Below, one piece after another: positions 1 through 64,000 of a stretch of DNA of 64,000 nt (the stretch's first letter is position 1; every line of letters starts with the position of its first letter). A program made the translations under genes and the position numbers. The notes below the pieces were generated by a model. That model had not been told where the DNA came from, did not search any database, and was given only the letters and a program-made list of their open reading frames with translations. The stretch is from Candidatus Moraniibacteriota bacterium (GTDB lineage: Bacteria; Patescibacteriota; Minisyncoccia; Moranbacterales; UBA1568). Where the stretch lies: positions 305,706-369,705 of the forward strand of contig CAVURJ010000002.1 of the NCBI GenBank assembly GCA_963743885.1, written 5' to 3'.

Positions 1-1517
1 TCGATCCGTATATCAACGTCGATGCCGGAACGATGAATCCGACAGAACACGGCGAAGTCTTCGTGCTGAAGGATGGCTATGAGACGGACCAAGACATGGG
101 CAACTATGAGCGGTTCCTTGATATTGAGCTGGATCGCGACAATTATATGACGACCGGCCGCGTCTACAAGGCGGTCATTGAGCGTGAACGCAACTTGGAA
201 TACCAGGGTCGCTGCGTCCAGGTGGTGCCGCATATCCCGCTCGAGGTCATTGCGCGTATCAAGAAGGCAGCTAGGAAGGCAAAGGCGGATATTGCCATCA
301 TCGAGATCGGCGGGACGGTCGGCGAATACGAGAACATCCTCTTCCTCGAAGCGGTGCGCATGATGACGATCGAACATCCGAAGGATGTGTTGACGGCAAT
401 TGTGAGCTATGTGCCGACACCGTCCAAGGTGGGCGAGATGAAAACCAAGCCGACTCAGCACGCGGTCAGGACGCTCAATGGTACCGGCATCCGTCCGGAT
501 ATCATCGTCGCGCGCGCCGATCGGCCGCTCGACGAGAAGCGCAAGGAAAAGCTGGCGATCTTCTGCAATGTGCGGAAAGACGATGTGATCAGTGCGCCGG
601 ATGTCGAGAGCATCTACGATGTGCCGCTCAATTTTGAGAAGGACGAGCTTTCGAAGATCATTCTGAAGAAGCTTGGGCTCCGGGCGAAGAAGCAGGGCGG
701 GCTGAAGGAGTGGGAGAAGCAGGTGAAGCGGATCCATGCTGCCAAGGGCGAGGTGCGGATCGGCGTCGTCGGCAAGTATTTCAAGACGGGAGACTTCGTC
801 CTTTCTGATGCCTATATCAGCGTGCTCGAGGCGGTCAAACATGCGGCCTGTGTCGCGGGGCGTAAGGCGTCCATTGATTGGATTGATAGCACGGAGTTTG
901 AAGGGGATGCGAAGAAGCTCGCGGAGCTCAAGCACTATGACGGTATCCTCATTCCGGGCGGTTTCGGTAGCCGTGGTATCGAGGGCAAGATCGCGGTTAT
1001 CCGGTATTGCCGGGAAAACAAGATTCCGTATTTCGGATTGTGCTACGGTATGCAGCTCGCGGTCATCGAGTACGCCCGCCATATCCTCGGACTCTCGGAT
1101 GCTCATACGACGGAGGTGGCGCCGGAAACCAAGCACCCGGTCGTCGACATCATGCCGGAGCAGAAGGAGAATCTTCGCAAGAAGAACTACGGCGCGACCA
1201 TGCGACTCGGGCACTATGATGCGCATATCCGTCCCGGCACCATCGCTCGCAAGGCGTACGGTGAGGATTCTGTCTTGGAGCGCCATCGCCATCGCTATGA
1301 GGTCAATCCGGAGTATGTGAAGGATTTGGAGAAAGCTGGACTCGTCTTTTCCGCGACGTCACCCGATGGCGTGCTCATGGAGATCGCCGAGCTACCGAAG
1401 GCGAAGCATCCGTTCTTCCTCGCGACCCAGTTCCATCCGGAATTCCAGTCGTCGCTTACCCGTCCGCATCCGCTCTTCGTCGCTTTCGTCGCCGCCTGCG
1501 CCCGCGGGAAGAAATAG
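1..1517 (+). CDS. pyrG: CTP synthase, 5'-truncated at window edge (reading frame continues to position 3)
   Basis: DPYINVDAGTMNP...; glutamine amidotransferase block GLCYGMQLAVIEYARH; C-terminal HPEF region; N-terminal ~50 aa missing upstream of window. Confidence 0.9.
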   Translation, partial: DPYINVDAGTMNPTEHGEVFVLKDGYETDQDMGNYERFLDIELDRDNYMTTGRVYKAVIERERNLEYQGRCVQVVPHIPLEVIARIKKAARKAKADIAIIEIGGTVGEYENILFLEAVRMMTIEHPKDVLTAIVSYVPTPSKVGEMKTKPTQHAVRTLNGTGIRPDIIVARADRPLDEKRKEKLAIFCNVRKDDVISAPDVESIYDVPLNFEKDELSKIILKKLGLRAKKQGGLKEWEKQVKRIHAAKGEVRIGVVGKYFKTGDFVLSDAYISVLEAVKHAACVAGRKASIDWIDSTEFEGDAKKLAELKHYDGILIPGGFGSRGIEGKIAVIRYCRENKIPYFGLCYGMQLAVIEYARHILGLSDAHTTEVAPETKHPVVDIMPEQKENLRKKNYGATMRLGHYDAHIRPGTIARKAYGEDSVLERHRHRYEVNPEYVKDLEKAGLVFSATSPDGVLMEIAELPKAKHPFFLATQFHPEFQSSLTRPHPLFVAFVAACARGKK

Positions 1518-1526
1518 TCTTTAACT

Positions 1527-1931
1527 ATGTCATCATTTGAAAATCTAGAGCAGAAGATAGATCCGGCGAGGATACTCCAAGAGCTCTTTGAAGCTGATCA
1601 GAAAGACCGATCAGACAACCTCTTTGCTACTAATGAAAAACTTTTCTCAGAGCGAGAAGGGGCTCGATATCGAAAAGCCCAAGAACTCTACGTGCTTTTC
1701 GAAAAGGATCCGGCTTTATTTTCTGGAGAAATGAAATTCGATTTAGCTCTTCTTTTTCAGCATGGAGCAAATACTGAAGATTACGAAAGAGCGTTCCACC
1801 TTGCGCAGGCGGCTGAACAAGATGGTTTCGATGGAGCAGAAACATTAGTCAGAGCGACTGAGGACCGCTATCTCCTCTCTATTGGAGAATCACAGAAATG
1901 GGGCACACAGATTTTGAAAGATAAGGACTAA
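1527..1931 (+). CDS. hypothetical protein (134 aa)
   Basis: intact ORF, 9 nt after pyrG stop, coding-like composition; no recognisable motif. Confidence 0.5.
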   Translation: MSSFENLEQKIDPARILQELFEADQKDRSDNLFATNEKLFSEREGARYRKAQELYVLFEKDPALFSGEMKFDLALLFQHGANTEDYERAFHLAQAAEQDGFDGAETLVRATEDRYLLSIGESQKWGTQILKDKD

Positions 1932-1965
1932 GTTAACGATGACGGCAAAAATTTCCTTAGAGGAA

Positions 1966-1995
1966 AGAAAAACCCCGCACTCGGTGCGGGGTTTA
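1966..1995. terminator. bidirectional intrinsic terminator (ccccgcac-tcgg-gtgcgggg) between convergent hypothetical gene and rpmA
   Basis: perfect 8-bp GC stem flanked by A-run upstream and T-run downstream. Confidence 0.6.
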
Positions 1996-2026
1996 TACTT
2001 GATACATGATACGAAATACGTGATAC

Positions 2027-2380
2027 TTATTTCGTTTTCTTCACAGCAACCTTCTTCTTCGGAGCAGCAGCCTTCTTGGCTGGAGCAGCGACTTTCTTCT
2101 TCTCTGCGACGATGACGTGGACGAAGGTGCGCTCGACGAGCTTGCCGGTGAAATCCTTGACCTTCTTGGTCTGGAATTCGACGGCGCCGTTCTTCATGGC
2201 GAAGAGGGTGTCATCGTTGCCGCGTTTCACGTTCTTGCCCGGCTGGACTTTGGTGCCGCGCTGGCGAATGATGATATTGCCGATTTCTACCTGCTGGCCG
2301 CCATAAATCTTCACGCCGAGACGCTTCGATATGGAATCACGACCGAGGGCTGTAGATCCGCCTGCTTTTCTGGTTGCCAT
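2027..2380 (-). CDS. rpmA: 50S ribosomal protein L27 with Lys/Ala-rich C-terminal extension
   Basis: [55 protein letters not shown] typical L27 core; extra ~30 aa [24 protein letters not shown] tail. Confidence 0.9.
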
Positions 2381-2467
2381 AACCGCTTTCCTTAAGGTAT
2401 ATTACACGGGAATTTTTTGCTATACTCAAAGAGCATATCATCATCTCGAAGTCTTGTCAATCATGGG

Positions 2468-2866
2468 ATGGACACGTCGCACTGGATGAAAAAAGTCGCA
2501 AAATGGGCATCTTCCAACCGGGGACGGCTTTTTCTGTTCTTTGGTATGGTGCTTGTGGGTGGTCTCTGTTTCGAGGCAGGGCTGCTCTACGGAGCGCTCC
2601 GGGAGACGGAAGCGGTCTCTGTATCCTTGGTAGCGCCTTCCCAGGCGGCTGAGGCGATGCCAGCGGTGCAAACTGCCCGGGTCGCGGGGGAATCCACCGT
2701 TTCCGTGGCGGCAGCCACTTGCGCGTTCGTTGGGAGCCGCAATTCTGACAAATATCATCTGCCGAAGTGTGCCGCCGCCAAGCGTATCAAGCCGGAGAAC
2801 ATCGTCTGTTTCGCTTCGGAAGAGGATGCGAAGAAGAGGGGATATGTGGCGGGATGCCTGAAGTAG
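2468..2866 (+). CDS. membrane-anchored protein with C-terminal Ada-like (N-Ada type) zinc-binding domain; start uncertain (2417 lies upstream of a likely extended -10 at 2418-2426; 2468 or 2486 plausible)
   Basis: N-terminal TM segment LFLFFGMVLVGGLCF; C-terminal YHLPKCAAAKRIKPENIVCFASEEDAKKRGYVAGCLK matches the Y-x-P-x-C...R...F-S-EA...GY-x-C pattern of Ada_Zn_binding domains. Confidence 0.55.
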   Translation: MDTSHWMKKVAKWASSNRGRLFLFFGMVLVGGLCFEAGLLYGALRETEAVSVSLVAPSQAAEAMPAVQTARVAGESTVSVAAATCAFVGSRNSDKYHLPKCAAAKRIKPENIVCFASEEDAKKRGYVAGCLK

Positions 2867-2898
2867 AATAAATCCAAAGCTCAAAATCATAAGCTCCA

Positions 2899-3040
2899 AA
2901 TAACGGGTATTGAACTCCAGGGCAAGCCCTGGACCCAATCCCCCTCCGCCAGGGACGGAGGGTATTGCCCCGATTTTACCTGCGTTCCTCTCGGAAACGA
3001 GAGTTTACTCTCGTTTCACTCGCTACACTTGGTAATAAAT
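2899..3040 (+). repeat. copy A of repeated structured intergenic element (aataacgggtatt...cccgattttacctgc...covarying hairpin...ttggtaataaa), with ~60-nt hairpin-rich insert
   Basis: shares 5' and 3' blocks with copies at 14898-14987 and 47603-47760; stem aaacgagagt/actctcgttt. Confidence 0.55.
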
Positions 3041-3125
3041 CCAAAGTATAAATTTCAAAAATTTGAGCATTTGAATTTATGATTTGTTTGGAAATTGTGG
3101 TTTTGGATTTTGTGTTTTACAGATT
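3040..3125. repeat. AT-rich imperfectly palindromic intergenic element (aaatccaaa...gaatttatgatttgtttgga...tttggattt), family member 1 of 3
   Basis: near-identical 40-mer to 9436-9475 and reverse-complement similarity to 8190-8228. Confidence 0.4.
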
Positions 3126-3177
3126 TTGAAAAAACGAACATCAACGCCGGTATGATATACTGGTTAAAATAGTAAAC

Positions 3178-4386
3178 GTGTTGCGCAATATGGTTCATAT
3201 AGACAATTTCGACAAGCAGAAATCGACCGTCGTGAGTATTGTCTCGCTCATGCTCGGATTTTTCGGAGCTCTTCTCCTGTATATCCTTTCAGCGTACTTT
3301 TCCGAGGTGTCGGGGAGCGACAATGTCGGTGTCTTCTATATCGCTGCTTATGCCGGGACGCTCGTTTCGCTTTATCTCATCCGTCCTCTCATCCGTAAGA
3401 TCGGCAAGGCTCGGCTTCTCTTCCTCTCGCTCGGCCTGACGGTTTTTCTGCTTGCGCTTCTCACGCATCTGCCGGTTTCGTGGTTGCCGGTCGCACTGCT
3501 TCTTCTTATGCTTATCGTCGATAGCGTCACCTGGGTGACGCTTGATATCATCCTTGAGGGGTATTCGTCGGACGGCATGTCGGGGCGGATCCGAGGCATG
3601 CACCTCACCATTATGAATATCGGTGTCCTGTCGGCGCCGTATGCTTCGACGTCGGTGCTCGACCGGTTTGGCTATGAGGGTATCTTCTTCGTGATGCTGC
3701 TCGGGTACATCGTGATCTTTCTCGTCTCGCTCGTCTCGCTCCGGGGTGGCAATGGCACGTTCCGCGAGCAGCTCAATCCTGAGCAAGCGTTCCGCCGGAT
3801 GCTCCGGGAGAAGGATCTGCTCCGCATCTATATCGTCTCCTTTTCGCTCGAGTTCTTCTATGCGCTCATGACGATCTATACGTCACTCCGTATGCTCGAG
3901 ATTGGCTTCTCTTGGCATGAGATCGGTATCGTCTTCACGGCGATGCTCCTGCCATTCGTGCTCTTCCAGTATCCGCTTGGAGCCTTCGCTGACCAGAAGA
4001 TGGGGGAGAAGGAGATGCTCATCGGCAGCCTGGTGCTCCTCACGCTTTCGACCGGAGCGCTCTATTTTCTCGGCGTCCACAGCGTCCTTGCTTGGGGTGC
4101 GGCGCTCTTCCTGACGCGCGTCGGCGCGGCCGGCATCGAAGTGCTCCGCGATTCGTATTTCTACAAGCAGGTAGATGGTGACGATATGGATATCATCGCT
4201 TTCTTCCGTACGGCTCGTCCGGCCGCCGGCCTCATCGGTTCCGCACTTTCCGCTTGGATGCTCGTCTTCTTGCCGATCGAGAGCGTCTTTCTGCTCGTAG
4301 CAGCCCTCTTCATTCCAGTGATCGTATCGACCCTTTTCCTTCGGGATACGGCGAGTGAGGCGGAATTGACCAAGAAGGCTGTCTAG
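3178..4386 (+). CDS. MFS-type transporter (12 predicted TM helices); GTG at 3178 or ATG at 3190
   Basis: 402 aa polytopic hydrophobic protein with two 6-TM halves and a basic central loop. Confidence 0.65.
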   Translation: MLRNMVHIDNFDKQKSTVVSIVSLMLGFFGALLLYILSAYFSEVSGSDNVGVFYIAAYAGTLVSLYLIRPLIRKIGKARLLFLSLGLTVFLLALLTHLPVSWLPVALLLLMLIVDSVTWVTLDIILEGYSSDGMSGRIRGMHLTIMNIGVLSAPYASTSVLDRFGYEGIFFVMLLGYIVIFLVSLVSLRGGNGTFREQLNPEQAFRRMLREKDLLRIYIVSFSLEFFYALMTIYTSLRMLEIGFSWHEIGIVFTAMLLPFVLFQYPLGAFADQKMGEKEMLIGSLVLLTLSTGALYFLGVHSVLAWGAALFLTRVGAAGIEVLRDSYFYKQVDGDDMDIIAFFRTARPAAGLIGSALSAWMLVFLPIESVFLLVAALFIPVIVSTLFLRDTASEAELTKKAV

Positions 4387-4432
4387 AGCCATTTCCAGAA
4401 TTTGAAAAACCGCAGAAAAATGCTATTCTAGG

Positions 4433-4459
4433 AGAGAGGAAGATCCCTCTCTCTTTTTG
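4433..4459 (+). terminator. intrinsic terminator gagagagg-aagat-ccctctctc + T-run
   Basis: 8-bp perfect stem followed by tttttg directly before scpA. Confidence 0.45.
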
Positions 4460-4461
4460 TT

Positions 4462-5166
4462 ATGCACTATCATTTCCGCCTCCAGCAATTCGAAGGGCCG
4501 CTTGATCTCTTGCTTGCTCTTATCGAGAAGGAAAAGCTCGATATCACCCAGGTATCGCTCGCCCAGGTGGCGGACCAGTATCTTGAGCACATCCAGGAAG
4601 ATAAGGAGCATATCTCGCTCGAGCATCTTTCCTCGTTCCTTTCTGTCGCGGCGCGGCTGATCCTTATCAAATCCAAGGCACTCCTTCCGATCCTCTCGTT
4701 CAGTGACGATGAGGAGATGATGATGGATGACCTCGAAGCGCATCTCCGCGCGTATCAGCGGTTTCGTGAGGCGGCGGCGAAGCTCGGCGCTCTCTTCGCA
4801 GGAGCAAAGGCTGCTCGCATGCGCGAGAGTTTCCTCGGCAGCCAGTCGGTCTTCTATCCGCCGCAGGATCTTTCGGCAGCCGACCTCCGCGCGCACTTTC
4901 TCGACGTGCTCGGTACTATTCCGGTCTTCGAGGCGCTGCCGGAGAAGGAGATTCGCGCCGTCATCACGCTCGAAGAGAAGATCGCGACGCTTCAGCGGAC
5001 GCTTTCGGAACGGGCCGAATCGTCGTTTGCAGAACTGGCCGCCAGCGCGAAGGATCGTGTCGAGGTGGTTGTCTCGTTCCTCGCGATACTCGAGCTCGTG
5101 AAGCAGCGTTTCATCTTCGTCGAGCAGGGTGGGACGTTCGCTGATATCCGTATCAAGAAACTTTAA
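4462..5166 (+). CDS. scpA: segregation and condensation protein A (kleisin)
   Basis: N-terminal FEGPLDLLLALIEKEKLDITQVSLAQVADQYL is classic ScpA; followed by scpB. Confidence 0.85.
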   Translation: MHYHFRLQQFEGPLDLLLALIEKEKLDITQVSLAQVADQYLEHIQEDKEHISLEHLSSFLSVAARLILIKSKALLPILSFSDDEEMMMDDLEAHLRAYQRFREAAAKLGALFAGAKAARMRESFLGSQSVFYPPQDLSAADLRAHFLDVLGTIPVFEALPEKEIRAVITLEEKIATLQRTLSERAESSFAELAASAKDRVEVVVSFLAILELVKQRFIFVEQGGTFADIRIKKL

Positions 5167-5178
5167 ACTACATCACGT

Positions 5179-5838
5179 ATGGACTCATCCAAGCTCATCT
5201 CGGCTCTCGAATCACTGCTCTTCATCAGCGGCGAGCCGCTTTCGTACGGTCGGCTGGAAAAGACGCTTGCTGCATCGAAGGACGAGCTCCATGTCGCTGC
5301 AGAAGCGCTCGCGAAACGGTACGCGGATGATGCCGCATCGGGACTGGTCATTCTTTTTGAGGGCAGCCAGGTAGCGATGGCGACCAAGCCGGAAAATGCC
5401 GCGCATGTCGAAGCCTTCACCAAGAGTGCGCTCACGGAAAGTCTGTCGAAGGCGGCGCTCGAAGTGCTTGCCATCATCGCCTATCGGGCGCCGGTGACGC
5501 GCGCTGAGATCGACGCGATCCGAGGGGTCAACTGCAGCTTCACGCTCCGCAACCTGTTGCTCCGTGGTCTGATCGAGCGCGAAGGCAATCCTGATGACAG
5601 CCGCGGCTATATCTACCGTCCGGCGTTCCGTTTCCTCGAAGTGCTCGGATTGTCCAAAACATCAGAGCTACCAGATTTTGAAGCGCTTTCACAGGATGAG
5701 CGGCTGACGATGATCCTCGAGGAAGAAGCCAAGGAAGCCGAAGCGCTCGTTGGCGATGTTTCTGAAGGCGTGGAAAACGAGAGTAAGCTTGAAGATCAGG
5801 ATGACAGCCAGCCATCATCGCCAGTTACCAGTCACTAG
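5179..5838 (+). CDS. scpB: segregation and condensation protein B
   Basis: LESLLFISGEPLS...AYRAPVTRAEIDAIRGVNCSFTLRNLLLRGLIE winged-helix ScpB signature; acidic C-terminus. Confidence 0.85.
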   Translation: MDSSKLISALESLLFISGEPLSYGRLEKTLAASKDELHVAAEALAKRYADDAASGLVILFEGSQVAMATKPENAAHVEAFTKSALTESLSKAALEVLAIIAYRAPVTRAEIDAIRGVNCSFTLRNLLLRGLIEREGNPDDSRGYIYRPAFRFLEVLGLSKTSELPDFEALSQDERLTMILEEEAKEAEALVGDVSEGVENESKLEDQDDSQPSSPVTSH

Positions 5839-5856
5839 TTACCGATTCCCAGTCCC

Positions 5857-6885
5857 ATGCGCAAGCTCATCGTATTCATCATAGCGGCAGGCGTAGCCTA
5901 TTACGCGGTCATCGGTCGTGACGCGGGTTTTTCGGCGCACGGCGAAGGATTGCTTGGATTCTTCCAGCCGCGGCACGAGAGCCGGGTGGCTGGCGCTCGG
6001 ACCGCTGATGTCGAGATGCCGCAGCCGTACGTGGCTGAGAGCCGTGAGCTGACGACGACGTTCCAGCCGGTGCTCAAGCCGTATGCGCCGCGTATCGAGG
6101 TGGTGACGGCACATGCCTCTATCATTATGGATGCTGATTCCGGTGAGGTGCTCTATAGCCGCAATGCTGATGTGGAGCGGCAGATCGCATCGCTTACCAA
6201 GCTGTTCACGGCGACGCTCGCTATGGAGCGGATCACTGATCTCAATGAGCTCGTGACGATTGATGAGGAGGCGGTCTATGCTGAGGGGACGCGCATCGGC
6301 TGCCCACGGTCCGGCTTTTGTAATGGTGAGCGTCTCAAGGTAGGTGAAAAAATTTCTGTTCGTAGTCTGCTCAAGGCGGCACTCATGAATAGCGCCAATG
6401 ATGCGGCGATCGCGCTCGGTAAGCATATGGGTGGGACGCAGGATGGTTTCGCGAAGATCATGAACGAGCGGGCCAAGGAGCTTGGTCTCGTGCATTCGCA
6501 CTTCTGTACGCCGTCAGGACTCGAGCCGGATGGGCGGGAGAGTGAGTGTTATTCTTCGGCTTCGGACGTGGCGAAGATTGCGGTCCATGCGCTCGAGTTT
6601 CAGGAGATATGGAGCATCATGCAGATCGAGAAGGATGTCATCACGTCATCCGACGGCAGGTATAGCCATGAGCTCTTCAATACTGACCAGCTACTCGGTC
6701 AGATGCCGAACCTGATTGGCACGAAGACGGGCTTCACGCCGAATGCCGGCTATTCGCTCCTTGCGGTCGCATCCGATGGGACGCGGGGACATCGTATCGT
6801 CTCGGTGGTGCTTGACGACCCGTACCGCTGGCAGACTATCCGGTCGATGTTTGACTGGAGTTTCTCGGCGTTCGATTGGAAATAA
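5857..6885 (+). CDS. D-alanyl-D-alanine carboxypeptidase (PBP5/DacA-type serine peptidase)
   Basis: SLTK (SxxK), SAND (SxN) and KTGF (KTG) motifs in canonical order; N-terminal signal/TM. Confidence 0.8.
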   Translation: MRKLIVFIIAAGVAYYAVIGRDAGFSAHGEGLLGFFQPRHESRVAGARTADVEMPQPYVAESRELTTTFQPVLKPYAPRIEVVTAHASIIMDADSGEVLYSRNADVERQIASLTKLFTATLAMERITDLNELVTIDEEAVYAEGTRIGCPRSGFCNGERLKVGEKISVRSLLKAALMNSANDAAIALGKHMGGTQDGFAKIMNERAKELGLVHSHFCTPSGLEPDGRESECYSSASDVAKIAVHALEFQEIWSIMQIEKDVITSSDGRYSHELFNTDQLLGQMPNLIGTKTGFTPNAGYSLLAVASDGTRGHRIVSVVLDDPYRWQTIRSMFDWSFSAFDWK

Positions 6886-7032
6886 CCAAGACTATGCTCT
6901 CCGGCCCGTTTCTTTGTTGCGACCATGCAGTGCTCGACGCGGTACCGGAAAGTACCGCTTACTCCGCGCTTCGGTCGCGCCTCGAACCGGACTCGGATAT
7001 CACAGTCTTGGAAAATAACGTATACTAGCCAT

Positions 7033-8142
7033 ATGGAAACGATGCAGATAGCCCAGATCCAGAGCATCCCGCTCGTCATGAATGTCCTCAAGGTTTTCGC
7101 GACCGGATTTTTGGCATTTTTGCTCGCCTTCGTCCTGACGCCTTTGTGGACGCACATCCTTTTCAAGTATAAGTTTGGCATCAAGATCAAGAAGAACGAT
7201 GTCAATGGAGAGAAGCTGACATTCGTGAGCAAGCTCCATGCTGGCAAAGCAGGGACACCGACGATGGGTGGTGTGATCGTCTGGGTCTCAGTGTTTATTC
7301 TCGTGCTCGTATCGCATTACGCTTTCCCGTACATCGCGGAGTGGACGGATACCAACTTCATCGCTCGTCTCGATTTCTTCAAGCGTTCACAGGTCTGGCT
7401 GCCGCTTTTCGTCTTGGTGACGGCTGGCATCCTGGGCCTTTTTGACGACTATATGAGTGTCCGCGGTTGCGGTACCAATAAGGGCGGCGGCATGCGCTTC
7501 GCCTTTCGTTTCTGGTGGCTGTTCATCATTGCTGGTGCGGGCGCCTGGTGGTTCTATGACAAGCTTGGTTGGGACCAGATCCATGTGCCAGCAATCGGAG
7601 ATTTCACTATCGGTTGGTGGTATATCCCGCTTTTCATCTTCGTGATTCTCTTTGCGGCTATCTCCTCCAACGAGACGGACGGTTTGGACGGCTTAAATGG
7701 CGGCGTGCTGCTCATGGCGTTCTCGGCTTTCTCACTCATCGCCTTCATGCACAACAAGATGGATCTGGCGGCCTTCTGCGCCGCGATCGCGGGCGCGCTC
7801 CTGGCATTCCTCTGGTTCAATATCTATCCGGCGCGCTTCTTCATGGGAGATACGGGAGCGATATCGCTTGGTACGACGCTCGGCGTCGTCGCGATGCTCA
7901 CTGATTCCGCACTCGTGCTTTTCGTTGTTGTTTTCATCTATGTGCTCGAATCAAGTTCTGTAGCGATACAGCTTACGAGCAAGCGTTTCTTCGGGAAGAA
8001 GGTATTCCTTGCCGCTCCGCTCCATCATCATTTCGAGGCCAAGGGTTGGCCCGAGCCGAAGGTGGTCATGCGCGCCTGGGTCTTCTCGGCGATCACGGCT
8101 CTTCTTGGCGTGATGATCGGGATATTGGGGATGGGGAAGTAA
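7033..8142 (+). CDS. mraY: phospho-N-acetylmuramoyl-pentapeptide transferase
   Basis: multi-TM protein with DDYMSVRG, NETDGLDGLNGG and FMGDTGAISLG motifs; upstream in-frame extension from 6925 looks non-coding. Confidence 0.9.
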   Translation: METMQIAQIQSIPLVMNVLKVFATGFLAFLLAFVLTPLWTHILFKYKFGIKIKKNDVNGEKLTFVSKLHAGKAGTPTMGGVIVWVSVFILVLVSHYAFPYIAEWTDTNFIARLDFFKRSQVWLPLFVLVTAGILGLFDDYMSVRGCGTNKGGGMRFAFRFWWLFIIAGAGAWWFYDKLGWDQIHVPAIGDFTIGWWYIPLFIFVILFAAISSNETDGLDGLNGGVLLMAFSAFSLIAFMHNKMDLAAFCAAIAGALLAFLWFNIYPARFFMGDTGAISLGTTLGVVAMLTDSALVLFVVVFIYVLESSSVAIQLTSKRFFGKKVFLAAPLHHHFEAKGWPEPKVVMRAWVFSAITALLGVMIGILGMGK

Positions 8143-8149
8143 GGAATTG

Positions 8150-8230
8150 CAGATTTTTGATTGTAGATTGTAGATTGGATCCGAAAAAATCTGAAATCAT
8201 AAATCTGCAATCTGCAATTAATCGCGTTTA
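8150..8230. repeat. AT-rich palindromic intergenic element, family member 2 (ttgcagatt...aatctgcaa)
   Basis: inverted repeat ttgcagatt/aatctgcaa and gatttatgattt word shared with 3078-3117 and 9436-9475. Confidence 0.4.
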
Positions 8231-8249
8231 TTCACATAAGATATTGCCT

Positions 8250-9296
8250 ATGATCATGCGCAGTATAGAAAAGGAAAATTTTTCAGGAAAAAAAGTTCTG
8301 GTACGGGTGGATTTCAATGTCGAGATGAACAACATCGGCGAAGTCGAGGAGCATTTCCGTTTCGACATTGCCAAAAAAACCGTCGATCATATCTTGTCGT
8401 TTCCTGGGGCGAAGGTTGCACTCCTCACGCATTTCGGTCGACCGGATGGCAAGCCGGTGCCGGAATATTCTACGGGTCGCCTCGTGCCAGCTGCGGAGCG
8501 CGCTCTCGGAAGGAAGATCACCTTCGTCGATGATTGCGTAGGCGACAAAGTGATCGCGGCACTCGCTTCGCTTGAGGAGGGTTCCGTCGTTCTGCTCGAG
8601 AACGTCCGTTTCTATGCCGAGGAAGAGCGTGATGACATGGTTTTCGCTGAGCGTCTTGCCCGGCCGTTCGACCTCTATGTTAATGATGCTTTCAGTGTCT
8701 GTCATCGCGCGCATGCGTCCGTCTCGGCGGTGACGAAGCGTCTACCATCATGTGCTGGTTTCCGCGTGCTCGAAGAGGCGTCGCGGCTTGATGATGTGCG
8801 CTTCTCGCCGGAGCACCCAGCGATCGCAGTCATCGGCGGTGCCAAGATAGAGACTAAGCTGCCACTCATCCATGCGCTTGAGAGTGAGTACGACTGCATC
8901 CTGGTCGGCGGCAAGATTGCCAACGAAGCGATCGACCAGAAGATCGAGTTTTCCGACAAGGTGCTCCTGCCGAAGGATTTCGCGAAGGATCGGCTTGATA
9001 TCGGCCCCAACACGGTCGCGTATTATACTCAGATCATCAAGACAGCGAAGACGATCGTCTGGAACGGCCCGATGGGCAAGTTCGAGGAGAAGCCGTACGA
9101 TATCGGCACGGGAGCCATCCTTGAGGCGATGGTTGAGAGCCAGGCGTTCGTGGTGATCGGCGGCGGCGAGTCGCTCGCGGTTATCGAGCATGCTGGCGTC
9201 TACGACAAGATCGGTTTCGTATCATCTGGCGGCGGTGCGATGCTCGAGTACATGGGTGGCAAGAAGCTTCCAGGACTTGAGGTGTTGGAATCATAG
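8250..9296 (+). CDS. pgk: phosphoglycerate kinase
   Basis: KKVLVRVDFNV, LENVRFY..EEE, YVNDAFSVCHRAHAS, VIGGAKIETKLPLI, TIVWNGPMGKFE, VIGGGES...SSGGGAMLEY. Confidence 0.9.
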   Translation: MIMRSIEKENFSGKKVLVRVDFNVEMNNIGEVEEHFRFDIAKKTVDHILSFPGAKVALLTHFGRPDGKPVPEYSTGRLVPAAERALGRKITFVDDCVGDKVIAALASLEEGSVVLLENVRFYAEEERDDMVFAERLARPFDLYVNDAFSVCHRAHASVSAVTKRLPSCAGFRVLEEASRLDDVRFSPEHPAIAVIGGAKIETKLPLIHALESEYDCILVGGKIANEAIDQKIEFSDKVLLPKDFAKDRLDIGPNTVAYYTQIIKTAKTIVWNGPMGKFEEKPYDIGTGAILEAMVESQAFVVIGGGESLAVIEHAGVYDKIGFVSSGGGAMLEYMGGKKLPGLEVLES

Positions 9297-9334
9297 AAGA
9301 AACAAGACGTAAGAGGCAAGAAAGAGTCATGTCC

Positions 9335-9478
9335 TCTAAAAGCACCAAATCCAAAATTGCAATTTCCAAATAAATTACAATACTCAAAATCCAAATATGA
9401 CTCATATCGTTCCTGGTTTTGAAATTAGAATTTGTGATTTATTTGGAGCTTGTAATTTTGAATTTTAAGTTTTTTTGT
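9335..9478. repeat. AT-rich palindromic intergenic element, family member 3
   Basis: left half aaatccaaaattgcaatttccaaataaattacaat is approximate reverse complement of right half gaatttgtgatttatttggagcttgtaattttgaatttt. Confidence 0.4.
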
Positions 9479-9504
9479 GCATTATATTTTAATGAAAAAA
9501 TCAT

Positions 9505-10779
9505 ATGGCAAAAATAGTTGAAGTAAAGGGGAGGGAGATCCTTGATTCGCGCGGCAACCCGACGGTCGAAGTGACTGTGACGCTCGAAGACGGGACGATG
9601 GCGCGTTTTGGAGTGCCGTCCGGCGCTTCGACGGGTGCGTTCGAGGCAGTCGAGCTTCGCGACAATGATCCGAATCGCTATGGCGGCCTGGGCGTGCAGA
9701 ATGCTGTGTCGCATGTGAATGGTGAGCTCCGTGAGGCAGTCATCGGCATGGAGGCTGGTGATCAGAAAGCGCTTGATGACAAGATGATCGCGCTCGATGG
9801 TACGGAGAACAAGGGTCGCTTCGGTGCGAACGCTATCCTCGGCATATCAGCAGCCGCCTGCCGGGCAGCGGCCAAATCAGCTGGTAAGCCGCTCTATGAG
9901 CATATCTCTTCCTTGTATGACGCTAAGAAGGGGGCAAGGTATCCGGTTCCGATGTTCAACATCGTGAATGGTGGCAAGCATAGCGATTCTGGTCTTTCGG
10001 CGCAGGAGTTTAAGCTCGTGCCGTACGGTATCGCTTCATACGCAGATCAGCTGCGGGCTGGGAGCGAGATCTTCCATGCACTGAAGAAGCTTTTGGAGAA
10101 AGAAGGCTTCGCGGTTGGTGTCGGAGACGAAGGTGGCTTTGCTCCACACCTTGAGAGCCATGCGCAGGCACTTGAGATGATTGGCCAGGCTGTCGCAGCG
10201 GCCGGATACAAGCTTGGCGAGCAGGTCTTCATCGGTCTCGATGTGGCTGCCAACTCATTCTACGAATCAGCTGATGACCAGTACGCGCTCAAGCCTGAGA
10301 ATGTGAATCTTTCTCGCGAGAGCCTCATCAATGTCTATCGTGAGTGGATGGAGAAGTACGCCGTCGTTTCCATCGAAGACGGTCTCCATGAGGAGGACTG
10401 GAGCGGCTGGGCGCAGATGAAAGAGAAGCTCGAGAAGGAAGAGACGGCCTGGAAGCAGCCGCTTATGCTGATCGGCGATGATCTCCTCGTGACCAACGTG
10501 AAGCGCCTTGAGAAGGCGATCGCGGAGAACTCTTGCAATGCGGTGCTTATCAAGCTCAATCAGATTGGTACGGTGACAGAGACGCTCGCGTGTATGCGGA
10601 TGGCGGCCGAGCATAATATGAATCGTGTCATTTCGCACCGTTCAGGCGAGACGATCGACGACTTCATCGCGGACTTGGCAGTCGGTACCGGAGCGGAGTT
10701 CATCAAGACCGGATCGCTCTCTCGTGGCGAGCGCATCGCGAAGTACAATCGCCTGCTCGAGATTTCGGAAAAGCAGTAG
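9505..10779 (+). CDS. eno: enolase
   Basis: MAKIVEVKGREILDSRGNPTVEVTV...; SHRSGETID; full-length 424 aa. Confidence 0.95.
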   Translation: MAKIVEVKGREILDSRGNPTVEVTVTLEDGTMARFGVPSGASTGAFEAVELRDNDPNRYGGLGVQNAVSHVNGELREAVIGMEAGDQKALDDKMIALDGTENKGRFGANAILGISAAACRAAAKSAGKPLYEHISSLYDAKKGARYPVPMFNIVNGGKHSDSGLSAQEFKLVPYGIASYADQLRAGSEIFHALKKLLEKEGFAVGVGDEGGFAPHLESHAQALEMIGQAVAAAGYKLGEQVFIGLDVAANSFYESADDQYALKPENVNLSRESLINVYREWMEKYAVVSIEDGLHEEDWSGWAQMKEKLEKEETAWKQPLMLIGDDLLVTNVKRLEKAIAENSCNAVLIKLNQIGTVTETLACMRMAAEHNMNRVISHRSGETIDDFIADLAVGTGAEFIKTGSLSRGERIAKYNRLLEISEKQ

Positions 10780-10833
10780 GAAATAAGCTTTGGCGTCTTA
10801 GGGGTTTGTAGAAAAACGTAAACAATAAATACT

Positions 10834-13800
10834 ATGCGAAAAAATCACGTGTTTTTTGTGAGTGTTTTTTTGGTAGCGTTTTTTTGCAATAGCAGCATCG
10901 CTTCGGCGTATTATCAGGATGATGACGGTAGGTATATCGTCAATGAGGATGAGACATGGAACAAAGATAATACATATGTTTTTGATCACGAGGTCGTGGT
11001 CGATATGGGAGCAAAATTGATCATCGAGCCCGGTACAACAATCTCTTTTAGGCGTGATGATAATGGTGATGCGGTGCCGTTCAGTGTCTATGATGGCCAA
11101 GTACAGGCAATTGGGACCGAAACAGAGCCGATCGTATTCAGGCGCGAAGGCGATGATGGCGCATTCTATATTAATTTCGATGACGGAAGTAATAAGACGT
11201 CTGTTTTTAAGTACGTACGTTTTCTTGAGGGGGGTGACGCGTGGTATGTCGATGCCTGTACGGATTGTCAACAGTCGCTTTTTGAGGGTTTTTTTGTTCA
11301 TCGAGCCATGGCAGCGCAGCAAAAGGCGGGAACAGAAACGCTGAGATATTCATATGGAAAACTATTGATAGAGAACTCGGTCTTCTCGAAGAGCGCATTC
11401 ATGGATGTTTGGGCGCAAGAATCTGGAATTGGTGACATTTTTGATGAAGATGGGAAGGTCATAGGAAAAGATCCTGCGCGTCTCAATATTAGTAATTCTG
11501 ACTTTAGTGGTGACACGACGGTGCCAGCGTTGCAGGTGTATGATTCCCATTGTCCATTTGCTGATCCGAATTGCCTGAAGAAGATCACATTTAATAATAA
11601 TTGGTACAGTTCACCGAGCGGCCCGAACGCGACAAGCAATTCTCAGGGGACCGGAAAACAGGTTATCGGTGCCATCAATCTCAATGGTTGGAGCACGAGC
11701 CAATTCTTTTGTTTGGAGAATTGTCATTCGAGTGTGATGTTTCTGCCAGGATTCGAGGGGAGTAGGCTGCTTGAAGGTTCACAGCAGGTATGGGAACCAA
11801 GGGCTAATTTTGACGTGGAAAGACTGTATCTCGATAAGGGTAACAATATTTCCGTAGGAGGTATCATAGACGAGGTAAATATAACTCCGGTTACTGGTAT
11901 AGTAAACATTTACAAGACATTTGTTCGGCGGATGGATGCCATGAAGAATATTGACCACCTTATAAAGGATTGGAAGCCCGTGGCGTATGATTGGCGCCTT
12001 TCGTACGATGAAATACTTGCTGACGCATCGATTGAGAACTCCTTGAGAGATCTTGCTCTGAATTCGAATACTGGAAAAGTGACTATTGTCGCGCATTCGA
12101 ATGGCGGGTTACTTGCCAAGGCATTGATGAAGAAGATCGGCGATGCTGATACAGCGAAGCTGATTGATAAGGTTATTTTTGTGGCGGTCCCACAGGTCGG
12201 GACACCAGAGGCGATTATTGGGATGTTGAATGGCGAGAAGCAGGAAATCACACCGATGATGGATGAACGGACTGCTCGGGGATTGTCGGAGAACATGCCG
12301 GGAGCGTATCAATTGCTTCCATCAGATGAATATTTTTCGGTCGTACAGACTCCGGTTGTGACGTTTGATATTTCTGATAGTTCTGATTTGAAGGGGCGCT
12401 ATGGTGATAAAATAGAATCAAAGGGAGGACTGGATGATTTTCTCGATGATGGCCATAGGCGGGTATCGGCGATTGATGATGATATCCATACGCCGTCGAG
12501 TCTGAAGGGGAATCTTATAGACGCCGCAAAGAATGTGCATAGCTCGCTGGATGGTTGGGATGCTCCTGATGGAGTGAGAGTGGTCCAAATTGCTGGTTGG
12601 GGAGTGCCATCGACTACCAAAGGAGTAGAATACTTTTCAGAAAAGAAAAAGCATTGCGATGAATCGCTTTGTACTACGGCGGATTATCTGCGGTTAGGAG
12701 ACATCGATTCTACCATTGATGGTGATGGTACGGTGGTGTTTCCGAGCGCACTGTATATGGACGGTGGGGCAGAGAGGTATTATGTTGATTTGGCGGGATA
12801 TAATAAATCGCTTGATAGAATTTCTAATCTCCAGCTTTTAGGAATTGATCATAAAAATATTCTTGAAATTCCAGAACTCACCTCTTTTATAGTGGATTCT
12901 GTTTCTAAAAATCTGAAACCTATTGCTGATTATGATTATCTTTCGACAGAAATTCCGGATTCTGATGATGAAAATCGTATCCAGTATTCACTTCATTCAC
13001 CGCTTACTCTTGATTTATATGATGATCAGGGTCGGCATACTGGCGTGACGGCTGACGGGATTATCGAAGAGAAGATTCCAGGAACGTATTATAAACAGTT
13101 TGGTGACGTGAAGTTCATTTTCGCTGACGAGTCTTCTTCGATGCATGTCTCGATGAGTGGGTATGCCGCCGGGACATTCACGTTTTCCGTGAAGGAATTG
13201 CACGGTGACACGGAGCTCGGGGAGGTTGTATTCAAGGATATGCCGACGACCTCAGAGACCGAAGTGACCTTCGATATGCCGAGCGATCTCGCGCACGCTG
13301 GTGATTTGCATATTGATGTGGATGGGGATGAGGCGGTTGATTATCAGTTGCAGCCGAAAATAGGCGAAGTGGTGACGTTTGGAGAAAAAGACGAAATTGC
13401 CCCGACGACAACTCTTTCGCTCTTTGGTACCCAGGGAACGAATGGTTGGTATACGAGTGATGTGACAGTCACGCTCTCGGCTACGGACAATGATGGTGGC
13501 AGTGACATCGAAAAAAAGGAATACTCTCTCGATAATGGCACGACTTGGACCGCGTATGCCGATTCGTTCGTAGTCTCGACCGAAGGCACGATGACTCTCC
13601 AATATCGCTCCATCGACAAAGCTGGCAATCAGGAAGAGATGAAGACTGAAACCGTAAAGATCGACAAAATCAAGCCAATCATCACGGGGACAGCTCTTCC
13701 GGCTGCCGATGCGAACGGATGGAATACTACTGATGTTGAGGTACGTTTCGTCTGTACTGACAGTGGAGTGAGTCAGTCAGGCATTGAGACGGACATGGTA

Positions 13801-14475
13801 GCAGGGAGTACTCTGACATCAGAAGGCAAAGGGCAATCAGTGACGAATACGGGGGAATGTACCGACAAAGCTGGCAACCAGGCCATACTAGCAACGGTAT
13901 CGGGCATCAATATCGACAAAACCGCCCCGGAAGCGAAGATATCCTTCAATCCGACCACGCAGAAGCTTGATATATCAGGAACAGACAATCTTTCAGATGT
14001 TTCCGTCACTCTCCTCGAAAAACAAGAACTGACGCCATCAAATAAGAAGGTGAAGAAGATCAAAGACTGGTTCTCAAAGTGGCACGGCAAGCACAAGAAG
14101 AATCTTCCAGATATGCTCGCTACTATCACGGACCAGGCTAGTCATACTACGAGTCTTTCTTTCGAGAAGCAAGAAAACAAAGGAAATGCCTTTGTTCGCC
14201 TTCTCTCTATAGAGTATGATGGAGAGGAAGAAAATATCCTGAGAAACGCCTCTCTCGGCTATACCTGGCGCATAGACCGGAAGGGCCAGTATTTGGACTT
14301 TTCTTCATCGCTGATTACGGAGGATATTCGTCTTTTTTCCACCTACCTCTCTAAGCAGGATCGGACACTTATCCTGGAGCAGGAGAGGCGCCATCTTCTT
14401 CGTTTGACGAGCGTTGATGGGATGACAGTGCCATATCTGGAGAGTGAGAAAGGAAAAATGAAATTTGAGTATTAA
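10834..14475 (+). CDS. large secreted LCAT/PGAP1-like lipase-domain protein with beta-helix-like N-region and C-terminal Ig-like/conserved module (paralog P1)
   Basis: signal peptide; YDWR motif; nucleophile elbow VAHSNGG (AHSxG lipase variant); DGDGTV acid motif; YSLDNGTTW...YRSIDKAGNQEE beta-sandwich motif; last ~330 aa ~85-95% nt-identical to 42900-43965. Confidence 0.75.
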   Translation: MRKNHVFFVSVFLVAFFCNSSIASAYYQDDDGRYIVNEDETWNKDNTYVFDHEVVVDMGAKLIIEPGTTISFRRDDNGDAVPFSVYDGQVQAIGTETEPIVFRREGDDGAFYINFDDGSNKTSVFKYVRFLEGGDAWYVDACTDCQQSLFEGFFVHRAMAAQQKAGTETLRYSYGKLLIENSVFSKSAFMDVWAQESGIGDIFDEDGKVIGKDPARLNISNSDFSGDTTVPALQVYDSHCPFADPNCLKKITFNNNWYSSPSGPNATSNSQGTGKQVIGAINLNGWSTSQFFCLENCHSSVMFLPGFEGSRLLEGSQQVWEPRANFDVERLYLDKGNNISVGGIIDEVNITPVTGIVNIYKTFVRRMDAMKNIDHLIKDWKPVAYDWRLSYDEILADASIENSLRDLALNSNTGKVTIVAHSNGGLLAKALMKKIGDADTAKLIDKVIFVAVPQVGTPEAIIGMLNGEKQEITPMMDERTARGLSENMPGAYQLLPSDEYFSVVQTPVVTFDISDSSDLKGRYGDKIESKGGLDDFLDDGHRRVSAIDDDIHTPSSLKGNLIDAAKNVHSSLDGWDAPDGVRVVQIAGWGVPSTTKGVEYFSEKKKHCDESLCTTADYLRLGDIDSTIDGDGTVVFPSALYMDGGAERYYVDLAGYNKSLDRISNLQLLGIDHKNILEIPELTSFIVDSVSKNLKPIADYDYLSTEIPDSDDENRIQYSLHSPLTLDLYDDQGRHTGVTADGIIEEKIPGTYYKQFGDVKFIFADESSSMHVSMSGYAAGTFTFSVKELHGDTELGEVVFKDMPTTSETEVTFDMPSDLAHAGDLHIDVDGDEAVDYQLQPKIGEVVTFGEKDEIAPTTTLSLFGTQGTNGWYTSDVTVTLSATDNDGGSDIEKKEYSLDNGTTWTAYADSFVVSTEGTMTLQYRSIDKAGNQEEMKTETVKIDKIKPIITGTALPAADANGWNTTDVEVRFVCTDSGVSQSGIETDMVAGSTLTSEGKGQSVTNTGECTDKAGNQAILATVSGINIDKTAPEAKISFNPTTQKLDISGTDNLSDVSVTLLEKQELTPSNKKVKKIKDWFSKWHGKHKKNLPDMLATITDQASHTTSLSFEKQENKGNAFVRLLSIEYDGEEENILRNASLGYTWRIDRKGQYLDFSSSLITEDIRLFSTYLSKQDRTLILEQERRHLLRLTSVDGMTVPYLESEKGKMKFEY

Positions 14476-14491
14476 TTTAAAAAATATTTTT

Positions 14492-14902
14492 ATGGAAAAG
14501 TTTTGGACAAAAAAAAAGATTTTTTTTGTAGCATTTTTCGGTGTTATTTTCTTTTCTGTATCTATTTTTTCTAGGGAAATTTCTTTGTGTCCCTCATATA
14601 GTTATAGTGATTGTGCTGAGTTTTTTGATAATTTTGCTAAAATACTTTTTCCCTTTCTTTTTCTCTTTTTCTTCTCCCTCGTCACGTATTTTATGAAGGA
14701 AGAAGTTTTTCAGGCTTGGTTCCGTCTCGTCCGCATCTATATACCTGGATCCATATTTCTTATCCTTCTTGCCCCGTCCTATAGTAGTAATTGGATGTTC
14801 CCGTATGACAAGGGTATGGCGGCCGTTATCGCGTCTGTTGGCTTTATCATCGTTTCGATTATTAATATCACCTGGTCCTACAGACGGACGAAACAAAAAT
14901 AA
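14492..14902 (+). CDS. small polytopic membrane protein (type A partner; SLVTYFMKEEVFQAWFR motif); annotated from first ATG, track ORF begins at TTG 14465 overlapping P1 stop
   Basis: K-rich N-terminus followed by 3-4 hydrophobic helices; motif shared with 45058 and 46429 proteins. Confidence 0.55.
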   Translation: MEKFWTKKKIFFVAFFGVIFFSVSIFSREISLCPSYSYSDCAEFFDNFAKILFPFLFLFFFSLVTYFMKEEVFQAWFRLVRIYIPGSIFLILLAPSYSSNWMFPYDKGMAAVIASVGFIIVSIINITWSYRRTKQK

Positions 14903-14987
14903 CGGGTATTAACCCGATTTTACTGGCGCTCCGTTCGAAAACAAAAGTAAACTTTTGTTTCACTCACTACACTTGGTAATAGAAATT
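14898..14987 (+). repeat. copy B (minimal, ~90 nt) of repeated structured intergenic element, ending 1 nt before the PfkB kinase ATG
   Basis: cgggt-atta-acccg hairpin; covarying stem aaacaaaagt/acttttgttt; 3' ttggtaatagaaatt. Confidence 0.55.
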
Positions 14988-16016
14988 ATGTTGTTCAAAA
15001 AGAAACCGTTTGAAGTCATCTGTATCGGGTCGACGTCCAAGGACGTCTTCTTTCCGACGGACGAGGGGGTCATCATCGAGACGCCGGAAGATATCACCTC
15101 CAAAGTGAAGGTGGCTTTCGAGATGGGTGGGAAGTTCCGTGTGAAGAATCGCTATGAGGCGGTCGGTGGTGTCGCGGCCAACGTTGCTTGTGGTCTCGGT
15201 CGGCTCGGACACAAAGTCGCCTGCTATAGCAAGGCCGGAACGGACGAGATGGGGAAATGGGCCGTAGCGGAGCTTCGGAAGAATCACGTCTCGACTGAGC
15301 GCTTTTTCTCTGACAAGAGCGTCAAGACCGACCTTTCAGCCATCGTCGTCATGGAACAGAATGCTGAGCGCATCATCTTTCATAATCGGGATGCCAATGA
15401 GAAGCTCGAGATCATCGAGGAGCGTCTGCTTGATACCAAATGGCTCTTCGTGAGTGCTCTCAATGGCGATTGGAAGGGGAATCTCGGCAAGATCCTCGAT
15501 ATCCGCGAACGGCACGGTTTTCGGCTCGCACTCAATCCCGGCCAGCACAATATCAAGCATGATGCCCGGGAGGTGCTCCAGGCTATCCGGAAGACGGATC
15601 TGCTCATTCTCAATAAGGACGAGGCGATCGAGCTCATCATGCAGTCGCACGAGCAGTATACCCGCGAGGAGCTTGATGATGAGGTATTCCTCCTCTCGGC
15701 GCTCCACGAGGCTGGGGCCAAGACGATCGGCATGACGGACGGCAAGCGCGGCGCCTGGGGATCGGATGGCAAGGAACGCTGGTTCTGTCCGATCCATACG
15801 CGCGCTGGTGTCATCGATAGCACCGGCTGCGGCGATGCGTTCGGATCAGGGCTTTTTGCGGCACTGCTTGAGGAACGGCCGCTCGATGTGGCGCTTCGTT
15901 ATGGCATGGCGCAGAGCGGCAGTGTCGTAGGATATTACGGCGCTATCGAAGGTCTGCTCCGTCCAGAAGAGATGGAGAGTCTCATCCAGAAGATTATACC
16001 GAAACGTCTCAAATGA
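14988..16016 (+). CDS. PfkB-family carbohydrate/nucleoside kinase (ribokinase-like)
   Basis: DSTGCGDAFGSGLFAAL (PfkB signature 2, DTxGAGD-like); GG dipeptide region; start set at ATG 14988 because 14955-14987 is occupied by the repeat element. Confidence 0.8.
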   Translation: MLFKKKPFEVICIGSTSKDVFFPTDEGVIIETPEDITSKVKVAFEMGGKFRVKNRYEAVGGVAANVACGLGRLGHKVACYSKAGTDEMGKWAVAELRKNHVSTERFFSDKSVKTDLSAIVVMEQNAERIIFHNRDANEKLEIIEERLLDTKWLFVSALNGDWKGNLGKILDIRERHGFRLALNPGQHNIKHDAREVLQAIRKTDLLILNKDEAIELIMQSHEQYTREELDDEVFLLSALHEAGAKTIGMTDGKRGAWGSDGKERWFCPIHTRAGVIDSTGCGDAFGSGLFAALLEERPLDVALRYGMAQSGSVVGYYGAIEGLLRPEEMESLIQKIIPKRLK

Positions 16017-16026
16017 TGGTATACTG

Positions 16027-16172
16027 ACAGTAAACAGCTAACAGCTAACAGCTAACAGTAAACAAGATGCCCCGAAGGGATGATTCTGCGTCCAATTTGT
16101 TCTCTGTTGACTACTTATTGTTATCTGTTGATTGTTAACTGTTTCTTGTTGACTGTTCCCTGTTGATTGCTC
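16027..16172. repeat. tandem heptamer (cagctaa x3.5) plus downstream inverted partner (tgttgayt repeats) forming a long imperfect hairpin between the kinase gene and the ftsA-like gene
   Basis: aacagctaacagctaacagctaacag ... ctgttgactacttattgttatctgttgattgttaactgtttcttgttgactgttccctgttgattg. Confidence 0.45.
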
Positions 16173-16185
16173 ACTGATCTGACGT

Positions 16186-17454
16186 ATGGGTCTTTTCTCG
16201 AAACTCTCACTCAAAGGAGGCTCTGATCTCCTCTTAGCGCTCGACATCGGCACCGAAGTCGTGAAGGCGCTGATTTTTCGTGTCGATCCGGCCGAGAAAA
16301 AAGGGGTCATCATTGGCGTTGGCAAGGTACCGCAGAAGGCCGGCAATATGCAGAGCGGCGCTGTCTCTGATATCAGCGGCGTCATCGTGTCGTCGCGCGA
16401 AGCGATCGCGCTCGCCAAGGAGCGTGCCGGGGTCAAGCGCGTCGAGAAGAGCATCATCGGCATCGCGGGCGAGCTTGTGAAGGGGACGACGACCACGGTG
16501 CACTACGAGCGCGTCAATCCTGAGATGCATATCGGTATCCCCGAGCTCAAGATGATCATCCAGAAGGTTCAGGAGAAGGCATATGAGCGCATCCGCCGCC
16601 AGCTTGCCTGGGAGACGGGCCAGGACGATATCGATGTGAAGCTCATCAATGCGGCAGTCGTGGACGTGCGTATCGACGGCTATCATGTCCAGAACCCAGT
16701 CGACTTCCAGGGGCGCGATGTCTCGATGAGCGTCTTCAACGCGTATGCTCCGATGATCCATCTTGGTGCGCTTCAGACCATCGCGGACGAGCTCGATCTC
16801 GATCTGCTTTCCATCGCGGCGGAGCCGTATGCGGTCGCGCGCTCGATTGAAGTGGATGACATGCTCGATTTCAGCGCTATCTTCATCGATATTGGCGGCG
16901 GCACGACGGATATCGCTGTGGTGCGCAATGGCGGTCTGGAAGGCACCAAGATGTTCGCGCTCGGCGGTCGCGCCTTCACCAAGCGACTGGCGCAGGAGTT
17001 CGGCGTGAGCTTTGATGTCGCGGAACAAATGAAGATCGATTATTCGAACGGCAAGCTCTCGGGTGGTGACCAGACGCGCATCGCGACCCTCTATGCTGAT
17101 GACTGTCGTGTCTGGCTCGGCGGTGTGGAGCTCTCGCTCATGGAATTTGCTGAGACAGACCTCCTCCCGTCGCGTATCTTCCTCTGTGGCGGCGGTTCGG
17201 CTCTTCCGGGCATCAAGCAGGCGCTCCTCTCGCCGGAATGGGCGAAGGCGCTGCCATTTTCCAAGGCACCTCAGGTTGGTTATCTCCAGCCGCGCGATGT
17301 CGTCCGCATGACGGATGCGACCGGTGAGCTCAATAATCCGCAGGACATCACTCCGATCGGACTCGCCCATCTCGGGCTCCTCGATCACATGGAGGAAGAG
17401 AAGATGCTCTCGAGCATCCTCCGCCGCAGCATGGAGTCGATAGAGAGACGCTAA
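16186..17454 (+). CDS. ftsA: FtsA-like actin-family ATPase (FtsA/PilM superfamily)
   Basis: LALDIGTEVVKALIF (phosphate 1), FIDIGGGTTDIAVV (phosphate 2), GGRAFTKRLAQEF; 422 aa; not followed by ftsZ. Confidence 0.65.
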   Translation: MGLFSKLSLKGGSDLLLALDIGTEVVKALIFRVDPAEKKGVIIGVGKVPQKAGNMQSGAVSDISGVIVSSREAIALAKERAGVKRVEKSIIGIAGELVKGTTTTVHYERVNPEMHIGIPELKMIIQKVQEKAYERIRRQLAWETGQDDIDVKLINAAVVDVRIDGYHVQNPVDFQGRDVSMSVFNAYAPMIHLGALQTIADELDLDLLSIAAEPYAVARSIEVDDMLDFSAIFIDIGGGTTDIAVVRNGGLEGTKMFALGGRAFTKRLAQEFGVSFDVAEQMKIDYSNGKLSGGDQTRIATLYADDCRVWLGGVELSLMEFAETDLLPSRIFLCGGGSALPGIKQALLSPEWAKALPFSKAPQVGYLQPRDVVRMTDATGELNNPQDITPIGLAHLGLLDHMEEEKMLSSILRRSMESIERR

Positions 17455-17468
17455 AAATACACATTCAT

Positions 17469-19442
17469 ATGCAGCAGACCTTCTACATCGAATCAGACGA
17501 AGAAATCATCTCGGTTATCGGCCGGCTCCGCAAATCCGGATCCGAGAAGAATTTCTTTGTCTTTCCGAAGCGGGCGCTGGTGCTTCAGAGTATCATTAAT
17601 CTGCGTCTCTTCCAGCGCGAGGCTCAGAAGCTTGGCAAGAAGGTGATCATCGTCACGCAGGACGAGGCGGGCCGAGCGCTCGCTGAGAAGGCTGGCATGG
17701 AGACGGAGCACTATTCTGATGATTTTTCTCGCGATCGCGCCCATGTCGAGCTTGCGGCTGCGCCGGTTGTTCCGGTATCTGTCCCAGTAGCGCCGGCGGT
17801 TGCCGGACCTGAGAAGATCGCTCCTCGTGCTGATATGATTGGTAGTTCCGATTTTCATTCGTCAGCTCAGTCATCGATTCGGCCCGAAGCACCGCAGGTT
17901 GCTATGAATGATGCGCTCGGCCAGAAGCTCCGTATCCGCAATGCCTCGCCGGAACGCCAGCCGGGACTCAATTCGGTCCGGTATGCCGAAGAGGCGGCGG
18001 CGCGTTCCCGCGAATCCCATGAGCAGCCACCGGTCCGATCAATGACGGACATGGCTCCGGCCCAGTCGTACCAGCAGGCACCAGCGCCGCTTCAGGCGCC
18101 TCTGCCTCAGATTTCTGTCGAGCAGTCTGCTCCGTCGGCTGCGCTTCCTCGTGAGGAACGACTCCGCAATTTCTTCGCTGACCGAGGATCATCCCAGGCC
18201 CCGACTGCTCCTCGTCCGCCGCGCCCATCTGCGCCTATCCAGGCCGCCATTGTCCGTCCGCACATCCCGTCCATGGGCCGGCATGCCGGTGCTATCTTCG
18301 CTTTTCTCGGTGTCATTGCGCTTGTTTCCGTGGTAGGTGCCGGCATCTATCTTTTCTTGCCGGAAGCTGCGGTGCATGTGACGCCGCACAGGACTGCCCA
18401 GAGCGCTGATACCCAGTTCTCAGCGGTCGCTGATGGCGGCATGTCTTCGGAGAGTAGTGATACCGTGTCGGGGCGCATCATCGAGAAGGATATCGAGATC
18501 TCCCGCCAGGCCGAGACGACCGGAGCATCCGGCGCTTCAAGTCAGAAGGCGCGCGGTACGGTGGTTATATACAATGCTTATAGCAAGGAAGACCAGCCGC
18601 TCGTCGCGACGACCCGGCTTGAGACATCTGATGGTAAAGTCTATCGGCTGACAAGCGGCGTCGTCGTGCCAGGCATGACCGATATCGGTGGCAAGTCGAC
18701 GCCTGGGGCGATCGAGGCCGAAGTGGTCGCCGACCAATCTGGCGAAGAGTACAATATCAGCGCATCCGAATTCACTATTCCTGGCTTCAAAGGCAGCCCG
18801 AAGTATGCGAAGTTCTCGGCCAAGTCATCCAAGTCGTTCATCGGCGGCGGGAGCGCGGGAGATGGCATGAAGATTGTGTCGAAGGCGGACATTGATAAGG
18901 CGGAAGCCGATGCAAAGGCTGATGCGAAGGCGCGCTTCCTTGAGGAGGCGGTCTCATCGCTGTCGGCTGGTGAGAAGATCATCGAGGAGAGTGTCGATAT
19001 AGCGGTCCAGTCGGTATCGGCGCCTCAGGTCGGTACAGCAGCGTCGTCATTTGATTATCAGGGTACGTTCCGCGTGCGCGCATTCGCCGTGCCGGAAGAG
19101 GAGATCCGCACCAAGGCCGGTGCTGCTGCCGCCAAAGAAGTGGCGGGCATCAAGTTTCATCCGGTATCGGTGACCCTCACGTATGGTGATGTCTCGGCTG
19201 ATTATGACCGGCGCGCTGTCCGTTTCCGGGCGCATGCGCTTATCACGCTCGAATCCGATATCGATGCTGACCGTTTCCGCATGGCGATCCTTGGTAAGGA
19301 CCAGCCTGGCATCGAGCAGGCGATGGTAGTGTTCCCTGGTATCAAGAAGATCAGCATCGATTTCAGCCCGGAATGGTTCGTGACGAGCGTGCCGGACGCC
19401 GAGAATCGGGTCACGGTCATCGTCGGTCCAGGAGAAGAATAG
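17469..19442 (+). CDS. hypothetical bitopic membrane protein (cytoplasmic N-domain, Pro/Ala/Gln-rich linker, TM, ~370-aa extracytoplasmic C-domain), translationally adjacent to ftsA-like gene
   Basis: single strong TM AIFAFLGVIALVSVVGAGIYLFL near residue 280; low-complexity linker; no recognised domain. Confidence 0.6.
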   Translation: MQQTFYIESDEEIISVIGRLRKSGSEKNFFVFPKRALVLQSIINLRLFQREAQKLGKKVIIVTQDEAGRALAEKAGMETEHYSDDFSRDRAHVELAAAPVVPVSVPVAPAVAGPEKIAPRADMIGSSDFHSSAQSSIRPEAPQVAMNDALGQKLRIRNASPERQPGLNSVRYAEEAAARSRESHEQPPVRSMTDMAPAQSYQQAPAPLQAPLPQISVEQSAPSAALPREERLRNFFADRGSSQAPTAPRPPRPSAPIQAAIVRPHIPSMGRHAGAIFAFLGVIALVSVVGAGIYLFLPEAAVHVTPHRTAQSADTQFSAVADGGMSSESSDTVSGRIIEKDIEISRQAETTGASGASSQKARGTVVIYNAYSKEDQPLVATTRLETSDGKVYRLTSGVVVPGMTDIGGKSTPGAIEAEVVADQSGEEYNISASEFTIPGFKGSPKYAKFSAKSSKSFIGGGSAGDGMKIVSKADIDKAEADAKADAKARFLEEAVSSLSAGEKIIEESVDIAVQSVSAPQVGTAASSFDYQGTFRVRAFAVPEEEIRTKAGAAAAKEVAGIKFHPVSVTLTYGDVSADYDRRAVRFRAHALITLESDIDADRFRMAILGKDQPGIEQAMVVFPGIKKISIDFSPEWFVTSVPDAENRVTVIVGPGEE

Positions 19443-19532
19443 CGGACATTCCGCCGGCGGGCGGGGGCCTTTTCGGGCGCCCGGTTTTCTGCTAGTATTG
19501 CTAACTAATGAATTCATAGTAAGTTTCTCCTC

Positions 19533-19612
19533 TGTCATTCTCGCGAAGGCGGGAATCCAGGCTCCGTAAGCAGGCTTTTTCTGGATCCCGGGTCATAAGC
19601 CCGGGATGACAA
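19533..19612. repeat. two copies (one per strand) of short palindromic repeat tgtcatyc-hairpin-gaatc family
   Basis: tgtcattctcgcgaaggcgggaatcc (+) and tgtcatcccgggcttatgacccgggatcc (- strand). Confidence 0.45.
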
Positions 19613-19690
19613 AAGAAAAAATCTTTGTCGGCTTATAAAAAGGCCGAATGAGGGAGCGCTTGTTATAGTTAAACCGTAATAAGGAACCCT

Positions 19691-19957
19691 ATGCAGATGC
19701 TTTCTGAAGAGGACCAGAACCGCCAAACCGCGAGACGGCGATTGGAATCCGAGATGGTGATTCTCCAATCCGATGGCAAGAAGATAGAGCGCCAGACCGA
19801 GGATATCGCGATTGAGATTAAGCGGATTAGTGATAATATCAAGCGCTTGGAGCTCGATATCCAGACCAAGGAAGCGGCTCGCCGCAAGCTTGAGACGGAG
19901 AAGATGTTGAATGACGGCGAGATGGCCCGCCTTAAGAAGCGCATGAACGTGCTATGA
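19691..19957 (+). CDS. hypothetical coiled-coil protein (88 aa)
   Basis: charged heptad-like sequence; ATGA overlap with next ORF. Confidence 0.4.
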   Translation: MQMLSEEDQNRQTARRRLESEMVILQSDGKKIERQTEDIAIEIKRISDNIKRLELDIQTKEAARRKLETEKMLNDGEMARLKKRMNVL

Positions 19958-20181
19958 CCAAGGATACGTTTGTCAGGATCGTGAAGTCGGTCGTCGAGGG
20001 CAAGGGCGTCAAGGTCTATTCTTCGAAGGAATCGAAGCTCGCGGATATCGGTCGGCAGGTCGAACGCCGTGAGATTGATCTTGATGAGGCGGCGGAAAAG
20101 GTGAAAGAAGCCTTTTCGGATGAATACGCGCTCGGCAAGGATGATTTCAAGGCGATCGCGAAGCAGCTCAAGCGGTATTGA
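19954..20181 (+). CDS. hypothetical protein (75 aa)
   Basis: ORF overlapping previous stop by ATGA, 18 nt upstream of alaS. Confidence 0.4.
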   Translation: MTKDTFVRIVKSVVEGKGVKVYSSKESKLADIGRQVERREIDLDEAAEKVKEAFSDEYALGKDDFKAIAKQLKRY

Positions 20182-20199
20182 ACAAGGAATACTCCCGAT

Positions 20200-21978
20200 A
20201 TGATCAAGACAGAAGACATACGCAAGCGGTATTTGGAATTCTTCAAAGAGAAAGGCCATGTTATCGTGCCTTCGGCACCGCTTGTGCCAGAGAATGATCC
20301 GTCGGTCCTTTTCAATACGGCCGGTATGCAGCCATTGGTGCCATACCTCCTCGGTAAGCCGCATCCGGTGGGCAAGCGCCTTGCGGACGCGCAGAAGTGT
20401 GTCCGGACCGGCGATATCGATGACGTGGGCGATGATACGCATCTCACGTTTTTTGAGATGCTTGGCAACTGGTCGCTCGGGGATTATTTCAAAGAGGAGT
20501 CCATCGCGTGGTCGTGGGAATTCCTGACTGACGCCCGGTGGCTCGCGCTTGATCCGAAGATGATCTCGGTGACGGTCTTTGAAGGTGACGCCAACGCGCC
20601 GCGCGACGAGGAATCGGCGGCAATCTGGAAGTCGCTCGGCATGCCGGAAGAGCGGATCGCGTATCTGCCAGCGGAGGACAACTGGTGGGCAGCTGGACCG
20701 ACCGGACCGTGCGGACCGGATACGGAGATTTTCTACTGGGTCGGCGAGGGGGAGCCAGAGGGTAACAAGGGCACGCACTCGAAGCAGTGGATGGAAATCT
20801 GGAACAACGTCTTCATGCAGTACAACCGCATCGATGCGGTGACGCTCGAGAAACTGCCGCAGCCGTGTGTGGATACTGGCATGGGGCTTGAGCGCGCAAC
20901 AGTGACGCTCAATGGTATGAAGAGCGTCTATGAGACTGATGCATTTGCTGATGTTCTTTCGGCAATCCGCGACATCGTCGGGGCTGACCGGTATGACGAG
21001 CGTTCTGGCCGCATCATCGCGGACCATCTGCGCGCCGCGACGCATATCATCTCTGATGGTGTCGTACCAAAGAACGTCGACCAGGGCTATATCCTCCGTC
21101 GTCTCATCCGTCGCGCGATTCGTGAGTTTTATAAGATGGGCTATGAAGAGCCGGCCGTTGCTACGATCGCGAAGCTTTTCATCGGCAAGTTCAAGGATGT
21201 CTATGCACCGGTCGCAGCGAATGAGGAAAAGATCCTCTCTGAGCTTTCACGAGAGGAAGAGAAGTTTGCCCGGACGCTTGCGCAGGGTATCCGTGAGTTC
21301 GATAAGTTGACGAAGGACCTTTCTGGAAAGATCATCGATGGCCGCGCCGCTTTTACGCTGTTCGATACGTATGGTTTCCCGTTTGAAATGACGAAGGAAC
21401 TGGCATCTGAGCGAGAGCTTTCCGTCGATGAGGCTGGTTTTCGTGAGGCGTTCCAGAAACATCAGGATCTCTCGCGTACGGCAAGCGAGGGCAAGTTCAA
21501 AGGCGGGCTGGCTGACCATAGTGCCAAGGTGACGGCGTTCCATACGTCGACGCACCTTATGCTTGCGGGTCTTCGCAAGGAGTTGGGCGACGGCGTGCAC
21601 CAGGCCGGATCCAATATTACTGAAGAGCGCACCCGGTTCGACTTCACGCATTCGGAGAAGGTGCCGCGCGACGTGCTCGATCGTGTCGAAGTCTTCGTCA
21701 ACACTGTTATCGATGCGAAGGCTGCCGTCACGACCGAAGTGATGGACAAAGAAGCGGCTCGGGCAGCTGGCATTGAAGGTAGCTTCTGGGAGAAGTATCC
21801 TGACAAAGTGACGGTCTACCGCGTGATCGGTCCGGACGGCACGGTGTACTCGCAGGAGCTTTGTGGCGGTCCGCACGTGGCGAATACCGAGGAGATCGGC
21901 GCCTTTGGACGATTCAAGATCGGCAAGGAAGAGGCCTCATCCGCCGGCGTCCGCCGTATCAAAGCAACCCTTGGTTGA
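20200..21978 (+). CDS. alaS: alanine--tRNA ligase, short form (catalytic + editing domains, no C-terminal DHHA1-like domain)
   Basis: FNTAGMQPLVPYLLG, WSLGDYFKEE, GPCGPDTEIFY, editing-domain HTSTHLM...H and CGGPHV. Confidence 0.9.
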   Translation: MIKTEDIRKRYLEFFKEKGHVIVPSAPLVPENDPSVLFNTAGMQPLVPYLLGKPHPVGKRLADAQKCVRTGDIDDVGDDTHLTFFEMLGNWSLGDYFKEESIAWSWEFLTDARWLALDPKMISVTVFEGDANAPRDEESAAIWKSLGMPEERIAYLPAEDNWWAAGPTGPCGPDTEIFYWVGEGEPEGNKGTHSKQWMEIWNNVFMQYNRIDAVTLEKLPQPCVDTGMGLERATVTLNGMKSVYETDAFADVLSAIRDIVGADRYDERSGRIIADHLRAATHIISDGVVPKNVDQGYILRRLIRRAIREFYKMGYEEPAVATIAKLFIGKFKDVYAPVAANEEKILSELSREEEKFARTLAQGIREFDKLTKDLSGKIIDGRAAFTLFDTYGFPFEMTKELASERELSVDEAGFREAFQKHQDLSRTASEGKFKGGLADHSAKVTAFHTSTHLMLAGLRKELGDGVHQAGSNITEERTRFDFTHSEKVPRDVLDRVEVFVNTVIDAKAAVTTEVMDKEAARAAGIEGSFWEKYPDKVTVYRVIGPDGTVYSQELCGGPHVANTEEIGAFGRFKIGKEEASSAGVRRIKATLG

Positions 21979-22011
21979 AGAAGACGTATGAGGTAGGAGG
22001 CAAGAAGCATG

Positions 22012-22044
22012 AAAAAACGGGACTGATATCAGCCCCGTTTTTCT
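22012..22044. terminator. bidirectional terminator between convergent alaS and PBP genes
   Basis: aaaaaacggg-actgatatcag-ccccgttttt. Confidence 0.5.
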
Positions 22045-22104
22045 TTTCTTACCTCTTGCTTCTTATTTCGTATCTCTCGTCTCGTGCCTCTTACCTCATA
22101 TCTC

Positions 22105-24237
22105 TTACCTCTGCTGGTATGCCGAGAGGACTTCGGAGAGCGGGATGGCACCACCTTCGCCATAGCTGTCGCTCGGGATGCCTTCGGATGAGAATGTTCC
22201 GGTATCGATCTTGTCTACGCGGCTCTTCTTGAGTTTCTTCGCTTTGTCCTTGGAGATCTCGCGGCCGGTCTTCTTGTCGATATAGATAGTCTTGCCAGAG
22301 AGGGCTTCGCTGGTCGGCTGGGTGATGCCGGTTTCTACAGCGGTCGCTGTCGGCTGGTATGGTGTGAAGCCAGTTTCTGGGAAACGCTTGAGCGCGGCAT
22401 TCATGTAGGCTCGCCAGATGGGAGCGGCGACGAAGATACCGTCGGATCCGGCGCGCATTGGACGGTTGTCATTGTTGCCGACCCAGACGGCTGTGGCGAT
22501 GGACGGCGTATAGCCGACGGTCCAGGCGTCGCGGAAGTTCTGCGTCGTGCCGGTTTTTCCGGCGACCTGGACGCCAGCTGGGAAGGCGAGCGGACTATTC
22601 GGACCGAAGATTGGCGTGCGGGCCGCGTTGTCGGAGAGGATGGAATTGATCTTCCTCGCGATGTCTTCGTTCAGGACGCGCGCTCCCGTATCGGCTGGCA
22701 GTGGATACTCATTGCCGCGGGTGTCCTTGATTTCGTGGAAAGGGCGGATATCGTGGCGGATGCCTTCCTGGCTGAAGACGGAGAAGGCGTTCGCCATCTC
22801 GATCGGACGGACTTCGGCACCTCCGAGCACGAGTGCGAGGCCGTAGCGCGAAGGATCGGTGAGTGTCGTGATGCCGAGCCGGGTCGCGAGCGCGATGGTG
22901 CGGTCGATGCCAGCCAAGGCGAGCGTCTGTACAGCCGGGACGTTGAGCGACATAGAGAGCGCCTGGCGCATCGTGAGGACGCCGTGGAACTTGCCGTCAT
23001 AGTTGTTTGGGATGTAGCTCTTGCCGGTACCGTCGGGGCCGAAGTTGATCGGTCGGTCGACGATGAGTGTTTCTGGCTGGAAGCCTTTCTCGAAGGCAGC
23101 AGCGTAGGCGAACGGCTTGAAGGAGGAGCCCGGCTGACGGACGCTCGTCGCGATGTTCACCTGGCCGTCAATGGTCTTGTCGAAATAATCCTTCGAGCCG
23201 ACCATGGCAAGCACTTCGCCGGTCTTCGGGTCGAGCGAGACGAGGGCGGCATTTTCTGCTCCATGGACGCGGTTCTTCTCAGCGCCTTCGCGAACGACTC
23301 TTTCGGCTGTCTGCTGGAGATCCCAGTCGAGCGATGAGAGGATGCGCAGCCCAGCGGTCTCGAGGCGTTCTTTGCCGTACATCTCCTTGAGCTGGCTTGC
23401 GGCATAGAGGGTGAAGTGTGGAGCGAGGAGTCGGTCTTCGCGCGGGTAGGTTTTCGCGAGCGTGTCGGCTTCGGCTGCTTCGCGGAGCTCGATCGACGAG
23501 ATGAAGCCGAGCTCATACATCTTGCGGAGGATGTCTTTCTGGCGGGTGAGAAGTGCGTCCCGGTCGCCGCCCTGGGGCGAGAGAATCGATGGAGCGTTAG
23601 GGATTGCGGCGAGGAGTGCGCTCTCATCGAGTGAGAGGTCCTTCGCGTGTTTGTGGAAATATGCCTGTGCGGCTGCTTCGATGCCGTAGGCATTCGAGCC
23701 GTAGGGGACGGCATTGAGGTAGAGGTCGAGGATGGTCTCCTTGTCGAGACTGTTGTCGAGTTTGACCGCGAGGAAGGCTTCGCGGATCTTACGGACGAAA
23801 GTGCGTTCACGCGTGAGGAAGAGGCTGCGGGCCAGCTGCTGCGTGATGGTCGAGCCGCCTTGCTTCACGTCGCCTTGCTCGACGTTTACCGCTACGGCAC
23901 GGAGGATGGCCAGAGGGTCGATGCCGCGGTGTGAGTAGAAGTTGGCGTCTTCGCTTGCGACGGTCGCGAGGCGGATGCTCTCTGGCATGGCGGCGCGCGC
24001 TATGACGGTGCGGTTCTCTTCGCCGTAGATATGATAGAGCTCGTGCTCGCCCGTCCGGTCGTAGATGATGGAGGTCTCATGGAAAGGGTAGTCCGCCGCC
24101 GAGGAGACGTCGGGCGTGCCGAAGAAGTAGATCGCTGTGACGCCGATGCCGATGCCGGACGCGATGAGAATCGAGATCCAGATGATCTCGCGGATGAAGA
24201 ATCGTTTGGTCAGTTTGGGAAAGCGGATGTGCAGCAT
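22105..24237 (-). CDS. class A penicillin-binding protein (bifunctional transglycosylase/transpeptidase)
   Basis: N-terminal TM; GT51 motifs EDANFYSHRGID, GGSTITQQLARS, RKIREA; transpeptidase SSFKPF (SxxK), SLN, KTGT. Confidence 0.85.
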   Translation of the reverse strand: MLHIRFPKLTKRFFIREIIWISILIASGIGIGVTAIYFFGTPDVSSAADYPFHETSIIYDRTGEHELYHIYGEENRTVIARAAMPESIRLATVASEDANFYSHRGIDPLAILRAVAVNVEQGDVKQGGSTITQQLARSLFLTRERTFVRKIREAFLAVKLDNSLDKETILDLYLNAVPYGSNAYGIEAAAQAYFHKHAKDLSLDESALLAAIPNAPSILSPQGGDRDALLTRQKDILRKMYELGFISSIELREAAEADTLAKTYPREDRLLAPHFTLYAASQLKEMYGKERLETAGLRILSSLDWDLQQTAERVVREGAEKNRVHGAENAALVSLDPKTGEVLAMVGSKDYFDKTIDGQVNIATSVRQPGSSFKPFAYAAAFEKGFQPETLIVDRPINFGPDGTGKSYIPNNYDGKFHGVLTMRQALSMSLNVPAVQTLALAGIDRTIALATRLGITTLTDPSRYGLALVLGGAEVRPIEMANAFSVFSQEGIRHDIRPFHEIKDTRGNEYPLPADTGARVLNEDIARKINSILSDNAARTPIFGPNSPLAFPAGVQVAGKTGTTQNFRDAWTVGYTPSIATAVWVGNNDNRPMRAGSDGIFVAAPIWRAYMNAALKRFPETGFTPYQPTATAVETGITQPTSEALSGKTIYIDKKTGREISKDKAKKLKKSRVDKIDTGTFSSEGIPSDSYGEGGAIPLSEVLSAYQQR

Positions 24238-24359
24238 AGGGATGATGGAAAGTGTCTTCTTGGTCTGGGCGCCGTTTTGGTGTACTCTAGGGGAGGAGAT
24301 GCCCTCTGTATTGAGGGTGAATCATACTACTGAACCGCCCTTCTGTAAAGTCTCGATAT

Positions 24360-24863
24360 ATGCGCCTCCCAGTCTGGAAGCCTCTCTATCTTCTCATGAA
24401 AACCTGCGGATTCCCAGCTGTCTGGGAGGTATCCGTGGGTGCAGTCGTCTATCGGCAGGAACCGTCCGGTCGCCGCTATCTCCTGCTCCATTATCCGAGC
24501 GGGCATTTTGACTTTGCCAAGGGACATGTGGAGGAAGGGGAGACGGAAGAGATGACGCTTCGCCGCGAGACGGAAGAAGAGGCGGGTATCCGTGACCTCG
24601 AGGTCTCTCCGAAGCGGGTGAGCATCCGCTATTTCTACGTCGCCAAGGGCACCGAGTATGACAAGCGCGTCCGTTCTGGTAAGGGGACGATGATTTTCAA
24701 GCAGGTGCATTTCTATCCAGCTAGGACTGAGGCGCTCGATGTAGAGATATCGCACGAGCATATCGGTTTCGTCTGGCTGCCATACGAGGAAGCCCTCGCC
24801 AAGGTCACCTTCGACAACGCCAAGCGCGTCCTCGAGGAGACGGAGGCGTTTTTGGTGAAGTAA
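24360..24863 (+). CDS. Nudix hydrolase
   Basis: Nudix box GHVEEGETEEMTLRRETEEEAGI. Confidence 0.8.
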   Translation: MRLPVWKPLYLLMKTCGFPAVWEVSVGAVVYRQEPSGRRYLLLHYPSGHFDFAKGHVEEGETEEMTLRRETEEEAGIRDLEVSPKRVSIRYFYVAKGTEYDKRVRSGKGTMIFKQVHFYPARTEALDVEISHEHIGFVWLPYEEALAKVTFDNAKRVLEETEAFLVK

Positions 24864-24883
24864 CTTACTCTTTTTTGTAGTAT

Positions 24884-25077
24884 AAAATCCCGCCCCCGCA
24901 GCCGCTGTTTTCGGATCATCCGGCAAACTCGCGAGGCTTTTCTGTCAGAGCGAAACATTTCCCTCCCTCTTTACGACCAGGGCCTGCCTGCTGGTAGGCA
25001 GGGAAATGTTTCGGACAGAAAAGCTCTCTCAAACAATGCCGGATGACCGAGAAACACGTCTGCGGGGGCGGGATTTT
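24884..25077. repeat. 194-bp long imperfect palindrome (arms ~90 bp, termini aaaatcccgcccccgcag / ctgcgggggcgggatttt) with internal sub-hairpins; MITE-like or cruciform element
   Basis: left arm and reverse complement of right arm align over ~85 nt with few mismatches; central hairpin cctgcc-tgctggta-ggcagg. Confidence 0.6.
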
Positions 25078-25246
25078 CAAGTTTTAAAAATGTTACCTGA
25101 AATGACGGCCGTCGGCTCGCGTTACATTTTACTTTTGTGATTTTTTGGGGAAATGAAAACCGCCCGGGATACATTCGCGGTGTTGCGCGAGGTATCCTTG
25201 AGGGCGGTAGTGCGGCCGGTCAGTTGCCGGCGATCGGAGAAGCGGG

Positions 25247-25483
25247 TCAGGTCCACAGGACCTTGATGCCGATGGCCATGACCATGAGCCCGATTGAACA
25301 AAGGTAGGTCGAGGCCATGTTGCTAAGTGAGAGGGCTATGCTCATATCGGATTCTTTATGGAGACTTTTGAATGTTTCTTTGTTGGTGATCTGGTCAACA
25401 AAGATGGCGGCTATGAAGATGATGATTCCTGTCGCCATCAGGCTGTTTGATAGCCATAACAATATCAACATGGTGAGAGACAT
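25247..25483 (-). CDS. hypothetical small membrane protein (78 aa, 2 TM) in AT-rich segment
   Basis: two hydrophobic helices; weak coding evidence. Confidence 0.3.
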   Translation of the reverse strand: MSLTMLILLWLSNSLMATGIIIFIAAIFVDQITNKETFKSLHKESDMSIALSLSNMASTYLCSIGLMVMAIGIKVLWT

Positions 25484-25773
25484 GGCAAGATTCCTTCTCG
25501 GTTGAGTTGTTCGTGAACTACATCCAGAATAATTCTGAACCGTTCATTATACACCTTATTTTCTGTTTTGTCAATTGTAATGTACATATTTTGGCTCAAG
25601 AAAGGGGAGTATCAGCTATCATTCATACTGGATCCATAGACACCCTTTACAAAATTCATTTTTCGTATCATAATTGCTTTTCAGTGAGCCGTGTCTGATA
25701 GCGATTCTATCGGTCTGGCAGCACCCTGATCCCGTCTTCCCAGTTACGAGTTACTGATTACAAATTACCGAGC

Positions 25774-27462
25774 ATGTTGACTCTCAAAAACATCCGTAAA
25801 GTCTATGGCATCCGCCGTGTCCTCGAGAAGGTCTCTTTCAGTTTGGGCGAAGGACAGAAGGCGGCGCTCGTCGGCCAGAACGGTATCGGCAAGTCGACCT
25901 TGCTCCGGATCATCTCGGGCATCGAGTCGCCGGACCGCGGCGAAGTTCTCGTGCCCAATCGCGCACTCATCGGCTATCTGCCGCAGGAGGTCCTGGCTGA
26001 CGGCGGCGAGACACTTCGTTCGTACCTACGTCGTATGGCAGGTCTTGGCGAGCTTGAGGATGAGATGAAGGAGCTCGAGCCGCGACTCGAGAAGCCGGAA
26101 GCACTCGCGCGTTATGAGATGCTCGAAGCGGAATACCGCCGTCTGGGCGGCTATGATTTCGAGCGCCGGTCCAAGAACATCCTTTCCGGTCTCTGTCTCT
26201 CGCATATCGCTTTGGATCGTCCCGTGTCTGAACTTTCCGGTGGCGAGAGGCGCAAGACGGCGCTCGCAGGCGTGCTGCTTCGCGGCGTGGACATCTTGCT
26301 GCTTGATGAACCGACCAACAACCTCGATCTGCCGGCGCTCCTCTGGCTCGAGAAATATCTCAGCCGTTCTGCTGCGACCTGTCTTATCGCGTCGCATGAC
26401 CGGCGTTTCCTCGACAATGTCGTCGAGCGGGTCGTCGAGCTTGATTGGTTCAAGCGCGATGCGACGATGTACACCGGCGGCTGGACCGAGTATGCCGGGA
26501 TGAAGGCGCACGCACACCGTCGTCACAAAGAACAGTATCGTATGCAGCAGGAAGAGCGTGATCGGTTGTACGAATCGAAAGAGCAGAAGATGGATTGGGT
26601 GGAGCGCGTGAAGAACAAGAAGGCTCCGGATCATGACAAGTTCACGTCTAACTACAAGAAGGAGCGCGCGACCAAGAAGTTTACCAATTCTGCCAAGGCG
26701 CTCGAGGGACGTGAGAAGCGTCTTGATGACGTGGAGAGGCCGCTCGAACGCGTGCCGCTCGTCATTCCGCTCAAGCCGAAGGCTGAGATCGGTATGGACG
26801 ATATCGCTCTCAAGGGTGTGCATTTTGGATACAAGAACGGATTCCAGGGCGGACCGACCAGCCTCGATATCGCGTACGGCACGAGGATTTCTATCCTGGG
26901 TGACAATGGCGTCGGCAAGTCGACGCTCCTCAAGACCATCGCGGGGGAGATTAAGCCGCTCTCAGGTGAAGTCGCCTTGGGTGGCGGTGTCGTCTTCGGC
27001 TATCTCATGCAGGAGCATGAGAACATCGCTTCCGAGGACAAGATTTCTGAGATCTTCAAGAAGCGTCTCGATATCTATGACCGCGACGAAGTCATGATGC
27101 ATCTCACGCGTTTTCAGTTTCCGCCGGACGTGCTCGATGACAAGGTATCCTATCTCAGCCCGGGCGAGCGTGTGCGGCTCATTCTTTCTTTGCTTTCTGC
27201 ACTTGGGGCCAACGTGCTGGTACTTGATGAGCCGACCAACCATCTCGATCTCGAGACTATCGAAGCGCTCGAAGAATCGCTCGAGCTCTATCCTGGCACG
27301 ATCCTCCTCGTCACGCACGATCGCTACTTCCTCGAGAAGATGCGGATCGATCGCTATCTCATGCTTTCTTCGGATGGTGTTCTCTCGCCGGTCGAGAGCT
27401 ACGAGGCCTACGCGGCTTCTACGTTACCCAAGGCCGACCGCATCCTCAAGCGTCTCGAATAG
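25774..27462 (+). CDS. ABC-F family ATPase (tandem ABC domains, no TM domain; ribosome-associated translation factor class)
   Basis: two Walker A (GQNGIGKST, GDNGVGKST), two signature motifs (LSGGERRK, LSPGERVR), long inter-domain linker. Confidence 0.85.
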   Translation: MLTLKNIRKVYGIRRVLEKVSFSLGEGQKAALVGQNGIGKSTLLRIISGIESPDRGEVLVPNRALIGYLPQEVLADGGETLRSYLRRMAGLGELEDEMKELEPRLEKPEALARYEMLEAEYRRLGGYDFERRSKNILSGLCLSHIALDRPVSELSGGERRKTALAGVLLRGVDILLLDEPTNNLDLPALLWLEKYLSRSAATCLIASHDRRFLDNVVERVVELDWFKRDATMYTGGWTEYAGMKAHAHRRHKEQYRMQQEERDRLYESKEQKMDWVERVKNKKAPDHDKFTSNYKKERATKKFTNSAKALEGREKRLDDVERPLERVPLVIPLKPKAEIGMDDIALKGVHFGYKNGFQGGPTSLDIAYGTRISILGDNGVGKSTLLKTIAGEIKPLSGEVALGGGVVFGYLMQEHENIASEDKISEIFKKRLDIYDRDEVMMHLTRFQFPPDVLDDKVSYLSPGERVRLILSLLSALGANVLVLDEPTNHLDLETIEALEESLELYPGTILLVTHDRYFLEKMRIDRYLMLSSDGVLSPVESYEAYAASTLPKADRILKRLE

Positions 27463-27485
27463 TCTTTGAGGAGCCTTTTTTCGGT

Positions 27486-27514
27486 TTGACAAAAGCCTTT
27501 TCCAGAGGTATTTT
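27486..27514 (+). promoter_or_regulatory. sigma70-like promoter (TTGACA-17-TATTTT)
   Basis: ttgaca at 27486-27491, 17-nt spacer, tatttt at 27509-27514. Confidence 0.35.
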
Positions 27515-27548
27515 TTAGGTATCATCGTTCTTTGGAAGGGGCTATCAC

Positions 27549-27896
27549 ATGAAAACGTGTGACGGATTCATGGAGTGCGGTATCGTGGCGATGCCCGAAG
27601 GGTCGTTTGTTTTGAGACTTTGCGGCATAGGTGCATCGATACCGATTACGGCGCAGTATTTCGGTCCTGTTTCTGTGCGGCCGATGAAGCATAAGGCCTT
27701 CGGTGATCAGGACGATCCATCGCGAAGGGTCGAGATCGAAGGATGGTTTCGCCGTCGCCGTCGCCGGACGTTTTTCGAATGGATACAGCGGCTTCCGCGT
27801 GAACAGTGCGAAGAAATCGGTCCGGAAATATCGGTCAGGATCGAGTGCTACCCGTATCGAGAGAGCGGTCCCAAAGGGACCATACACCCGATATGA
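27549..27896 (+). CDS. hypothetical small protein (115 aa) bracketed by promoter and terminator (hairpin ~27918-27950)
   Basis: ATG preceded by ggaagggg; Arg-run WFRRRRRRTFF; downstream hairpin cagccgag...ttggctg + T-run; could alternatively be a non-coding leader of secD. Confidence 0.35.
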   Translation: MKTCDGFMECGIVAMPEGSFVLRLCGIGASIPITAQYFGPVSVRPMKHKAFGDQDDPSRRVEIEGWFRRRRRRTFFEWIQRLPREQCEEIGPEISVRIECYPYRESGPKGTIHPI

Positions 27897-28003
27897 GGTC
27901 ATTTCCTCACATACGCAGCCGAGAACGAACTTCTTGGCTGTATTTTTTTGAAAAATCCCTCAGATTTGCCTCTTGTAGCGCTTTCCGATATACTTTTACG
28001 TAT

Positions 28004-29680
28004 ATGAAACAGCACATACGTCTCCGCTGGCAGTTCGGCTGGGTACTTTTTCTCGGCTTGGTCTGCGGCATCATCTCATATCCTCAGGCGGTGAAATTCA
28101 TCCCGCCGCTTTTTTCGGCGCTCGATAGTTGGAAAGTCAACGAAGGTCTCGACCTGCAGGGTGGCATCCATCTCGAATACGCTGCCGATGTTTCGCAGAT
28201 TGCGTCCGACAAGCAACAGGCTGCGCTTTCGGCTGCCGAGGCGGTCATTGAGCGTCGCGTCAACGCGTTCGGCGTGGGCGAACCGCTCGTCCAGCTGTCA
28301 CGTTCAGGATCGGAGCATCGCATCATCGTCGAGCTGCCAGGTATCAAGGATATCGAGCAGGCGAAGAAGATGATCAAGGAGACACCATTCCTTGATTTCC
28401 GTGAGGAGGCAGGTGACGAGGCGAACGCACAGTTCGATGCGATGAACGCGCAGACGAAGGTCGAGGCCGCGAAGGATCTGGCCCGTGCCAAGAGCGGCGC
28501 CGATTTTGCAGCGATGGCCAAGGAGCTGAGTCAGGACCCTGGATCCAAGGACCAGGGCGGCGAGCTCGATTTTTATAAGAAAGACGATTTGGATGCAGCG
28601 TTTTCTGCAACCCTCTTTGATCCGAGCTTTCAGGCCGGTACTATTTGGCCGGAGCTCGTAGAGAGCCAGTTTGGCTGGCATATCATCAAGAAGCTCGAAG
28701 AGCGTGGTGAAGGCGATGCCAAGGAGATCAAGGCGGCTCATATTCTCTTTATCAAGCATTCCGTCGCCATGTACCCTGATCTCGCCTGGAAGGCGACCGG
28801 CCTTTCTGGTAAGAACCTGAAGGACGCATTCGTGGATTTCCAGAGCCAGGGCATGGGGGCACCGCAGATCGCGCTCCGTTTCGATGATGAGGGCACGCAG
28901 TTGTTCGCGGATATCACCAAGCGCAATGTCGGCAAACCAGTTGCTATCTTCCTCGATGAAGAGATTATCAGCCAGCCGACCGTGCAGAACGAGATCGTTG
29001 CCGGCCAAGCCGTCATCACGGGCAACTTCACCATGCAGACGGCCAATGACCTCGTGAAGCGGTTGAACGAAGGTGCACTGCCGGTACCGATCACCCTGGT
29101 CGGCCAGCAGTCCGTCGATGCGTCGCTCGGCGAGGCAGCTCTCAAGCAGAGCTTGTTCGCCGGTCTCGTGGGGCTTGGTGCTGTCGCGGTCTTCATGGTT
29201 TTCTACTATCGCTTGCTCGGTGTGGTCGCGGTCTTCGCGCTTCTCCTCTATACAGCGATGCTCCTCACGCTTTTCAAGCTCTCGGCTTTCACACCGTTTG
29301 GCATTACCGTGACGCTTTCTGGTATTGCGGGCTTCATCCTTTCGATCGGTATCGCGGTCGATGCGAACGTGCTCATCTTTGAGCGCACCCGAGAAGAGCT
29401 CTCCTATGGCAAGGGTGTCATCAAGTCCATCCGTGAAGGTTTCCGCCGCGCCTGGCCGAGCATCCGCGATGGCCACGTCTCGACGCTCATCACGACGCTC
29501 ATCCTGATTGGCTTTGGTACTGGCTTCGTGAAGGGCTTTGCGGTCATCCTGGGGCTCGGCGTGCTCCTCTCTCTCTTCACAGCGGTCGTGCTCGTCCGTA
29601 TCACGACGACCTTCCTCGCCGATGAATGGATGGAGCGCCACGCGAAGCTTCTCGTTTCTCCCAAGAAACCTCTTGAATAA
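28004..29680 (+). CDS. secD: protein translocase subunit SecD with embedded parvulin-like (PpiC-type) segment in the periplasmic head
   Basis: LDLQGGIHLEY SecD signature; C-terminal 6-TM block; inserted GADFAAMAKELSQDPGSKDQGGELDFY...FGWHIIKKLE resembles rotamase core. Confidence 0.85.
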   Translation: MKQHIRLRWQFGWVLFLGLVCGIISYPQAVKFIPPLFSALDSWKVNEGLDLQGGIHLEYAADVSQIASDKQQAALSAAEAVIERRVNAFGVGEPLVQLSRSGSEHRIIVELPGIKDIEQAKKMIKETPFLDFREEAGDEANAQFDAMNAQTKVEAAKDLARAKSGADFAAMAKELSQDPGSKDQGGELDFYKKDDLDAAFSATLFDPSFQAGTIWPELVESQFGWHIIKKLEERGEGDAKEIKAAHILFIKHSVAMYPDLAWKATGLSGKNLKDAFVDFQSQGMGAPQIALRFDDEGTQLFADITKRNVGKPVAIFLDEEIISQPTVQNEIVAGQAVITGNFTMQTANDLVKRLNEGALPVPITLVGQQSVDASLGEAALKQSLFAGLVGLGAVAVFMVFYYRLLGVVAVFALLLYTAMLLTLFKLSAFTPFGITVTLSGIAGFILSIGIAVDANVLIFERTREELSYGKGVIKSIREGFRRAWPSIRDGHVSTLITTLILIGFGTGFVKGFAVILGLGVLLSLFTAVVLVRITTTFLADEWMERHAKLLVSPKKPLE

Positions 29681-29684
29681 CCCT

Positions 29685-30584
29685 ATGCTGCAGATCATCC
29701 AAAAGAGGAAATACGCGTACATCGCCTCCGGGTTTTTGACCGCGGCGAGCATCGCGCTCATCGCCGTCTGGGGGCTTCATTTCGGCATTGATTTCAAGGG
29801 TGGTACGCTCATGGAAGTGCGCTTCTCGGAAGGCGTGTCTGTGGAGGCTCCGCAGGTGATCGAAAGCCTGGCCGATTTGTCGCTCAATAGTCTGACGGTC
29901 CAGCCGACCGATGGCAATGGCATGCTGCTCCGCTACCTCGCATCCGATGACAATGGCAACGAGCAGGTGCTTGCGAAGCTTAAGGGCTTCGATCCGAAGG
30001 TGACGCAGATTCGCACCGACTTCATCGGCGGTTCCGTGTCGGACCAGATCAAGAAGAATGCTCTCTATGGCATCGCACTCTCGATCATCGGCATCGCGCT
30101 CTATATCGCTTGGGCGTTCCGTCGTGTGTCCGGTATCGTCACGTCGTGGGAATACGGCCTGGGAGCAGTCATTGCGCTCGCACATGATATCGTCATCGTC
30201 ATCGGACTCTTCGTGCTCCTCGGTCGCTACTACGGCATCGAGGTCGGTGTCCCGTTCGTCGCGGCGCTCCTCACTATCCTTGGCTATTCCGTGAACGACA
30301 CCATCGTCGTCTACGATCGCGTCCGCGAGAACCTGCTCCGCTCGCGCAAGGGGGAGGATTTCGAAGTGACGGTCAATCGCTCGCTCAACGAGACACTTGG
30401 TCGTTCCATCAATACGTCCATGACGGTTATCATCACACTCATCGCCATCGTGCTCTTCGGCGGTGAGAGCATCAAGTACTTCGGCGTCGCGCTCCTCGCG
30501 GGCGTGGCTTTTGGTACCTATTCGTCCATCTATATCGCTTCGGCGCTCCTCGTCACGCGGTACCGGATGAAGACCTCGAAGTAA
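29685..30584 (+). CDS. secF: protein translocase subunit SecF
   Basis: HFGIDFKGGTLMEV; 6 TM helices; follows secD with 4-nt gap. Confidence 0.85.
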   Translation: MLQIIQKRKYAYIASGFLTAASIALIAVWGLHFGIDFKGGTLMEVRFSEGVSVEAPQVIESLADLSLNSLTVQPTDGNGMLLRYLASDDNGNEQVLAKLKGFDPKVTQIRTDFIGGSVSDQIKKNALYGIALSIIGIALYIAWAFRRVSGIVTSWEYGLGAVIALAHDIVIVIGLFVLLGRYYGIEVGVPFVAALLTILGYSVNDTIVVYDRVRENLLRSRKGEDFEVTVNRSLNETLGRSINTSMTVIITLIAIVLFGGESIKYFGVALLAGVAFGTYSSIYIASALLVTRYRMKTSK

Positions 30585-30598
30585 TGTATCGTGTATCC

Positions 30599-30619
30599 GG
30601 TATCATGTAGCATGTATAG
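30599..30619 (+). promoter_or_regulatory. TGTA-rich motif gtatcatgtagcatgtat (1 of 3 near-identical copies)
   Basis: also at 39737-39754 and 39957-39974. Confidence 0.3.
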
Positions 30620-30676
30620 AATGCTTTCCGGATCGATACATAATACGTAATACGATATACATAATACTTTTCTGAT

Positions 30677-30973
30677 ATGAAATGGAATCCTTTCAAAAAA
30701 TCCGATAGCGCCGATAAGCAGACTGACGACCTTCCAAGCATTCCTGGCGGTCCGGATGTCGAGAAGATGGGCATGCTACAGAAGATCGCTTATAAGCGTT
30801 TCCTCAAGATGAGCCCGACTGAGCGCGAGAAGGTGATGAAGAAGGCACTTACGCCGAAGAACGTCGCCAAACATAAGGATGAGATCCTGGCATCGCTTGA
30901 GGCCATGCGCAAGAACCGCCAGATTTCCGATGATCAGTACCGTCTCGCCAAAGCGAAGTTCGGACTCAAATAG
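30677..30973 (+). CDS. hypothetical basic protein (98 aa)
   Basis: intact ORF, lysine-rich; no recognised domain. Confidence 0.45.
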   Translation: MKWNPFKKSDSADKQTDDLPSIPGGPDVEKMGMLQKIAYKRFLKMSPTEREKVMKKALTPKNVAKHKDEILASLEAMRKNRQISDDQYRLAKAKFGLK

Positions 30974-30995
30974 TATTTCGTATCCCGTATATCGT

Positions 30996-31373
30996 ATGTC
31001 GGAAGAGAATGCTCCGAAAATTCGGTCGTTCACTGATTTGCGCGTATGGCAAAAGGGGCATAGGTTCGTTGTTGATATGTACCGGGTTACGAAGGATTTT
31101 CCTCGAGAGGAAATGTTCGGTCTTACTTCCCAGATACGGAGAGCAGCCGTTTCGTTCACTTCGAATATAGCCGAAGGTTTTCGCCGGCAATCTCAGAAAG
31201 AGAAAAGACAGTTTTATGCGATAGCGTTTGGGTCGTTGACAGAAGTTCAGAATCAGCTTCTTATCGCGAGAGACGTTGGATATCTTTCGAAAAAAGAGTT
31301 CGATGCTTTGGCTGCCGAGACCGTTGAGTTGAGTAAGATGATAACCGGACTCATGAAGTCGGCCGGCGAATGA
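30996..31373 (+). CDS. four-helix-bundle protein (family often encoded in 23S rRNA intervening sequences / variable spacers)
   Basis: SFTDLRVWQKGHRFVVDMYRVTKDFPREEMFGLTSQIRRAAVSFTSNIAEGF pattern typical of this family; in-frame upstream extension from 30879 overlaps previous gene and is unlikely. Confidence 0.7.
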   Translation: MSEENAPKIRSFTDLRVWQKGHRFVVDMYRVTKDFPREEMFGLTSQIRRAAVSFTSNIAEGFRRQSQKEKRQFYAIAFGSLTEVQNQLLIARDVGYLSKKEFDALAAETVELSKMITGLMKSAGE

Positions 31374-31454
31374 GCTGGCCATCCCGATATACGATATGCT
31401 GTATACGGATACCTTCGCTGGAGATTGGTTTGTGTAATCATAGGAAAATCGTTT

Positions 31455-32645
31455 ATGGATAAGAGAATCGAACAGGTAGATGAGCTTCTGACCCGCGGCG
31501 TGGCCGAGGTGATCGGACTTGATCATCTCAAGAAACGTCTGCTCGCAGGCGAAGCGCTTCGTGTGAAGTTTGGCGTCGATCCGACTAGCCCGAATCTTCA
31601 TATCGGACGTGCGGTCGTGCTCCTCAAGCTCCGCGATCTCCAGCGGCTCGGCTGCAAGATCGTGCTCATCGTGGGAGATTTCACTGGTGTGATCGGTGAT
31701 ACGAGCGACAAGGAGAGTGAGCGTCCGATGCTCGCGGCTGATGCGATTGAGGCCAACATGAAGGGCTACATCGCGCAGATGGGCAAGCTCATCGATATCG
31801 ACCAGGCCGAAGTGCACTACAATTCCACGTGGCTCTCGACGCTTGGTTATGAGGATATCGGCACGCAGGCGGATGCCTTTTCGCTCGCTGAGTTCATTTC
31901 CCGCGACAATATTCGCCGCCGTCTGGATGCCGGCAAGCGCGTCTCGCTTCGTGAGGTGCTCTATCCGCTCATGCAGGGATTCGATTCGATTGCGGTCAAT
32001 GCGGACGTCGAGCTCGGCGGTACTGATCAGCGCTTCAACCTCCTCGCCGGCCGGACACTTCAGGAGAAGCATGGGCAGGAGCCGCAGGATATCATGATGA
32101 CCGATCTTATTCTTGGCACCGACGGCCGTAAGATGAGCTCGAGCTGGGGCAACACGATCAATCTGCTCGATGTACCGAACGATATGTTTGGCAAAGTGAT
32201 GAGTATCCCGGATGAACTAATCATGGAATACTTCGTGCACTGCACGCGCGTGTCGATGACGGAGATTGCAGCAATGGCTGAGGAGATCGTAACGGGCGCC
32301 AATCCGCGCGATGCCAAGGTGCGCCTCGCGAAGGAGATCGTCGCGCTTTACCATGGCGCCGATGAGGCAGCGAAGGCTGAGGCGTATTTCATCGAGACGT
32401 TTTCCAAGGGTGTGGTACCGGAGGATATCGCCGAGGTCAAAGCTGAGGCAGGCGAGAAGCTGATTGAGGTGATCGTCCGGGTCGGTCTCGCGACGAGCAA
32501 TGGTGATGCGCGCCGCAAGGTGGAGCAGGGCGGTGTCTCGATCGATGGCGAGCGGGTCGCTGATCCGCAGGCGGTCGTCGCAGTGGAGTATGCCGGCAAG
32601 GTCATGAAGGTCGGCAAGAAGGACTTCGTCCGCATCGTGGTATAA
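31455..32645 (+). CDS. tyrS: tyrosine--tRNA ligase (bacterial type with C-terminal S4 domain)
   Basis: GVDPTSPNLHIGRAV (HIGH-class), KMSSS (KMSKS), C-terminal S4-like GLATSNGDARRKVEQGGVSIDGERV. Confidence 0.85.
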   Translation: MDKRIEQVDELLTRGVAEVIGLDHLKKRLLAGEALRVKFGVDPTSPNLHIGRAVVLLKLRDLQRLGCKIVLIVGDFTGVIGDTSDKESERPMLAADAIEANMKGYIAQMGKLIDIDQAEVHYNSTWLSTLGYEDIGTQADAFSLAEFISRDNIRRRLDAGKRVSLREVLYPLMQGFDSIAVNADVELGGTDQRFNLLAGRTLQEKHGQEPQDIMMTDLILGTDGRKMSSSWGNTINLLDVPNDMFGKVMSIPDELIMEYFVHCTRVSMTEIAAMAEEIVTGANPRDAKVRLAKEIVALYHGADEAAKAEAYFIETFSKGVVPEDIAEVKAEAGEKLIEVIVRVGLATSNGDARRKVEQGGVSIDGERVADPQAVVAVEYAGKVMKVGKKDFVRIVV

Positions 32646-32676
32646 TAGAAATGTTTTTAATCTTAACTTCAGCACT

Positions 32677-33393
32677 ATGAAGAAGGTTGTCATCGTGGTG
32701 GTAGTCGTGCTCGCGCTGATCGTCGGCGGTGGAGTCTGGTTCGTCATGAAGGCCAAGCAAGCGCTCAATGAGCATGGCATCGAGGTCGGCAAGAACGGCG
32801 TGTCGGTCGATGTGAACGGTACCAAGGTTGATATATCCAAGGAGAACGGTGGTTCGATCAAGGATAGTCTCACGAACATGCTATCCGGATCGGCGGCTGT
32901 GAAATGCGCGGTCGAGGATGAAGAAGGCAAGTACACCGTCACTGCCAAGATGGGCAATGTGAAGATCGACGGTATCGGCTATGCCGCACCGGGCGTCCCG
33001 GGGACGGATGAAAAGGACAAGAAGGGTACGATGATTGTCACCCCTGAGATGTTCTACATGTGGAGCGGCAAGGAGGGTATGAAGTGGAACGTGAAGGAGA
33101 TGGAGGCGCTCAACAAGAAGATGGGTGGCGAGAACGCCGCGGTGCAGGAACCGGAAGCGTCCGACTGGTCCGATTGGGCTAAGAGCATGGAAGCTTCGGG
33201 TGCCAAGTATGATTGTTCTCCGTCCGTCGTGACCGATGCTGATTTTACTCCGCCAGCGGATGTACAGTTCCAGGATTTTGGTGAGTTCATGAAGCAGTTC
33301 GGTGCTGGTGTGCAGGCGCATGCGGAATCACAGATGGATTTCGGTGCTGCCGGACAGGTAGACCTGTCGCAGATGGGCGCCTTCCCGCAATAG
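32677..33393 (+). CDS. hypothetical membrane-anchored/secreted protein (238 aa)
   Basis: N-terminal hydrophobic anchor VVIVVVVVLALIVGGGVWFV; hydrophilic body. Confidence 0.5.
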   Translation: MKKVVIVVVVVLALIVGGGVWFVMKAKQALNEHGIEVGKNGVSVDVNGTKVDISKENGGSIKDSLTNMLSGSAAVKCAVEDEEGKYTVTAKMGNVKIDGIGYAAPGVPGTDEKDKKGTMIVTPEMFYMWSGKEGMKWNVKEMEALNKKMGGENAAVQEPEASDWSDWAKSMEASGAKYDCSPSVVTDADFTPPADVQFQDFGEFMKQFGAGVQAHAESQMDFGAAGQVDLSQMGAFPQ

Positions 33394-33412
33394 TCTTTCT
33401 AGAGAATCGCAG

Positions 33413-33443
33413 CCCCGCACTTTCCGAAAGTGCGGGGTTTTTT
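33413..33443 (+). terminator. intrinsic terminator ccccgcac-tttccgaaa-gtgcgggg + T-run (same stem family as 1973-1991 and 37087-37103)
   Basis: perfect 8-bp stem then gttttttt. Confidence 0.6.
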
Positions 33444-33471
33444 GACCGGGAAAGGCGGTTCGAGGTACAAT
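33442..33471 (+). promoter_or_regulatory. sigma70-like promoter TTGACC-18-TACAAT upstream of pheS
   Basis: ttgacc 33442-33447, tacaat 33466-33471. Confidence 0.35.
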
Positions 33472-33499
33472 ACGGGGGTGATTAATCGCCGAAAATCCT

Positions 33500-34603
33500 A
33501 TGATACAGGAAAAGATTGCCTCTATCCTTGAAGCCGGAAAGCAGGCCTTGGAAGCGGCCAAAACGGAAGCTGGGCTCGCAGCATGGGAGACGGAGTATCT
33601 CGGCCGCAAGAGCGAGTTGAATGAGATACTGAAAGGCCTCAAGGATCTGTCGTCGGAAGAGAAGCGCGTCGTTGGACCAGCTGGCAACCAGGCCAAGCAG
33701 GAGCTCTTTGGGGCGCTTGCCCGCTATCGTGAGGAATTGTCCGAAAAGAATGCTGATTGGAGTGCGGAAGCGATCGATGTCACCGCTCCTGGTCGTCCGG
33801 TCGCGCGCGGCCATCTGCATCCCATCACCCTGATCGAGCATGAGATCGAGGATATCTTTTCGTCGATGGGGTTCTCTATTGCTGACGGACCGGAGGCTGA
33901 GACCGAGCATTACAATTTTGATGCGCTCAATGTGCCTGCCGATCATCCGGCGCGCGATATGCAGGATACGTTTTGGCTCAAGTCAGTCAACAGTCAACAG
34001 CGAACAGCCAGCAAAAAAGCGAATCGGGAGAGGTACGTCATGCGTACTCATACCTCGCCAGTCCAGGTCCGCTATATGGAGACACACAAGCCGCCATTTC
34101 GGATCGTTATCCCGGGCCGCGTGTTCCGCAATGAGGCGACCGATGCATCGCATGAGCATACTTTCCATCAGTTCGAGTGTCTGATGGTCGGCAAGGAAGG
34201 CGAAGTGAGCGTCGCGACGTTCAAGCATGTTGCTGAGACTTTCTTTACAGCTTTCTTCGGTGAGAAGGTGGTCATCCGTCTGCGACCCAGCTTCTTCCCG
34301 TTCACTGAACCGTCATTTGAATTCGATATCAGCTGCATCCTCTGCGGTGGGAAGCCTGCCCGAAACCCTTCGCATGGCGATGGGGGCGGGGGCTGCCCGA
34401 CGTGCAAGCAGACCGGCTGGCTTGAGATTGGTGGTGCCGGCATGGTCAATCAGAAGGTCTTCGAGGCGGCTGGTTACAAGCGCGGAGCGCACCAGGGCTT
34501 CGCGTGGGGCTTCGGTGTGACGCGTCTTGCGATGATGAAGTACAAGATTTCCGATATCCGCCTGCTCATGTCCGGCGACCTCCGATTTATAAGACAATTT
34601 TGA
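33500..34603 (+). CDS. pheS: phenylalanine--tRNA ligase alpha subunit (with Cys4 insertion)
   Basis: FRNEATDASHEHTFHQFECLMV (motif 2), FPFTEPSFEFD, GWLEIGGAGMV (motif 3); CxxC...CxxC insert. Confidence 0.9.
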   Translation: MIQEKIASILEAGKQALEAAKTEAGLAAWETEYLGRKSELNEILKGLKDLSSEEKRVVGPAGNQAKQELFGALARYREELSEKNADWSAEAIDVTAPGRPVARGHLHPITLIEHEIEDIFSSMGFSIADGPEAETEHYNFDALNVPADHPARDMQDTFWLKSVNSQQRTASKKANRERYVMRTHTSPVQVRYMETHKPPFRIVIPGRVFRNEATDASHEHTFHQFECLMVGKEGEVSVATFKHVAETFFTAFFGEKVVIRLRPSFFPFTEPSFEFDISCILCGGKPARNPSHGDGGGGCPTCKQTGWLEIGGAGMVNQKVFEAAGYKRGAHQGFAWGFGVTRLAMMKYKISDIRLLMSGDLRFIRQF

Positions 34604-34697
34604 TCAGTTTTTCTGTTAACGAGTTAACGCGTTCACGCGTTGGAAGATAAGAAATAAACCCGTTAACCCGCAACTCGTTAATGCACGAACCGAGATT

Positions 34698-37082
34698 ATG
34701 AAATATTCCTATCGCTGGCTGAAAGAATTGAGCGGCACCAAGAAATCCGCTGACCAGATCGCGAAACTCCTCATGACGCATGCGTTTGAGGTGGAGGGGA
34801 TGGAGCGGTTCTCGCTCGGCTTGGATGGTGTGACGATCGGCCAGGTAGTTGGTCTTGAGAAGCACCCGGATGCCGATCGGCTCCGTGTCGCTCAAGTGAT
34901 GTTTGGCAAGAAGGATACCCGCCAGATCGTCTGTGGTGCGCCCAATCTCGCTCTTGATCAGAAGGTAGCGGTGGCGCTGCCGGGCGTCGTGCTGCCGGGT
35001 GGAGAAATCAAAAAAGCGGTCATCCGCGGCGTTGAGTCGAACGGCATGATCTGCTCGGAAGCCGAGATGGGTCTGGGAGATGACCAGGGCGGCATCCTGG
35101 TTTTGCCGGAGGATGCACCGGTTGGTGCGCTCTTTGCCAAGCATTTCGGACTCGAGGATACCATCATCGAAGCCAAGATATTGCCGGACCGCGGATCCGA
35201 TGCGCTTTCCTATCAGGGGCTCGCGCGTGAGATCGCTGCGCTCGACGGCTATGCGCCGCATTTCATCGAAAAGAAGGCCAAGGCATTGCGCATCCCGTCA
35301 TACAATCGTGCTCCGAAGGTTGTCATCGCCGACAAACTCCGTTGCCCGCGCTATATCGGCCTCTCGTTCAAGGGTGTCACGGTCGGGGAGTCGCCACTTT
35401 GGTTGAAGGCCCGCCTCATCCTTTCTGGGCTTCGTCCGATCAACAACATCGTGGACGTCACGAACTATCTCATGCTGCTCACGGGCCAGCCGATGCATGC
35501 CTTCGATGCGGCGAAGCTTTCTGGAGCGGTGACAGTGCGCCGTGCCAAGAAGAACGAGAAGCTTGTCATCCTTACGGGGGAGACCAAGAAGCTCTGTGAA
35601 GACGATTTGGTCATCGCCGATAGCAAGAAGGTGGTCGCGCTCGCAGGTGTGATGGGCGGCCAGGATACGGGCGTCACGGAAGCCACCAAGGATATCTTCC
35701 TCGAGGTCGCGAACTTTGAGAGCTCTTCAGTCCGCCGTACCAAGACCCGGCACAATCTGCCGACCGATGCGAGCTACCGTTTCGAGCGCAATCTCGATCC
35801 CAATCTCGCGTCCGTAGCAGCCGGAGAAGCCGCCGCGCTCATCGGAGCACTCACCGGAGGCAAGCTTTCCGGTATGCGCGACACCTATCCGCGGAAGGTA
35901 TTGCCGTGGAAGATTGCTTTGTCGCTCGCTCGCGTAGGGAATGTGCTCGGCGCTCCGTTGCCACTTTTCGAAGCGGTGCGGTATCTGGCTCTTCTCGGAC
36001 TCCAGGTGAAGAAAGTTTCGGGCAAGGATGTCCTTTCGGTCACGGTGCCGACACGCCGTCCGGATCTCCGCGACGAATGGGATCTGATCGAGGAGATTGG
36101 CCGTATGCGTGGTTATGACAAGATTGCGCCGGCTGCTCCGCTTCTGCCGCTCACGCCCGCTTCGGAAAATCCAGCCAAACGATTCGCTCGCTCCGTGAAG
36201 GAGTATCTCGCGAACGCTGGTTTTGATGAGGTCATGACGTATTCTTTCTATGGCGACAAGGACCGCGTGGCCGCGCGTCTGTCGGAAGAGGGGCATCTCG
36301 CGCTCGAGAATCCGATGAATCCTGATCAGCAGCTCCTCCGCATGACGCTTCTGCCGACGCTTCTCCGCAAGGTTCGTGAGAATCTCCGTCATATAGGCGC
36401 ATTCGATTGCTTCGAGTGGGAAAGCGCTTTTTCCAAGGCTCCGAAGCGCGGAGCGATCGATGAGCGGAAGATGCTCGCGCTCGCGACGGTGCTCGCCGAA
36501 AAAGGCGCCAAGGGTGATGCCTTCTATGCGCTCAAAGGAAAGGTACAGGCACTTCTCGGAGCGATGCGTGTCACGGGAGTCTCGTTCGTTCCGCTTGCGG
36601 ATGCTTCTTCGCTTACTGCTTCAGTGATGCTCCATCCGACTCGTGCCGCTCTTATCATGGCCGGCGATCGGATCATCGGTGTGGCAGGGGAACTTCATCC
36701 TTCTGTTGCCAAGGCTTTCAATCTCGATGCCCGGGTGGCCTGCGCTGAATTCGACGCGGAGGCGCTTCGCCTGTCAGTCGATGACAAGATGGTCTATGAA
36801 CCGCTTCGGCGTTTCCCGTATGCGATGCGTGATATCTCACTCGTCTTTCCGGAGGGGGCGACCGTAGGCGAAGTCGAGCAGATGTTGTCCGAGGCCGGCG
36901 CGCCGCTCCTTGGCAGGCATGAGCTGTTCGATATCTACGGCGAAGGGAAGGGGAAGAGTCTGGCGTTCCACCTCTTCTTCGGGGCTTCGGACCGTACTAT
37001 CACGAACGACGAGGCGGATAAGGCTTTCGACCGGATAGTGGCCGAAGCCGACAAGCGATTCGGGGCAAAACTGAAGCAATAG
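34698..37082 (+). CDS. pheT: phenylalanine--tRNA ligase beta subunit
   Basis: MKYSYRWLKEL N-terminus, tRNA-binding domain, B3/4 and B5 regions, C-terminal FDX-ACB-like domain; 794 aa. Confidence 0.9.
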   Translation: MKYSYRWLKELSGTKKSADQIAKLLMTHAFEVEGMERFSLGLDGVTIGQVVGLEKHPDADRLRVAQVMFGKKDTRQIVCGAPNLALDQKVAVALPGVVLPGGEIKKAVIRGVESNGMICSEAEMGLGDDQGGILVLPEDAPVGALFAKHFGLEDTIIEAKILPDRGSDALSYQGLAREIAALDGYAPHFIEKKAKALRIPSYNRAPKVVIADKLRCPRYIGLSFKGVTVGESPLWLKARLILSGLRPINNIVDVTNYLMLLTGQPMHAFDAAKLSGAVTVRRAKKNEKLVILTGETKKLCEDDLVIADSKKVVALAGVMGGQDTGVTEATKDIFLEVANFESSSVRRTKTRHNLPTDASYRFERNLDPNLASVAAGEAAALIGALTGGKLSGMRDTYPRKVLPWKIALSLARVGNVLGAPLPLFEAVRYLALLGLQVKKVSGKDVLSVTVPTRRPDLRDEWDLIEEIGRMRGYDKIAPAAPLLPLTPASENPAKRFARSVKEYLANAGFDEVMTYSFYGDKDRVAARLSEEGHLALENPMNPDQQLLRMTLLPTLLRKVRENLRHIGAFDCFEWESAFSKAPKRGAIDERKMLALATVLAEKGAKGDAFYALKGKVQALLGAMRVTGVSFVPLADASSLTASVMLHPTRAALIMAGDRIIGVAGELHPSVAKAFNLDARVACAEFDAEALRLSVDDKMVYEPLRRFPYAMRDISLVFPEGATVGEVEQMLSEAGAPLLGRHELFDIYGEGKGKSLAFHLFFGASDRTITNDEADKAFDRIVAEADKRFGAKLKQ

Positions 37083-37086
37083 TAGT

Positions 37087-37372
37087 CCCGCACTATCTTT
37101 TTTCGGATATGTATTATGTGTATGTAATACAGAATGAGAAGGACGAGCTTTATTATGGCTTTACTTCCGATTTAAAAAAACGGATGCGAGAACATAATGA
37201 AGGAAGCACGTTTTCTACAAGAGGATTTTTGTGGCGTCTTGTCTATTACGAAGCGTATCTTTCGAAGAAAGATGCTATGACGAGAGAACGTAGCATGAAG
37301 CGATATGGCCAAGCGCTCGGGCATCTGAAGAATAGGATAAAGGCTTCATTAAAAGAAAAAAGATAGTGCGGG
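37087..37372. repeat. 17-bp perfect inverted repeat (cccgcactatctttttt / aaaaaagatagtgcggg) whose 252-nt loop is exactly a GIY-YIG ORF; looks like a terminator hairpin invaded by the gene
   Basis: left arm 37087-37103, right arm 37356-37372 (overlaps the ORF stop codon). Confidence 0.6.
37109..37366 (+). CDS. stand-alone GIY-YIG nuclease domain protein (85 aa)
   Basis: YYVYVIQNEKDELYYGFTSDLKKRMREHN matches GIY-(10)-YIG-T-DL-R-H core. Confidence 0.75.
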   Translation: MYYVYVIQNEKDELYYGFTSDLKKRMREHNEGSTFSTRGFLWRLVYYEAYLSKKDAMTRERSMKRYGQALGHLKNRIKASLKEKR

Positions 37373-37449
37373 ATTGCAAGAATAGCATTTTTGTGCTATA
37401 ATTAGTTGTTTGCAGTACCTTTTCATGACAGATCGGATCATCGCGCGAT

Positions 37450-37581
37450 CCCTCACATGAAATGACATGGCCAGTCCGCTGGCTCTTTAGGGACGATGTG
37501 TAAGTAAAAAAGCTATTACTTCGCACAAAACGTTCTCTTGGATGCAAACAAACAAGTTTGTTGTGTCATTTCATGTGAGGG
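37450..37581 (+). repeat. R1: ~130-nt element bounded by perfect 18-bp inverted repeats ccctcacatgaaatgaca / tgtcatttcatgtgaggg, inside RNase P RNA at the P2/P3 position
   Basis: direct repeat of 38007-38140. Confidence 0.6.
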
Positions 37582-38006
37582 AAGTGAGGAAAGTCCGGAC
37601 ACTCAGCCGCCGAAAGGCGGCACGGGTAGCAGGTAACGCCTGTCAGCCGATGCATGGCATCGGAAGTTCCAAGAGACAAGTTCCAAGAAACAAGGAATAT
37701 CCAATATTCAATGACCAATGATCAAGGCGGAGCAGTATTCCGAAATTGTGATTTGAGAGTTGGAGATTGTATCTTATTTGTATCTTGTAGCTTGAGGCTT
37801 GGTGATTCCGCTGCCATGCAGCGGCAGAGGTGCGAACAGTGACGCCGAAGCCGAAAGGCCGAGGATCCCTTCGGGGATAATTCCGTTGGAAGGCGGAAGT
37901 GAAACGGCTAAATCCTTACTTGGGTGCAAGGCCGCGTCTCGGCGTAAGCCGAGAAGAGCCGCAAAGATCTTCCTGGCGACAGGAAGGCAAGAGAAATGAT
38001 GGTCAT

Positions 38007-38140
38007 CCCTCACATGAAATGACATAGCCAGTCCGCTGGCTTCTTGAGGACCATTGTGTAAGCAGGCAGAATCAGCCATGTGCATGATGCGTTCTCTCGG
38101 ATGCAAACAAACAAGTTTGTTGTGTCATTTCATGTGAGGG
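38007..38140 (+). repeat. R2: second copy of the 18-bp-IR-bounded element, immediately 5' of the P4 3' strand
   Basis: 44-nt and 20-nt identical blocks with R1; central ~30 nt diverged. Confidence 0.6.
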
Positions 38141-38227
38141 AGACAGAATCCGGCTTATAGATCTGTCATGAAAAGGTATTAGAATAACAGGGTATAGGGG
38201 AAAGGGCTTAGGGTATAGTCAAAAAAT

Positions 38228-38285
38228 CTAAACCCTACTATCTATATCCTGTCCTCTAAACCCTATCCCCTAAACCCTAACCCCT
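38228..38285. repeat. short telomere-like CTAAACCCT/CCCTAA repeats with inverted TTAGGG-like partner upstream (38190-38225)
   Basis: tctaaaccctac...ctctaaaccctatcccctaaaccctaacccctg. Confidence 0.35.
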
Positions 38286-38292
38286 GTTTACA

Positions 38293-39723
38293 ATGAAGCG
38301 TTCCGAAATATTCTTCAGCGCTATTCAGGTGCCAGTCGATCTCATTGTGATTGTGCTGGCGGCTATTTCTGCGTATTACCTGCGCAGCTGGGAACCTGTC
38401 CGGCCGTTCTTGTCGCCGGTCTTCAATCTTTCTTTCGAGGATTATTTCCGTTTTGCGGCGACGGTCTCGCCGTTTTTCCTGCTCGTCTACGCGATCGAGG
38501 GGCTGTATACCATGCGTGTCACCCGCAGCTTCTGGCGCGAGGTATCGAGCATCTTCCGGGCGACGTCGCTCGGTCTCATTATCCTTATCATCGCGGTCTT
38601 TCTCAAGCGCGAATGGTTTTCTTCGCGTTTCGTCATTCTGGCAGGGTGGGGGTTGGCTGTGGCCTACGTCGTCTTCGCGCGCTATCTCATCCAGCGGGCC
38701 CAGAAGTGGTTCCTGGTGAATCGTGGTATTGGCGTCCATCGTGTCTTGCTCATCGGCTACAACGACAAGATGCGGCTGCTCCGCATGCGCCTCGACCATG
38801 ACAAGACGCTCGGCTACCGTGTGGTCGACCAAATTTCCGACGCCAGTCTGACGCACATCAAGGAGATCCGTCAGATGAAGGGTGTCGATGAGATCGTTGT
38901 GGGCGATCCGTCGCTTACCGATGATGAGCAGGAGAAGCTTTTCGATTTCTGCCAGATCAACAATGTCGCTTACAAATACTATCCGACGACGCTCCAGACG
39001 CAGCGTTTCTCTATGCGCATGTTCCAGGGCGAGCCGATCATCGAGTTCGAGCATACGCCGCTTGATGGCTGGGGCAAGGTGCTCAAGCGTGCCTATGACA
39101 TCGTCGCCGGCTTCGTCCTGACGGTGCTTTTTTCCCCGATCATGCTCGTCATCGCCATCCTCATCAAGCTTGAGGATCCGGATGGTCCGATCATCTACAA
39201 GAACGAGCGTATCGGCGAGAACGGCAAGAAATTCTTCGTCTACAAGTTCCGCTATATGCAGTGGAAGTATTGTGTCACCAAGGACAATCCGAAGATGAAA
39301 GAAGCAATCGCCTTCGAGAAAGAGCTCATCGCGAAGCACAATACCCGTGAAGGTGGTATCCTCTACAAGATCAAGGATGATCCGCGCAAGATGCGGGTCG
39401 GTGCGTTCATCGAGCGTTTCTCACTCGACGAGTTCCCGCAGTTCTTCAATGTCCTGAAGGGGGATATGAGCCTCGTGGGGCCGCGGCCGCACCAGGAGCG
39501 CGAAGTGGAGCTCTACAAAGAGTACCATCGCCGCCTCCTCACCATCAAGCCGGGCGTGACCGGTATGGCGCAGGTCTCCGGCCGCTCCGACCTCGCCTTC
39601 GAGGATGAGTACCGTCTCGACGTTTTCTACATCGAGAACTGGTCGCTTTGGCTTGATATCATCATCTGTTTCAAGACCGCCGGTGCGCTCCTCCGCCGCC
39701 GGAAGAATGGCCATGGGAAGTAG
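38293..39723 (+). CDS. polyprenyl-phosphate hexose-1-phosphate transferase (WbaP/EPS initiating sugar transferase family)
   Basis: N-terminal 4-5 TM, C-terminal 'bacterial sugar transferase' block KFRYMQ...DEFPQFFNVLKGDMSLVGPRP. Confidence 0.85.
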   Translation: MKRSEIFFSAIQVPVDLIVIVLAAISAYYLRSWEPVRPFLSPVFNLSFEDYFRFAATVSPFFLLVYAIEGLYTMRVTRSFWREVSSIFRATSLGLIILIIAVFLKREWFSSRFVILAGWGLAVAYVVFARYLIQRAQKWFLVNRGIGVHRVLLIGYNDKMRLLRMRLDHDKTLGYRVVDQISDASLTHIKEIRQMKGVDEIVVGDPSLTDDEQEKLFDFCQINNVAYKYYPTTLQTQRFSMRMFQGEPIIEFEHTPLDGWGKVLKRAYDIVAGFVLTVLFSPIMLVIAILIKLEDPDGPIIYKNERIGENGKKFFVYKFRYMQWKYCVTKDNPKMKEAIAFEKELIAKHNTREGGILYKIKDDPRKMRVGAFIERFSLDEFPQFFNVLKGDMSLVGPRPHQEREVELYKEYHRRLLTIKPGVTGMAQVSGRSDLAFEDEYRLDVFYIENWSLWLDIIICFKTAGALLRRRKNGHGK

Positions 39724-39736
39724 GAATGGTATTTAG

Positions 39737-39754
39737 TATCATGTAGTATGTATT
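39737..39754 (+). promoter_or_regulatory. TGTA-rich motif gtatcatgtagtatgtat between wbaP stop and its terminator
   Basis: 17/18 identical to 30602-30619. Confidence 0.3.
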
Positions 39755-39760
39755 TTGTAT

Positions 39761-39786
39761 GCGGGCCTCAGGGCCCGCTTTTTTTC
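39761..39786 (+). terminator. intrinsic terminator gcgggcc-tca-gggcccgc + ttttttt
   Basis: 8-bp GC stem + 8 T. Confidence 0.6.
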
Positions 39787-39869
39787 TGTCATTCTGAGCC
39801 CGCCAAAGGCGGGTAGACTCCACGAAGAATCTCGTAGTTATATTGTCATTCCGGACTTGATCCGGAATC
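39787..39869. repeat. two further copies of tgtcattc...gaatc palindromic repeat family
   Basis: tgtcattctgagcccgccaaaggcgggtagactccacgaagaatctc and tgtcattccggacttgatccggaatc. Confidence 0.45.
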
Positions 39870-39956
39870 TAGGTTTTTAGTGAGTTCAATAATTCAAAAC
39901 GCTTGACAGACCCAGCAAAACACTTCTTTCTAGGTGTATAATAAAAGCAGATACTT

Positions 39957-39974
39957 TTGTATCTGGTATTTTGT
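39957..39974 (+). promoter_or_regulatory. TGTA-rich motif gtattttgtagtatgtat, copy 3, just downstream of a TATAAT box (~39938)
   Basis: sequence identity to other two copies. Confidence 0.3.
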
Positions 39975-40047
39975 AGTATGTATATTATGTATGATCCAAT
40001 ACCTCTTTGGCTTTAAGAACTTTATAACTTTATAAACTTTCAAGCAT

Positions 40048-40395
40048 ATGTTGCTACTGAAATGGTTAGTCAGCACTCTTGCGTTCCTCGCGCTGCCACA
40101 CATCGTGCCGGGCATTTCAGTCGAGGGTTTCGGGACAGCGCTCGTCCTCGCACTCTTTTGGGGGCTTATGAATATCACGATCAAGCCGATCCTGACAATT
40201 CTCACGCTGCCAATCAATCTTCTTACCTTCGGTATCTTCACCTTCGTCGTCAACGGCTTCCTGCTCTGGCTCCTCGCGGGCATTATCAAGGGCTTCGCCG
40301 TGAAGGGCTTCTGGATCGCCGTCCTGGGTGGCCTGGTCCTCTCCGCCATCCACACGCTGACGCATTGGGCGCTCAGCCATCATCCAAGCGAATGA
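40048..40395 (+). CDS. DUF360 / phage-holin-4-like small membrane protein (YvlD-like)
   Basis: LPHIVPGISVEGFGTALVLALFWGLMNITIKPIL...FVVNGFLLWLLAGII pattern, 3-4 TM, 115 aa. Confidence 0.55.
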   Translation: MLLLKWLVSTLAFLALPHIVPGISVEGFGTALVLALFWGLMNITIKPILTILTLPINLLTFGIFTFVVNGFLLWLLAGIIKGFAVKGFWIAVLGGLVLSAIHTLTHWALSHHPSE

Positions 40396-40482
40396 TAAGC
40401 AAAACAAAGGTGTCAGGCGATTCGTCGCCCGGCACCTTTTTCTAAGAGGTCGTAAAAAATAATTAAAATAGCACATAAAATT

Positions 40483-40752
40483 ATGATTATATCTGGATCT
40501 GAAATTGATATAGTTATCACTTCTTTCGCGTATCTGTTTCTTTTGATTGTGGCAATAGCGTGGCTTGTAGTCTGTTTTCGTCGGGATAAACGTTACATCG
40601 GATTGTTGGGTGCCTCTATTCTTCTGAACGTGCTGTCTTTTCTATATTTTCTTGGGAAAACCCCATATTGGATCGGGTATTTTAATCTTTTTATATGGCC
40701 AGTTTTAAATATCGTCTTCGTTCTTAGATATTTTTTGCAGAAAAATAATTAA
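40483..40752 (+). CDS. hypothetical small membrane protein (89 aa), 13 nt upstream of paralog P2
   Basis: 2-3 hydrophobic segments; AT-rich. Confidence 0.4.
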   Translation: MIISGSEIDIVITSFAYLFLLIVAIAWLVVCFRRDKRYIGLLGASILLNVLSFLYFLGKTPYWIGYFNLFIWPVLNIVFVLRYFLQKNN

Positions 40753-40764
40753 GATGTTTGAAAT

Positions 40765-43700
40765 ATGCTCAAAAAAATAATTTTTGTAGCATTTATAATG
40801 GTGGTTCTTGTGGGAGCCGTCGTTCCTTTTTCTGTTGATTTTACGCTTCTTTATTCTTCAGCTGATGATGAATATACTGAGATTCTTGAGGATACTGAAT
40901 GGTCTGGCGAGATGACTATCGGTGGTTATGTTTGGATTGATCCAGAAGCTACACTAACCATAAAGAAAGGTTCCGTACTTATAATCAAGGGTGGAACTTT
41001 TTTTGATGTGAATGGGAAGATTTCTTTTGATGGGACAGTTAAGGATCCGGTGGTGATACGGAAAGAATCGTCTGGTTCAAACGAGGGATATTCGATCGCC
41101 GCTAATGGAGCTGGTCGTATAAATATTCGTAATGCTGATATAAGCGGTGGCGGTAGTGCAATAGATGCTGTTCTTGTAAAAAGGAAGCGATCCTTTTTAC
41201 AAACCGTATTTGCGACGATATTTTATTCTGGAGCAATCAGCGTTCATGATAGTGGATCGTTTGTCGCCGAAGGAGTGAATTTTCATGATAATACTGTCGC
41301 TGTCCATGTTGATCGAAATGAGTATTCTTATAATGATGATGTTGTCGTGAATCGGTCTAAGTTTTCGGACAATGTTTATGATGTAGTAAATGTCGATTCG
41401 GCGCAGTTTGATTTTCGATATAACTGGTGGGGTAATGTGTCTGGTCCGGAATCATGTTTGGATTCCGAGGAATGCGGGTCAAGACAGTTTAAAAAAATTA
41501 GAGGGGATGCGAATATCACTGACTGGGCAAAAGAAGAAGATTTCAGAGACCCAGTGATTATTGTACCTGGTATTGTCGGATCTACCATGAAAGATGGGAA
41601 ATTAGAGTTGGATCAAATACTCCATACCTACGATAATCTTTACGCGTCTTTCGTTGCTAATGGTTATCTACAAGAGAAGAATCTTTTTGTCTTTCCATAT
41701 GAATGGCGTGATAGCAATATAGATAACGCAGTGCTTCTTAAGGAAAAAATAGATGAAATAAAGCAATCCATGCATTGGCCAAAAGTTGATATCGTAGCTC
41801 ATTCTATGGGCGGGCTTTTGACAAGACAATATCTCGAGTCTGGTGGGTATCAACAGGATATTGATCAGCTGATAACAATAGGCACTCCGCAGAGGGGCTC
41901 TCCGGCGGCATATTTGACGTGGGGCGGCGGAAAAATCGGCCCGAGTTTTTCTGATATTATTGTGGGGCTTATTTTTGATCAAGAAGCCAGAAAGAATGGG
42001 TACAAGGATATATTTGATTACGTCAGGAATCGGCCCATACTTTCAGTTAAAGAACTTCTACCAGAATATAGCTATCTTCATGATGCGTTAAATAGTGACG
42101 AAACAAGGGTGTACCCATCCAATTATCCGAGAAATGAATTTCTTGAGAATCTCAATGTTTTACAAAATAAAGAACACTTGGATGATGTTGAATTTAGTAA
42201 AATTGTAGGTAATATAAGGGATAATAAAACCATTTCCGGTATACGAACCGTAAATAATGGAAATTATGCCATAGGAGAGCCATGGGAGCACGGATATCCG
42301 ATTGGATTCGAAATACCCGCTGGTGATAGGGGGTTGTTGTTTGGTGATGGAGACGGTACTGTTCCATTGGAATCAGCGAGGTATTTAGATGGAATTTATA
42401 ATATCGAACTTGATTCTAGTCATAGAAGCCTTCCTACGGATGCCCAGAGTGATGTTTTGAGTATTTTAACTGGAACATCGCCGGAAATTATTGTGGATAG
42501 GGGGATAGTGGAAGACATTCTTATCGCTCGTGCTTTTTCTCCTATTGATATCCAGATTATTTCTCCCTCAAAGAAAAGGATTGGTAAGAATTTTGAGACG
42601 GGAGGCGTATATGATGAGATTCCTGGTGCATATTACACCGGATACGATACGAAATCTGAGTTCATTACCATCCCTAATCCAGAAGATGGAGAATACAAGA
42701 TTTTGACTCGGGGGACGGACACTGGAAGCTATCGTATAGAAGTGGCTAAAATTGTTGAGGATGGAGATGGCAGCACGAAGGAGTCCGCAGTGTCATTCGC
42801 CGGAACGGCCGTTTTGGATGCGGAAGAGGAGACAGTCGTGATGGTTGAAGGTGATGAGGTATTTTCTGGCGGGATAAAAGATGAAACCGCTCCGATAACG
42901 ACAGCCTTGCTCTCTGGTACCCAAGGAACGAGCGGCTGGTATACGGGTGAGGTGATGGTGGCGTTCTCGGCTACGGACAATGATGGCGGCAGTGGCATCG
43001 ACAAAACTGAATACTCTCTCGATAACGGAGTAAATTGGATTGCATACGCCGACCCATTTACAATTTCGACCGAGGGCACAACGACCTTCCAATATCGTTC
43101 CATCGACGAAGCCGGTAATCAAGAAGAAGCGAAGACGGAAATCATTAAGATCGATAAAACTAAGCCGATTATCACGGGAACAACTCTTTCAGTGGCCGAT
43201 GCGAACGGATGGAATACTACTGATGTTGAGGTGCGTTTTACCTGTACCGACAGCGGACTGAGCCAGTCCGGTATCGAGACAGACACGGTGGCAGGTGGCA
43301 CTCTGACATCAGAAGGAAAAGGGCAATCATTGACGAATACAGGGGTATGTACTGACAAGGCAGGTAACCAGGCTGCTCCAACAACCGTATCGGGTATTAA
43401 TATCGACAAAGCCTCCCCTGAAGCGAAAATATCCTTCAATCCAACCACGCAGAAGCTTGATATATCAGGAACAGACAATCTTTCAGATGTTTCCGTCATC
43501 ATCCTCGAAAAACAAGAACTGACACCAGCAAACAAGAAAGTAAAGAAGATCAAAGACTGGTTCTCTCGTTGGCACAACAGGCATAAGAAGGACCTCCCAG
43601 ATATGCTTGCTACCATCACAGATCAATCTGGCCGCACTACAGCACTTTCTTTTGAGAAGCGGGAGAACAAAGGCAGTATCTTTGCCCACCTGCTTTCCTT

Positions 43701-43965
43701 GGAGTATGATGGAGGAGAGGAAAAGATCCTGAATGAAGCTTCCCTCGGCTACGCCTGGCATACGGATAAGAGAGGGCGCTACATTGATTTCTCCTCATCT
43801 CTCTCCGTAGAAGATTCCCGCCTCATGTCTACGTATCTTCAGAGGCAGGATAGAACAATCATTCTAGAGCAGGTGAGGCGTCGTCTTCCGAAACTGACAA
43901 GCGAGGAGGGGATGGTGGTGCCGTATATGGAGAGTCAGAAAGGAAGTATTGGTATAAAGCATTAA
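40765..43965 (+). CDS. large secreted LCAT/PGAP1-like lipase-domain protein (paralog P2) with conserved C-terminal module
   Basis: signal peptide; FPYEWRDS (DWR-type motif); VAHSMGG nucleophile elbow; GDGDGTVPLESA; YSLDNGVNW...YRSIDEAGNQEE; C-terminal ~330 aa near-identical to P1. Confidence 0.75.
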   Translation: MLKKIIFVAFIMVVLVGAVVPFSVDFTLLYSSADDEYTEILEDTEWSGEMTIGGYVWIDPEATLTIKKGSVLIIKGGTFFDVNGKISFDGTVKDPVVIRKESSGSNEGYSIAANGAGRINIRNADISGGGSAIDAVLVKRKRSFLQTVFATIFYSGAISVHDSGSFVAEGVNFHDNTVAVHVDRNEYSYNDDVVVNRSKFSDNVYDVVNVDSAQFDFRYNWWGNVSGPESCLDSEECGSRQFKKIRGDANITDWAKEEDFRDPVIIVPGIVGSTMKDGKLELDQILHTYDNLYASFVANGYLQEKNLFVFPYEWRDSNIDNAVLLKEKIDEIKQSMHWPKVDIVAHSMGGLLTRQYLESGGYQQDIDQLITIGTPQRGSPAAYLTWGGGKIGPSFSDIIVGLIFDQEARKNGYKDIFDYVRNRPILSVKELLPEYSYLHDALNSDETRVYPSNYPRNEFLENLNVLQNKEHLDDVEFSKIVGNIRDNKTISGIRTVNNGNYAIGEPWEHGYPIGFEIPAGDRGLLFGDGDGTVPLESARYLDGIYNIELDSSHRSLPTDAQSDVLSILTGTSPEIIVDRGIVEDILIARAFSPIDIQIISPSKKRIGKNFETGGVYDEIPGAYYTGYDTKSEFITIPNPEDGEYKILTRGTDTGSYRIEVAKIVEDGDGSTKESAVSFAGTAVLDAEEETVVMVEGDEVFSGGIKDETAPITTALLSGTQGTSGWYTGEVMVAFSATDNDGGSGIDKTEYSLDNGVNWIAYADPFTISTEGTTTFQYRSIDEAGNQEEAKTEIIKIDKTKPIITGTTLSVADANGWNTTDVEVRFTCTDSGLSQSGIETDTVAGGTLTSEGKGQSLTNTGVCTDKAGNQAAPTTVSGINIDKASPEAKISFNPTTQKLDISGTDNLSDVSVIILEKQELTPANKKVKKIKDWFSRWHNRHKKDLPDMLATITDQSGRTTALSFEKRENKGSIFAHLLSLEYDGGEEKILNEASLGYAWHTDKRGRYIDFSSSLSVEDSRLMSTYLQRQDRTIILEQVRRRLPKLTSEEGMVVPYMESQKGSIGIKH

Positions 43966-43992
43966 AAGTAAGAAGATTAATTTAAAAAAAGT

Positions 43993-44355
43993 ATGAGAAA
44001 AAATATATTTTTATTAGTGATGTTTGTTTGTGGACTGATTGGTATGGGAATTGATTATTTTAATTTAATAAATTTCCATTTAGGAGATGTGCTGTCGAAT
44101 ATCTCATTTTCTTTGATCGTAACTTCCATCATCATTTTTATTGGAAATGATTTGATGTTCCATTTCTGGCTCAAGTTTTTCTGTTGGTGGTTTGTGATCT
44201 CTGTGGTTTTTATTTTCATTTCTCCTGCGGGTATAGGTGGATTTTTTCCATCCATGTTTACAAAAGAGCTTGTTTCTTTGTGGGTGGGTATAGTCCTCGT
44301 TCTGATGAGCCTTTTCATGATTATTCGAGAATCTTATAAGTCTCGTAAACAGTAG
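43993..44355 (+). CDS. small polytopic membrane protein (type B partner, 120 aa)
   Basis: 4 hydrophobic helices, C-terminal basic tail; 28 nt after P2. Confidence 0.5.
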   Translation: MRKNIFLLVMFVCGLIGMGIDYFNLINFHLGDVLSNISFSLIVTSIIIFIGNDLMFHFWLKFFCWWFVISVVFIFISPAGIGGFFPSMFTKELVSLWVGIVLVLMSLFMIIRESYKSRKQ

Positions 44356-44365
44356 GATGAAAAAC

Positions 44366-44396
44366 CAAAACAAGGGCTTAAGTCCTTGTTTTTTTA
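44366..44396 (+). terminator. cassette-boundary terminator aaacaagggc-ttaa-gtccttgtttttt
   Basis: stem + T-run; related to hairpins at 46112 and 46805. Confidence 0.55.
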
Positions 44397-45014
44397 TGTA
44401 CCGATAAAGCTGGCAACCAGGCCGTACCAGCGACTGTGTCGGGTATCAACATTGATAAAATCGCTCCAGAAGCCAAAATATCCTTCAATCCAACCACGCA
44501 GAAACTCGATATATCCGGCATGGATAATCTCTCGGATGTTTCCGTTGTTACTATCGACAAGCCCGAGATGAATTCTTCAAACAAGAAGGTGAAGAAAATC
44601 AAGGACTGGTTCTCCGTCTGGCATGGTAGGCACAAGAAGAACCTTCCAGATATGCTTGCTACCATCACAGACCAGGCTGGCCATACTACAGCACTTTCTT
44701 TTGAGAAGCGGGAGAACAAAGTCAGTATCTTTGTCCGCCTGCTTTCCTTGGAGTATGATGGAGGAGAGGAAAAGAGCCTGAAGGATGCTTCTCTCGGTTA
44801 TGCCTGGCATACGGATAAGAGAGGGCGCTACATTGATTTCTTCTCATCTCTCTCCGTAGAAGATTCCCGTCTCATATCCACGTATCTTCAGAGGCAGGAT
44901 AGGACAATCATTTTGGAGCAGGTGAGGCGTCATCTTCCGAAACTAATAAGCGAGGAGGGGATGATGGTGCCGTATATGGAGAGTAATGCAGGAGAGGCGG
45001 AGATAAAGTATTAA
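44397..45014 (+). pseudogene. orphan C-terminal cassette F1: last ~205 codons of the P1/P2 lipase genes, begins abruptly after a terminator in the CTDKAGNQA motif, no ATG start (track ORF uses GTG at 44436)
   Basis: ~93-95% nt identity to 43350-43965; upstream end more P1-like (tgtaccgacaaagctggcaaccaggcc). Confidence 0.6.
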
Positions 45015-45057
45015 ATAGAATAAAAAGTTTAAATCAAAAAGAGTATGACAAAAAAAT

Positions 45058-45456
45058 GTGTTTTTGTTGTCACTTGCTTATATTTTGTATGTTGTAGTGC
45101 TCATGGTTATAAGCGCGAATTGTACGGTATCTCATGGCTGGTGCAATATTCGTGAGGATGACCCATTTGGTATGATAATCTTTATTTTCATGCCGTTCCT
45201 TCCGATGTTTTTCCTTTCCCTCATCACTTACAAAATGAAAGAAGAGGCCTTCCAGGCTTGGTTTCGCTTCGCTCTCTGGTTCGTGCCGATTATTATGGTT
45301 ATGATGTATCTCCTGAATGGATCGGGACAAAGTGGAATGGGGATTAGTGGGGCGGTTTCTCGCTCATTCGATTTTCTTGTTATCAGTATCTTCTACGTTA
45401 TTTTTATTGTAGTCTCTCTAATCAGGGTCGCTCTTGCGTACAAGCGGGCAAGGTAG
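45058..45456 (+). CDS. small polytopic membrane protein (type A partner; SLITYKMKEEAFQAWFRF motif); start uncertain (GTG 45058 or ATG 45103)
   Basis: homologous to 14492 and 46429 proteins. Confidence 0.5.
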   Translation: MFLLSLAYILYVVVLMVISANCTVSHGWCNIREDDPFGMIIFIFMPFLPMFFLSLITYKMKEEAFQAWFRFALWFVPIIMVMMYLLNGSGQSGMGISGAVSRSFDFLVISIFYVIFIVVSLIRVALAYKRAR

Positions 45457-45464
45457 AATTAGGA

Positions 45465-45490
45465 AACCAGGGGATTTCCCCTGGTTTTTT
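45465..45490 (+). terminator. terminator aaaccagggg-attt-cccctggtttttt
   Basis: 9-bp perfect stem + T-run. Confidence 0.55.
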
Positions 45491-45499
45491 AATAGAGTC

Positions 45500-45685
45500 T
45501 ATCTTGATACAGAGCTCCGTCTCAAGGAAAAATCTAGATTGAAAGCGGAGTATCGGAAACAGAAGAATGAGACAAAGATAACGGAGAAGGATAAGGAAGA
45601 AAAGACAAAGACCGTAATAACAAGGTCGGGTTTGGTGTCTGTCAATGTAGAGACGAAGGCGGGGGATATAATTTGGGGATATTAA
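45500..45685 (+). pseudogene. possible degenerate tail cassette F2 (no ATG; ends ...VSVNVETKAGDIIWGY)
   Basis: position in array and weak tail resemblance (xESxxGxxxIxY); low confidence. Confidence 0.25.
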
Positions 45686-45705
45686 ATAATATTATTGAAA
45701 TTTTT

Positions 45706-46104
45706 ATGTTTAAAAAAATATTTGGAAGCGTAATTCTATCGTCTTGGGTGTATATTTTTTGGGCGCTTTCTTTGAGGAATGATTATCCATCGGCTTGCAT
45801 CCCAATCGGTATTCAGGAATTGACGAATATATGCGAGGCCACAGCACAGTATCTGCTTGTCTTTGTGCCGATGGGTGTATTTTTTGTGATATTAGCTATT
45901 TGGAATAATGAGATATATAAAAAATGGGAGAAGTTCACACTTATATTTTTAGGATTATATTTTATTATATTTTTTGTGCTTACCCCAACGGACGCTCCTG
46001 ATTTTGTTCCTTTTTATAAGGAAACAGTGGCTATTTGGGGAATGATACTGTATGCAGTAATATCTATGGTGCATATAGCGTACCTGAAATTAAAGAAGAT
46101 CTGA
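45706..46104 (+). CDS. small polytopic membrane protein (type C, 132 aa from first ATG; track ORF begins at TTG 45673)
   Basis: K-rich N-terminus then 4 TM helices. Confidence 0.45.
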   Translation: MFKKIFGSVILSSWVYIFWALSLRNDYPSACIPIGIQELTNICEATAQYLLVFVPMGVFFVILAIWNNEIYKKWEKFTLIFLGLYFIIFFVLTPTDAPDFVPFYKETVAIWGMILYAVISMVHIAYLKLKKI

Positions 46105-46111
46105 AATTTTA

Positions 46112-46140
46112 AAACAAGGGCACCGCGGCCCTTGTTTTGG
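46112..46140 (+). terminator. cassette-boundary hairpin aaacaagggc-accgcg-gcccttgttttgg
   Basis: same stem as 46805 hairpin. Confidence 0.5.
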
Positions 46141-46193
46141 TATATACTGAAAGTAAATCCCACTATATCCCAAGGAAAGATGAGACCTGGATC

Positions 46194-46376
46194 ATGGAGA
46201 AGTCCGAAACATTGAAGGATGACGACCAGGATGAAGAAAATAGGTGTGGCCATGACGAGAACGATAGATGCGGCGATGAGCATGAAGACAATGGTCGGCC
46301 AGTCAGAGTGAAACTTCCTGGTATGGTAATTCCGTATTTGGAGAGTGTTAAAGGGAGTGTGGGGATAAAATACTAA
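46194..46376 (+). pseudogene. orphan tail cassette F3: acidic 60-aa ORF ending PGMVIPYLESVKGSVGIKY (C-terminal 20 aa of P2)
   Basis: tail identity with P2 (GMVVPYMESQKGSIGIKH); upstream part unrelated and acidic. Confidence 0.4.
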
Positions 46377-46428
46377 ATAATAAAGCTAAATTTAATAATA
46401 TGTCGACAAAAAAAATATACTAGTATTT

Positions 46429-46797
46429 TTGGGAGTTTTGGTACTAGCTGCTCTTTTTTCTACAGAAGAGTTGCAGTTTTGTTGGTTTATCGGATTAAGG
46501 GAATGCCCTATTCACTTGGATGATTCTCAGGAGTCGCTATTTTTTCCATTTATTGTAATGTTTTTTCTTTCCCTCATCACCTACAAAATGAAAGATGAAG
46601 TCTTTCAAGCTTGGTTTCGTTTCGCTCTTTGGTTTGTGCCGATCATCATGTTTTTCCAGTTCGTCTTCATGAATTCTAGCGGCGGAGGAAGCATCGGAAA
46701 CAATGACTTCGCCATTTTCTTCACCTCGCTTTTCTATATCGCTTTCGTCCTCGTCTCTCTCATCAAGATCGTCCGGGCGTACAAGCGGACGAGATAG
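46429..46797 (+). CDS. small polytopic membrane protein (type A partner; SLITYKMKDEVFQAWFRF motif); TTG start in track, true start uncertain
   Basis: 76% identical segment to 45058 protein. Confidence 0.5.
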   Translation: MGVLVLAALFSTEELQFCWFIGLRECPIHLDDSQESLFFPFIVMFFLSLITYKMKDEVFQAWFRFALWFVPIIMFFQFVFMNSSGGGSIGNNDFAIFFTSLFYIAFVLVSLIKIVRAYKRTR

Positions 46798-46804
46798 AAT
46801 CAGA

Positions 46805-46834
46805 AAACAAGGGCTGTGGCCCTTGTTTTTTTGT
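46805..46834 (+). terminator. cassette-boundary terminator aaaacaagggc-tgtg-gcccttgttttttt
   Basis: stem + T-run. Confidence 0.55.
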
Positions 46835-46983
46835 TGGGGAGATAGGCAGGCCGGGCGCTTTTTGGATAGCGAGACCACCAGATGCGGGCTTGATGGATGC
46901 GGGGTTTTGTGATATAATATACGCAATGTTCTTTTTTGGCAGAAACGCTGTTTTTTCGGATTTTCCAGAAGGAGGGTAGGGAA

Positions 46984-47442
46984 ATGGAGGCAGAAATGGA
47001 GAAATGCCGCGTACTCGTGGTTCTGGGCAGCTATGGCGTCTTGCCGTTCAATCAGCTGACCGAAGAAGCGCTGCGTCGTCTCGAACGAGCACTTCAACTC
47101 TGGATGAGCGGGGAATATTCGTATTTGCTCCTCTCTGGTGGCATCGTCGCGGATTGGTCGGAACAGACCAAGTCGGAAGCGGAGCTCATGCAGGAGTGGC
47201 TCCAGAACCGGCTGGTAGCCGATGGCCGCATGATCATTGAGTCGTGCGGCACCAATGAGATCAAGAGCGTCATCCATGCGGTCAGGCTCCTCTGGAAGCG
47301 GGTCATCACTGATGCGGAGATCACGATCATCGGTGAGCTGCCGGGCGCCGTCATGTGCAAGGATACCTTCATTGCCAACGGGTTTGGTCCCGTGCGCTGT
47401 GAATTCGTCGCCGCTGACGAGGATATCGCCGCCTGCGCCTGA
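46984..47442 (+). CDS. DUF218 (YdcF/ElyC-like) domain protein
   Basis: VLVVLGSYG...LLSGGIVADWSEQTKSEAELMQEWL...ESCGTNE pattern; annotated from first ATG (track starts at TTG 46936). Confidence 0.55.
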   Translation: MEAEMEKCRVLVVLGSYGVLPFNQLTEEALRRLERALQLWMSGEYSYLLLSGGIVADWSEQTKSEAELMQEWLQNRLVADGRMIIESCGTNEIKSVIHAVRLLWKRVITDAEITIIGELPGAVMCKDTFIANGFGPVRCEFVAADEDIAACA

Positions 47443-47602
47443 TCGGAATCAGCGTCACACATCAAGCCCCGTCTTGCACAAGCATCACAGGGCTTTTTTC
47501 TTTGGGAAAATTCCCCGAGTACGAGCGCCTGTAGCACTATTTTTGTGCGGTCGTCATAAAATAGTGATATTGGGGGGGGTGATAGTATGGATTTTTGGGG
47601 AA

Positions 47603-47760
47603 AATAACGGGTATTCACCCCAGGGCAAGCCCTGGACCAAAAAACGAACTGATGTTCGTTTTGTTCTGCGGCAAGCCGCGGGGTATTTGACCCGATTTTA
47701 CCTGCACTCGCTCGAAAACGAAAGTGTACTTTCGTTTTACTCGCTTCGTTTGGTAATAAA
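47603..47760 (+). repeat. copy C of repeated structured element (with ~70-nt hairpin-rich insert)
   Basis: aataacgggtatt...gacccgattttacctgcactcgctcgaaaacgaaagtgtactttcgttttactcgcttcgtttggtaataaa. Confidence 0.55.
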
Positions 47761-48035
47761 ATCCCCGCCTAACGATGTTGAGTGTTACCTCTTGGCCGGG
47801 ATTTCGAATCAAGTATACGACGGTTTAGAACAAAGGGAAAGCCTATATGGTATATGAAAATGGCTGGAAATAGGGTGAATGTGGAGTTGCTCGGACTTTC
47901 TTAGTCTTGGTCACCCCGCCGAAGCGGGGATCAGTGGGTTTCCCCAAATGTACCTGTATTATAGCAGGAAATGCGGTTGTGTCAGTAGAGTAGAAAGCAG
48001 TTATTCAAAAATTTCGAATAACTGCTTCTGATGGG

Positions 48036-48077
48036 AAGTCGAAGTGAAACGTTCCACTTATTTCGTTTGGTAATAAA
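48036..48077 (+). repeat. copy D (degenerate 3' portion) of the repeated element
   Basis: tcgaagtgaaacgttccacttatttcgtttggtaataaag. Confidence 0.35.
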
Positions 48078-48079
48078 GA

Positions 48080-48127
48080 AACATGTACACTTTTCGCAAT
48101 TGCGAAAAGTGTACATGTTGTTTTTTT
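48080..48127 (+). terminator. very strong intrinsic terminator (20-bp perfect palindrome aacatgtacacttttcgcaa/ttgcgaaaagtgtacatgtt + tttttttt) with no protein gene within 600 nt upstream
   Basis: perfect stem and 8-T run. Confidence 0.6.
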
Positions 48128-48404
48128 GAATATTAGGCGTATATAAAAATATTTTTTCTTTGAAAGGCCTGTTTTTATTTATCTTTGTAACCTTTCCTAA
48201 TATGTGGCCGGGAGTGGTAGAATTTTCTTGCGGGGGTAGTCTGTGGAATTAAAAAAGCCTCTCGCTTTAACGAGACGCCACTTGGTATCCCAACGCGAGA
48301 GGTCTTACTTCTCGTTTCAGAGTACGCCAGAGTATGTTTATCGTCAATATTGCATGTGTATGACGCAGTGAGTACGTCTTGGTTCCTGTATTAAAAAAAA
48401 GCCT

Positions 48405-49166
48405 ATGTCAGAAGAAGAGAAAAAATTGACCCTAGAGGATTACAAGCAAATCTGGACGAAGTTCTGTTTTCTTGATGAATCAGGAAGTTTGAGCGCAAAG
48501 CAGCAGCCGATTTTTACGGTTGGAATCTTGAAGCTTACCCAGCCGTACTATCTGTATAATAAGATCCAGTATGAGCGCTCTGTGCGGCATTTTTATGATG
48601 AGATGAAGTTCAATCTACTTGGTAAGAAGAATATAGATTTTGCAAAATTTGTCATAGAATCGGTCTTGGAAACGAAGAGCTTGGCCTTTTATTCGTATTC
48701 TCTCGATAAGGATGGTGAATATTTTCATCGGACGTTCGGGACTGATCCGTGGCAGGCATATGAGGATATCTCGATTCGTCTGCTGGATTCGGCTCTTGCT
48801 CCGAATGAGATACTTATTCTTATCGCTGATCATGTCACGACGCCAAAAAACATCAGGTATGAAGTATCGGTGAAGAAGAGAGTGAATGATAAACATAGAA
48901 GGCTATCCCTGGCTGGCGTCTGCCGGTTTGATTCGCGAGGGAACGATCTTCTCCAGGTAACTGATTTGCTTATCGGTTTAGTCAACTATGATTTGAAAAT
49001 GGAATATGGACTTGTCGATACTCCATCGAAGTATAAAAAGGAACTCGTTGATTTTTTCAAGAAACAGCTTGGGGTGAGCAGTTTTTGTGACGGATTCCGT
49101 AACCGGACGTTCAATATCTTTGTCGATAAAGATAGCCGAAAAAGGCGGTGTCAATCTAGTAGCTAG
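48405..49166 (+). CDS. DUF3800-family protein, isolated in AT-rich segment
   Basis: N-terminal FCFLDESGS motif and C-terminal LQVTDLLIGLV motif characteristic of DUF3800. Confidence 0.55.
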   Translation: MSEEEKKLTLEDYKQIWTKFCFLDESGSLSAKQQPIFTVGILKLTQPYYLYNKIQYERSVRHFYDEMKFNLLGKKNIDFAKFVIESVLETKSLAFYSYSLDKDGEYFHRTFGTDPWQAYEDISIRLLDSALAPNEILILIADHVTTPKNIRYEVSVKKRVNDKHRRLSLAGVCRFDSRGNDLLQVTDLLIGLVNYDLKMEYGLVDTPSKYKKELVDFFKKQLGVSSFCDGFRNRTFNIFVDKDSRKRRCQSSS

Positions 49167-49352
49167 GCATAAAAAAAGAAAGAGGGCTATCGTCCAAACG
49201 GTCGACGCCCTCTTTCAAATACTGCAAGCGAATTATACACCCGAAGAATGAATGTGTCAATAGGTGTGAAAATGGCCGAAAATGCGGTAGAATAGAGGAA
49301 ATCGAAGAAAAGTGATAATCGGCTTTAGGGGAGGTTTTTGAAATATTCTGGC

Positions 49353-50015
49353 ATGCATACCCAGTTGCGGCGTTTCTACGTCACCAAGGTCAAAAAATAC
49401 GTCCCCAAGGGGCTGTTTTTGGCATACAACGCCCTGAAGGAGCGGCTGCATATCAAGTTTCCGGAAAGTGCCTTGGCGCATGAGTATCTGGATGGGCTCC
49501 AGGGCCTGGAAATAGGCGGATCGGCGCACAATCCTTTCGGTCTGGATACCCGGAATGTCGATTATACCGTCGAAGAGAACCAGTACAAGAAGCTTGAGAA
49601 AAAATTCATGGGTGAAGCGCTCAAAGTGGATATCGTGGCGCCGGGCGATGCTATCCCGCTTGCGGATGGGAGCCAGGACTTCGTCATCAGCGCACACGTC
49701 ATCGAACATTTTCCTGATCCGATCAAGGCGCTCAAGGAATGGTACCGTCTCATCCGTCCGGGTGGGTATATTTTCATGATCGTCCCGCACAAGGAACGCA
49801 CCTTCGACAAGGATGAGCCGAGGACGACGCTTCAGGAGCTCATCGATCGCCACGAGGGCAGGATCGTCCCGCAGCCGAACAAGAATGATCATCATTCCGT
49901 CTGGATCACTGAGGATATGGTCGAGCTCATGAAATATCTCGGCTGGGAAATCGTCAGAGTAGAAGAGAAGGACGACAAGGTCGGCAACGGTTTCACGGTC
50001 ATCATACGGAAGTAG
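49353..50015 (+). CDS. class I SAM-dependent methyltransferase
   Basis: LEIGGSAHNPFG (motif I-like), DFVISAHVIEHFPDPIKALKEWYRLIRPGGYIFMIVP. Confidence 0.75.
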   Translation: MHTQLRRFYVTKVKKYVPKGLFLAYNALKERLHIKFPESALAHEYLDGLQGLEIGGSAHNPFGLDTRNVDYTVEENQYKKLEKKFMGEALKVDIVAPGDAIPLADGSQDFVISAHVIEHFPDPIKALKEWYRLIRPGGYIFMIVPHKERTFDKDEPRTTLQELIDRHEGRIVPQPNKNDHHSVWITEDMVELMKYLGWEIVRVEEKDDKVGNGFTVIIRK

Positions 50016-50044
50016 GGCCGTTTTTGTGTGTAAATGAGTTCGTT

Positions 50045-51310
50045 ATGCGCCGAATCATCACGCTTTTTCAAGAAAACGCCTTCGTGCGCAATAGCTCTAT
50101 CCTTTTCATCGGCTCGATGCTGATGAATGTGATGAATTATTTCTTCCATCTCGTGCTGGGCCGGGTGATGGAACCGCAGGCATTCGGCGAAGTGGAGTCA
50201 CTCCTTTCGTTCCTCGCTATCATATCGGTCCCGGCGGCGACGCTCAGCCTCATCGCGACGAAATACAGCGCTGCCGCCAAGGCAGGAAACGACCAGGCGA
50301 CGGCGCGGTCGGTATTTTCCTATCTCAACAGGGTGGTGCTCCGATACGGGCTGTTTGTTTTTGTTATAGCGATTATCGCGACGCCGTTTATCCGAGACTT
50401 TTTCCAGTTGGAGAGTATCACTCCGATCATTTTCCTCTGGATGTTTGCCGCGTCGGCATTTTTTTCAGCTATTGCCGTTGGGATACTGAGCGGATGGCAG
50501 AAATTCCAGGAAGTGAATTACGCGAATCTTTCGGTAGCATCTTCAAAATTCGTCATTGCTATCGCTCTCGTGCTCATAGGTTTCGGGGTGAATGGGGCAC
50601 TCGGAGGTCTGGCGCTTGCCGGTCTTGTCGGATATACGGTGGCGTATTTCCTCATCCGCAGGCATTTCCGCGGCATAGAGGAAGTGAAAAAAGAGCAGAC
50701 TTTCGATTTTTCCGCGATGAAGCGGTATGCGCTCCCAGCTTTCTTTGGAACGCTTGCAATCACTGTCCTTGGCAATATCGACATGGTATTTGCCAAGCAT
50801 AGCCTTACCCCGGAACTCTCAGGAGAATATGGGGCGCTTTCGGTGGCGGCCAAGACAATCTTCTTTGCGACTGGCGTGATGGCGACGGTGCTCTTTGCTA
50901 TGGCAGCTGAGAAGAGCCACCGGCAGGAAAGCTCGGAAAAAGTGTTTCGGATTGCTGTCGGGCTAACGACGCTCGTGTCCTTGGGATCGGCGGCATTCTT
51001 CTTCCTTTTCCCAGAGTTCGTCCTCTCGCTCCTTTTTGGAGGGAAGTATGCCCAGGTCAGCGGGATGCTCGGATGGTTCGCTCTGGCAGCCGGGCTTTAT
51101 TCTATTGGCAACCTGCTCCTTCAGTACCTGCTTTCCATGCATGAGACAGCCATAGCCTATGTCTTCTTGGCTTTGATAAGCCTCGAGATAGTAGCGCTCT
51201 TTTTCTTTGGGACGGATTTGTATGCTATAATCATGATAAATGTCCTCGCGCAGGCAGCTGCTATCGGGGCGGGTTGGTTTTTCTTGGCGCAGAAAAAATA
51301 CCATGTCTAA
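50045..51310 (+). CDS. polysaccharide biosynthesis protein / Wzx-like flippase (MOP superfamily)
   Basis: ~12 TM helices, 421 aa, typical Wzx topology; within glycan cluster. Confidence 0.7.
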   Translation: MRRIITLFQENAFVRNSSILFIGSMLMNVMNYFFHLVLGRVMEPQAFGEVESLLSFLAIISVPAATLSLIATKYSAAAKAGNDQATARSVFSYLNRVVLRYGLFVFVIAIIATPFIRDFFQLESITPIIFLWMFAASAFFSAIAVGILSGWQKFQEVNYANLSVASSKFVIAIALVLIGFGVNGALGGLALAGLVGYTVAYFLIRRHFRGIEEVKKEQTFDFSAMKRYALPAFFGTLAITVLGNIDMVFAKHSLTPELSGEYGALSVAAKTIFFATGVMATVLFAMAAEKSHRQESSEKVFRIAVGLTTLVSLGSAAFFFLFPEFVLSLLFGGKYAQVSGMLGWFALAAGLYSIGNLLLQYLLSMHETAIAYVFLALISLEIVALFFFGTDLYAIIMINVLAQAAAIGAGWFFLAQKKYHV

Positions 51311-52241
51311 ACTCATCTCCATCGTCATACCGGTCTATAACGAGGAAAAGAACATTCCTGTCATCACCGACGAGATTGGGAAGGTGTTCACGTCGCTTCC
51401 GGAGTACGGATACGAGATCATCTTCGTCAACGATGGGAGCCGGGACAATAGTTTCCTCACTATCTACGACCTTTCGCAGAAGGATTCCCGCGTGAAGGGG
51501 ATCGATTTTTCGAGGAACTTTGGCAAGGAGTGTGCTACTTCAGCCGGCTGTCACTATGCGACTGGCGATGCCGTGATCACGATGGACGCCGACCTCCAGC
51601 ACCCGCCGGTGCTCATACCGGAGCTCTTGGCACATTGGGAAAAGAGCGCCGAAGTGGTCTATACTGTGCGCAAAGAGAATAAGGGTGCAGATCTGATCAA
51701 GAAGCTGACCTCGGTGCTCTATTATTGGCTTTTCAACAAGGTGTCGTCGATAACGACCGAGCCGCGATCGACTGATTTCCGATTGATCGACAAGAAAGTC
51801 GTTGATGTTTTCCGGAAGTTTCCGGAGCGTGAGCGCATGTTCCGCGGTATGATCGACTGGATGGGATTCAAGCGCGCGAAGGTGGAGTTCGTCGCTCCCG
51901 AGAGGCTACATGGTGAGGCTGGGTATTCATACATCAAGCTCTTTCAGCTGGCGATGAACAGCTTCACGTCGTTTTCGCTCCTGCCGCTCAAGATGGCTGG
52001 GTATTTCGGAGTCATCATCACGACGATTAGTGGACTCCTGCTCGCGACGATGCTCATCACTCGCTGGTTCTTCGATCCGGCTCTCTTCACGCCGATTGCT
52101 ATCCTTGGCGTGAGCAACATGTTCTTGATTGGCATCGTACTGATTTCTCTGGGCTTCATCGCCCTTTACATCGCCCGCATCCACAATGAAGTGATCAACC
52201 GCCCGCTCTATATCGTGCGGGAGAAGGCGAATATAATTTAA
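51303..52241 (+). CDS. GT2 polyprenyl-phosphate glycosyltransferase (DPM1/GtrB/ArnC-like) with two C-terminal TM helices
   Basis: ISIVIPVYNEEKNI, FVNDGSRDNS, DADLQHPP; C-terminal TM pair. Confidence 0.8.
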   Translation: MSKLISIVIPVYNEEKNIPVITDEIGKVFTSLPEYGYEIIFVNDGSRDNSFLTIYDLSQKDSRVKGIDFSRNFGKECATSAGCHYATGDAVITMDADLQHPPVLIPELLAHWEKSAEVVYTVRKENKGADLIKKLTSVLYYWLFNKVSSITTEPRSTDFRLIDKKVVDVFRKFPERERMFRGMIDWMGFKRAKVEFVAPERLHGEAGYSYIKLFQLAMNSFTSFSLLPLKMAGYFGVIITTISGLLLATMLITRWFFDPALFTPIAILGVSNMFLIGIVLISLGFIALYIARIHNEVINRPLYIVREKANII

Positions 52242-52264
52242 AAAAGAGTACTTGAAGTTGTTCT

Positions 52265-53092
52265 ATGGTTGAGAATTCTAGTCCAAAAATTTCCGTTTTG
52301 ATGACGGTTTATAATTCTGAGAAATTCCTTGAATCAGCTATTTCGAGTGTTTTGCAACAGACTTTTACTGATTTTGAACTCGTCATTCTTGATGATTGTT
52401 CAGCAGACTCAAGTTGGAGTATCGTAGAGCGTTTTGCAGCGCAAGATACAAGAATAGTAGCGATTAAAAATGAAAAAAACCTTGGTGGTTGTGAGAATTT
52501 GAATAAAGGACTCCGTTTGCTGAGAGGGAAATATATGGCTCGTCATGATAATGATGACGTGTCGCTCCCAGATCGCTTGCAGAAACAATTCGATTTTTTG
52601 GAAGCGCATCCTGAGGTGGGGATAGTGGGCGGTTCCATCGAAATAGTTGATGTCGATGGAAAAAAAATCGGCAAAAGGACTTATAATCTTTCCGATAGCG
52701 ATATTCGTAGAAAAATTTTTCGATATAGCCCTTTTGCTCATCCGTTGGTGATGATGAGAAAATCCATACTTGATCAAGTAGGGTGTTTTTATAATGCCTC
52801 TTTTGCTCCAGCTGATGATTATGAGCTCTGGTTCCGCATGGGTAAGATCACGAAATTTGCCAATCTCCCGGACGTTCTTTTGAAATATCGAGTAGTGCCC
52901 GGATCAATCACTCTCAGCTCTACAAAAAAGATGGAGCTGACGACTATTCGCGTTCGTGATAAATATCGTACCGATGATTTTTATCAGTTTACCTGGGTTG
53001 ATGCGGTTTATAATATGCTGCACAAGCTTTCGATATATATTTTTCCATCAAAATTGAAGATAGACCTCTATAATTATTTCCGCAACGAATAG
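52265..53092 (+). CDS. GT2 family glycosyltransferase
   Basis: ISVLMTVYNSEKFL, LDDCSAD, HDNDD. Confidence 0.8.
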   Translation: MVENSSPKISVLMTVYNSEKFLESAISSVLQQTFTDFELVILDDCSADSSWSIVERFAAQDTRIVAIKNEKNLGGCENLNKGLRLLRGKYMARHDNDDVSLPDRLQKQFDFLEAHPEVGIVGGSIEIVDVDGKKIGKRTYNLSDSDIRRKIFRYSPFAHPLVMMRKSILDQVGCFYNASFAPADDYELWFRMGKITKFANLPDVLLKYRVVPGSITLSSTKKMELTTIRVRDKYRTDDFYQFTWVDAVYNMLHKLSIYIFPSKLKIDLYNYFRNE

Positions 53093-53103
53093 CTATTGTG
53101 ATT

Positions 53104-53868
53104 ATGAAGAATCAGGTCGTTCTTATTACTGGAGGAGCTTCTGGCTTGGGCAAAGAAATAGCCCTTGAATTTGGGCGCAAAGATTATGTCGTTTACTGCA
53201 CGTCGCGGAAAGATGAATCTTCGGATCAGGAAAATATCCATTTTTTAAAAATGGATATTACGTCCGATGCCGATGTGAAGACGTCTGTTGATCAGGTGAT
53301 GACGCGGGAAGGACGGATCGACATTGTCGTAAATAATGCCGGGATGACGCTATCTGGTCCCACGCTTGATTTTTCTTCTGAGGATTTTAAGACCATAGTT
53401 GATACGAATGCGATCGGATCATTCCGGCTTTTGAAAGGGATATTTCAATACCCTCAAAAGCCACGTATGGTGATCAATATCACCTCTCTTAATGGCTTCT
53501 TTTCGTTTCCGAATTTTGGCATATATTGTGCTTCAAAATTTGCGGCCGAAGCGTTGGGTCTAGCGCTCCGTTATGAGCTTGGCGCCACGACGCAAGTAGT
53601 GAATGTTTCGCCAGGAGCGCTTTTAGCAGAGTCGAGCAAGCCGATTTCTCACAAGACAGCGCGGGAGAAAATAAAAATCTTGAATTGGCTAATGCCGCTG
53701 ACTTCACAGAAAGATGTGGCGAAAAGGGTTGAAGCCTTGGCTCGTATGAAGCGGGTTCCTGCACAGCTCCGTATCGGCCGTGATACGCATATCATATACC
53801 TGATGCAGAAATTTTTGCCGAGTTTTATTTTTGATAGAATAATTTTTTATATTTGGACAAAAAAGTAG
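53104..53868 (+). CDS. SDR-family short-chain dehydrogenase/reductase
   Basis: VLITGGASGLGKEIA (TGxxxGxG), NNAG, YCASKFA (YxxxK). Confidence 0.75.
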   Translation: MKNQVVLITGGASGLGKEIALEFGRKDYVVYCTSRKDESSDQENIHFLKMDITSDADVKTSVDQVMTREGRIDIVVNNAGMTLSGPTLDFSSEDFKTIVDTNAIGSFRLLKGIFQYPQKPRMVINITSLNGFFSFPNFGIYCASKFAAEALGLALRYELGATTQVVNVSPGALLAESSKPISHKTAREKIKILNWLMPLTSQKDVAKRVEALARMKRVPAQLRIGRDTHIIYLMQKFLPSFIFDRIIFYIWTKK

Positions 53869-53920
53869 TGTTTTCACTGGTTTAATTTAGGAAATAATTT
53901 CATTTAGAATAATTGAGAAT

Positions 53921-54940
53921 ATGTTTGAGAATCAAGTCATATTTGTATCCGGGGGAACAGGATCGTGGGGACATGAGCTGGTAAGACAGCTTCTTGAAAG
54001 ATTTTCCGATATAAAGGAGATTCGCATCTATTCGCGAGGGGAGCATAAGCAGGTTGAGATGAGGAGAGAATTCGGATTCAACCCCAAGTTGAAATTTATC
54101 ATCGGTGATATTCGTGATAAGAACATCCTTAATTACGCGATGAGCGGGGTTGATGTTGTTTTCCATTTGGCCGCATTGAAGCATGTCCCAGTCTGCGAGG
54201 AAAATACCTGGGAGGCCGTTCTTACGAATATCAACGGTACTCAGAATGTCATTGAAGCCGCAATCAATAACGGAGTCAAGAAGGTTATTGATGTTTCTAC
54301 CGATAAGGCTGTTGATCCGTTCAATCTCTATGGTGTTACAAAGGCCTGCGGGGAGAAGCTGATGATAAATGCCAATTTCAATTATTCTTTTGGTGATAAG
54401 GGGAGCAAGACGTCGTTTATCTGTATTCGTGGTGGTAACGTGATAGGGACAAACGGTAGCGTTATCCCACTCTTCAAGAAGCAGCTTTTGGAAAATAACG
54501 AGGTTACAGTGACTGATCCGACGATGACCCGGTTTCTTATGAGCACCAGGGAGGCTATCGGACTTATTTTTGCTGCCGTAGAGAAATCGATCGGCGGAGA
54601 GCTTTTTGTGATGAAGATGCCGGCTGCTACGGTCGAGACGGTTGCGAAGGTAATGATCCGGTTGTTTGGGAATGATGAGAGTAAGGTAAAGATCGTCGGT
54701 TCTCGGCCGGGAGAGAAGAAGCATGAGGTACTGGTTTCGAAGAATGAATCTCCAGCCGCCTATATTTTCTCGGATCAATATTTCGTTGTTCTTCCGCAGA
54801 TTCAAAATAGCGAGTTGGTTGGTATGTATACCGATAAGCAAAGGCTTGAGCATGAAGAGTTTAATTCGGAAAATACATATCGTTTGAGCGAAGATGAGCT
54901 AGAGGCCATCTTGAGGAAGGAAGATTGGTTGATGAGCTAG
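53921..54940 (+). CDS. UDP-N-acetylglucosamine 4,6-dehydratase-like (PseB/FlaA1/CapD family)
   Basis: VSGGTGSWGHEL, VFHLAALKHVP, DVSTDKAVDPFNLYGVTKACGEKL. Confidence 0.75.
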   Translation: MFENQVIFVSGGTGSWGHELVRQLLERFSDIKEIRIYSRGEHKQVEMRREFGFNPKLKFIIGDIRDKNILNYAMSGVDVVFHLAALKHVPVCEENTWEAVLTNINGTQNVIEAAINNGVKKVIDVSTDKAVDPFNLYGVTKACGEKLMINANFNYSFGDKGSKTSFICIRGGNVIGTNGSVIPLFKKQLLENNEVTVTDPTMTRFLMSTREAIGLIFAAVEKSIGGELFVMKMPAATVETVAKVMIRLFGNDESKVKIVGSRPGEKKHEVLVSKNESPAAYIFSDQYFVVLPQIQNSELVGMYTDKQRLEHEEFNSENTYRLSEDELEAILRKEDWLMS

Positions 54941-54970
54941 TGCGGAAATTTATAAGCCGACATAGAACAT

Positions 54971-55807
54971 ATGCTTGTTGGGATTACCGGGGCGCGAGGA
55001 TTTATCGGGGAGAATCTGATAAAGCGCTTAGACGTGGAGTCTATCCAGTATAAGATCTTGACAGGGGATCTACTTGATAGCGATGCCGTAGACAGTTTTG
55101 TTGACGGGTGTGATACAGTAGTACATCTGGCTGGTATTTTTAGCGATGATTTTCGAAAGCTTTTGGAAGCCAATCTTTTTGGCACCAGAAATCTTGTTGA
55201 GTCCTGCAAGAAATACAGAGTGGGGAAAATAGTTTTTTCTTCGACCGGAGCCGTATACGGCGAACCTGCCAATGATGGGATTTCAAAGGAGATCGATCCG
55301 CTTTTGCCCAACACCCTCTATGGTCTTTCCAAGCTTTACGCAGAAGAATATATAACTTTTTCTGGTGTTCCGTCGGTTATTCTGAGATTTCCAAATGTAT
55401 ATGGCCCAGGAAATGAAAAGGGTGTAGTCTTTAATTTTCTGAAGTCGATTCGTGAAAAAAAAGAAGTGACTATTTTTGGTTCTGGTGAACAGAAACGAAA
55501 TTTTCTTTTTGTGGATGATGCTGTGCAGTCTATTTTTTCATCGATTGAATATTCTGGTAGCGAAACGGTGTTCAATATCTCTGACAAAGCGATTTATAGC
55601 TTAAATGATGTTGTAGAAATTCTCAGAGAAAGCGGACTATCTTTCGATGTCAAATATCAGGCGGCCGATGAATCCAATGCGCTGCAGGTTCTTTCGGAAG
55701 ATATTTCTAAGGCTGAAAAAATATTGGGATGGACTCCAAAGATTAGCCTTGAGAGTGGCGTGAGAAAAATAATCAAAGCTATGGGGATTATCGATAGCGA
55801 GAAATAG
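54971..55807 (+). CDS. NAD-dependent epimerase/dehydratase family protein
   Basis: GITGARGFIG, YGLSKLYAEE (YxxxK). Confidence 0.7.
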   Translation: MLVGITGARGFIGENLIKRLDVESIQYKILTGDLLDSDAVDSFVDGCDTVVHLAGIFSDDFRKLLEANLFGTRNLVESCKKYRVGKIVFSSTGAVYGEPANDGISKEIDPLLPNTLYGLSKLYAEEYITFSGVPSVILRFPNVYGPGNEKGVVFNFLKSIREKKEVTIFGSGEQKRNFLFVDDAVQSIFSSIEYSGSETVFNISDKAIYSLNDVVEILRESGLSFDVKYQAADESNALQVLSEDISKAEKILGWTPKISLESGVRKIIKAMGIIDSEK

Positions 55808-55837
55808 GTGTTTTTAAATTATAAAATATAAAAAAGT

Positions 55838-56626
55838 ATGCTTCGCTTTTTTGTTAATCTTTTAGTGAAATCACCCCTTTATCCTCATTGGCTTGAGTCT
55901 TTCAAGATGGGAAAGGGGAATGAAGTCATATTTGATGGGATACACGGGGATGTTCTTGAGGTTGGGGCGGGTGATGGCGCTCGGAAAATTGAGCTATTGG
56001 GAAAATATAAGGGTATTTCCCGTTATGTCGCCACTGACTATTCGAGTTGGGATGGTGAATTTTCGGAGGTAGATAAGAAAGTTAGTAAATTTAATAGCTT
56101 AGGAGCGATATTTTTTGGATATCGAAAGCGTGAGCCGCTTGATGCTGTGTGCAGTGCGATGGAACTGCCTTTTCCTGATGGGTCTTTTGATTACCATCTG
56201 AGTTTTGAGGTTTTGGAACATATAAACGATCCAGAAAAATATTTTAGCGAGGTTGCTCGAGTCCTCCGTTCCGGTGAGCGAGCTATTATGAGTGTTCCAT
56301 TTCTTTATAGGATGCATGGCGGAGAGCCTGATCATAAGTTTGATCACTTTAGGTATCTCAAAGGTTTTTTTTATGGAAGAGAAGAGAAAAATGGACTCGA
56401 AGTCGTTAAGATCTATGTGAATGCGGGCTTCGGTACCTCGCTTGCGTCTTTGACGAATCAATGGATGATCAGGAGGATACTTGAGTCGAATATTATTATG
56501 AGGGCAGCGTGCTTGGTTCTTTCGCCGTTTATCTTCGTGGCGTCCAACTGCATTGGCTTTCTGATCGATATTTTCCCAGATGAGCGCTTTTCGACGAGAT
56601 TCCATGTGATTTTGAAGAAAAAGTGA
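55838..56626 (+). CDS. class I SAM-dependent methyltransferase with C-terminal hydrophobic segment
   Basis: LEVGAGDG, ELPFPDGSFDYHLSFEVLEHINDPEKYFSEVARVLRSGERAIMSVP. Confidence 0.65.
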   Translation: MLRFFVNLLVKSPLYPHWLESFKMGKGNEVIFDGIHGDVLEVGAGDGARKIELLGKYKGISRYVATDYSSWDGEFSEVDKKVSKFNSLGAIFFGYRKREPLDAVCSAMELPFPDGSFDYHLSFEVLEHINDPEKYFSEVARVLRSGERAIMSVPFLYRMHGGEPDHKFDHFRYLKGFFYGREEKNGLEVVKIYVNAGFGTSLASLTNQWMIRRILESNIIMRAACLVLSPFIFVASNCIGFLIDIFPDERFSTRFHVILKKK

Positions 56627-56631
56627 CCTCT

Positions 56632-57747
56632 ATGCTTGTAATCGCTACTCATGCCACCAGCATAAACGGGAAGATGTATGAAGCTCCGACAAGTACCCTT
56701 GTGGAGGTATTGAAGGCCGAAAAAAAAGATTTCATGTTTTTGAGGCATTCCATGGATGGTTGTTTCCCATCGACACTTTATTTTTTCAATGACGGAATCC
56801 AGGTGCGAAGCAGGATTTTTTCGGTGCTTTCATCGGTTTCTCTGTTTAGGTATGCAACCGAAGTCCTCTCAACGGTTTCTTTTTTTCTTTTTAGTAGCGT
56901 AAAGATGGATACGTACATCGGTGTTGATCCGCTCAATGCGTTTTCTGGTATTCTTCTGAAGAAGATGGGGCGTGTAAATCGGGTTGTCTTTTATACGGCA
57001 GATTATTCACGCGAGCGTTTTAAGAACGGTGTTCTTAATCGCGCTTATCATCTTCTTGATAAGTTTTGCGTCAAAAATGCCGATTATGTATGGAATGTTT
57101 CTTCTCGAATTTGCGAGATAAGGAAAGGTCAGGGCTTGGTTGATGAGAAGAATATTTTCGTACCGAATGTCCCATCATCCGATTACAAGAAATACCTCGA
57201 TACACGTGATAGGAAGCAGCACACGCTCATATCGCTTGGCATCATAGGTGAACAGCTCGATTATATCGGTATTTTTGATGCAATCAAAAACATGAAATCA
57301 AAATATCCGGATATCTTTTTGAAGATAGTCGGTAATGGCCCAAAAGAGTCTGAGTATAGGGCGTACGTGGATGAAATCGGCCTTAGTAGTCAGGTTGAGT
57401 TTCTTGGATATCTTGATCATGACCGAGCTCTGGAGGAGATTTCGAAGTCTGGAATCGGACTCGCTTTATATAACGGGAAGTGGTCATTCAATTATTTCGG
57501 GGATAGCATGAAGTGTCGAGAATATTTTTGTTTTGGTCTCCCGGTTATTACGACTGATACGCATTCCACCGTGGACGATATAAGAAATGCGAAATCCGGC
57601 GTCGTGTGCGCTCAAGATAAGGATTCGTATGAGTCAGCTATTTCGGACGTGTTTGAAAATTACGATACATACTCCGCGGCGTCTTTTGATTTGGCAAAGA
57701 AATATGACGCTATCCATACCAATCTGTTACGTGAATTTTTTGTATGA
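56632..57747 (+). CDS. GT4 (GT-B fold) glycosyltransferase
   Basis: C-terminal EFLGYLDH...E-x7-E-like block, FGLPVITTD. Confidence 0.75.
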   Translation: MLVIATHATSINGKMYEAPTSTLVEVLKAEKKDFMFLRHSMDGCFPSTLYFFNDGIQVRSRIFSVLSSVSLFRYATEVLSTVSFFLFSSVKMDTYIGVDPLNAFSGILLKKMGRVNRVVFYTADYSRERFKNGVLNRAYHLLDKFCVKNADYVWNVSSRICEIRKGQGLVDEKNIFVPNVPSSDYKKYLDTRDRKQHTLISLGIIGEQLDYIGIFDAIKNMKSKYPDIFLKIVGNGPKESEYRAYVDEIGLSSQVEFLGYLDHDRALEEISKSGIGLALYNGKWSFNYFGDSMKCREYFCFGLPVITTDTHSTVDDIRNAKSGVVCAQDKDSYESAISDVFENYDTYSAASFDLAKKYDAIHTNLLREFFV

Positions 57748-58793
57748 GAGTGCTTTATCAGATTCCGAATTTGGATACGATATATGCTGGGCGAACCATC
57801 TATAATGGCTATAAGAATGCCTTTATAGATATGGGACATCAGTTTTCTCCTTTGACTTCGGAGGATGATTTTGACGCGGTATGTGAATCCTTTCGTCCAG
57901 ATATATTCATAACATCGCTAAGTCAGTTTTATTTGAAATTCTTGGATTTGGATGCATTGGGGAGAAGGAAAAGAGCCGGACTCAAGGTCTTCGTAAATGT
58001 GCCTTTTTGGAAATCTCCGATGTCAAAATTAAGAATTAATGAGACATCTGGGCTTTCTTCGAATGATTATCATATCGGCCTCATAAAGTCTGGAGAGTTT
58101 GGGGATGTTTATTTCAATAGCTGTGAACAGGATGATGAGCGGATGGCTGGTTTTGGGGAGGGGACTGGACATCCATATTTTACGATTCCATTGGCGGCTG
58201 ATAAGACCATTCTTTTCGAGGAGCGTGATGAGAGATTTCTTGCTGATATTTCGTATATTGGTACGTTTTTGCCGGAGAAAAGAAAATTTTTTCGAGAAAT
58301 AATTTTTCCCTTACGACGTAAATACACTGTCCGATTATATGGACAGGATTGGACTTTTATTGATAGATTAAGGGGTTTTTTGCAGAAAATCGGTCAATAT
58401 TTCAATCTTTCTTGGTTGCGCCTGATTCAAAAGCCAAAGATGGAGCTTGAAGATGAGAGGAAAGTATATGCATCGTCAATGATATCTGTTAATGTCCATG
58501 AGGAACATCAGAAGAGATCTGGTGGAGATTGTAATGAGAGGACATTCAAGATACCGCTTTGCGGCGGATTTGAGATAGTAGATGATGTGGATTGTATCAA
58601 GAGATACTTCAAAGAAGGAGAAGAGATGGTAATAGCAAGAGATAGGGATGATTGGCTGAAGAAAATAGCTTATTATATTGAGAATCCAGAGGAGCGAAGA
58701 GCGATTATAGAAGCCGGGAAACAGCGAGTACTTCGCGAACATACCTACCATAATAGAGTTGAAAAAATCATAGGAATATTTAATTCGATTTGA
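57744..58793 (+). CDS. CgeB-like glycosyltransferase (DUF3880 + Glyco_trans_1_2-like C-terminus)
   Basis: NERTFKIPLCGGFEIVDD...YFKEGEEMVIARDRDDWLKKIAYYIENPEERRAIIEAGKQRVLREHTY. Confidence 0.6.
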   Translation: MRVLYQIPNLDTIYAGRTIYNGYKNAFIDMGHQFSPLTSEDDFDAVCESFRPDIFITSLSQFYLKFLDLDALGRRKRAGLKVFVNVPFWKSPMSKLRINETSGLSSNDYHIGLIKSGEFGDVYFNSCEQDDERMAGFGEGTGHPYFTIPLAADKTILFEERDERFLADISYIGTFLPEKRKFFREIIFPLRRKYTVRLYGQDWTFIDRLRGFLQKIGQYFNLSWLRLIQKPKMELEDERKVYASSMISVNVHEEHQKRSGGDCNERTFKIPLCGGFEIVDDVDCIKRYFKEGEEMVIARDRDDWLKKIAYYIENPEERRAIIEAGKQRVLREHTYHNRVEKIIGIFNSI

Positions 58794-58809
58794 TGAGTTT
58801 TCTTGCAAT

Positions 58810-59397
58810 ATGGAAAGAACGATACTTAATCTTGGTTGTGGGAAGGTTAGGATTCCCGGTTCAATCGGCGTTGATCGCGTGAAGATTGAAGATTATGTCG
58901 ATGTAGTACATGATTTGGACGTATTGTCGTATCCGTTCGAATCAGATTCTGTTGATGAAATACATTTTTATCATGTGCTTGAACATCTTCATGATCCATT
59001 GAAAAAGCTTGAGGAGATATACCGTATCCTGAAGCCAGGAGGAATCCTTTATATGAGAGTGCCGCATTTTTCAAGCATGGGGGCTTTTACTGATTTGACG
59101 CATATTCGGCCATTCGGTTATTTCAGTTTTGATTGTTTGGAGAGAGATCATTATCACCATTTCTATACGATTGCTGATTTTAAGATTGCAGAAAAGGAAA
59201 TAAAATATCTCGGGTTGTATCCAAACGGTGGTGTGTATGAGAAGTATGTTCATCCAAATAGTTGCCCGTTGTTTGCAAGGCCATTTGTGAAAATATTGAA
59301 TGTCCTCATTAATATGAGCCCGATGTTTTTTGAGAGGGTTTGGTGTTACTGGGTTGGTGGCGCGACAGAAGTGGTAATAACTTTGCAAAAACGATGA
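58810..59397 (+). CDS. class I SAM-dependent methyltransferase
   Basis: LNLGCGKVRIPGSIGVD, FYHVLEHLHDPLKKLEEIYRILKPGGILYMRVP. Confidence 0.7.
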   Translation: MERTILNLGCGKVRIPGSIGVDRVKIEDYVDVVHDLDVLSYPFESDSVDEIHFYHVLEHLHDPLKKLEEIYRILKPGGILYMRVPHFSSMGAFTDLTHIRPFGYFSFDCLERDHYHHFYTIADFKIAEKEIKYLGLYPNGGVYEKYVHPNSCPLFARPFVKILNVLINMSPMFFERVWCYWVGGATEVVITLQKR

Positions 59398-60587
59398 TTT
59401 TTAATAGGGAGTTTTCTGTTTCGGTAATGAAGAATGCTTTTGCGATTCTTTTCTCTCTTTGTCTTGTCCTGCTTATTTCATATAAGGTGGTGCCTTTTTA
59501 TGGTGGTATAACGTATACTGATGCAGCATATTTTTGGAATTTTGATGAGAGTTATGCCCAAGTAGGGGGCACTTATTCGGAAAATTATCTCGGTGCGGAC
59601 CAGTCTAATGGAGTGTTTGGTTTTTTTTCTAAGGGCGTCTTCATATTTCTCTTGAGATCTCTTGGGATGAGTCATAATCTCATCTCGTACCTGACTTCTT
59701 TTGGGTTTGTGTTCTTATCTTCGGTAGTTGCCTTCTTTGTTTTTAAAAGGATATCTGGGGATAGGCTTTTCGGTTTATTTTCAGCTGCTTTTTTTATTCT
59801 CAATAATATATCTTTGGAATATATTGCATATGGAGGTATGGTTTTTCATTTCTTGAGCTCCATTTCGTTTCTTTTGCTTTGTTATATATTTTGGCTGTCT
59901 TATTCTGAACATAAGTTGAACTATAAGTCCGTGGCAGCATGTGTAGTCGTATCCCTGCTTAACATCCACGCTTTTTATCTTTTGATGTATCTCATGCTGC
60001 TCACAGGCTTTTTTCTTTTTGCGTTTTTTTCTAGGGTCATTTCCAGAAAAGAAGTTATATTGAAATACGTATTATCTATTTTCGGAATAGTGATTATCAA
60101 TTCTTATTGGATTTCCCCATTTGTATATGGTCCTTTAAGTGGGGACTCGCAGACTACTTATAATAATACGGGCGTTGTCTTGAAGGGATTCCTTTCGGTT
60201 GTAAGTTATGTGAATTCAATAAATTTTTTCCAATACGGTAACTTCTTCGCACTTAACTTCCATCAGACTATTTTTCATTACCTGTTTTATTTTTCATTGC
60301 CAATAGTTTTTTTCTGGGCCTTCTTTTTTTCAAAGAAAAGAGAACACGCGAAAATACTTCTTTTTCTAGCGATTCTTTATTTGGTTTTTTTTAACCTTGC
60401 TCTTGGCCCGATGTCTAGGATTACTGGTGGCGTGTGGTTATATCTTTGGGATCATATCCCAGTCTTTTCTTTTTCAGAAGCTTTACGAGATATCAAGCGC
60501 TTATTATACCGTTATACCTGTTTTGTTTTTCTATTCTTACTTTGTCTTGGAGATCTGAGCGGAAGAAGGTTGTTTATGTGGCGATGA
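59394..60587 (+). CDS. polytopic membrane protein, putative GT-C-like glycosyltransferase / membrane domain of a larger protein
   Basis: ~11-13 TM helices; ATGA overlap with upstream methyltransferase. Confidence 0.55.
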   Translation: MIFNREFSVSVMKNAFAILFSLCLVLLISYKVVPFYGGITYTDAAYFWNFDESYAQVGGTYSENYLGADQSNGVFGFFSKGVFIFLLRSLGMSHNLISYLTSFGFVFLSSVVAFFVFKRISGDRLFGLFSAAFFILNNISLEYIAYGGMVFHFLSSISFLLLCYIFWLSYSEHKLNYKSVAACVVVSLLNIHAFYLLMYLMLLTGFFLFAFFSRVISRKEVILKYVLSIFGIVIINSYWISPFVYGPLSGDSQTTYNNTGVVLKGFLSVVSYVNSINFFQYGNFFALNFHQTIFHYLFYFSLPIVFFWAFFFSKKREHAKILLFLAILYLVFFNLALGPMSRITGGVWLYLWDHIPVFSFSEALRDIKRLLYRYTCFVFLFLLCLGDLSGRRLFMWR

Positions 60588-61642
60588 TTGTTATTCTCAT
60601 ATTTCTCAACGGGAAGATGCTTACTGGAAATCTGGATGGTGCTATTTCGGCGGTTAAAATTCCTGAGGAATATAAAAGAGTGAATGACGTCCTTGCTCAT
60701 GATAAAAGTGACGGAAATATAATTGCATTTCCGAATGGGATATACGAGGTATATTCATGGAGCGCTAATGAAAATAGAGATCTAATATTCCAGTCATTTC
60801 TATTAAGGGATTATCTTTTTAGTAAGCCAGTTGTTTCTGAACGAGCATCTGTTTCTTTATATTTGCGCGGGCAGGTCCTGAAGGAAGTTTTTTCTGGAAG
60901 TGATTTGAGAAATATAGAGGAGAATTTCCGCAAGATGAATATTCAGTATGTCCTTGTGCAGAAAGACATGATTGATAATTTTACGGGTGAAAGTGTGAAG
61001 TATGAGAAATATGACGACTATTTTAGAAGCAATGCTGTATTTTCTCTGATTGAGAATAATGACAACTTCAATCTTTACAAGTTTAATGAAGACTCTTCTG
61101 TTCTGATGGCTGACGGCCTTTCTTTTTCGAAATTGAATCCAATAAAATATCAGATTCATATTAAAGGTATAGAATCAAAAGAAGACATCGTTTTCTTGAG
61201 GAATTTTTCATCTCAATGGAAGGTATTTTTTTCTAAAGAAAATGATAGGGATTCTTATTGTCGATATGGAGAAATGATACATATTATTTCTGAAAAAAAT
61301 ATATCAGAATGTTTTGTTGATCAGAAAATGTTTCAGTGGGATGATCTTGGTTATCTTTTTGAAAAACCTATTTTAGGTACGAATCATAAAAAGATATATG
61401 GTTATGCCAATAGTTGGACAATTGATCCTGAATATATCAAGAACAATTTTTCAGAGGATCAGTATCGTGAGAATCCGGATGGAAGCATTGATCTCGATCT
61501 GACGCTCTATTTTAAGCCGCAGTCGTATTTTTATCTCGGACTGATCATTTCCGGCATTACGCTTGTCGGATGCCTGTCTTTTTTGGGATATGTTACAATA
61601 ACCAATCGGGTAAGGTCTAGGAACAAAGCGAAATCACTATGA
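60584..61642 (+). CDS. extracytoplasmic domain protein, either separate (ATGA-coupled at 60584) or the frameshifted C-terminal part of the preceding membrane protein (alternative ORF 60434-61642 overlaps in +2 frame for 154 nt)
   Basis: two overlapping long ORFs in different frames; hydrophobic residues continue in both frames across 60434-60587. Confidence 0.45.
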   Translation: MIVILIFLNGKMLTGNLDGAISAVKIPEEYKRVNDVLAHDKSDGNIIAFPNGIYEVYSWSANENRDLIFQSFLLRDYLFSKPVVSERASVSLYLRGQVLKEVFSGSDLRNIEENFRKMNIQYVLVQKDMIDNFTGESVKYEKYDDYFRSNAVFSLIENNDNFNLYKFNEDSSVLMADGLSFSKLNPIKYQIHIKGIESKEDIVFLRNFSSQWKVFFSKENDRDSYCRYGEMIHIISEKNISECFVDQKMFQWDDLGYLFEKPILGTNHKKIYGYANSWTIDPEYIKNNFSEDQYRENPDGSIDLDLTLYFKPQSYFYLGLIISGITLVGCLSFLGYVTITNRVRSRNKAKSL

Positions 61643-63144
61643 TGAAAATATCTCAAATCAAGCCTTTTTTCGATTTTGTGAAGTCTTTTGTGTTTTCGAA
61701 TGCTCGCTATATAGCGGTGCTGTTCATCTTCGTTTTGGCAGCGTTTTATAGCCTCAATATAGCGAAAGATGATTTGAAGGATGCGAAGAAGGATGATAAG
61801 GAGGGGCAAATGGAGCGCACGGCTGATCTTGATAAGGATATTCAGGAGAAATCGTATCCTGGACAGCTTGATTCCCAGGAAGGGGATTATTATAGGGCTA
61901 TCGTCCGTGCTGAGGCGAATAAGGATACTCTTGTCGATGTATATATCCGGTCGCTTCTTGGTATAGAAAAGAAAGTCGGAGAGATAGCGATCAAGGGCGG
62001 TGTCTCGGCACCATATGAACAGGTGTTTGCTACGGATGGTATCTATCACGATATCATCCTCCGTCGTTTGGAAAAGACGGACCCGAACGATACTTCATGG
62101 GATGGTGTGGAGATATATGTAGCGGATGTTTCCGTGACTCGGCTCAATGTCACATCCCAGTCTATGGCAATGCAGCTCAAGCCGACTATTTTCGGCAATA
62201 CACAGATGGCCCTCCGACAGCTTCCGGCGTCGCTTCCAGGGAAGGTCAATCGGTCGCTGATGTCTGGTGGTCGGAATATCGGCGAATATTTTGAGCCGGT
62301 TGATTCGGCGATTTCGTCGGTGTATGCAAAGTTTTCCGCTGTTGGGAATGGTGGTATCGGGCAGTATGATGTCGAGATATCGGAGTACGATGCGAACGGA
62401 TCTGGTACGAGAAAGACCGCTGCCAAAATTTCTTTTGAAGCGGATAAACTTTGGAAATATGCCGATGAAGAGCATAAGGGTTTGTACCGGTTCGATATGC
62501 CGGTAGCATTGAGCAAGGAGAAATTGTATTTCGTCGGGTTCAGCTCAAAGAATGTCGCAAGTGATGAGAAGAACGGACTCGAGCTCGTCCGTTTCGGTGA
62601 GAATGAAGATGGTGAAGGTGGGGGATTCATAGCGCTTGGGACGGTACAGTATACGCAGGTTGGGGTCGGGAAGACGGCCGCGAGGATCCTTTCGGGGGCT
62701 ACTATCCAGGATATTGGAAGCATGTATTTGTATGAGTATCGGATGAGTCATTCTGAAGAAGATCTACTCGATGTGCATGCTACTCAGGGAAAGCCGAAAT
62801 ATGATGAAGATCTTGGAATGATTACTCAGTCCGAGGCGGATGGTGCAGCGTTCGAATACAAGATCGATACAGTGTATCCTTTCGAGAAGATGAATGTGCT
62901 GGTCGATGGCGTAAAAGAGGTGAAAAGGGGAGGATTCCAAGTCGAGTATTCCTATGATAAGAAGGACTGGAAGAAAGTCTTGGCGGAAGATGAGGGTGGA
63001 ACTGAGCAGAAGGCTGATTTTATCATAGATGGGCAGGGTGGCGCCTCGACGGTTTATGTCAGGGTTGTGCATTACGGAAAATCACAGAAGAATGACATCC
63101 TCGGTTTGAGCGATTTCCAGGTCTCGGCTTTGTTGAAGAAATGA
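61639..63144 (+). CDS. hypothetical N-terminally membrane-anchored extracytoplasmic protein (501 aa)
   Basis: single N-terminal TM ARYIAVLFIFVLAAFY; ATGA overlap with upstream gene. Confidence 0.55.
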   Translation: MMKISQIKPFFDFVKSFVFSNARYIAVLFIFVLAAFYSLNIAKDDLKDAKKDDKEGQMERTADLDKDIQEKSYPGQLDSQEGDYYRAIVRAEANKDTLVDVYIRSLLGIEKKVGEIAIKGGVSAPYEQVFATDGIYHDIILRRLEKTDPNDTSWDGVEIYVADVSVTRLNVTSQSMAMQLKPTIFGNTQMALRQLPASLPGKVNRSLMSGGRNIGEYFEPVDSAISSVYAKFSAVGNGGIGQYDVEISEYDANGSGTRKTAAKISFEADKLWKYADEEHKGLYRFDMPVALSKEKLYFVGFSSKNVASDEKNGLELVRFGENEDGEGGGFIALGTVQYTQVGVGKTAARILSGATIQDIGSMYLYEYRMSHSEEDLLDVHATQGKPKYDEDLGMITQSEADGAAFEYKIDTVYPFEKMNVLVDGVKEVKRGGFQVEYSYDKKDWKKVLAEDEGGTEQKADFIIDGQGGASTVYVRVVHYGKSQKNDILGLSDFQVSALLKK

Positions 63145-63148
63145 TACG

Positions 63149-64000
63149 ATGAAAGCTGTCGAATATCTGAAAGGAATAGCATCGAAGCATGGTTGGGAGA
63201 TTGCTGGTATAGCGACGCTTCTTTTCATTGTGCTGATCAATATCTTTCCGGCGGGATATATCATCGATAGTGGGGATGTCGTCCAGTTTCTCGATCTCAA
63301 GCGGCATTATCTGGACAAGGTCTTTTATGATAGCTGGATGCTCGGCCGTATCTCGATGTTTTTTGGTGTCTTTTATCTCTTGGATCTTGTGGGCATATCC
63401 GACACTGGGCAGCTCTCGTGGTATCTTGGGGTATTCCTTTTTGGATCGTATTTCTCTTTCCGTGTCTTCTGTTGGAATGTCTTTCCTCGCATGCCGAAGC
63501 CGGTCACGGTGCTCATGTCGCTTTTTTATGCGGCCAATATCTATACGCTTTACGTCTTTACCTCGACATGGGGATTCACGTCGTATCAGATACTCTACGC
63601 GTTCATTCCAGCATTGACGGGATTGTATATTAAGGCACTTTACCCCTCACCCTCGAAGACTCAGGAGCTCCCCTTGGAAAGTGGAGCAGGAAGATCGGTG
63701 AGTAGAATAGAGTCGCCCTCAAATAAGAAGAAGTATGTGCTTTGGTTCTTGTTCGCGGCGTTTCTGGCTTCGATGAGTTTTTCTAACCCGGCATTTGCCG
63801 TTTCGTCGGCGGTCTATTTCTCCCTTCTGACAGGAGCTCTTTTCGTATCCGGACTCGTGAAGTCGAATAAAGCGGTTTGGTGGAAGATAGCGATCATGGC
63901 AGCGGGTGTGGTGCTGCTCAATATGTATTGGATACTGCCGCTCATACCGCAGGCGAAGTCTGGAGTAGAGGCGCTTAGCTCCTCCGATGTAATTGTCCTT
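63149..64000 (+). CDS. polytopic membrane protein, 3'-truncated at window end (putative GT-C-like)
   Basis: open frame from ATG 63149 to window end; multiple TM helices (IAGIATLLFIVLINIF, ISMFFGVFYLLDLVGI...). Confidence 0.55.
   Translation, partial: MKAVEYLKGIASKHGWEIAGIATLLFIVLINIFPAGYIIDSGDVVQFLDLKRHYLDKVFYDSWMLGRISMFFGVFYLLDLVGISDTGQLSWYLGVFLFGSYFSFRVFCWNVFPRMPKPVTVLMSLFYAANIYTLYVFTSTWGFTSYQILYAFIPALTGLYIKALYPSPSKTQELPLESGAGRSVSRIESPSNKKKYVLWFLFAAFLASMSFSNPAFAVSSAVYFSLLTGALFVSGLVKSNKAVWWKIAIMAAGVVLLNMYWILPLIPQAKSGVEALSSSDVIVL

Follow-up and report, generated by a model that had tools for sequence, protein, structure and literature searches.

Gene conversion from silent cassettes is a known source of surface variation, as in pilE/pilS of Neisseria and vlsE of Borrelia. 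Among toxin loci, the tspA-tsaI and essD-esaG arrays resemble the arrangement of TslA and TilA. In the latter, TslA of Staphylococcus aureus is a T7SS lipase toxin, and its TilA immunity genes are variable and present in multiple copies (PMC10730906). In polymorphic toxin systems (Rhs/CdiA/MafB type), orphan toxin-immunity modules are located behind Rhs and CdiA genes, e.g., the rhs orphan of Salmonella (PMC3967940). Here we describe a lipase locus in a 64 kb window (the whole stretch of DNA analysed) from a Moranbacteria-like (CPR) bacterium, whose source assembly is a MAG. An initial annotation had compared this locus with orphan CT-immunity modules on the one hand and with silent cassettes for gene conversion on the other; the likeness to a cassette stack built by recombination was retained, but the locus could be assigned to neither family.

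Architecture of the locus and the partner family

The array starts with the full-length lipase gene FULL, TM1 and a hairpin and continues with the three modules F1-TM2, F2-TM3 and F3-TM4 (Table 1). Each of these downstream modules is composed of a 5'-truncated lipase 3' end, a membrane-protein gene and a terminal hairpin. This arrangement of one full lipase gene and three truncated 3' copies with small membrane-protein genes, already recognized in the initial annotation, recurs in identical order in the Logan assembly: two contigs of run ERR12035942, which may be the source sample of the window itself, repeat the orders FULL end-TM1-F1 (with a protein identical to TM1 between the end of FULL and F1) and F1 end-TM2-F2-TM3-F3. 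An artefact of a single assembler is therefore unlikely.

Table 1. Features of the lipase array and its paralogous locus, with coordinates in the window.
Feature	Position	Strand	Basis
P1, paralogous 1213-aa lipase	10834..14475	+	sequence comparison with FULL and F1, Pfam
TMP1, partner-family gene of P1	14492..14902	+	family HMM E 4e-42
4-TM membrane protein gene, PF04020 (Phage_holin_4_2, formerly DUF360)	40048..40395	+	Pfam E 2e-30
Small 3-TM protein gene, 89 aa, directly 5' of FULL	40483..40752	+	hydropathy, tblastn
FULL, 1066-aa LCAT/PLA2-like lipase, predicted to be exported	40765..43965	+	ORF, Pfam, PDB match, hydropathy
TM1, 120-aa four-helix protein, divergent partner-family member	43993..44355	+	HMM E 1.1e-26; four hydrophobic segments
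Hairpin 1 and T-run, terminator-like, module-specific motif	44367..44392	+	folding, motif search
F1, lipase gene copy reduced to the last 206 codons, without start	44397..45014	+	CT-domain HMM E 1.3e-78
TM2, partner-family gene	45045..45456	+	ATG 45045 out of frame at A7 run; body from GTG 45058
Hairpin 2 and T-run	45458..45493	+	-23.5 kcal/mol, z -5.7
F2, 61-codon start-less fragment, distinct F2-type tail	45500..45685	+	comparison with L004, L034, L036
TM3, intact partner-family gene, 132 aa	45706..46104	+	HMM E 1.3e-38
Hairpin 3	46109..46140	+	folding, motif search; same hairpin-F3 junction in L024
F3, start-less fragment of about 76 codons, common tail type with acidic insert	46137..46376	+	HMM E 2.8e-18
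TM4, partner-family gene	46400..46797	+	ATG 46400 out of frame at A8 run; body from TTG 46429
Hairpin 4 and T-run, array end	46798..46835	+	folding, motif search

FULL is the putative expressed copy of the lipase gene. A hydrophobic N-terminal signal or anchor, detected by hydropathy, is its only export feature; neither a dedicated delivery system nor a trafficking domain was found in the region scanned, and export appears to be Sec-dependent. The amino acids 260-470 form an LCAT/PGAP1-type alpha/beta-hydrolase region (Pfam LCAT, E 1.8e-16) whose best relative in the PDB is a group XV phospholipase A2. An OmpL47-type barrel (aa 726-796) follows, and the C-terminus consists of a beta-rich domain and the conserved tail ..KLPGMVVPYxESxKGxIxIKY. 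The only recognisable enzyme domain, the LCAT-like lipase, is located in the non-variable N-terminal part and outside the exchanged C-terminus. For the tail no match was obtained in Pfam, NCBIfam or PDB, its AF2 model was of low confidence with matches to generic beta-sheet, and no toxin domain was recognised in the exchanged part. That the very C-terminal end is conserved, as had been noted before, was confirmed: the last ~20 residues are kept in all tail types.

The five small membrane proteins all match one HMM (E 1e-26 to 1e-43), and no further copies occur in the 64 kb window. The family comprises 1363 clusters without a Pfam match and, judged by sequence, represents an undescribed family of four-helix membrane proteins; the partner proteins did not match known immunity families either. 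Every locus that was found via this family and for which upstream sequence was available carries the lipase or its tail directly 5' of the partner gene. An LCAT-like gene or a tail-bearing 3' end immediately precedes the partner gene in L025, L026-28, L030/31, L036 and L038 (loci of other genomes are given as L numbers), and in L026 the LCAT-like protein ends in a TM anchor in place of the tail. Orthologues of TMP1 come after P1-type lipases in L005, L006, L009 and L019. Within 10 kb of the FULL-type orthologues in L007 and L010, partner-family genes are absent.

Within the array, TM3 is 66% identical to a gene of L004 that is likewise placed behind an F2-type fragment (dN/dS 0.18). The intact N-terminus of TM2 is present in TMa of L004. 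The body of TM4 is without the first helix; intact orthologues exist in L001, L004 and L034, and pN/pS is ~0.16. The disrupted starts of TM2 and TM4 indicate that at least some decay is under way in this genome.

A stable hairpin with T-run was found behind every TM gene (-12.8 to -23.5 kcal/mol, z -2.9 to -5.7). These hairpins have short G+C stems with a T-run behind them, as terminators typically do, and the L004 array lacks them. Within the 64 kb, the motif AACAAGGG..CCTTGTT is confined to three array sites, with a chance expectation of 0. Hairpins between the modules would limit read-through expression of the modules.

The neighbouring genes of the array are polysaccharide-synthesis genes and the PF04020 gene. 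The latter is repeatedly found beside the lipase module, with 65-77% identical orthologues adjoining lipases in eight loci (L001, L007, L008, L010, L013, L016, L019, L022). The 89-aa gene has tblastn matches just 5' of the lipase in L010 (33%) and L012 (39%), and small genes of 86 and 94 aa take its position in L025 and L030; FULL-type lipases therefore seem to have a conserved companion gene on their 5' side. A scan of large ORFs within ~10 kb detected neither integrase, transposase or reverse transcriptase genes nor secretion-system genes. A promoter scan of the array region yielded weak matches.

Fragments and their counterparts in related genomes

F1 has no ATG and is preceded by an in-frame stop (44379-81). 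It had been described as ~95% identical to the end of FULL; this value has to be corrected to 83.7% over 618 nt. Identity is uneven along F1, amounting to 75.3% for nt 1-255, 92.5% for nt 256-588 and 57% for the final 30 nt. Over the first 85 codons pS is 0.75, whereas dS is 0.19 over the 120 codons that follow (Fisher p 1e-8 for uneven divergence). The 5' part of F1 is indeed slightly closer to P1, as was first suggested (79% vs. 75% to FULL). The 3' third of FULL shares 76-87% nt identity with P1, and FULL is close to P1 upstream (85.5%) and close to F1 downstream (92.5%). F1 is thus a mosaic, with a recent conversion tract common to F1 and FULL at ~44652-44984, and the 3' region of P1 exchanges sequence with both. 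The same mosaic was observed between two paralogs of another MAG (L001 vs. L004), and fragment Fa of L004 hardly differs from the expressed tail in its 3' part.

With the tail HMM, F2 gave only a weak match (E 0.017). On the amino acid level it shares 72-85% identity with fragments of L004 and L034 as well as with the terminal part of a longer L036 ORF. F3, first placed at 46194-46376, is not restricted to the last 20 codons, as previously assumed, but is homologous over ~76 codons, which match the common acidic-insert form of the tail found in other genomes. Both F2 and F3 are now too diverged from FULL on the nucleotide level for easy homologous exchange.

No internal stops or frameshifts were found in the fragments detected by tail HMM or tblastn. 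Selection was tested on start-less fragments with a common truncation point. The pN/pS value was 0.11 for F3 (p 4e-6) and 0.12-0.18 for F2-type fragments (p<1e-9), and the observed amino acid conservation was reached in 0 of 20000 random-mutation simulations. These values show purifying selection on the start-less fragments at the protein level.

The search of relatives for such modules, which had been recommended earlier, revealed similar stacks in at least five other CPR loci (L004, L024, L034/35, L036, L038/37), partly in like order. The stretch TM2 end-F2-TM3 of L004 is collinear with window positions 45333-46096 at 72% nt identity, with a TM4 match of 75%, and L034 has the order F2 - TMx - TM3-like - F - TM4-like. 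Between the window and L024 the aligned hairpin-F3 block is ~91% identical on the nucleotide level and has the same 5' junction (dS 0.33, dN 0.03), yet the flanking TM genes differ, so array content varies between close relatives. L024 further contains a hairpin (2245-2266) homologous to hairpin 4, ~30 nt further on, and then sequence matching window positions 49317-49399. L024 has five TM genes and one fragment, L004 has six TM genes or remnants and five fragments. L004 also includes truncated or internally deleted TM genes and fragments of 12-37 codons joined at microhomologies.

The pairings of F2 with TM3 and of the common tail with TM4 recur in two to three genomes. However, a strict pairing of tail and partner was not established, since FULL and F1 share one tail type but have partners, TM1 and TM2, that are only 18% identical, and in two genomes F2-type tails precede TM3-type genes, in two others TMe-type genes. 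The Mantel correlation of tail and partner (r 0.44, vs. 0.34 for an upstream-domain control) was no better than the phylogenetic control.

Proposed origin and role of the cassettes

Our working explanation, to which we give an even chance of being correct, is a serial replacement of the lipase 3' end together with its partner, which left behind a maintained reserve of cassettes with a partner for docking or self-protection. The unit would be a pair of genes characteristic of Moranbacteria-like CPR bacteria, encoding an exported lipase and a four-helix membrane protein. General homologous or illegitimate recombination would have repeatedly rebuilt the lipase 3' end with partner gene and terminator, and every event would have displaced the earlier 3' end, partner and hairpin downstream, leading to F1-TM2, F2-TM3 and F3-TM4. 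Order kept across diverged genomes, conversion with expressed copies and coding-type evolution without starts indicate that the orphans are not dead; most economically, they would be recombined periodically into the expressed gene and there be exposed to selection. With protein-level selection on the fragments and related stacks being kept, the fragments look like a working reserve rather than junk, which could provide alternative tail and partner alleles. The partner probably is a docking or self-protection (immunity-like) protein that would bind or hold the exported lipase at the own cell membrane, and additional intact partner genes would widen the breadth. A more tentative possibility is cassette switching, a recombination of modules, their order preserved over long evolutionary spans, into the lipase gene that alters the surface-exposed acidic linker of the tail and the outward loops of the partner. 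Such switching would explain the purifying selection on fragments without promoter and ATG and, if true, would amount to a variation system in which two genes change together, serving an enzyme of host contact or lipid harvesting.

Alternatively, the locus could be a classical toxin-immunity locus with an antibacterial or host-attacking phospholipase, TM proteins as an immunity array against the variants of neighbours and fragments as mere homology scars left where recombination introduced each immunity gene. We regard this as rather unlikely. It would fit that partner genes outnumber tail fragments in L024 and L004, that most orphan partner genes are intact and under constraint, and that the partner gene of L026 stands behind a tail-less, TM-anchored LCAT-like gene, which links it to the lipase rather than to the tail; the secreted antibacterial lipase TslA with its variable multi-copy TilA immunity genes (PMC10730906) is a precedent. 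Scars, however, are not expected to have pN/pS values of 0.1-0.2, the FULL-type lipases of L007 and L010 are without a nearby partner-family gene, two of the three orphan partner genes have disrupted starts here, and no known immunity family was matched. It is improbable that the fragments are translated into small tail peptides (60-80 aa) from unconventional starts or by re-initiation and act with the adjacent membrane protein. Neither start codon nor ribosome-binding site is conserved (GTC/TAT in the window, ATT or ATC in L004, GTG in L034), and since the frame relative to the upstream gene varies from genome to genome, a shared frameshift or read-through is excluded. Protein-level constraint without the upstream gene body would agree with such peptides, as would the fact that window and L024 are most alike in the hairpin-F3 block; F3-type fragments also retain an internal Met (WIMEK) and gene callers predict ORFs of 48-64 aa, but this Met is inherited from the full-length protein.

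Pseudogene debris, i.e., inert leftovers of tandem duplication and subsequent deletion without a current role, is highly improbable. Absent starts and promoters of the fragments, the frameshifted starts of TM2 and TM4 and the deletions and microhomology joints of L004 would be in line with debris, but order is kept across genomes at ~72% nt identity, and the fragments detected are under strong purifying selection and all without stop or frameshift. The hairpin-F3 junction shared by window and L024 moreover argues against independent recent truncations of expressed genes. An assembly artefact of collapsed or chimeric repeats is scarcely conceivable. The source is a MAG and the array region is repetitive with a GC content of 0.40-0.45, below that of the flanks; nevertheless, the second assembler (Logan, run ERR12035942) gave the same junctions, copies that are 16-40% diverged are not collapsible, and comparable arrays exist in unrelated samples.

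Comparison with known systems

Like the orphan modules of Rhs and CdiA, the serially displaced stack proposed here consists of a full exported gene and start-less, 5'-truncated 3' copies, each with a small downstream gene. Mosaic sequences without a dedicated recombinase are likewise common to both, and re-expression by recombination with the main gene would be possible in principle. Unlike in Rhs/CdiA, the exchanged part is a tail of ~60-200 codons with no recognisable toxin domain and invariant last ~20 residues, and the enzyme domain belongs to the constant N-terminal part. Export from this CPR bacterium is predicted to be of Sec type, with no T5SS-, T6SS- or T7SS-like delivery found in the scanned region, and the product of the linked gene is a four-helix membrane protein from a putative new family for which strict cognacy to the tail was not established.

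With TslA/TilA the locus shares a secreted phospholipase-A-type enzyme with N-terminal catalytic domain and non-catalytic C-terminal module as well as adjacent, non-identical small partner genes of varying number (window, L004, L024, L034). In contrast to TslA, no T7SS, LXG-like domain or Lap partners are present; the partners, with a putative immunity role, are polytopic membrane proteins and not DUF576 lipoproteins as TilA, and the arrays include fragments of the enzyme gene. An integron cassette array, which would have an IntI integrase, an attI site and attC sites at the cassette borders, differs as well: the scan of large ORFs in the region detected no integrase, and the hairpins are terminator-like and missing in the L004 array.

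As in pilE/pilS and vlsE, one putatively expressed gene is accompanied by promoter-less partial copies which are still open-reading and constrained, and a conversion tract, of either direction, connects cassette F1 with the expressed gene. Unlike those systems, the arrays comprise only three to six cassettes, of which the older ones are far diverged from the expressed copy, and, in contrast to pilS and vls cassettes, each cassette includes a second gene in full length together with a terminator hairpin.

Layout of the lipase array and its surroundings

The complete gene for the exported 1066-aa lipase (FULL) and three start-less copies of its 3' end (tail fragments F1, F2 and F3), each of the four followed by a gene for a small four-helix membrane protein (TM1 to TM4, the partner genes), form an array at 40.0-46.9 kb of the window. 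The GC content of this array is 0.40-0.45 vs 0.52-0.57 in the flanks, and it lies at the edge of a surface-polysaccharide gene cluster. The architecture described in the initial annotation, a lipase gene with truncated copies and small TM genes, is correct and far from chance, as judged by the C-terminal profile, the partner HMM, the hairpins and Logan contigs. The hairpins of the array are stable and the motif AACAAGGG..CCTTGTT was found at three sites in the window, all within the array (0 expected by chance). Two Logan contigs (run ERR12035942) reproduce the gene order over the junctions FULL-TM1-F1 and F1-TM2-F2-TM3-F3, so that an artefact specific to one assembler is unlikely. Rfam searches at gathering thresholds gave no match in the window.

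Features of the array, its surroundings and related loci (window positions unless a locus is named)
Feature	Position	Strand	Remark
P1 (1213-aa lipase, paralog of FULL)	10834-14475		30 kb upstream
Small membrane-protein gene of P1	14492-14902		
GIY-YIG gene	37109-37366		
Direct repeats in intergenic region 37400-38250	37448-37582; 38005-38141		88-98% identical
Priming sugar transferase	38293-39723		
PF04020 4-TM protein gene	40048-40395	+	
89-aa 3-TM protein gene	40483-40752	+	
FULL	40765-43965	+	
TM1	43993-44355	+	hairpin 1 next
F1	44397-45014	+	TM2, then hairpin 2 next
F2	45500-45685	+	
TM3	45706-46104	+	hairpin 3 next
F3	46137-46376	+	TM4, then hairpin 4 next
DUF218 gene	46936-47442		
Palindromic hairpin, 18 bp	48080-48119		perfect
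DUF3800 gene	48405-49166		PADLOC PDC-M04A (E 1e-16)
Methyltransferase, flippase, glycosyltransferases	from 49338 onward		
78-nt repeat	2960-3037; 14904-14981; 47681-47758		69-81% identical
F2-type 5' leader	45508-45552; L004 1586-1630, 2173-2217; L034 255-300; L036 860-905		

The PF04020 gene (Phage_holin_4_2, formerly DUF360) constantly adjoins the lipase module in related loci (L001, L007, L008, L010, L013, L016, L019, L022); it lies upstream of the module in the window and downstream in other genomes. A gene of ~90 aa with three TM helices stands before FULL-type lipases. A functional tie of these genes to the lipase, e.g., in export or membrane handling, is possible.

About 2.5 kb beside the array (46840-49317) are missing from L024, a locus of a close relative, in which sequence matching window 49317-49399 (94%) is reached ~30 nt past the last array hairpin (2245-2266). 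The extra piece holds the DUF218 gene, the palindromic hairpin, one copy of the 78-nt repeat and the DUF3800 gene, which matches a candidate defence family. The pairing of the inner hairpin of the 78-nt repeat is kept by compensatory changes (GAAACGAGAG/CUCUCGUUUC, AAAACAAAAG/CUUUUGUUUC, AAAACGAAAG/CUUUCGUUUU), and one copy begins 2 nt past the stop codon of P1's partner gene, the place of the terminator hairpin in the array modules. The repeat had no Rfam match and may represent a small RNA or an element specific to CPR bacteria that resembles a terminator or a REP sequence. The intergenic region 37400-38250 between the GIY-YIG gene and the sugar transferase, which contains the direct repeats, gave sub-threshold scores of 22.8 and 17.4 bits (gathering score 100) against bacterial RNase P class A; it may harbour an RNase P RNA that is divergent or reduced, or else an unrelated repeat.

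The C-terminal domain and the small membrane partner family

FULL possesses an N-terminal hydrophobic signal/anchor, an LCAT/PGAP1-type alpha/beta-hydrolase region with the nucleophile motif AHSMGG (Pfam LCAT, E 1.8e-16) and an OmpL47-type barrel. The nearest solved relatives of the hydrolase region are group XV phospholipase A2 and Bacillus LipA. For the C-terminal domain of ~200 aa no family match was obtained, and scans of the tail against Pfam, NCBIfam and PADLOC revealed nothing meaningful. The domain is rare: 6 proteins among 5.8 billion carried it, and genome and metagenome scans yielded 9 plus 13 loci. Exact-protein look-ups of FULL and the annotated F1 product retrieved no additional strain contigs.

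A profile derived from the C-terminal domains of 19 full-length genes matched F1 (E 1.3e-78) and F3 (E 2.8e-18), and F2 weakly (E 0.017). At the protein level F2 shares 72-85% identity with fragments from three further assemblies and with the terminal part of a longer L036 ORF, which runs off the contig start; F2 is therefore a genuine but distinct tail type. F3 is similar to the common form of the tail, which has an acidic insert and is known from other genomes, and the tail ends invariantly in ..PGMVVPYxESxKGxIxIKY. Two figures given in the initial annotation had to be revised. F1, described as ~95% identical to FULL, reaches 83.7% with uneven divergence (75.3% over nt 1-255, 92.5% over nt 256-588 and 57% over the last 30 nt), and F3 covers about 76 codons instead of 20. 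The absence of start codons from the fragments was confirmed, and no start or ribosome-binding site is conserved among genomes. Beyond the 64-kb window, the source genome may contain expressed copies that end in F2- or F3-type tails.

The five small proteins of the window, P1's partner included, all fit one HMM (E 1e-26 to 1e-43), and no further copies were found in the 64 kb. Each is built of four hydrophobic helices, with a Cys in the first outer loop and the conserved core SLITYKMKDEVFQAWFRF. At E<=1e-3 the family amounts to 1363 clusters in a set of 1.84 billion representatives; it has no model in Pfam or NCBIfam, and the PADLOC scan likewise gave nothing meaningful. An AF2 prediction showed four helices at a pLDDT of 72.5, too weak for a fold assignment, and Foldseek found no match to this model in the PDB. 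Modelling of the tail was likewise too weak for its fold to be assigned. In nearly all loci one family member is located directly 3' of a lipase gene. Loci reached via the small protein alone (L025, L026-28, L030/31, L036, L038) had an LCAT-like gene or its tail immediately upstream. Since the L026 lipase, which carries a C-terminal TM anchor in place of the tail, also has a family member, the linkage is to the lipase as such. No family member was detected within 10 kb of the FULL-type orthologues in L007 and L010.

For TM2 and TM4 the gene starts did not hold, as the natural ATGs, at 45045 and 46400, do not share the reading frame of the gene bodies; the shift lies at runs of A7 and A8, respectively. 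A one-base change in the run just past the ATG would restore both genes (TM2, 45045-45060; TM4, 46400-46430); TM1, the partner of the expressed gene (A6), and TM3 (A7) are in frame. The disruption could be due to decay, a homopolymer sequencing error or slipped-strand on/off switching. In some family members (P0015, P0042) a single ORF of 271-276 aa contains two copies fused in tandem, as would fit frequent recombination between neighbouring copies.

Exchange, turnover and constraint of the orphan modules

FULL is most similar to P1 (85.5%) over the initial 255 nt of the C-terminal domain, a stretch in which F1 is equally distant from FULL and P1 (75-79%). Over the next 333 nt F1 and FULL share 92.5%, and P1 has 68-70% identity with each of them. 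The synonymous differences between F1 and FULL have reached saturation in codons 1-85 (pS 0.75), with a dS of 0.19 in the 120 codons that follow; the uneven distribution of differences is significant (Fisher p 1e-8). These incongruent values thus indicate a recent exchange of a ~330-nt tract between orphan and expressed gene, which ends about 30 nt short of the stop codon and leaves out the partner gene. The same mosaic was seen between the lipase paralogs L001 and L004 of MAG GCA_016182385.1, which are mostly 82-98% identical through the domain (60-nt windows 80-98%), collapse at the acidic linker and recover in the last codons; identity of the partner genes is low except for the conserved core. 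One L004 fragment, Fa, joins an F2-type 5' part to a 3' portion that hardly differs from the expressed tail, and shorter L004 fragments are joined at microhomologies, e.g., AGAAAGA. The nucleotide sequence of the F2-type 5' leader (coding TELRLKEKSRLKAEY) is conserved among genomes; the leader continues into a common-type tail in L036 and into an expressed-type tail in L004 Fa, and may serve as a preferred crossover segment.

The large ORFs scanned within about 10 kb included no integrase, transposase or reverse transcriptase, which makes general recombination the likely agent. For the same reason, and because the hairpins are terminator-like, an integron or mobile-element origin was rejected. 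A retro-copy origin of the modules, suggested by the 5' truncation and the terminator end of every unit, is a remote idea; no reverse transcriptase supports it.

The same module was sought in related genomes and metagenomes, all sequences compared being metagenomic, and comparable stacks were recovered in L004, L034/35, L036, L038/37 and L024. In L004, from another Moranbacteria MAG, five tail fragments accompany six TM genes (remnants counted); the L004 segment TM2 end-F2-TM3 is collinear with window 45333-46096 at 72% nucleotide identity, and the next gene is 75% identical to TM4. The order in L034/35 (F2, extra TM gene, TM3-like gene, common-type fragment, TM4-like gene) is as in the window. 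In L036 the longer ORF with F2-type tail is followed by a TM gene, a hairpin, a fragment and a TM gene, and in the much more distant lineage of L038/37 a lipase gene precedes a TM gene, a short tail fragment and a TM gene. L024 shares with the window a block of hairpin 3 and F3 (about 91% identical, exactly the same junction); the TM genes on either side differ and two extra TM genes occur. The content of the array therefore turns over between close strains, while its overall order is old. Three loci with the lipase and partner module (L005, L006, L007; TPA assemblies) are labelled 'uncultured Bdellovibrionales bacterium' and all others Moraniibacteriota; the label is probably a binning or taxonomy error, or else points to transfer.

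Fragments with a common truncation point evolve like coding sequence although they are start-less. For F3 of the window and L024, dS is 0.33, dN 0.03 and pN/pS 0.11 (p 4e-6), and the F2-type sequences (window, L004 and L034 fragments and the long L036 ORF) show a pN/pS of 0.12-0.18 in all pairs (p<1e-9). With the observed number of substitutions placed at random, the observed amino-acid conservation was reached in 0 of 20000 simulations and a stop-free outcome in only 12-42%; fragments found by tail HMM or tblastn across loci had no internal stops. The orphan partner genes are constrained too (TM3, dN/dS 0.18; TM4, pN/pS about 0.16). A shared frameshift or read-through mechanism that would fuse the fragments to the upstream TM gene is excluded, since the offset in frame varies among genomes (+1 in the window vs -1 in L004); hairpins also intervene.

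Proposed mechanism and relation to known systems

The data fit a model in which recombination would replace the 3' end of the lipase gene together with partner gene and terminator. The former 3' end would stay behind, downstream, as with the displaced 3' ends of Rhs and CdiA orphans (PMC3967940). The conserved order, the ongoing conversion and the constraint at the protein level argue that the orphan modules are a maintained reserve and not debris.

Between paralogs, the most divergent parts are the acidic linker of the tail and, in the partner, the N-terminal helix and two loops, the first outer one (with Cys) and the one linking helices 3 and 4. According to the positive-inside rule, the variable partner loops and the acidic linker would lie outside the cell. 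A self-protective or immunity-like role, by analogy to the TslA/TilA lipase system (PMC10730906), is favoured by the near-constant position of the partner behind the lipase and by the arrays of further copies, intact and under constraint. The invariant tail end and the conserved partner core speak for docking between partner and lipase, and both roles are mutually compatible. The pairings F2-TM3 and common tail-TM4 recur; FULL and F1 have one tail type and unrelated partners, and genes of another partner type found elsewhere (TMe-type) are also preceded by F2-type tails. The correlation between tails and partners (Mantel r 0.49, p 2e-4, 25 modules; 0.44 for full-length genes) is not clearly above the upstream-domain phylogenetic control (0.34).

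CPR bacteria (Patescibacteria) are not known to synthesize lipids themselves and live fixed to other cells, which makes exported enzymes of the phospholipase type prime candidates for attacking the host or harvesting its lipids. A full-text search of a paper collection returned no account of the module, of the family of small membrane proteins or of orphan cassettes in any CPR bacterium. Two hitherto undescribed protein families are involved, and the fragments are under strong purifying selection despite lacking a start. The locus defines a widespread unannotated membrane-protein family (>1300 sequence clusters) genetically tied to lipases, as well as a new C-terminal domain and tail. It is the first indication found in that search of orphan-cassette dynamics in the phylum (recombination, strain-level turnover and selection on silent fragments), and offers concrete starting points for testing how ultra-small epibionts may vary their surface machinery or protect it.

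Both analogies initially offered, orphan CT-immunity modules and gene-conversion cassettes, hold in part. The array works like the orphan modules of polymorphic toxin loci and partly like silent-cassette systems; it departs from defining features of both. Unlike in polymorphic toxin loci, no toxin domain was recognised in the exchanged part and no dedicated secretion system among the large ORFs scanned within about 10 kb, and unlike in silent-cassette systems each cassette contains a whole second gene. The locus thereby extends the orphan-module principle beyond classical toxin systems.
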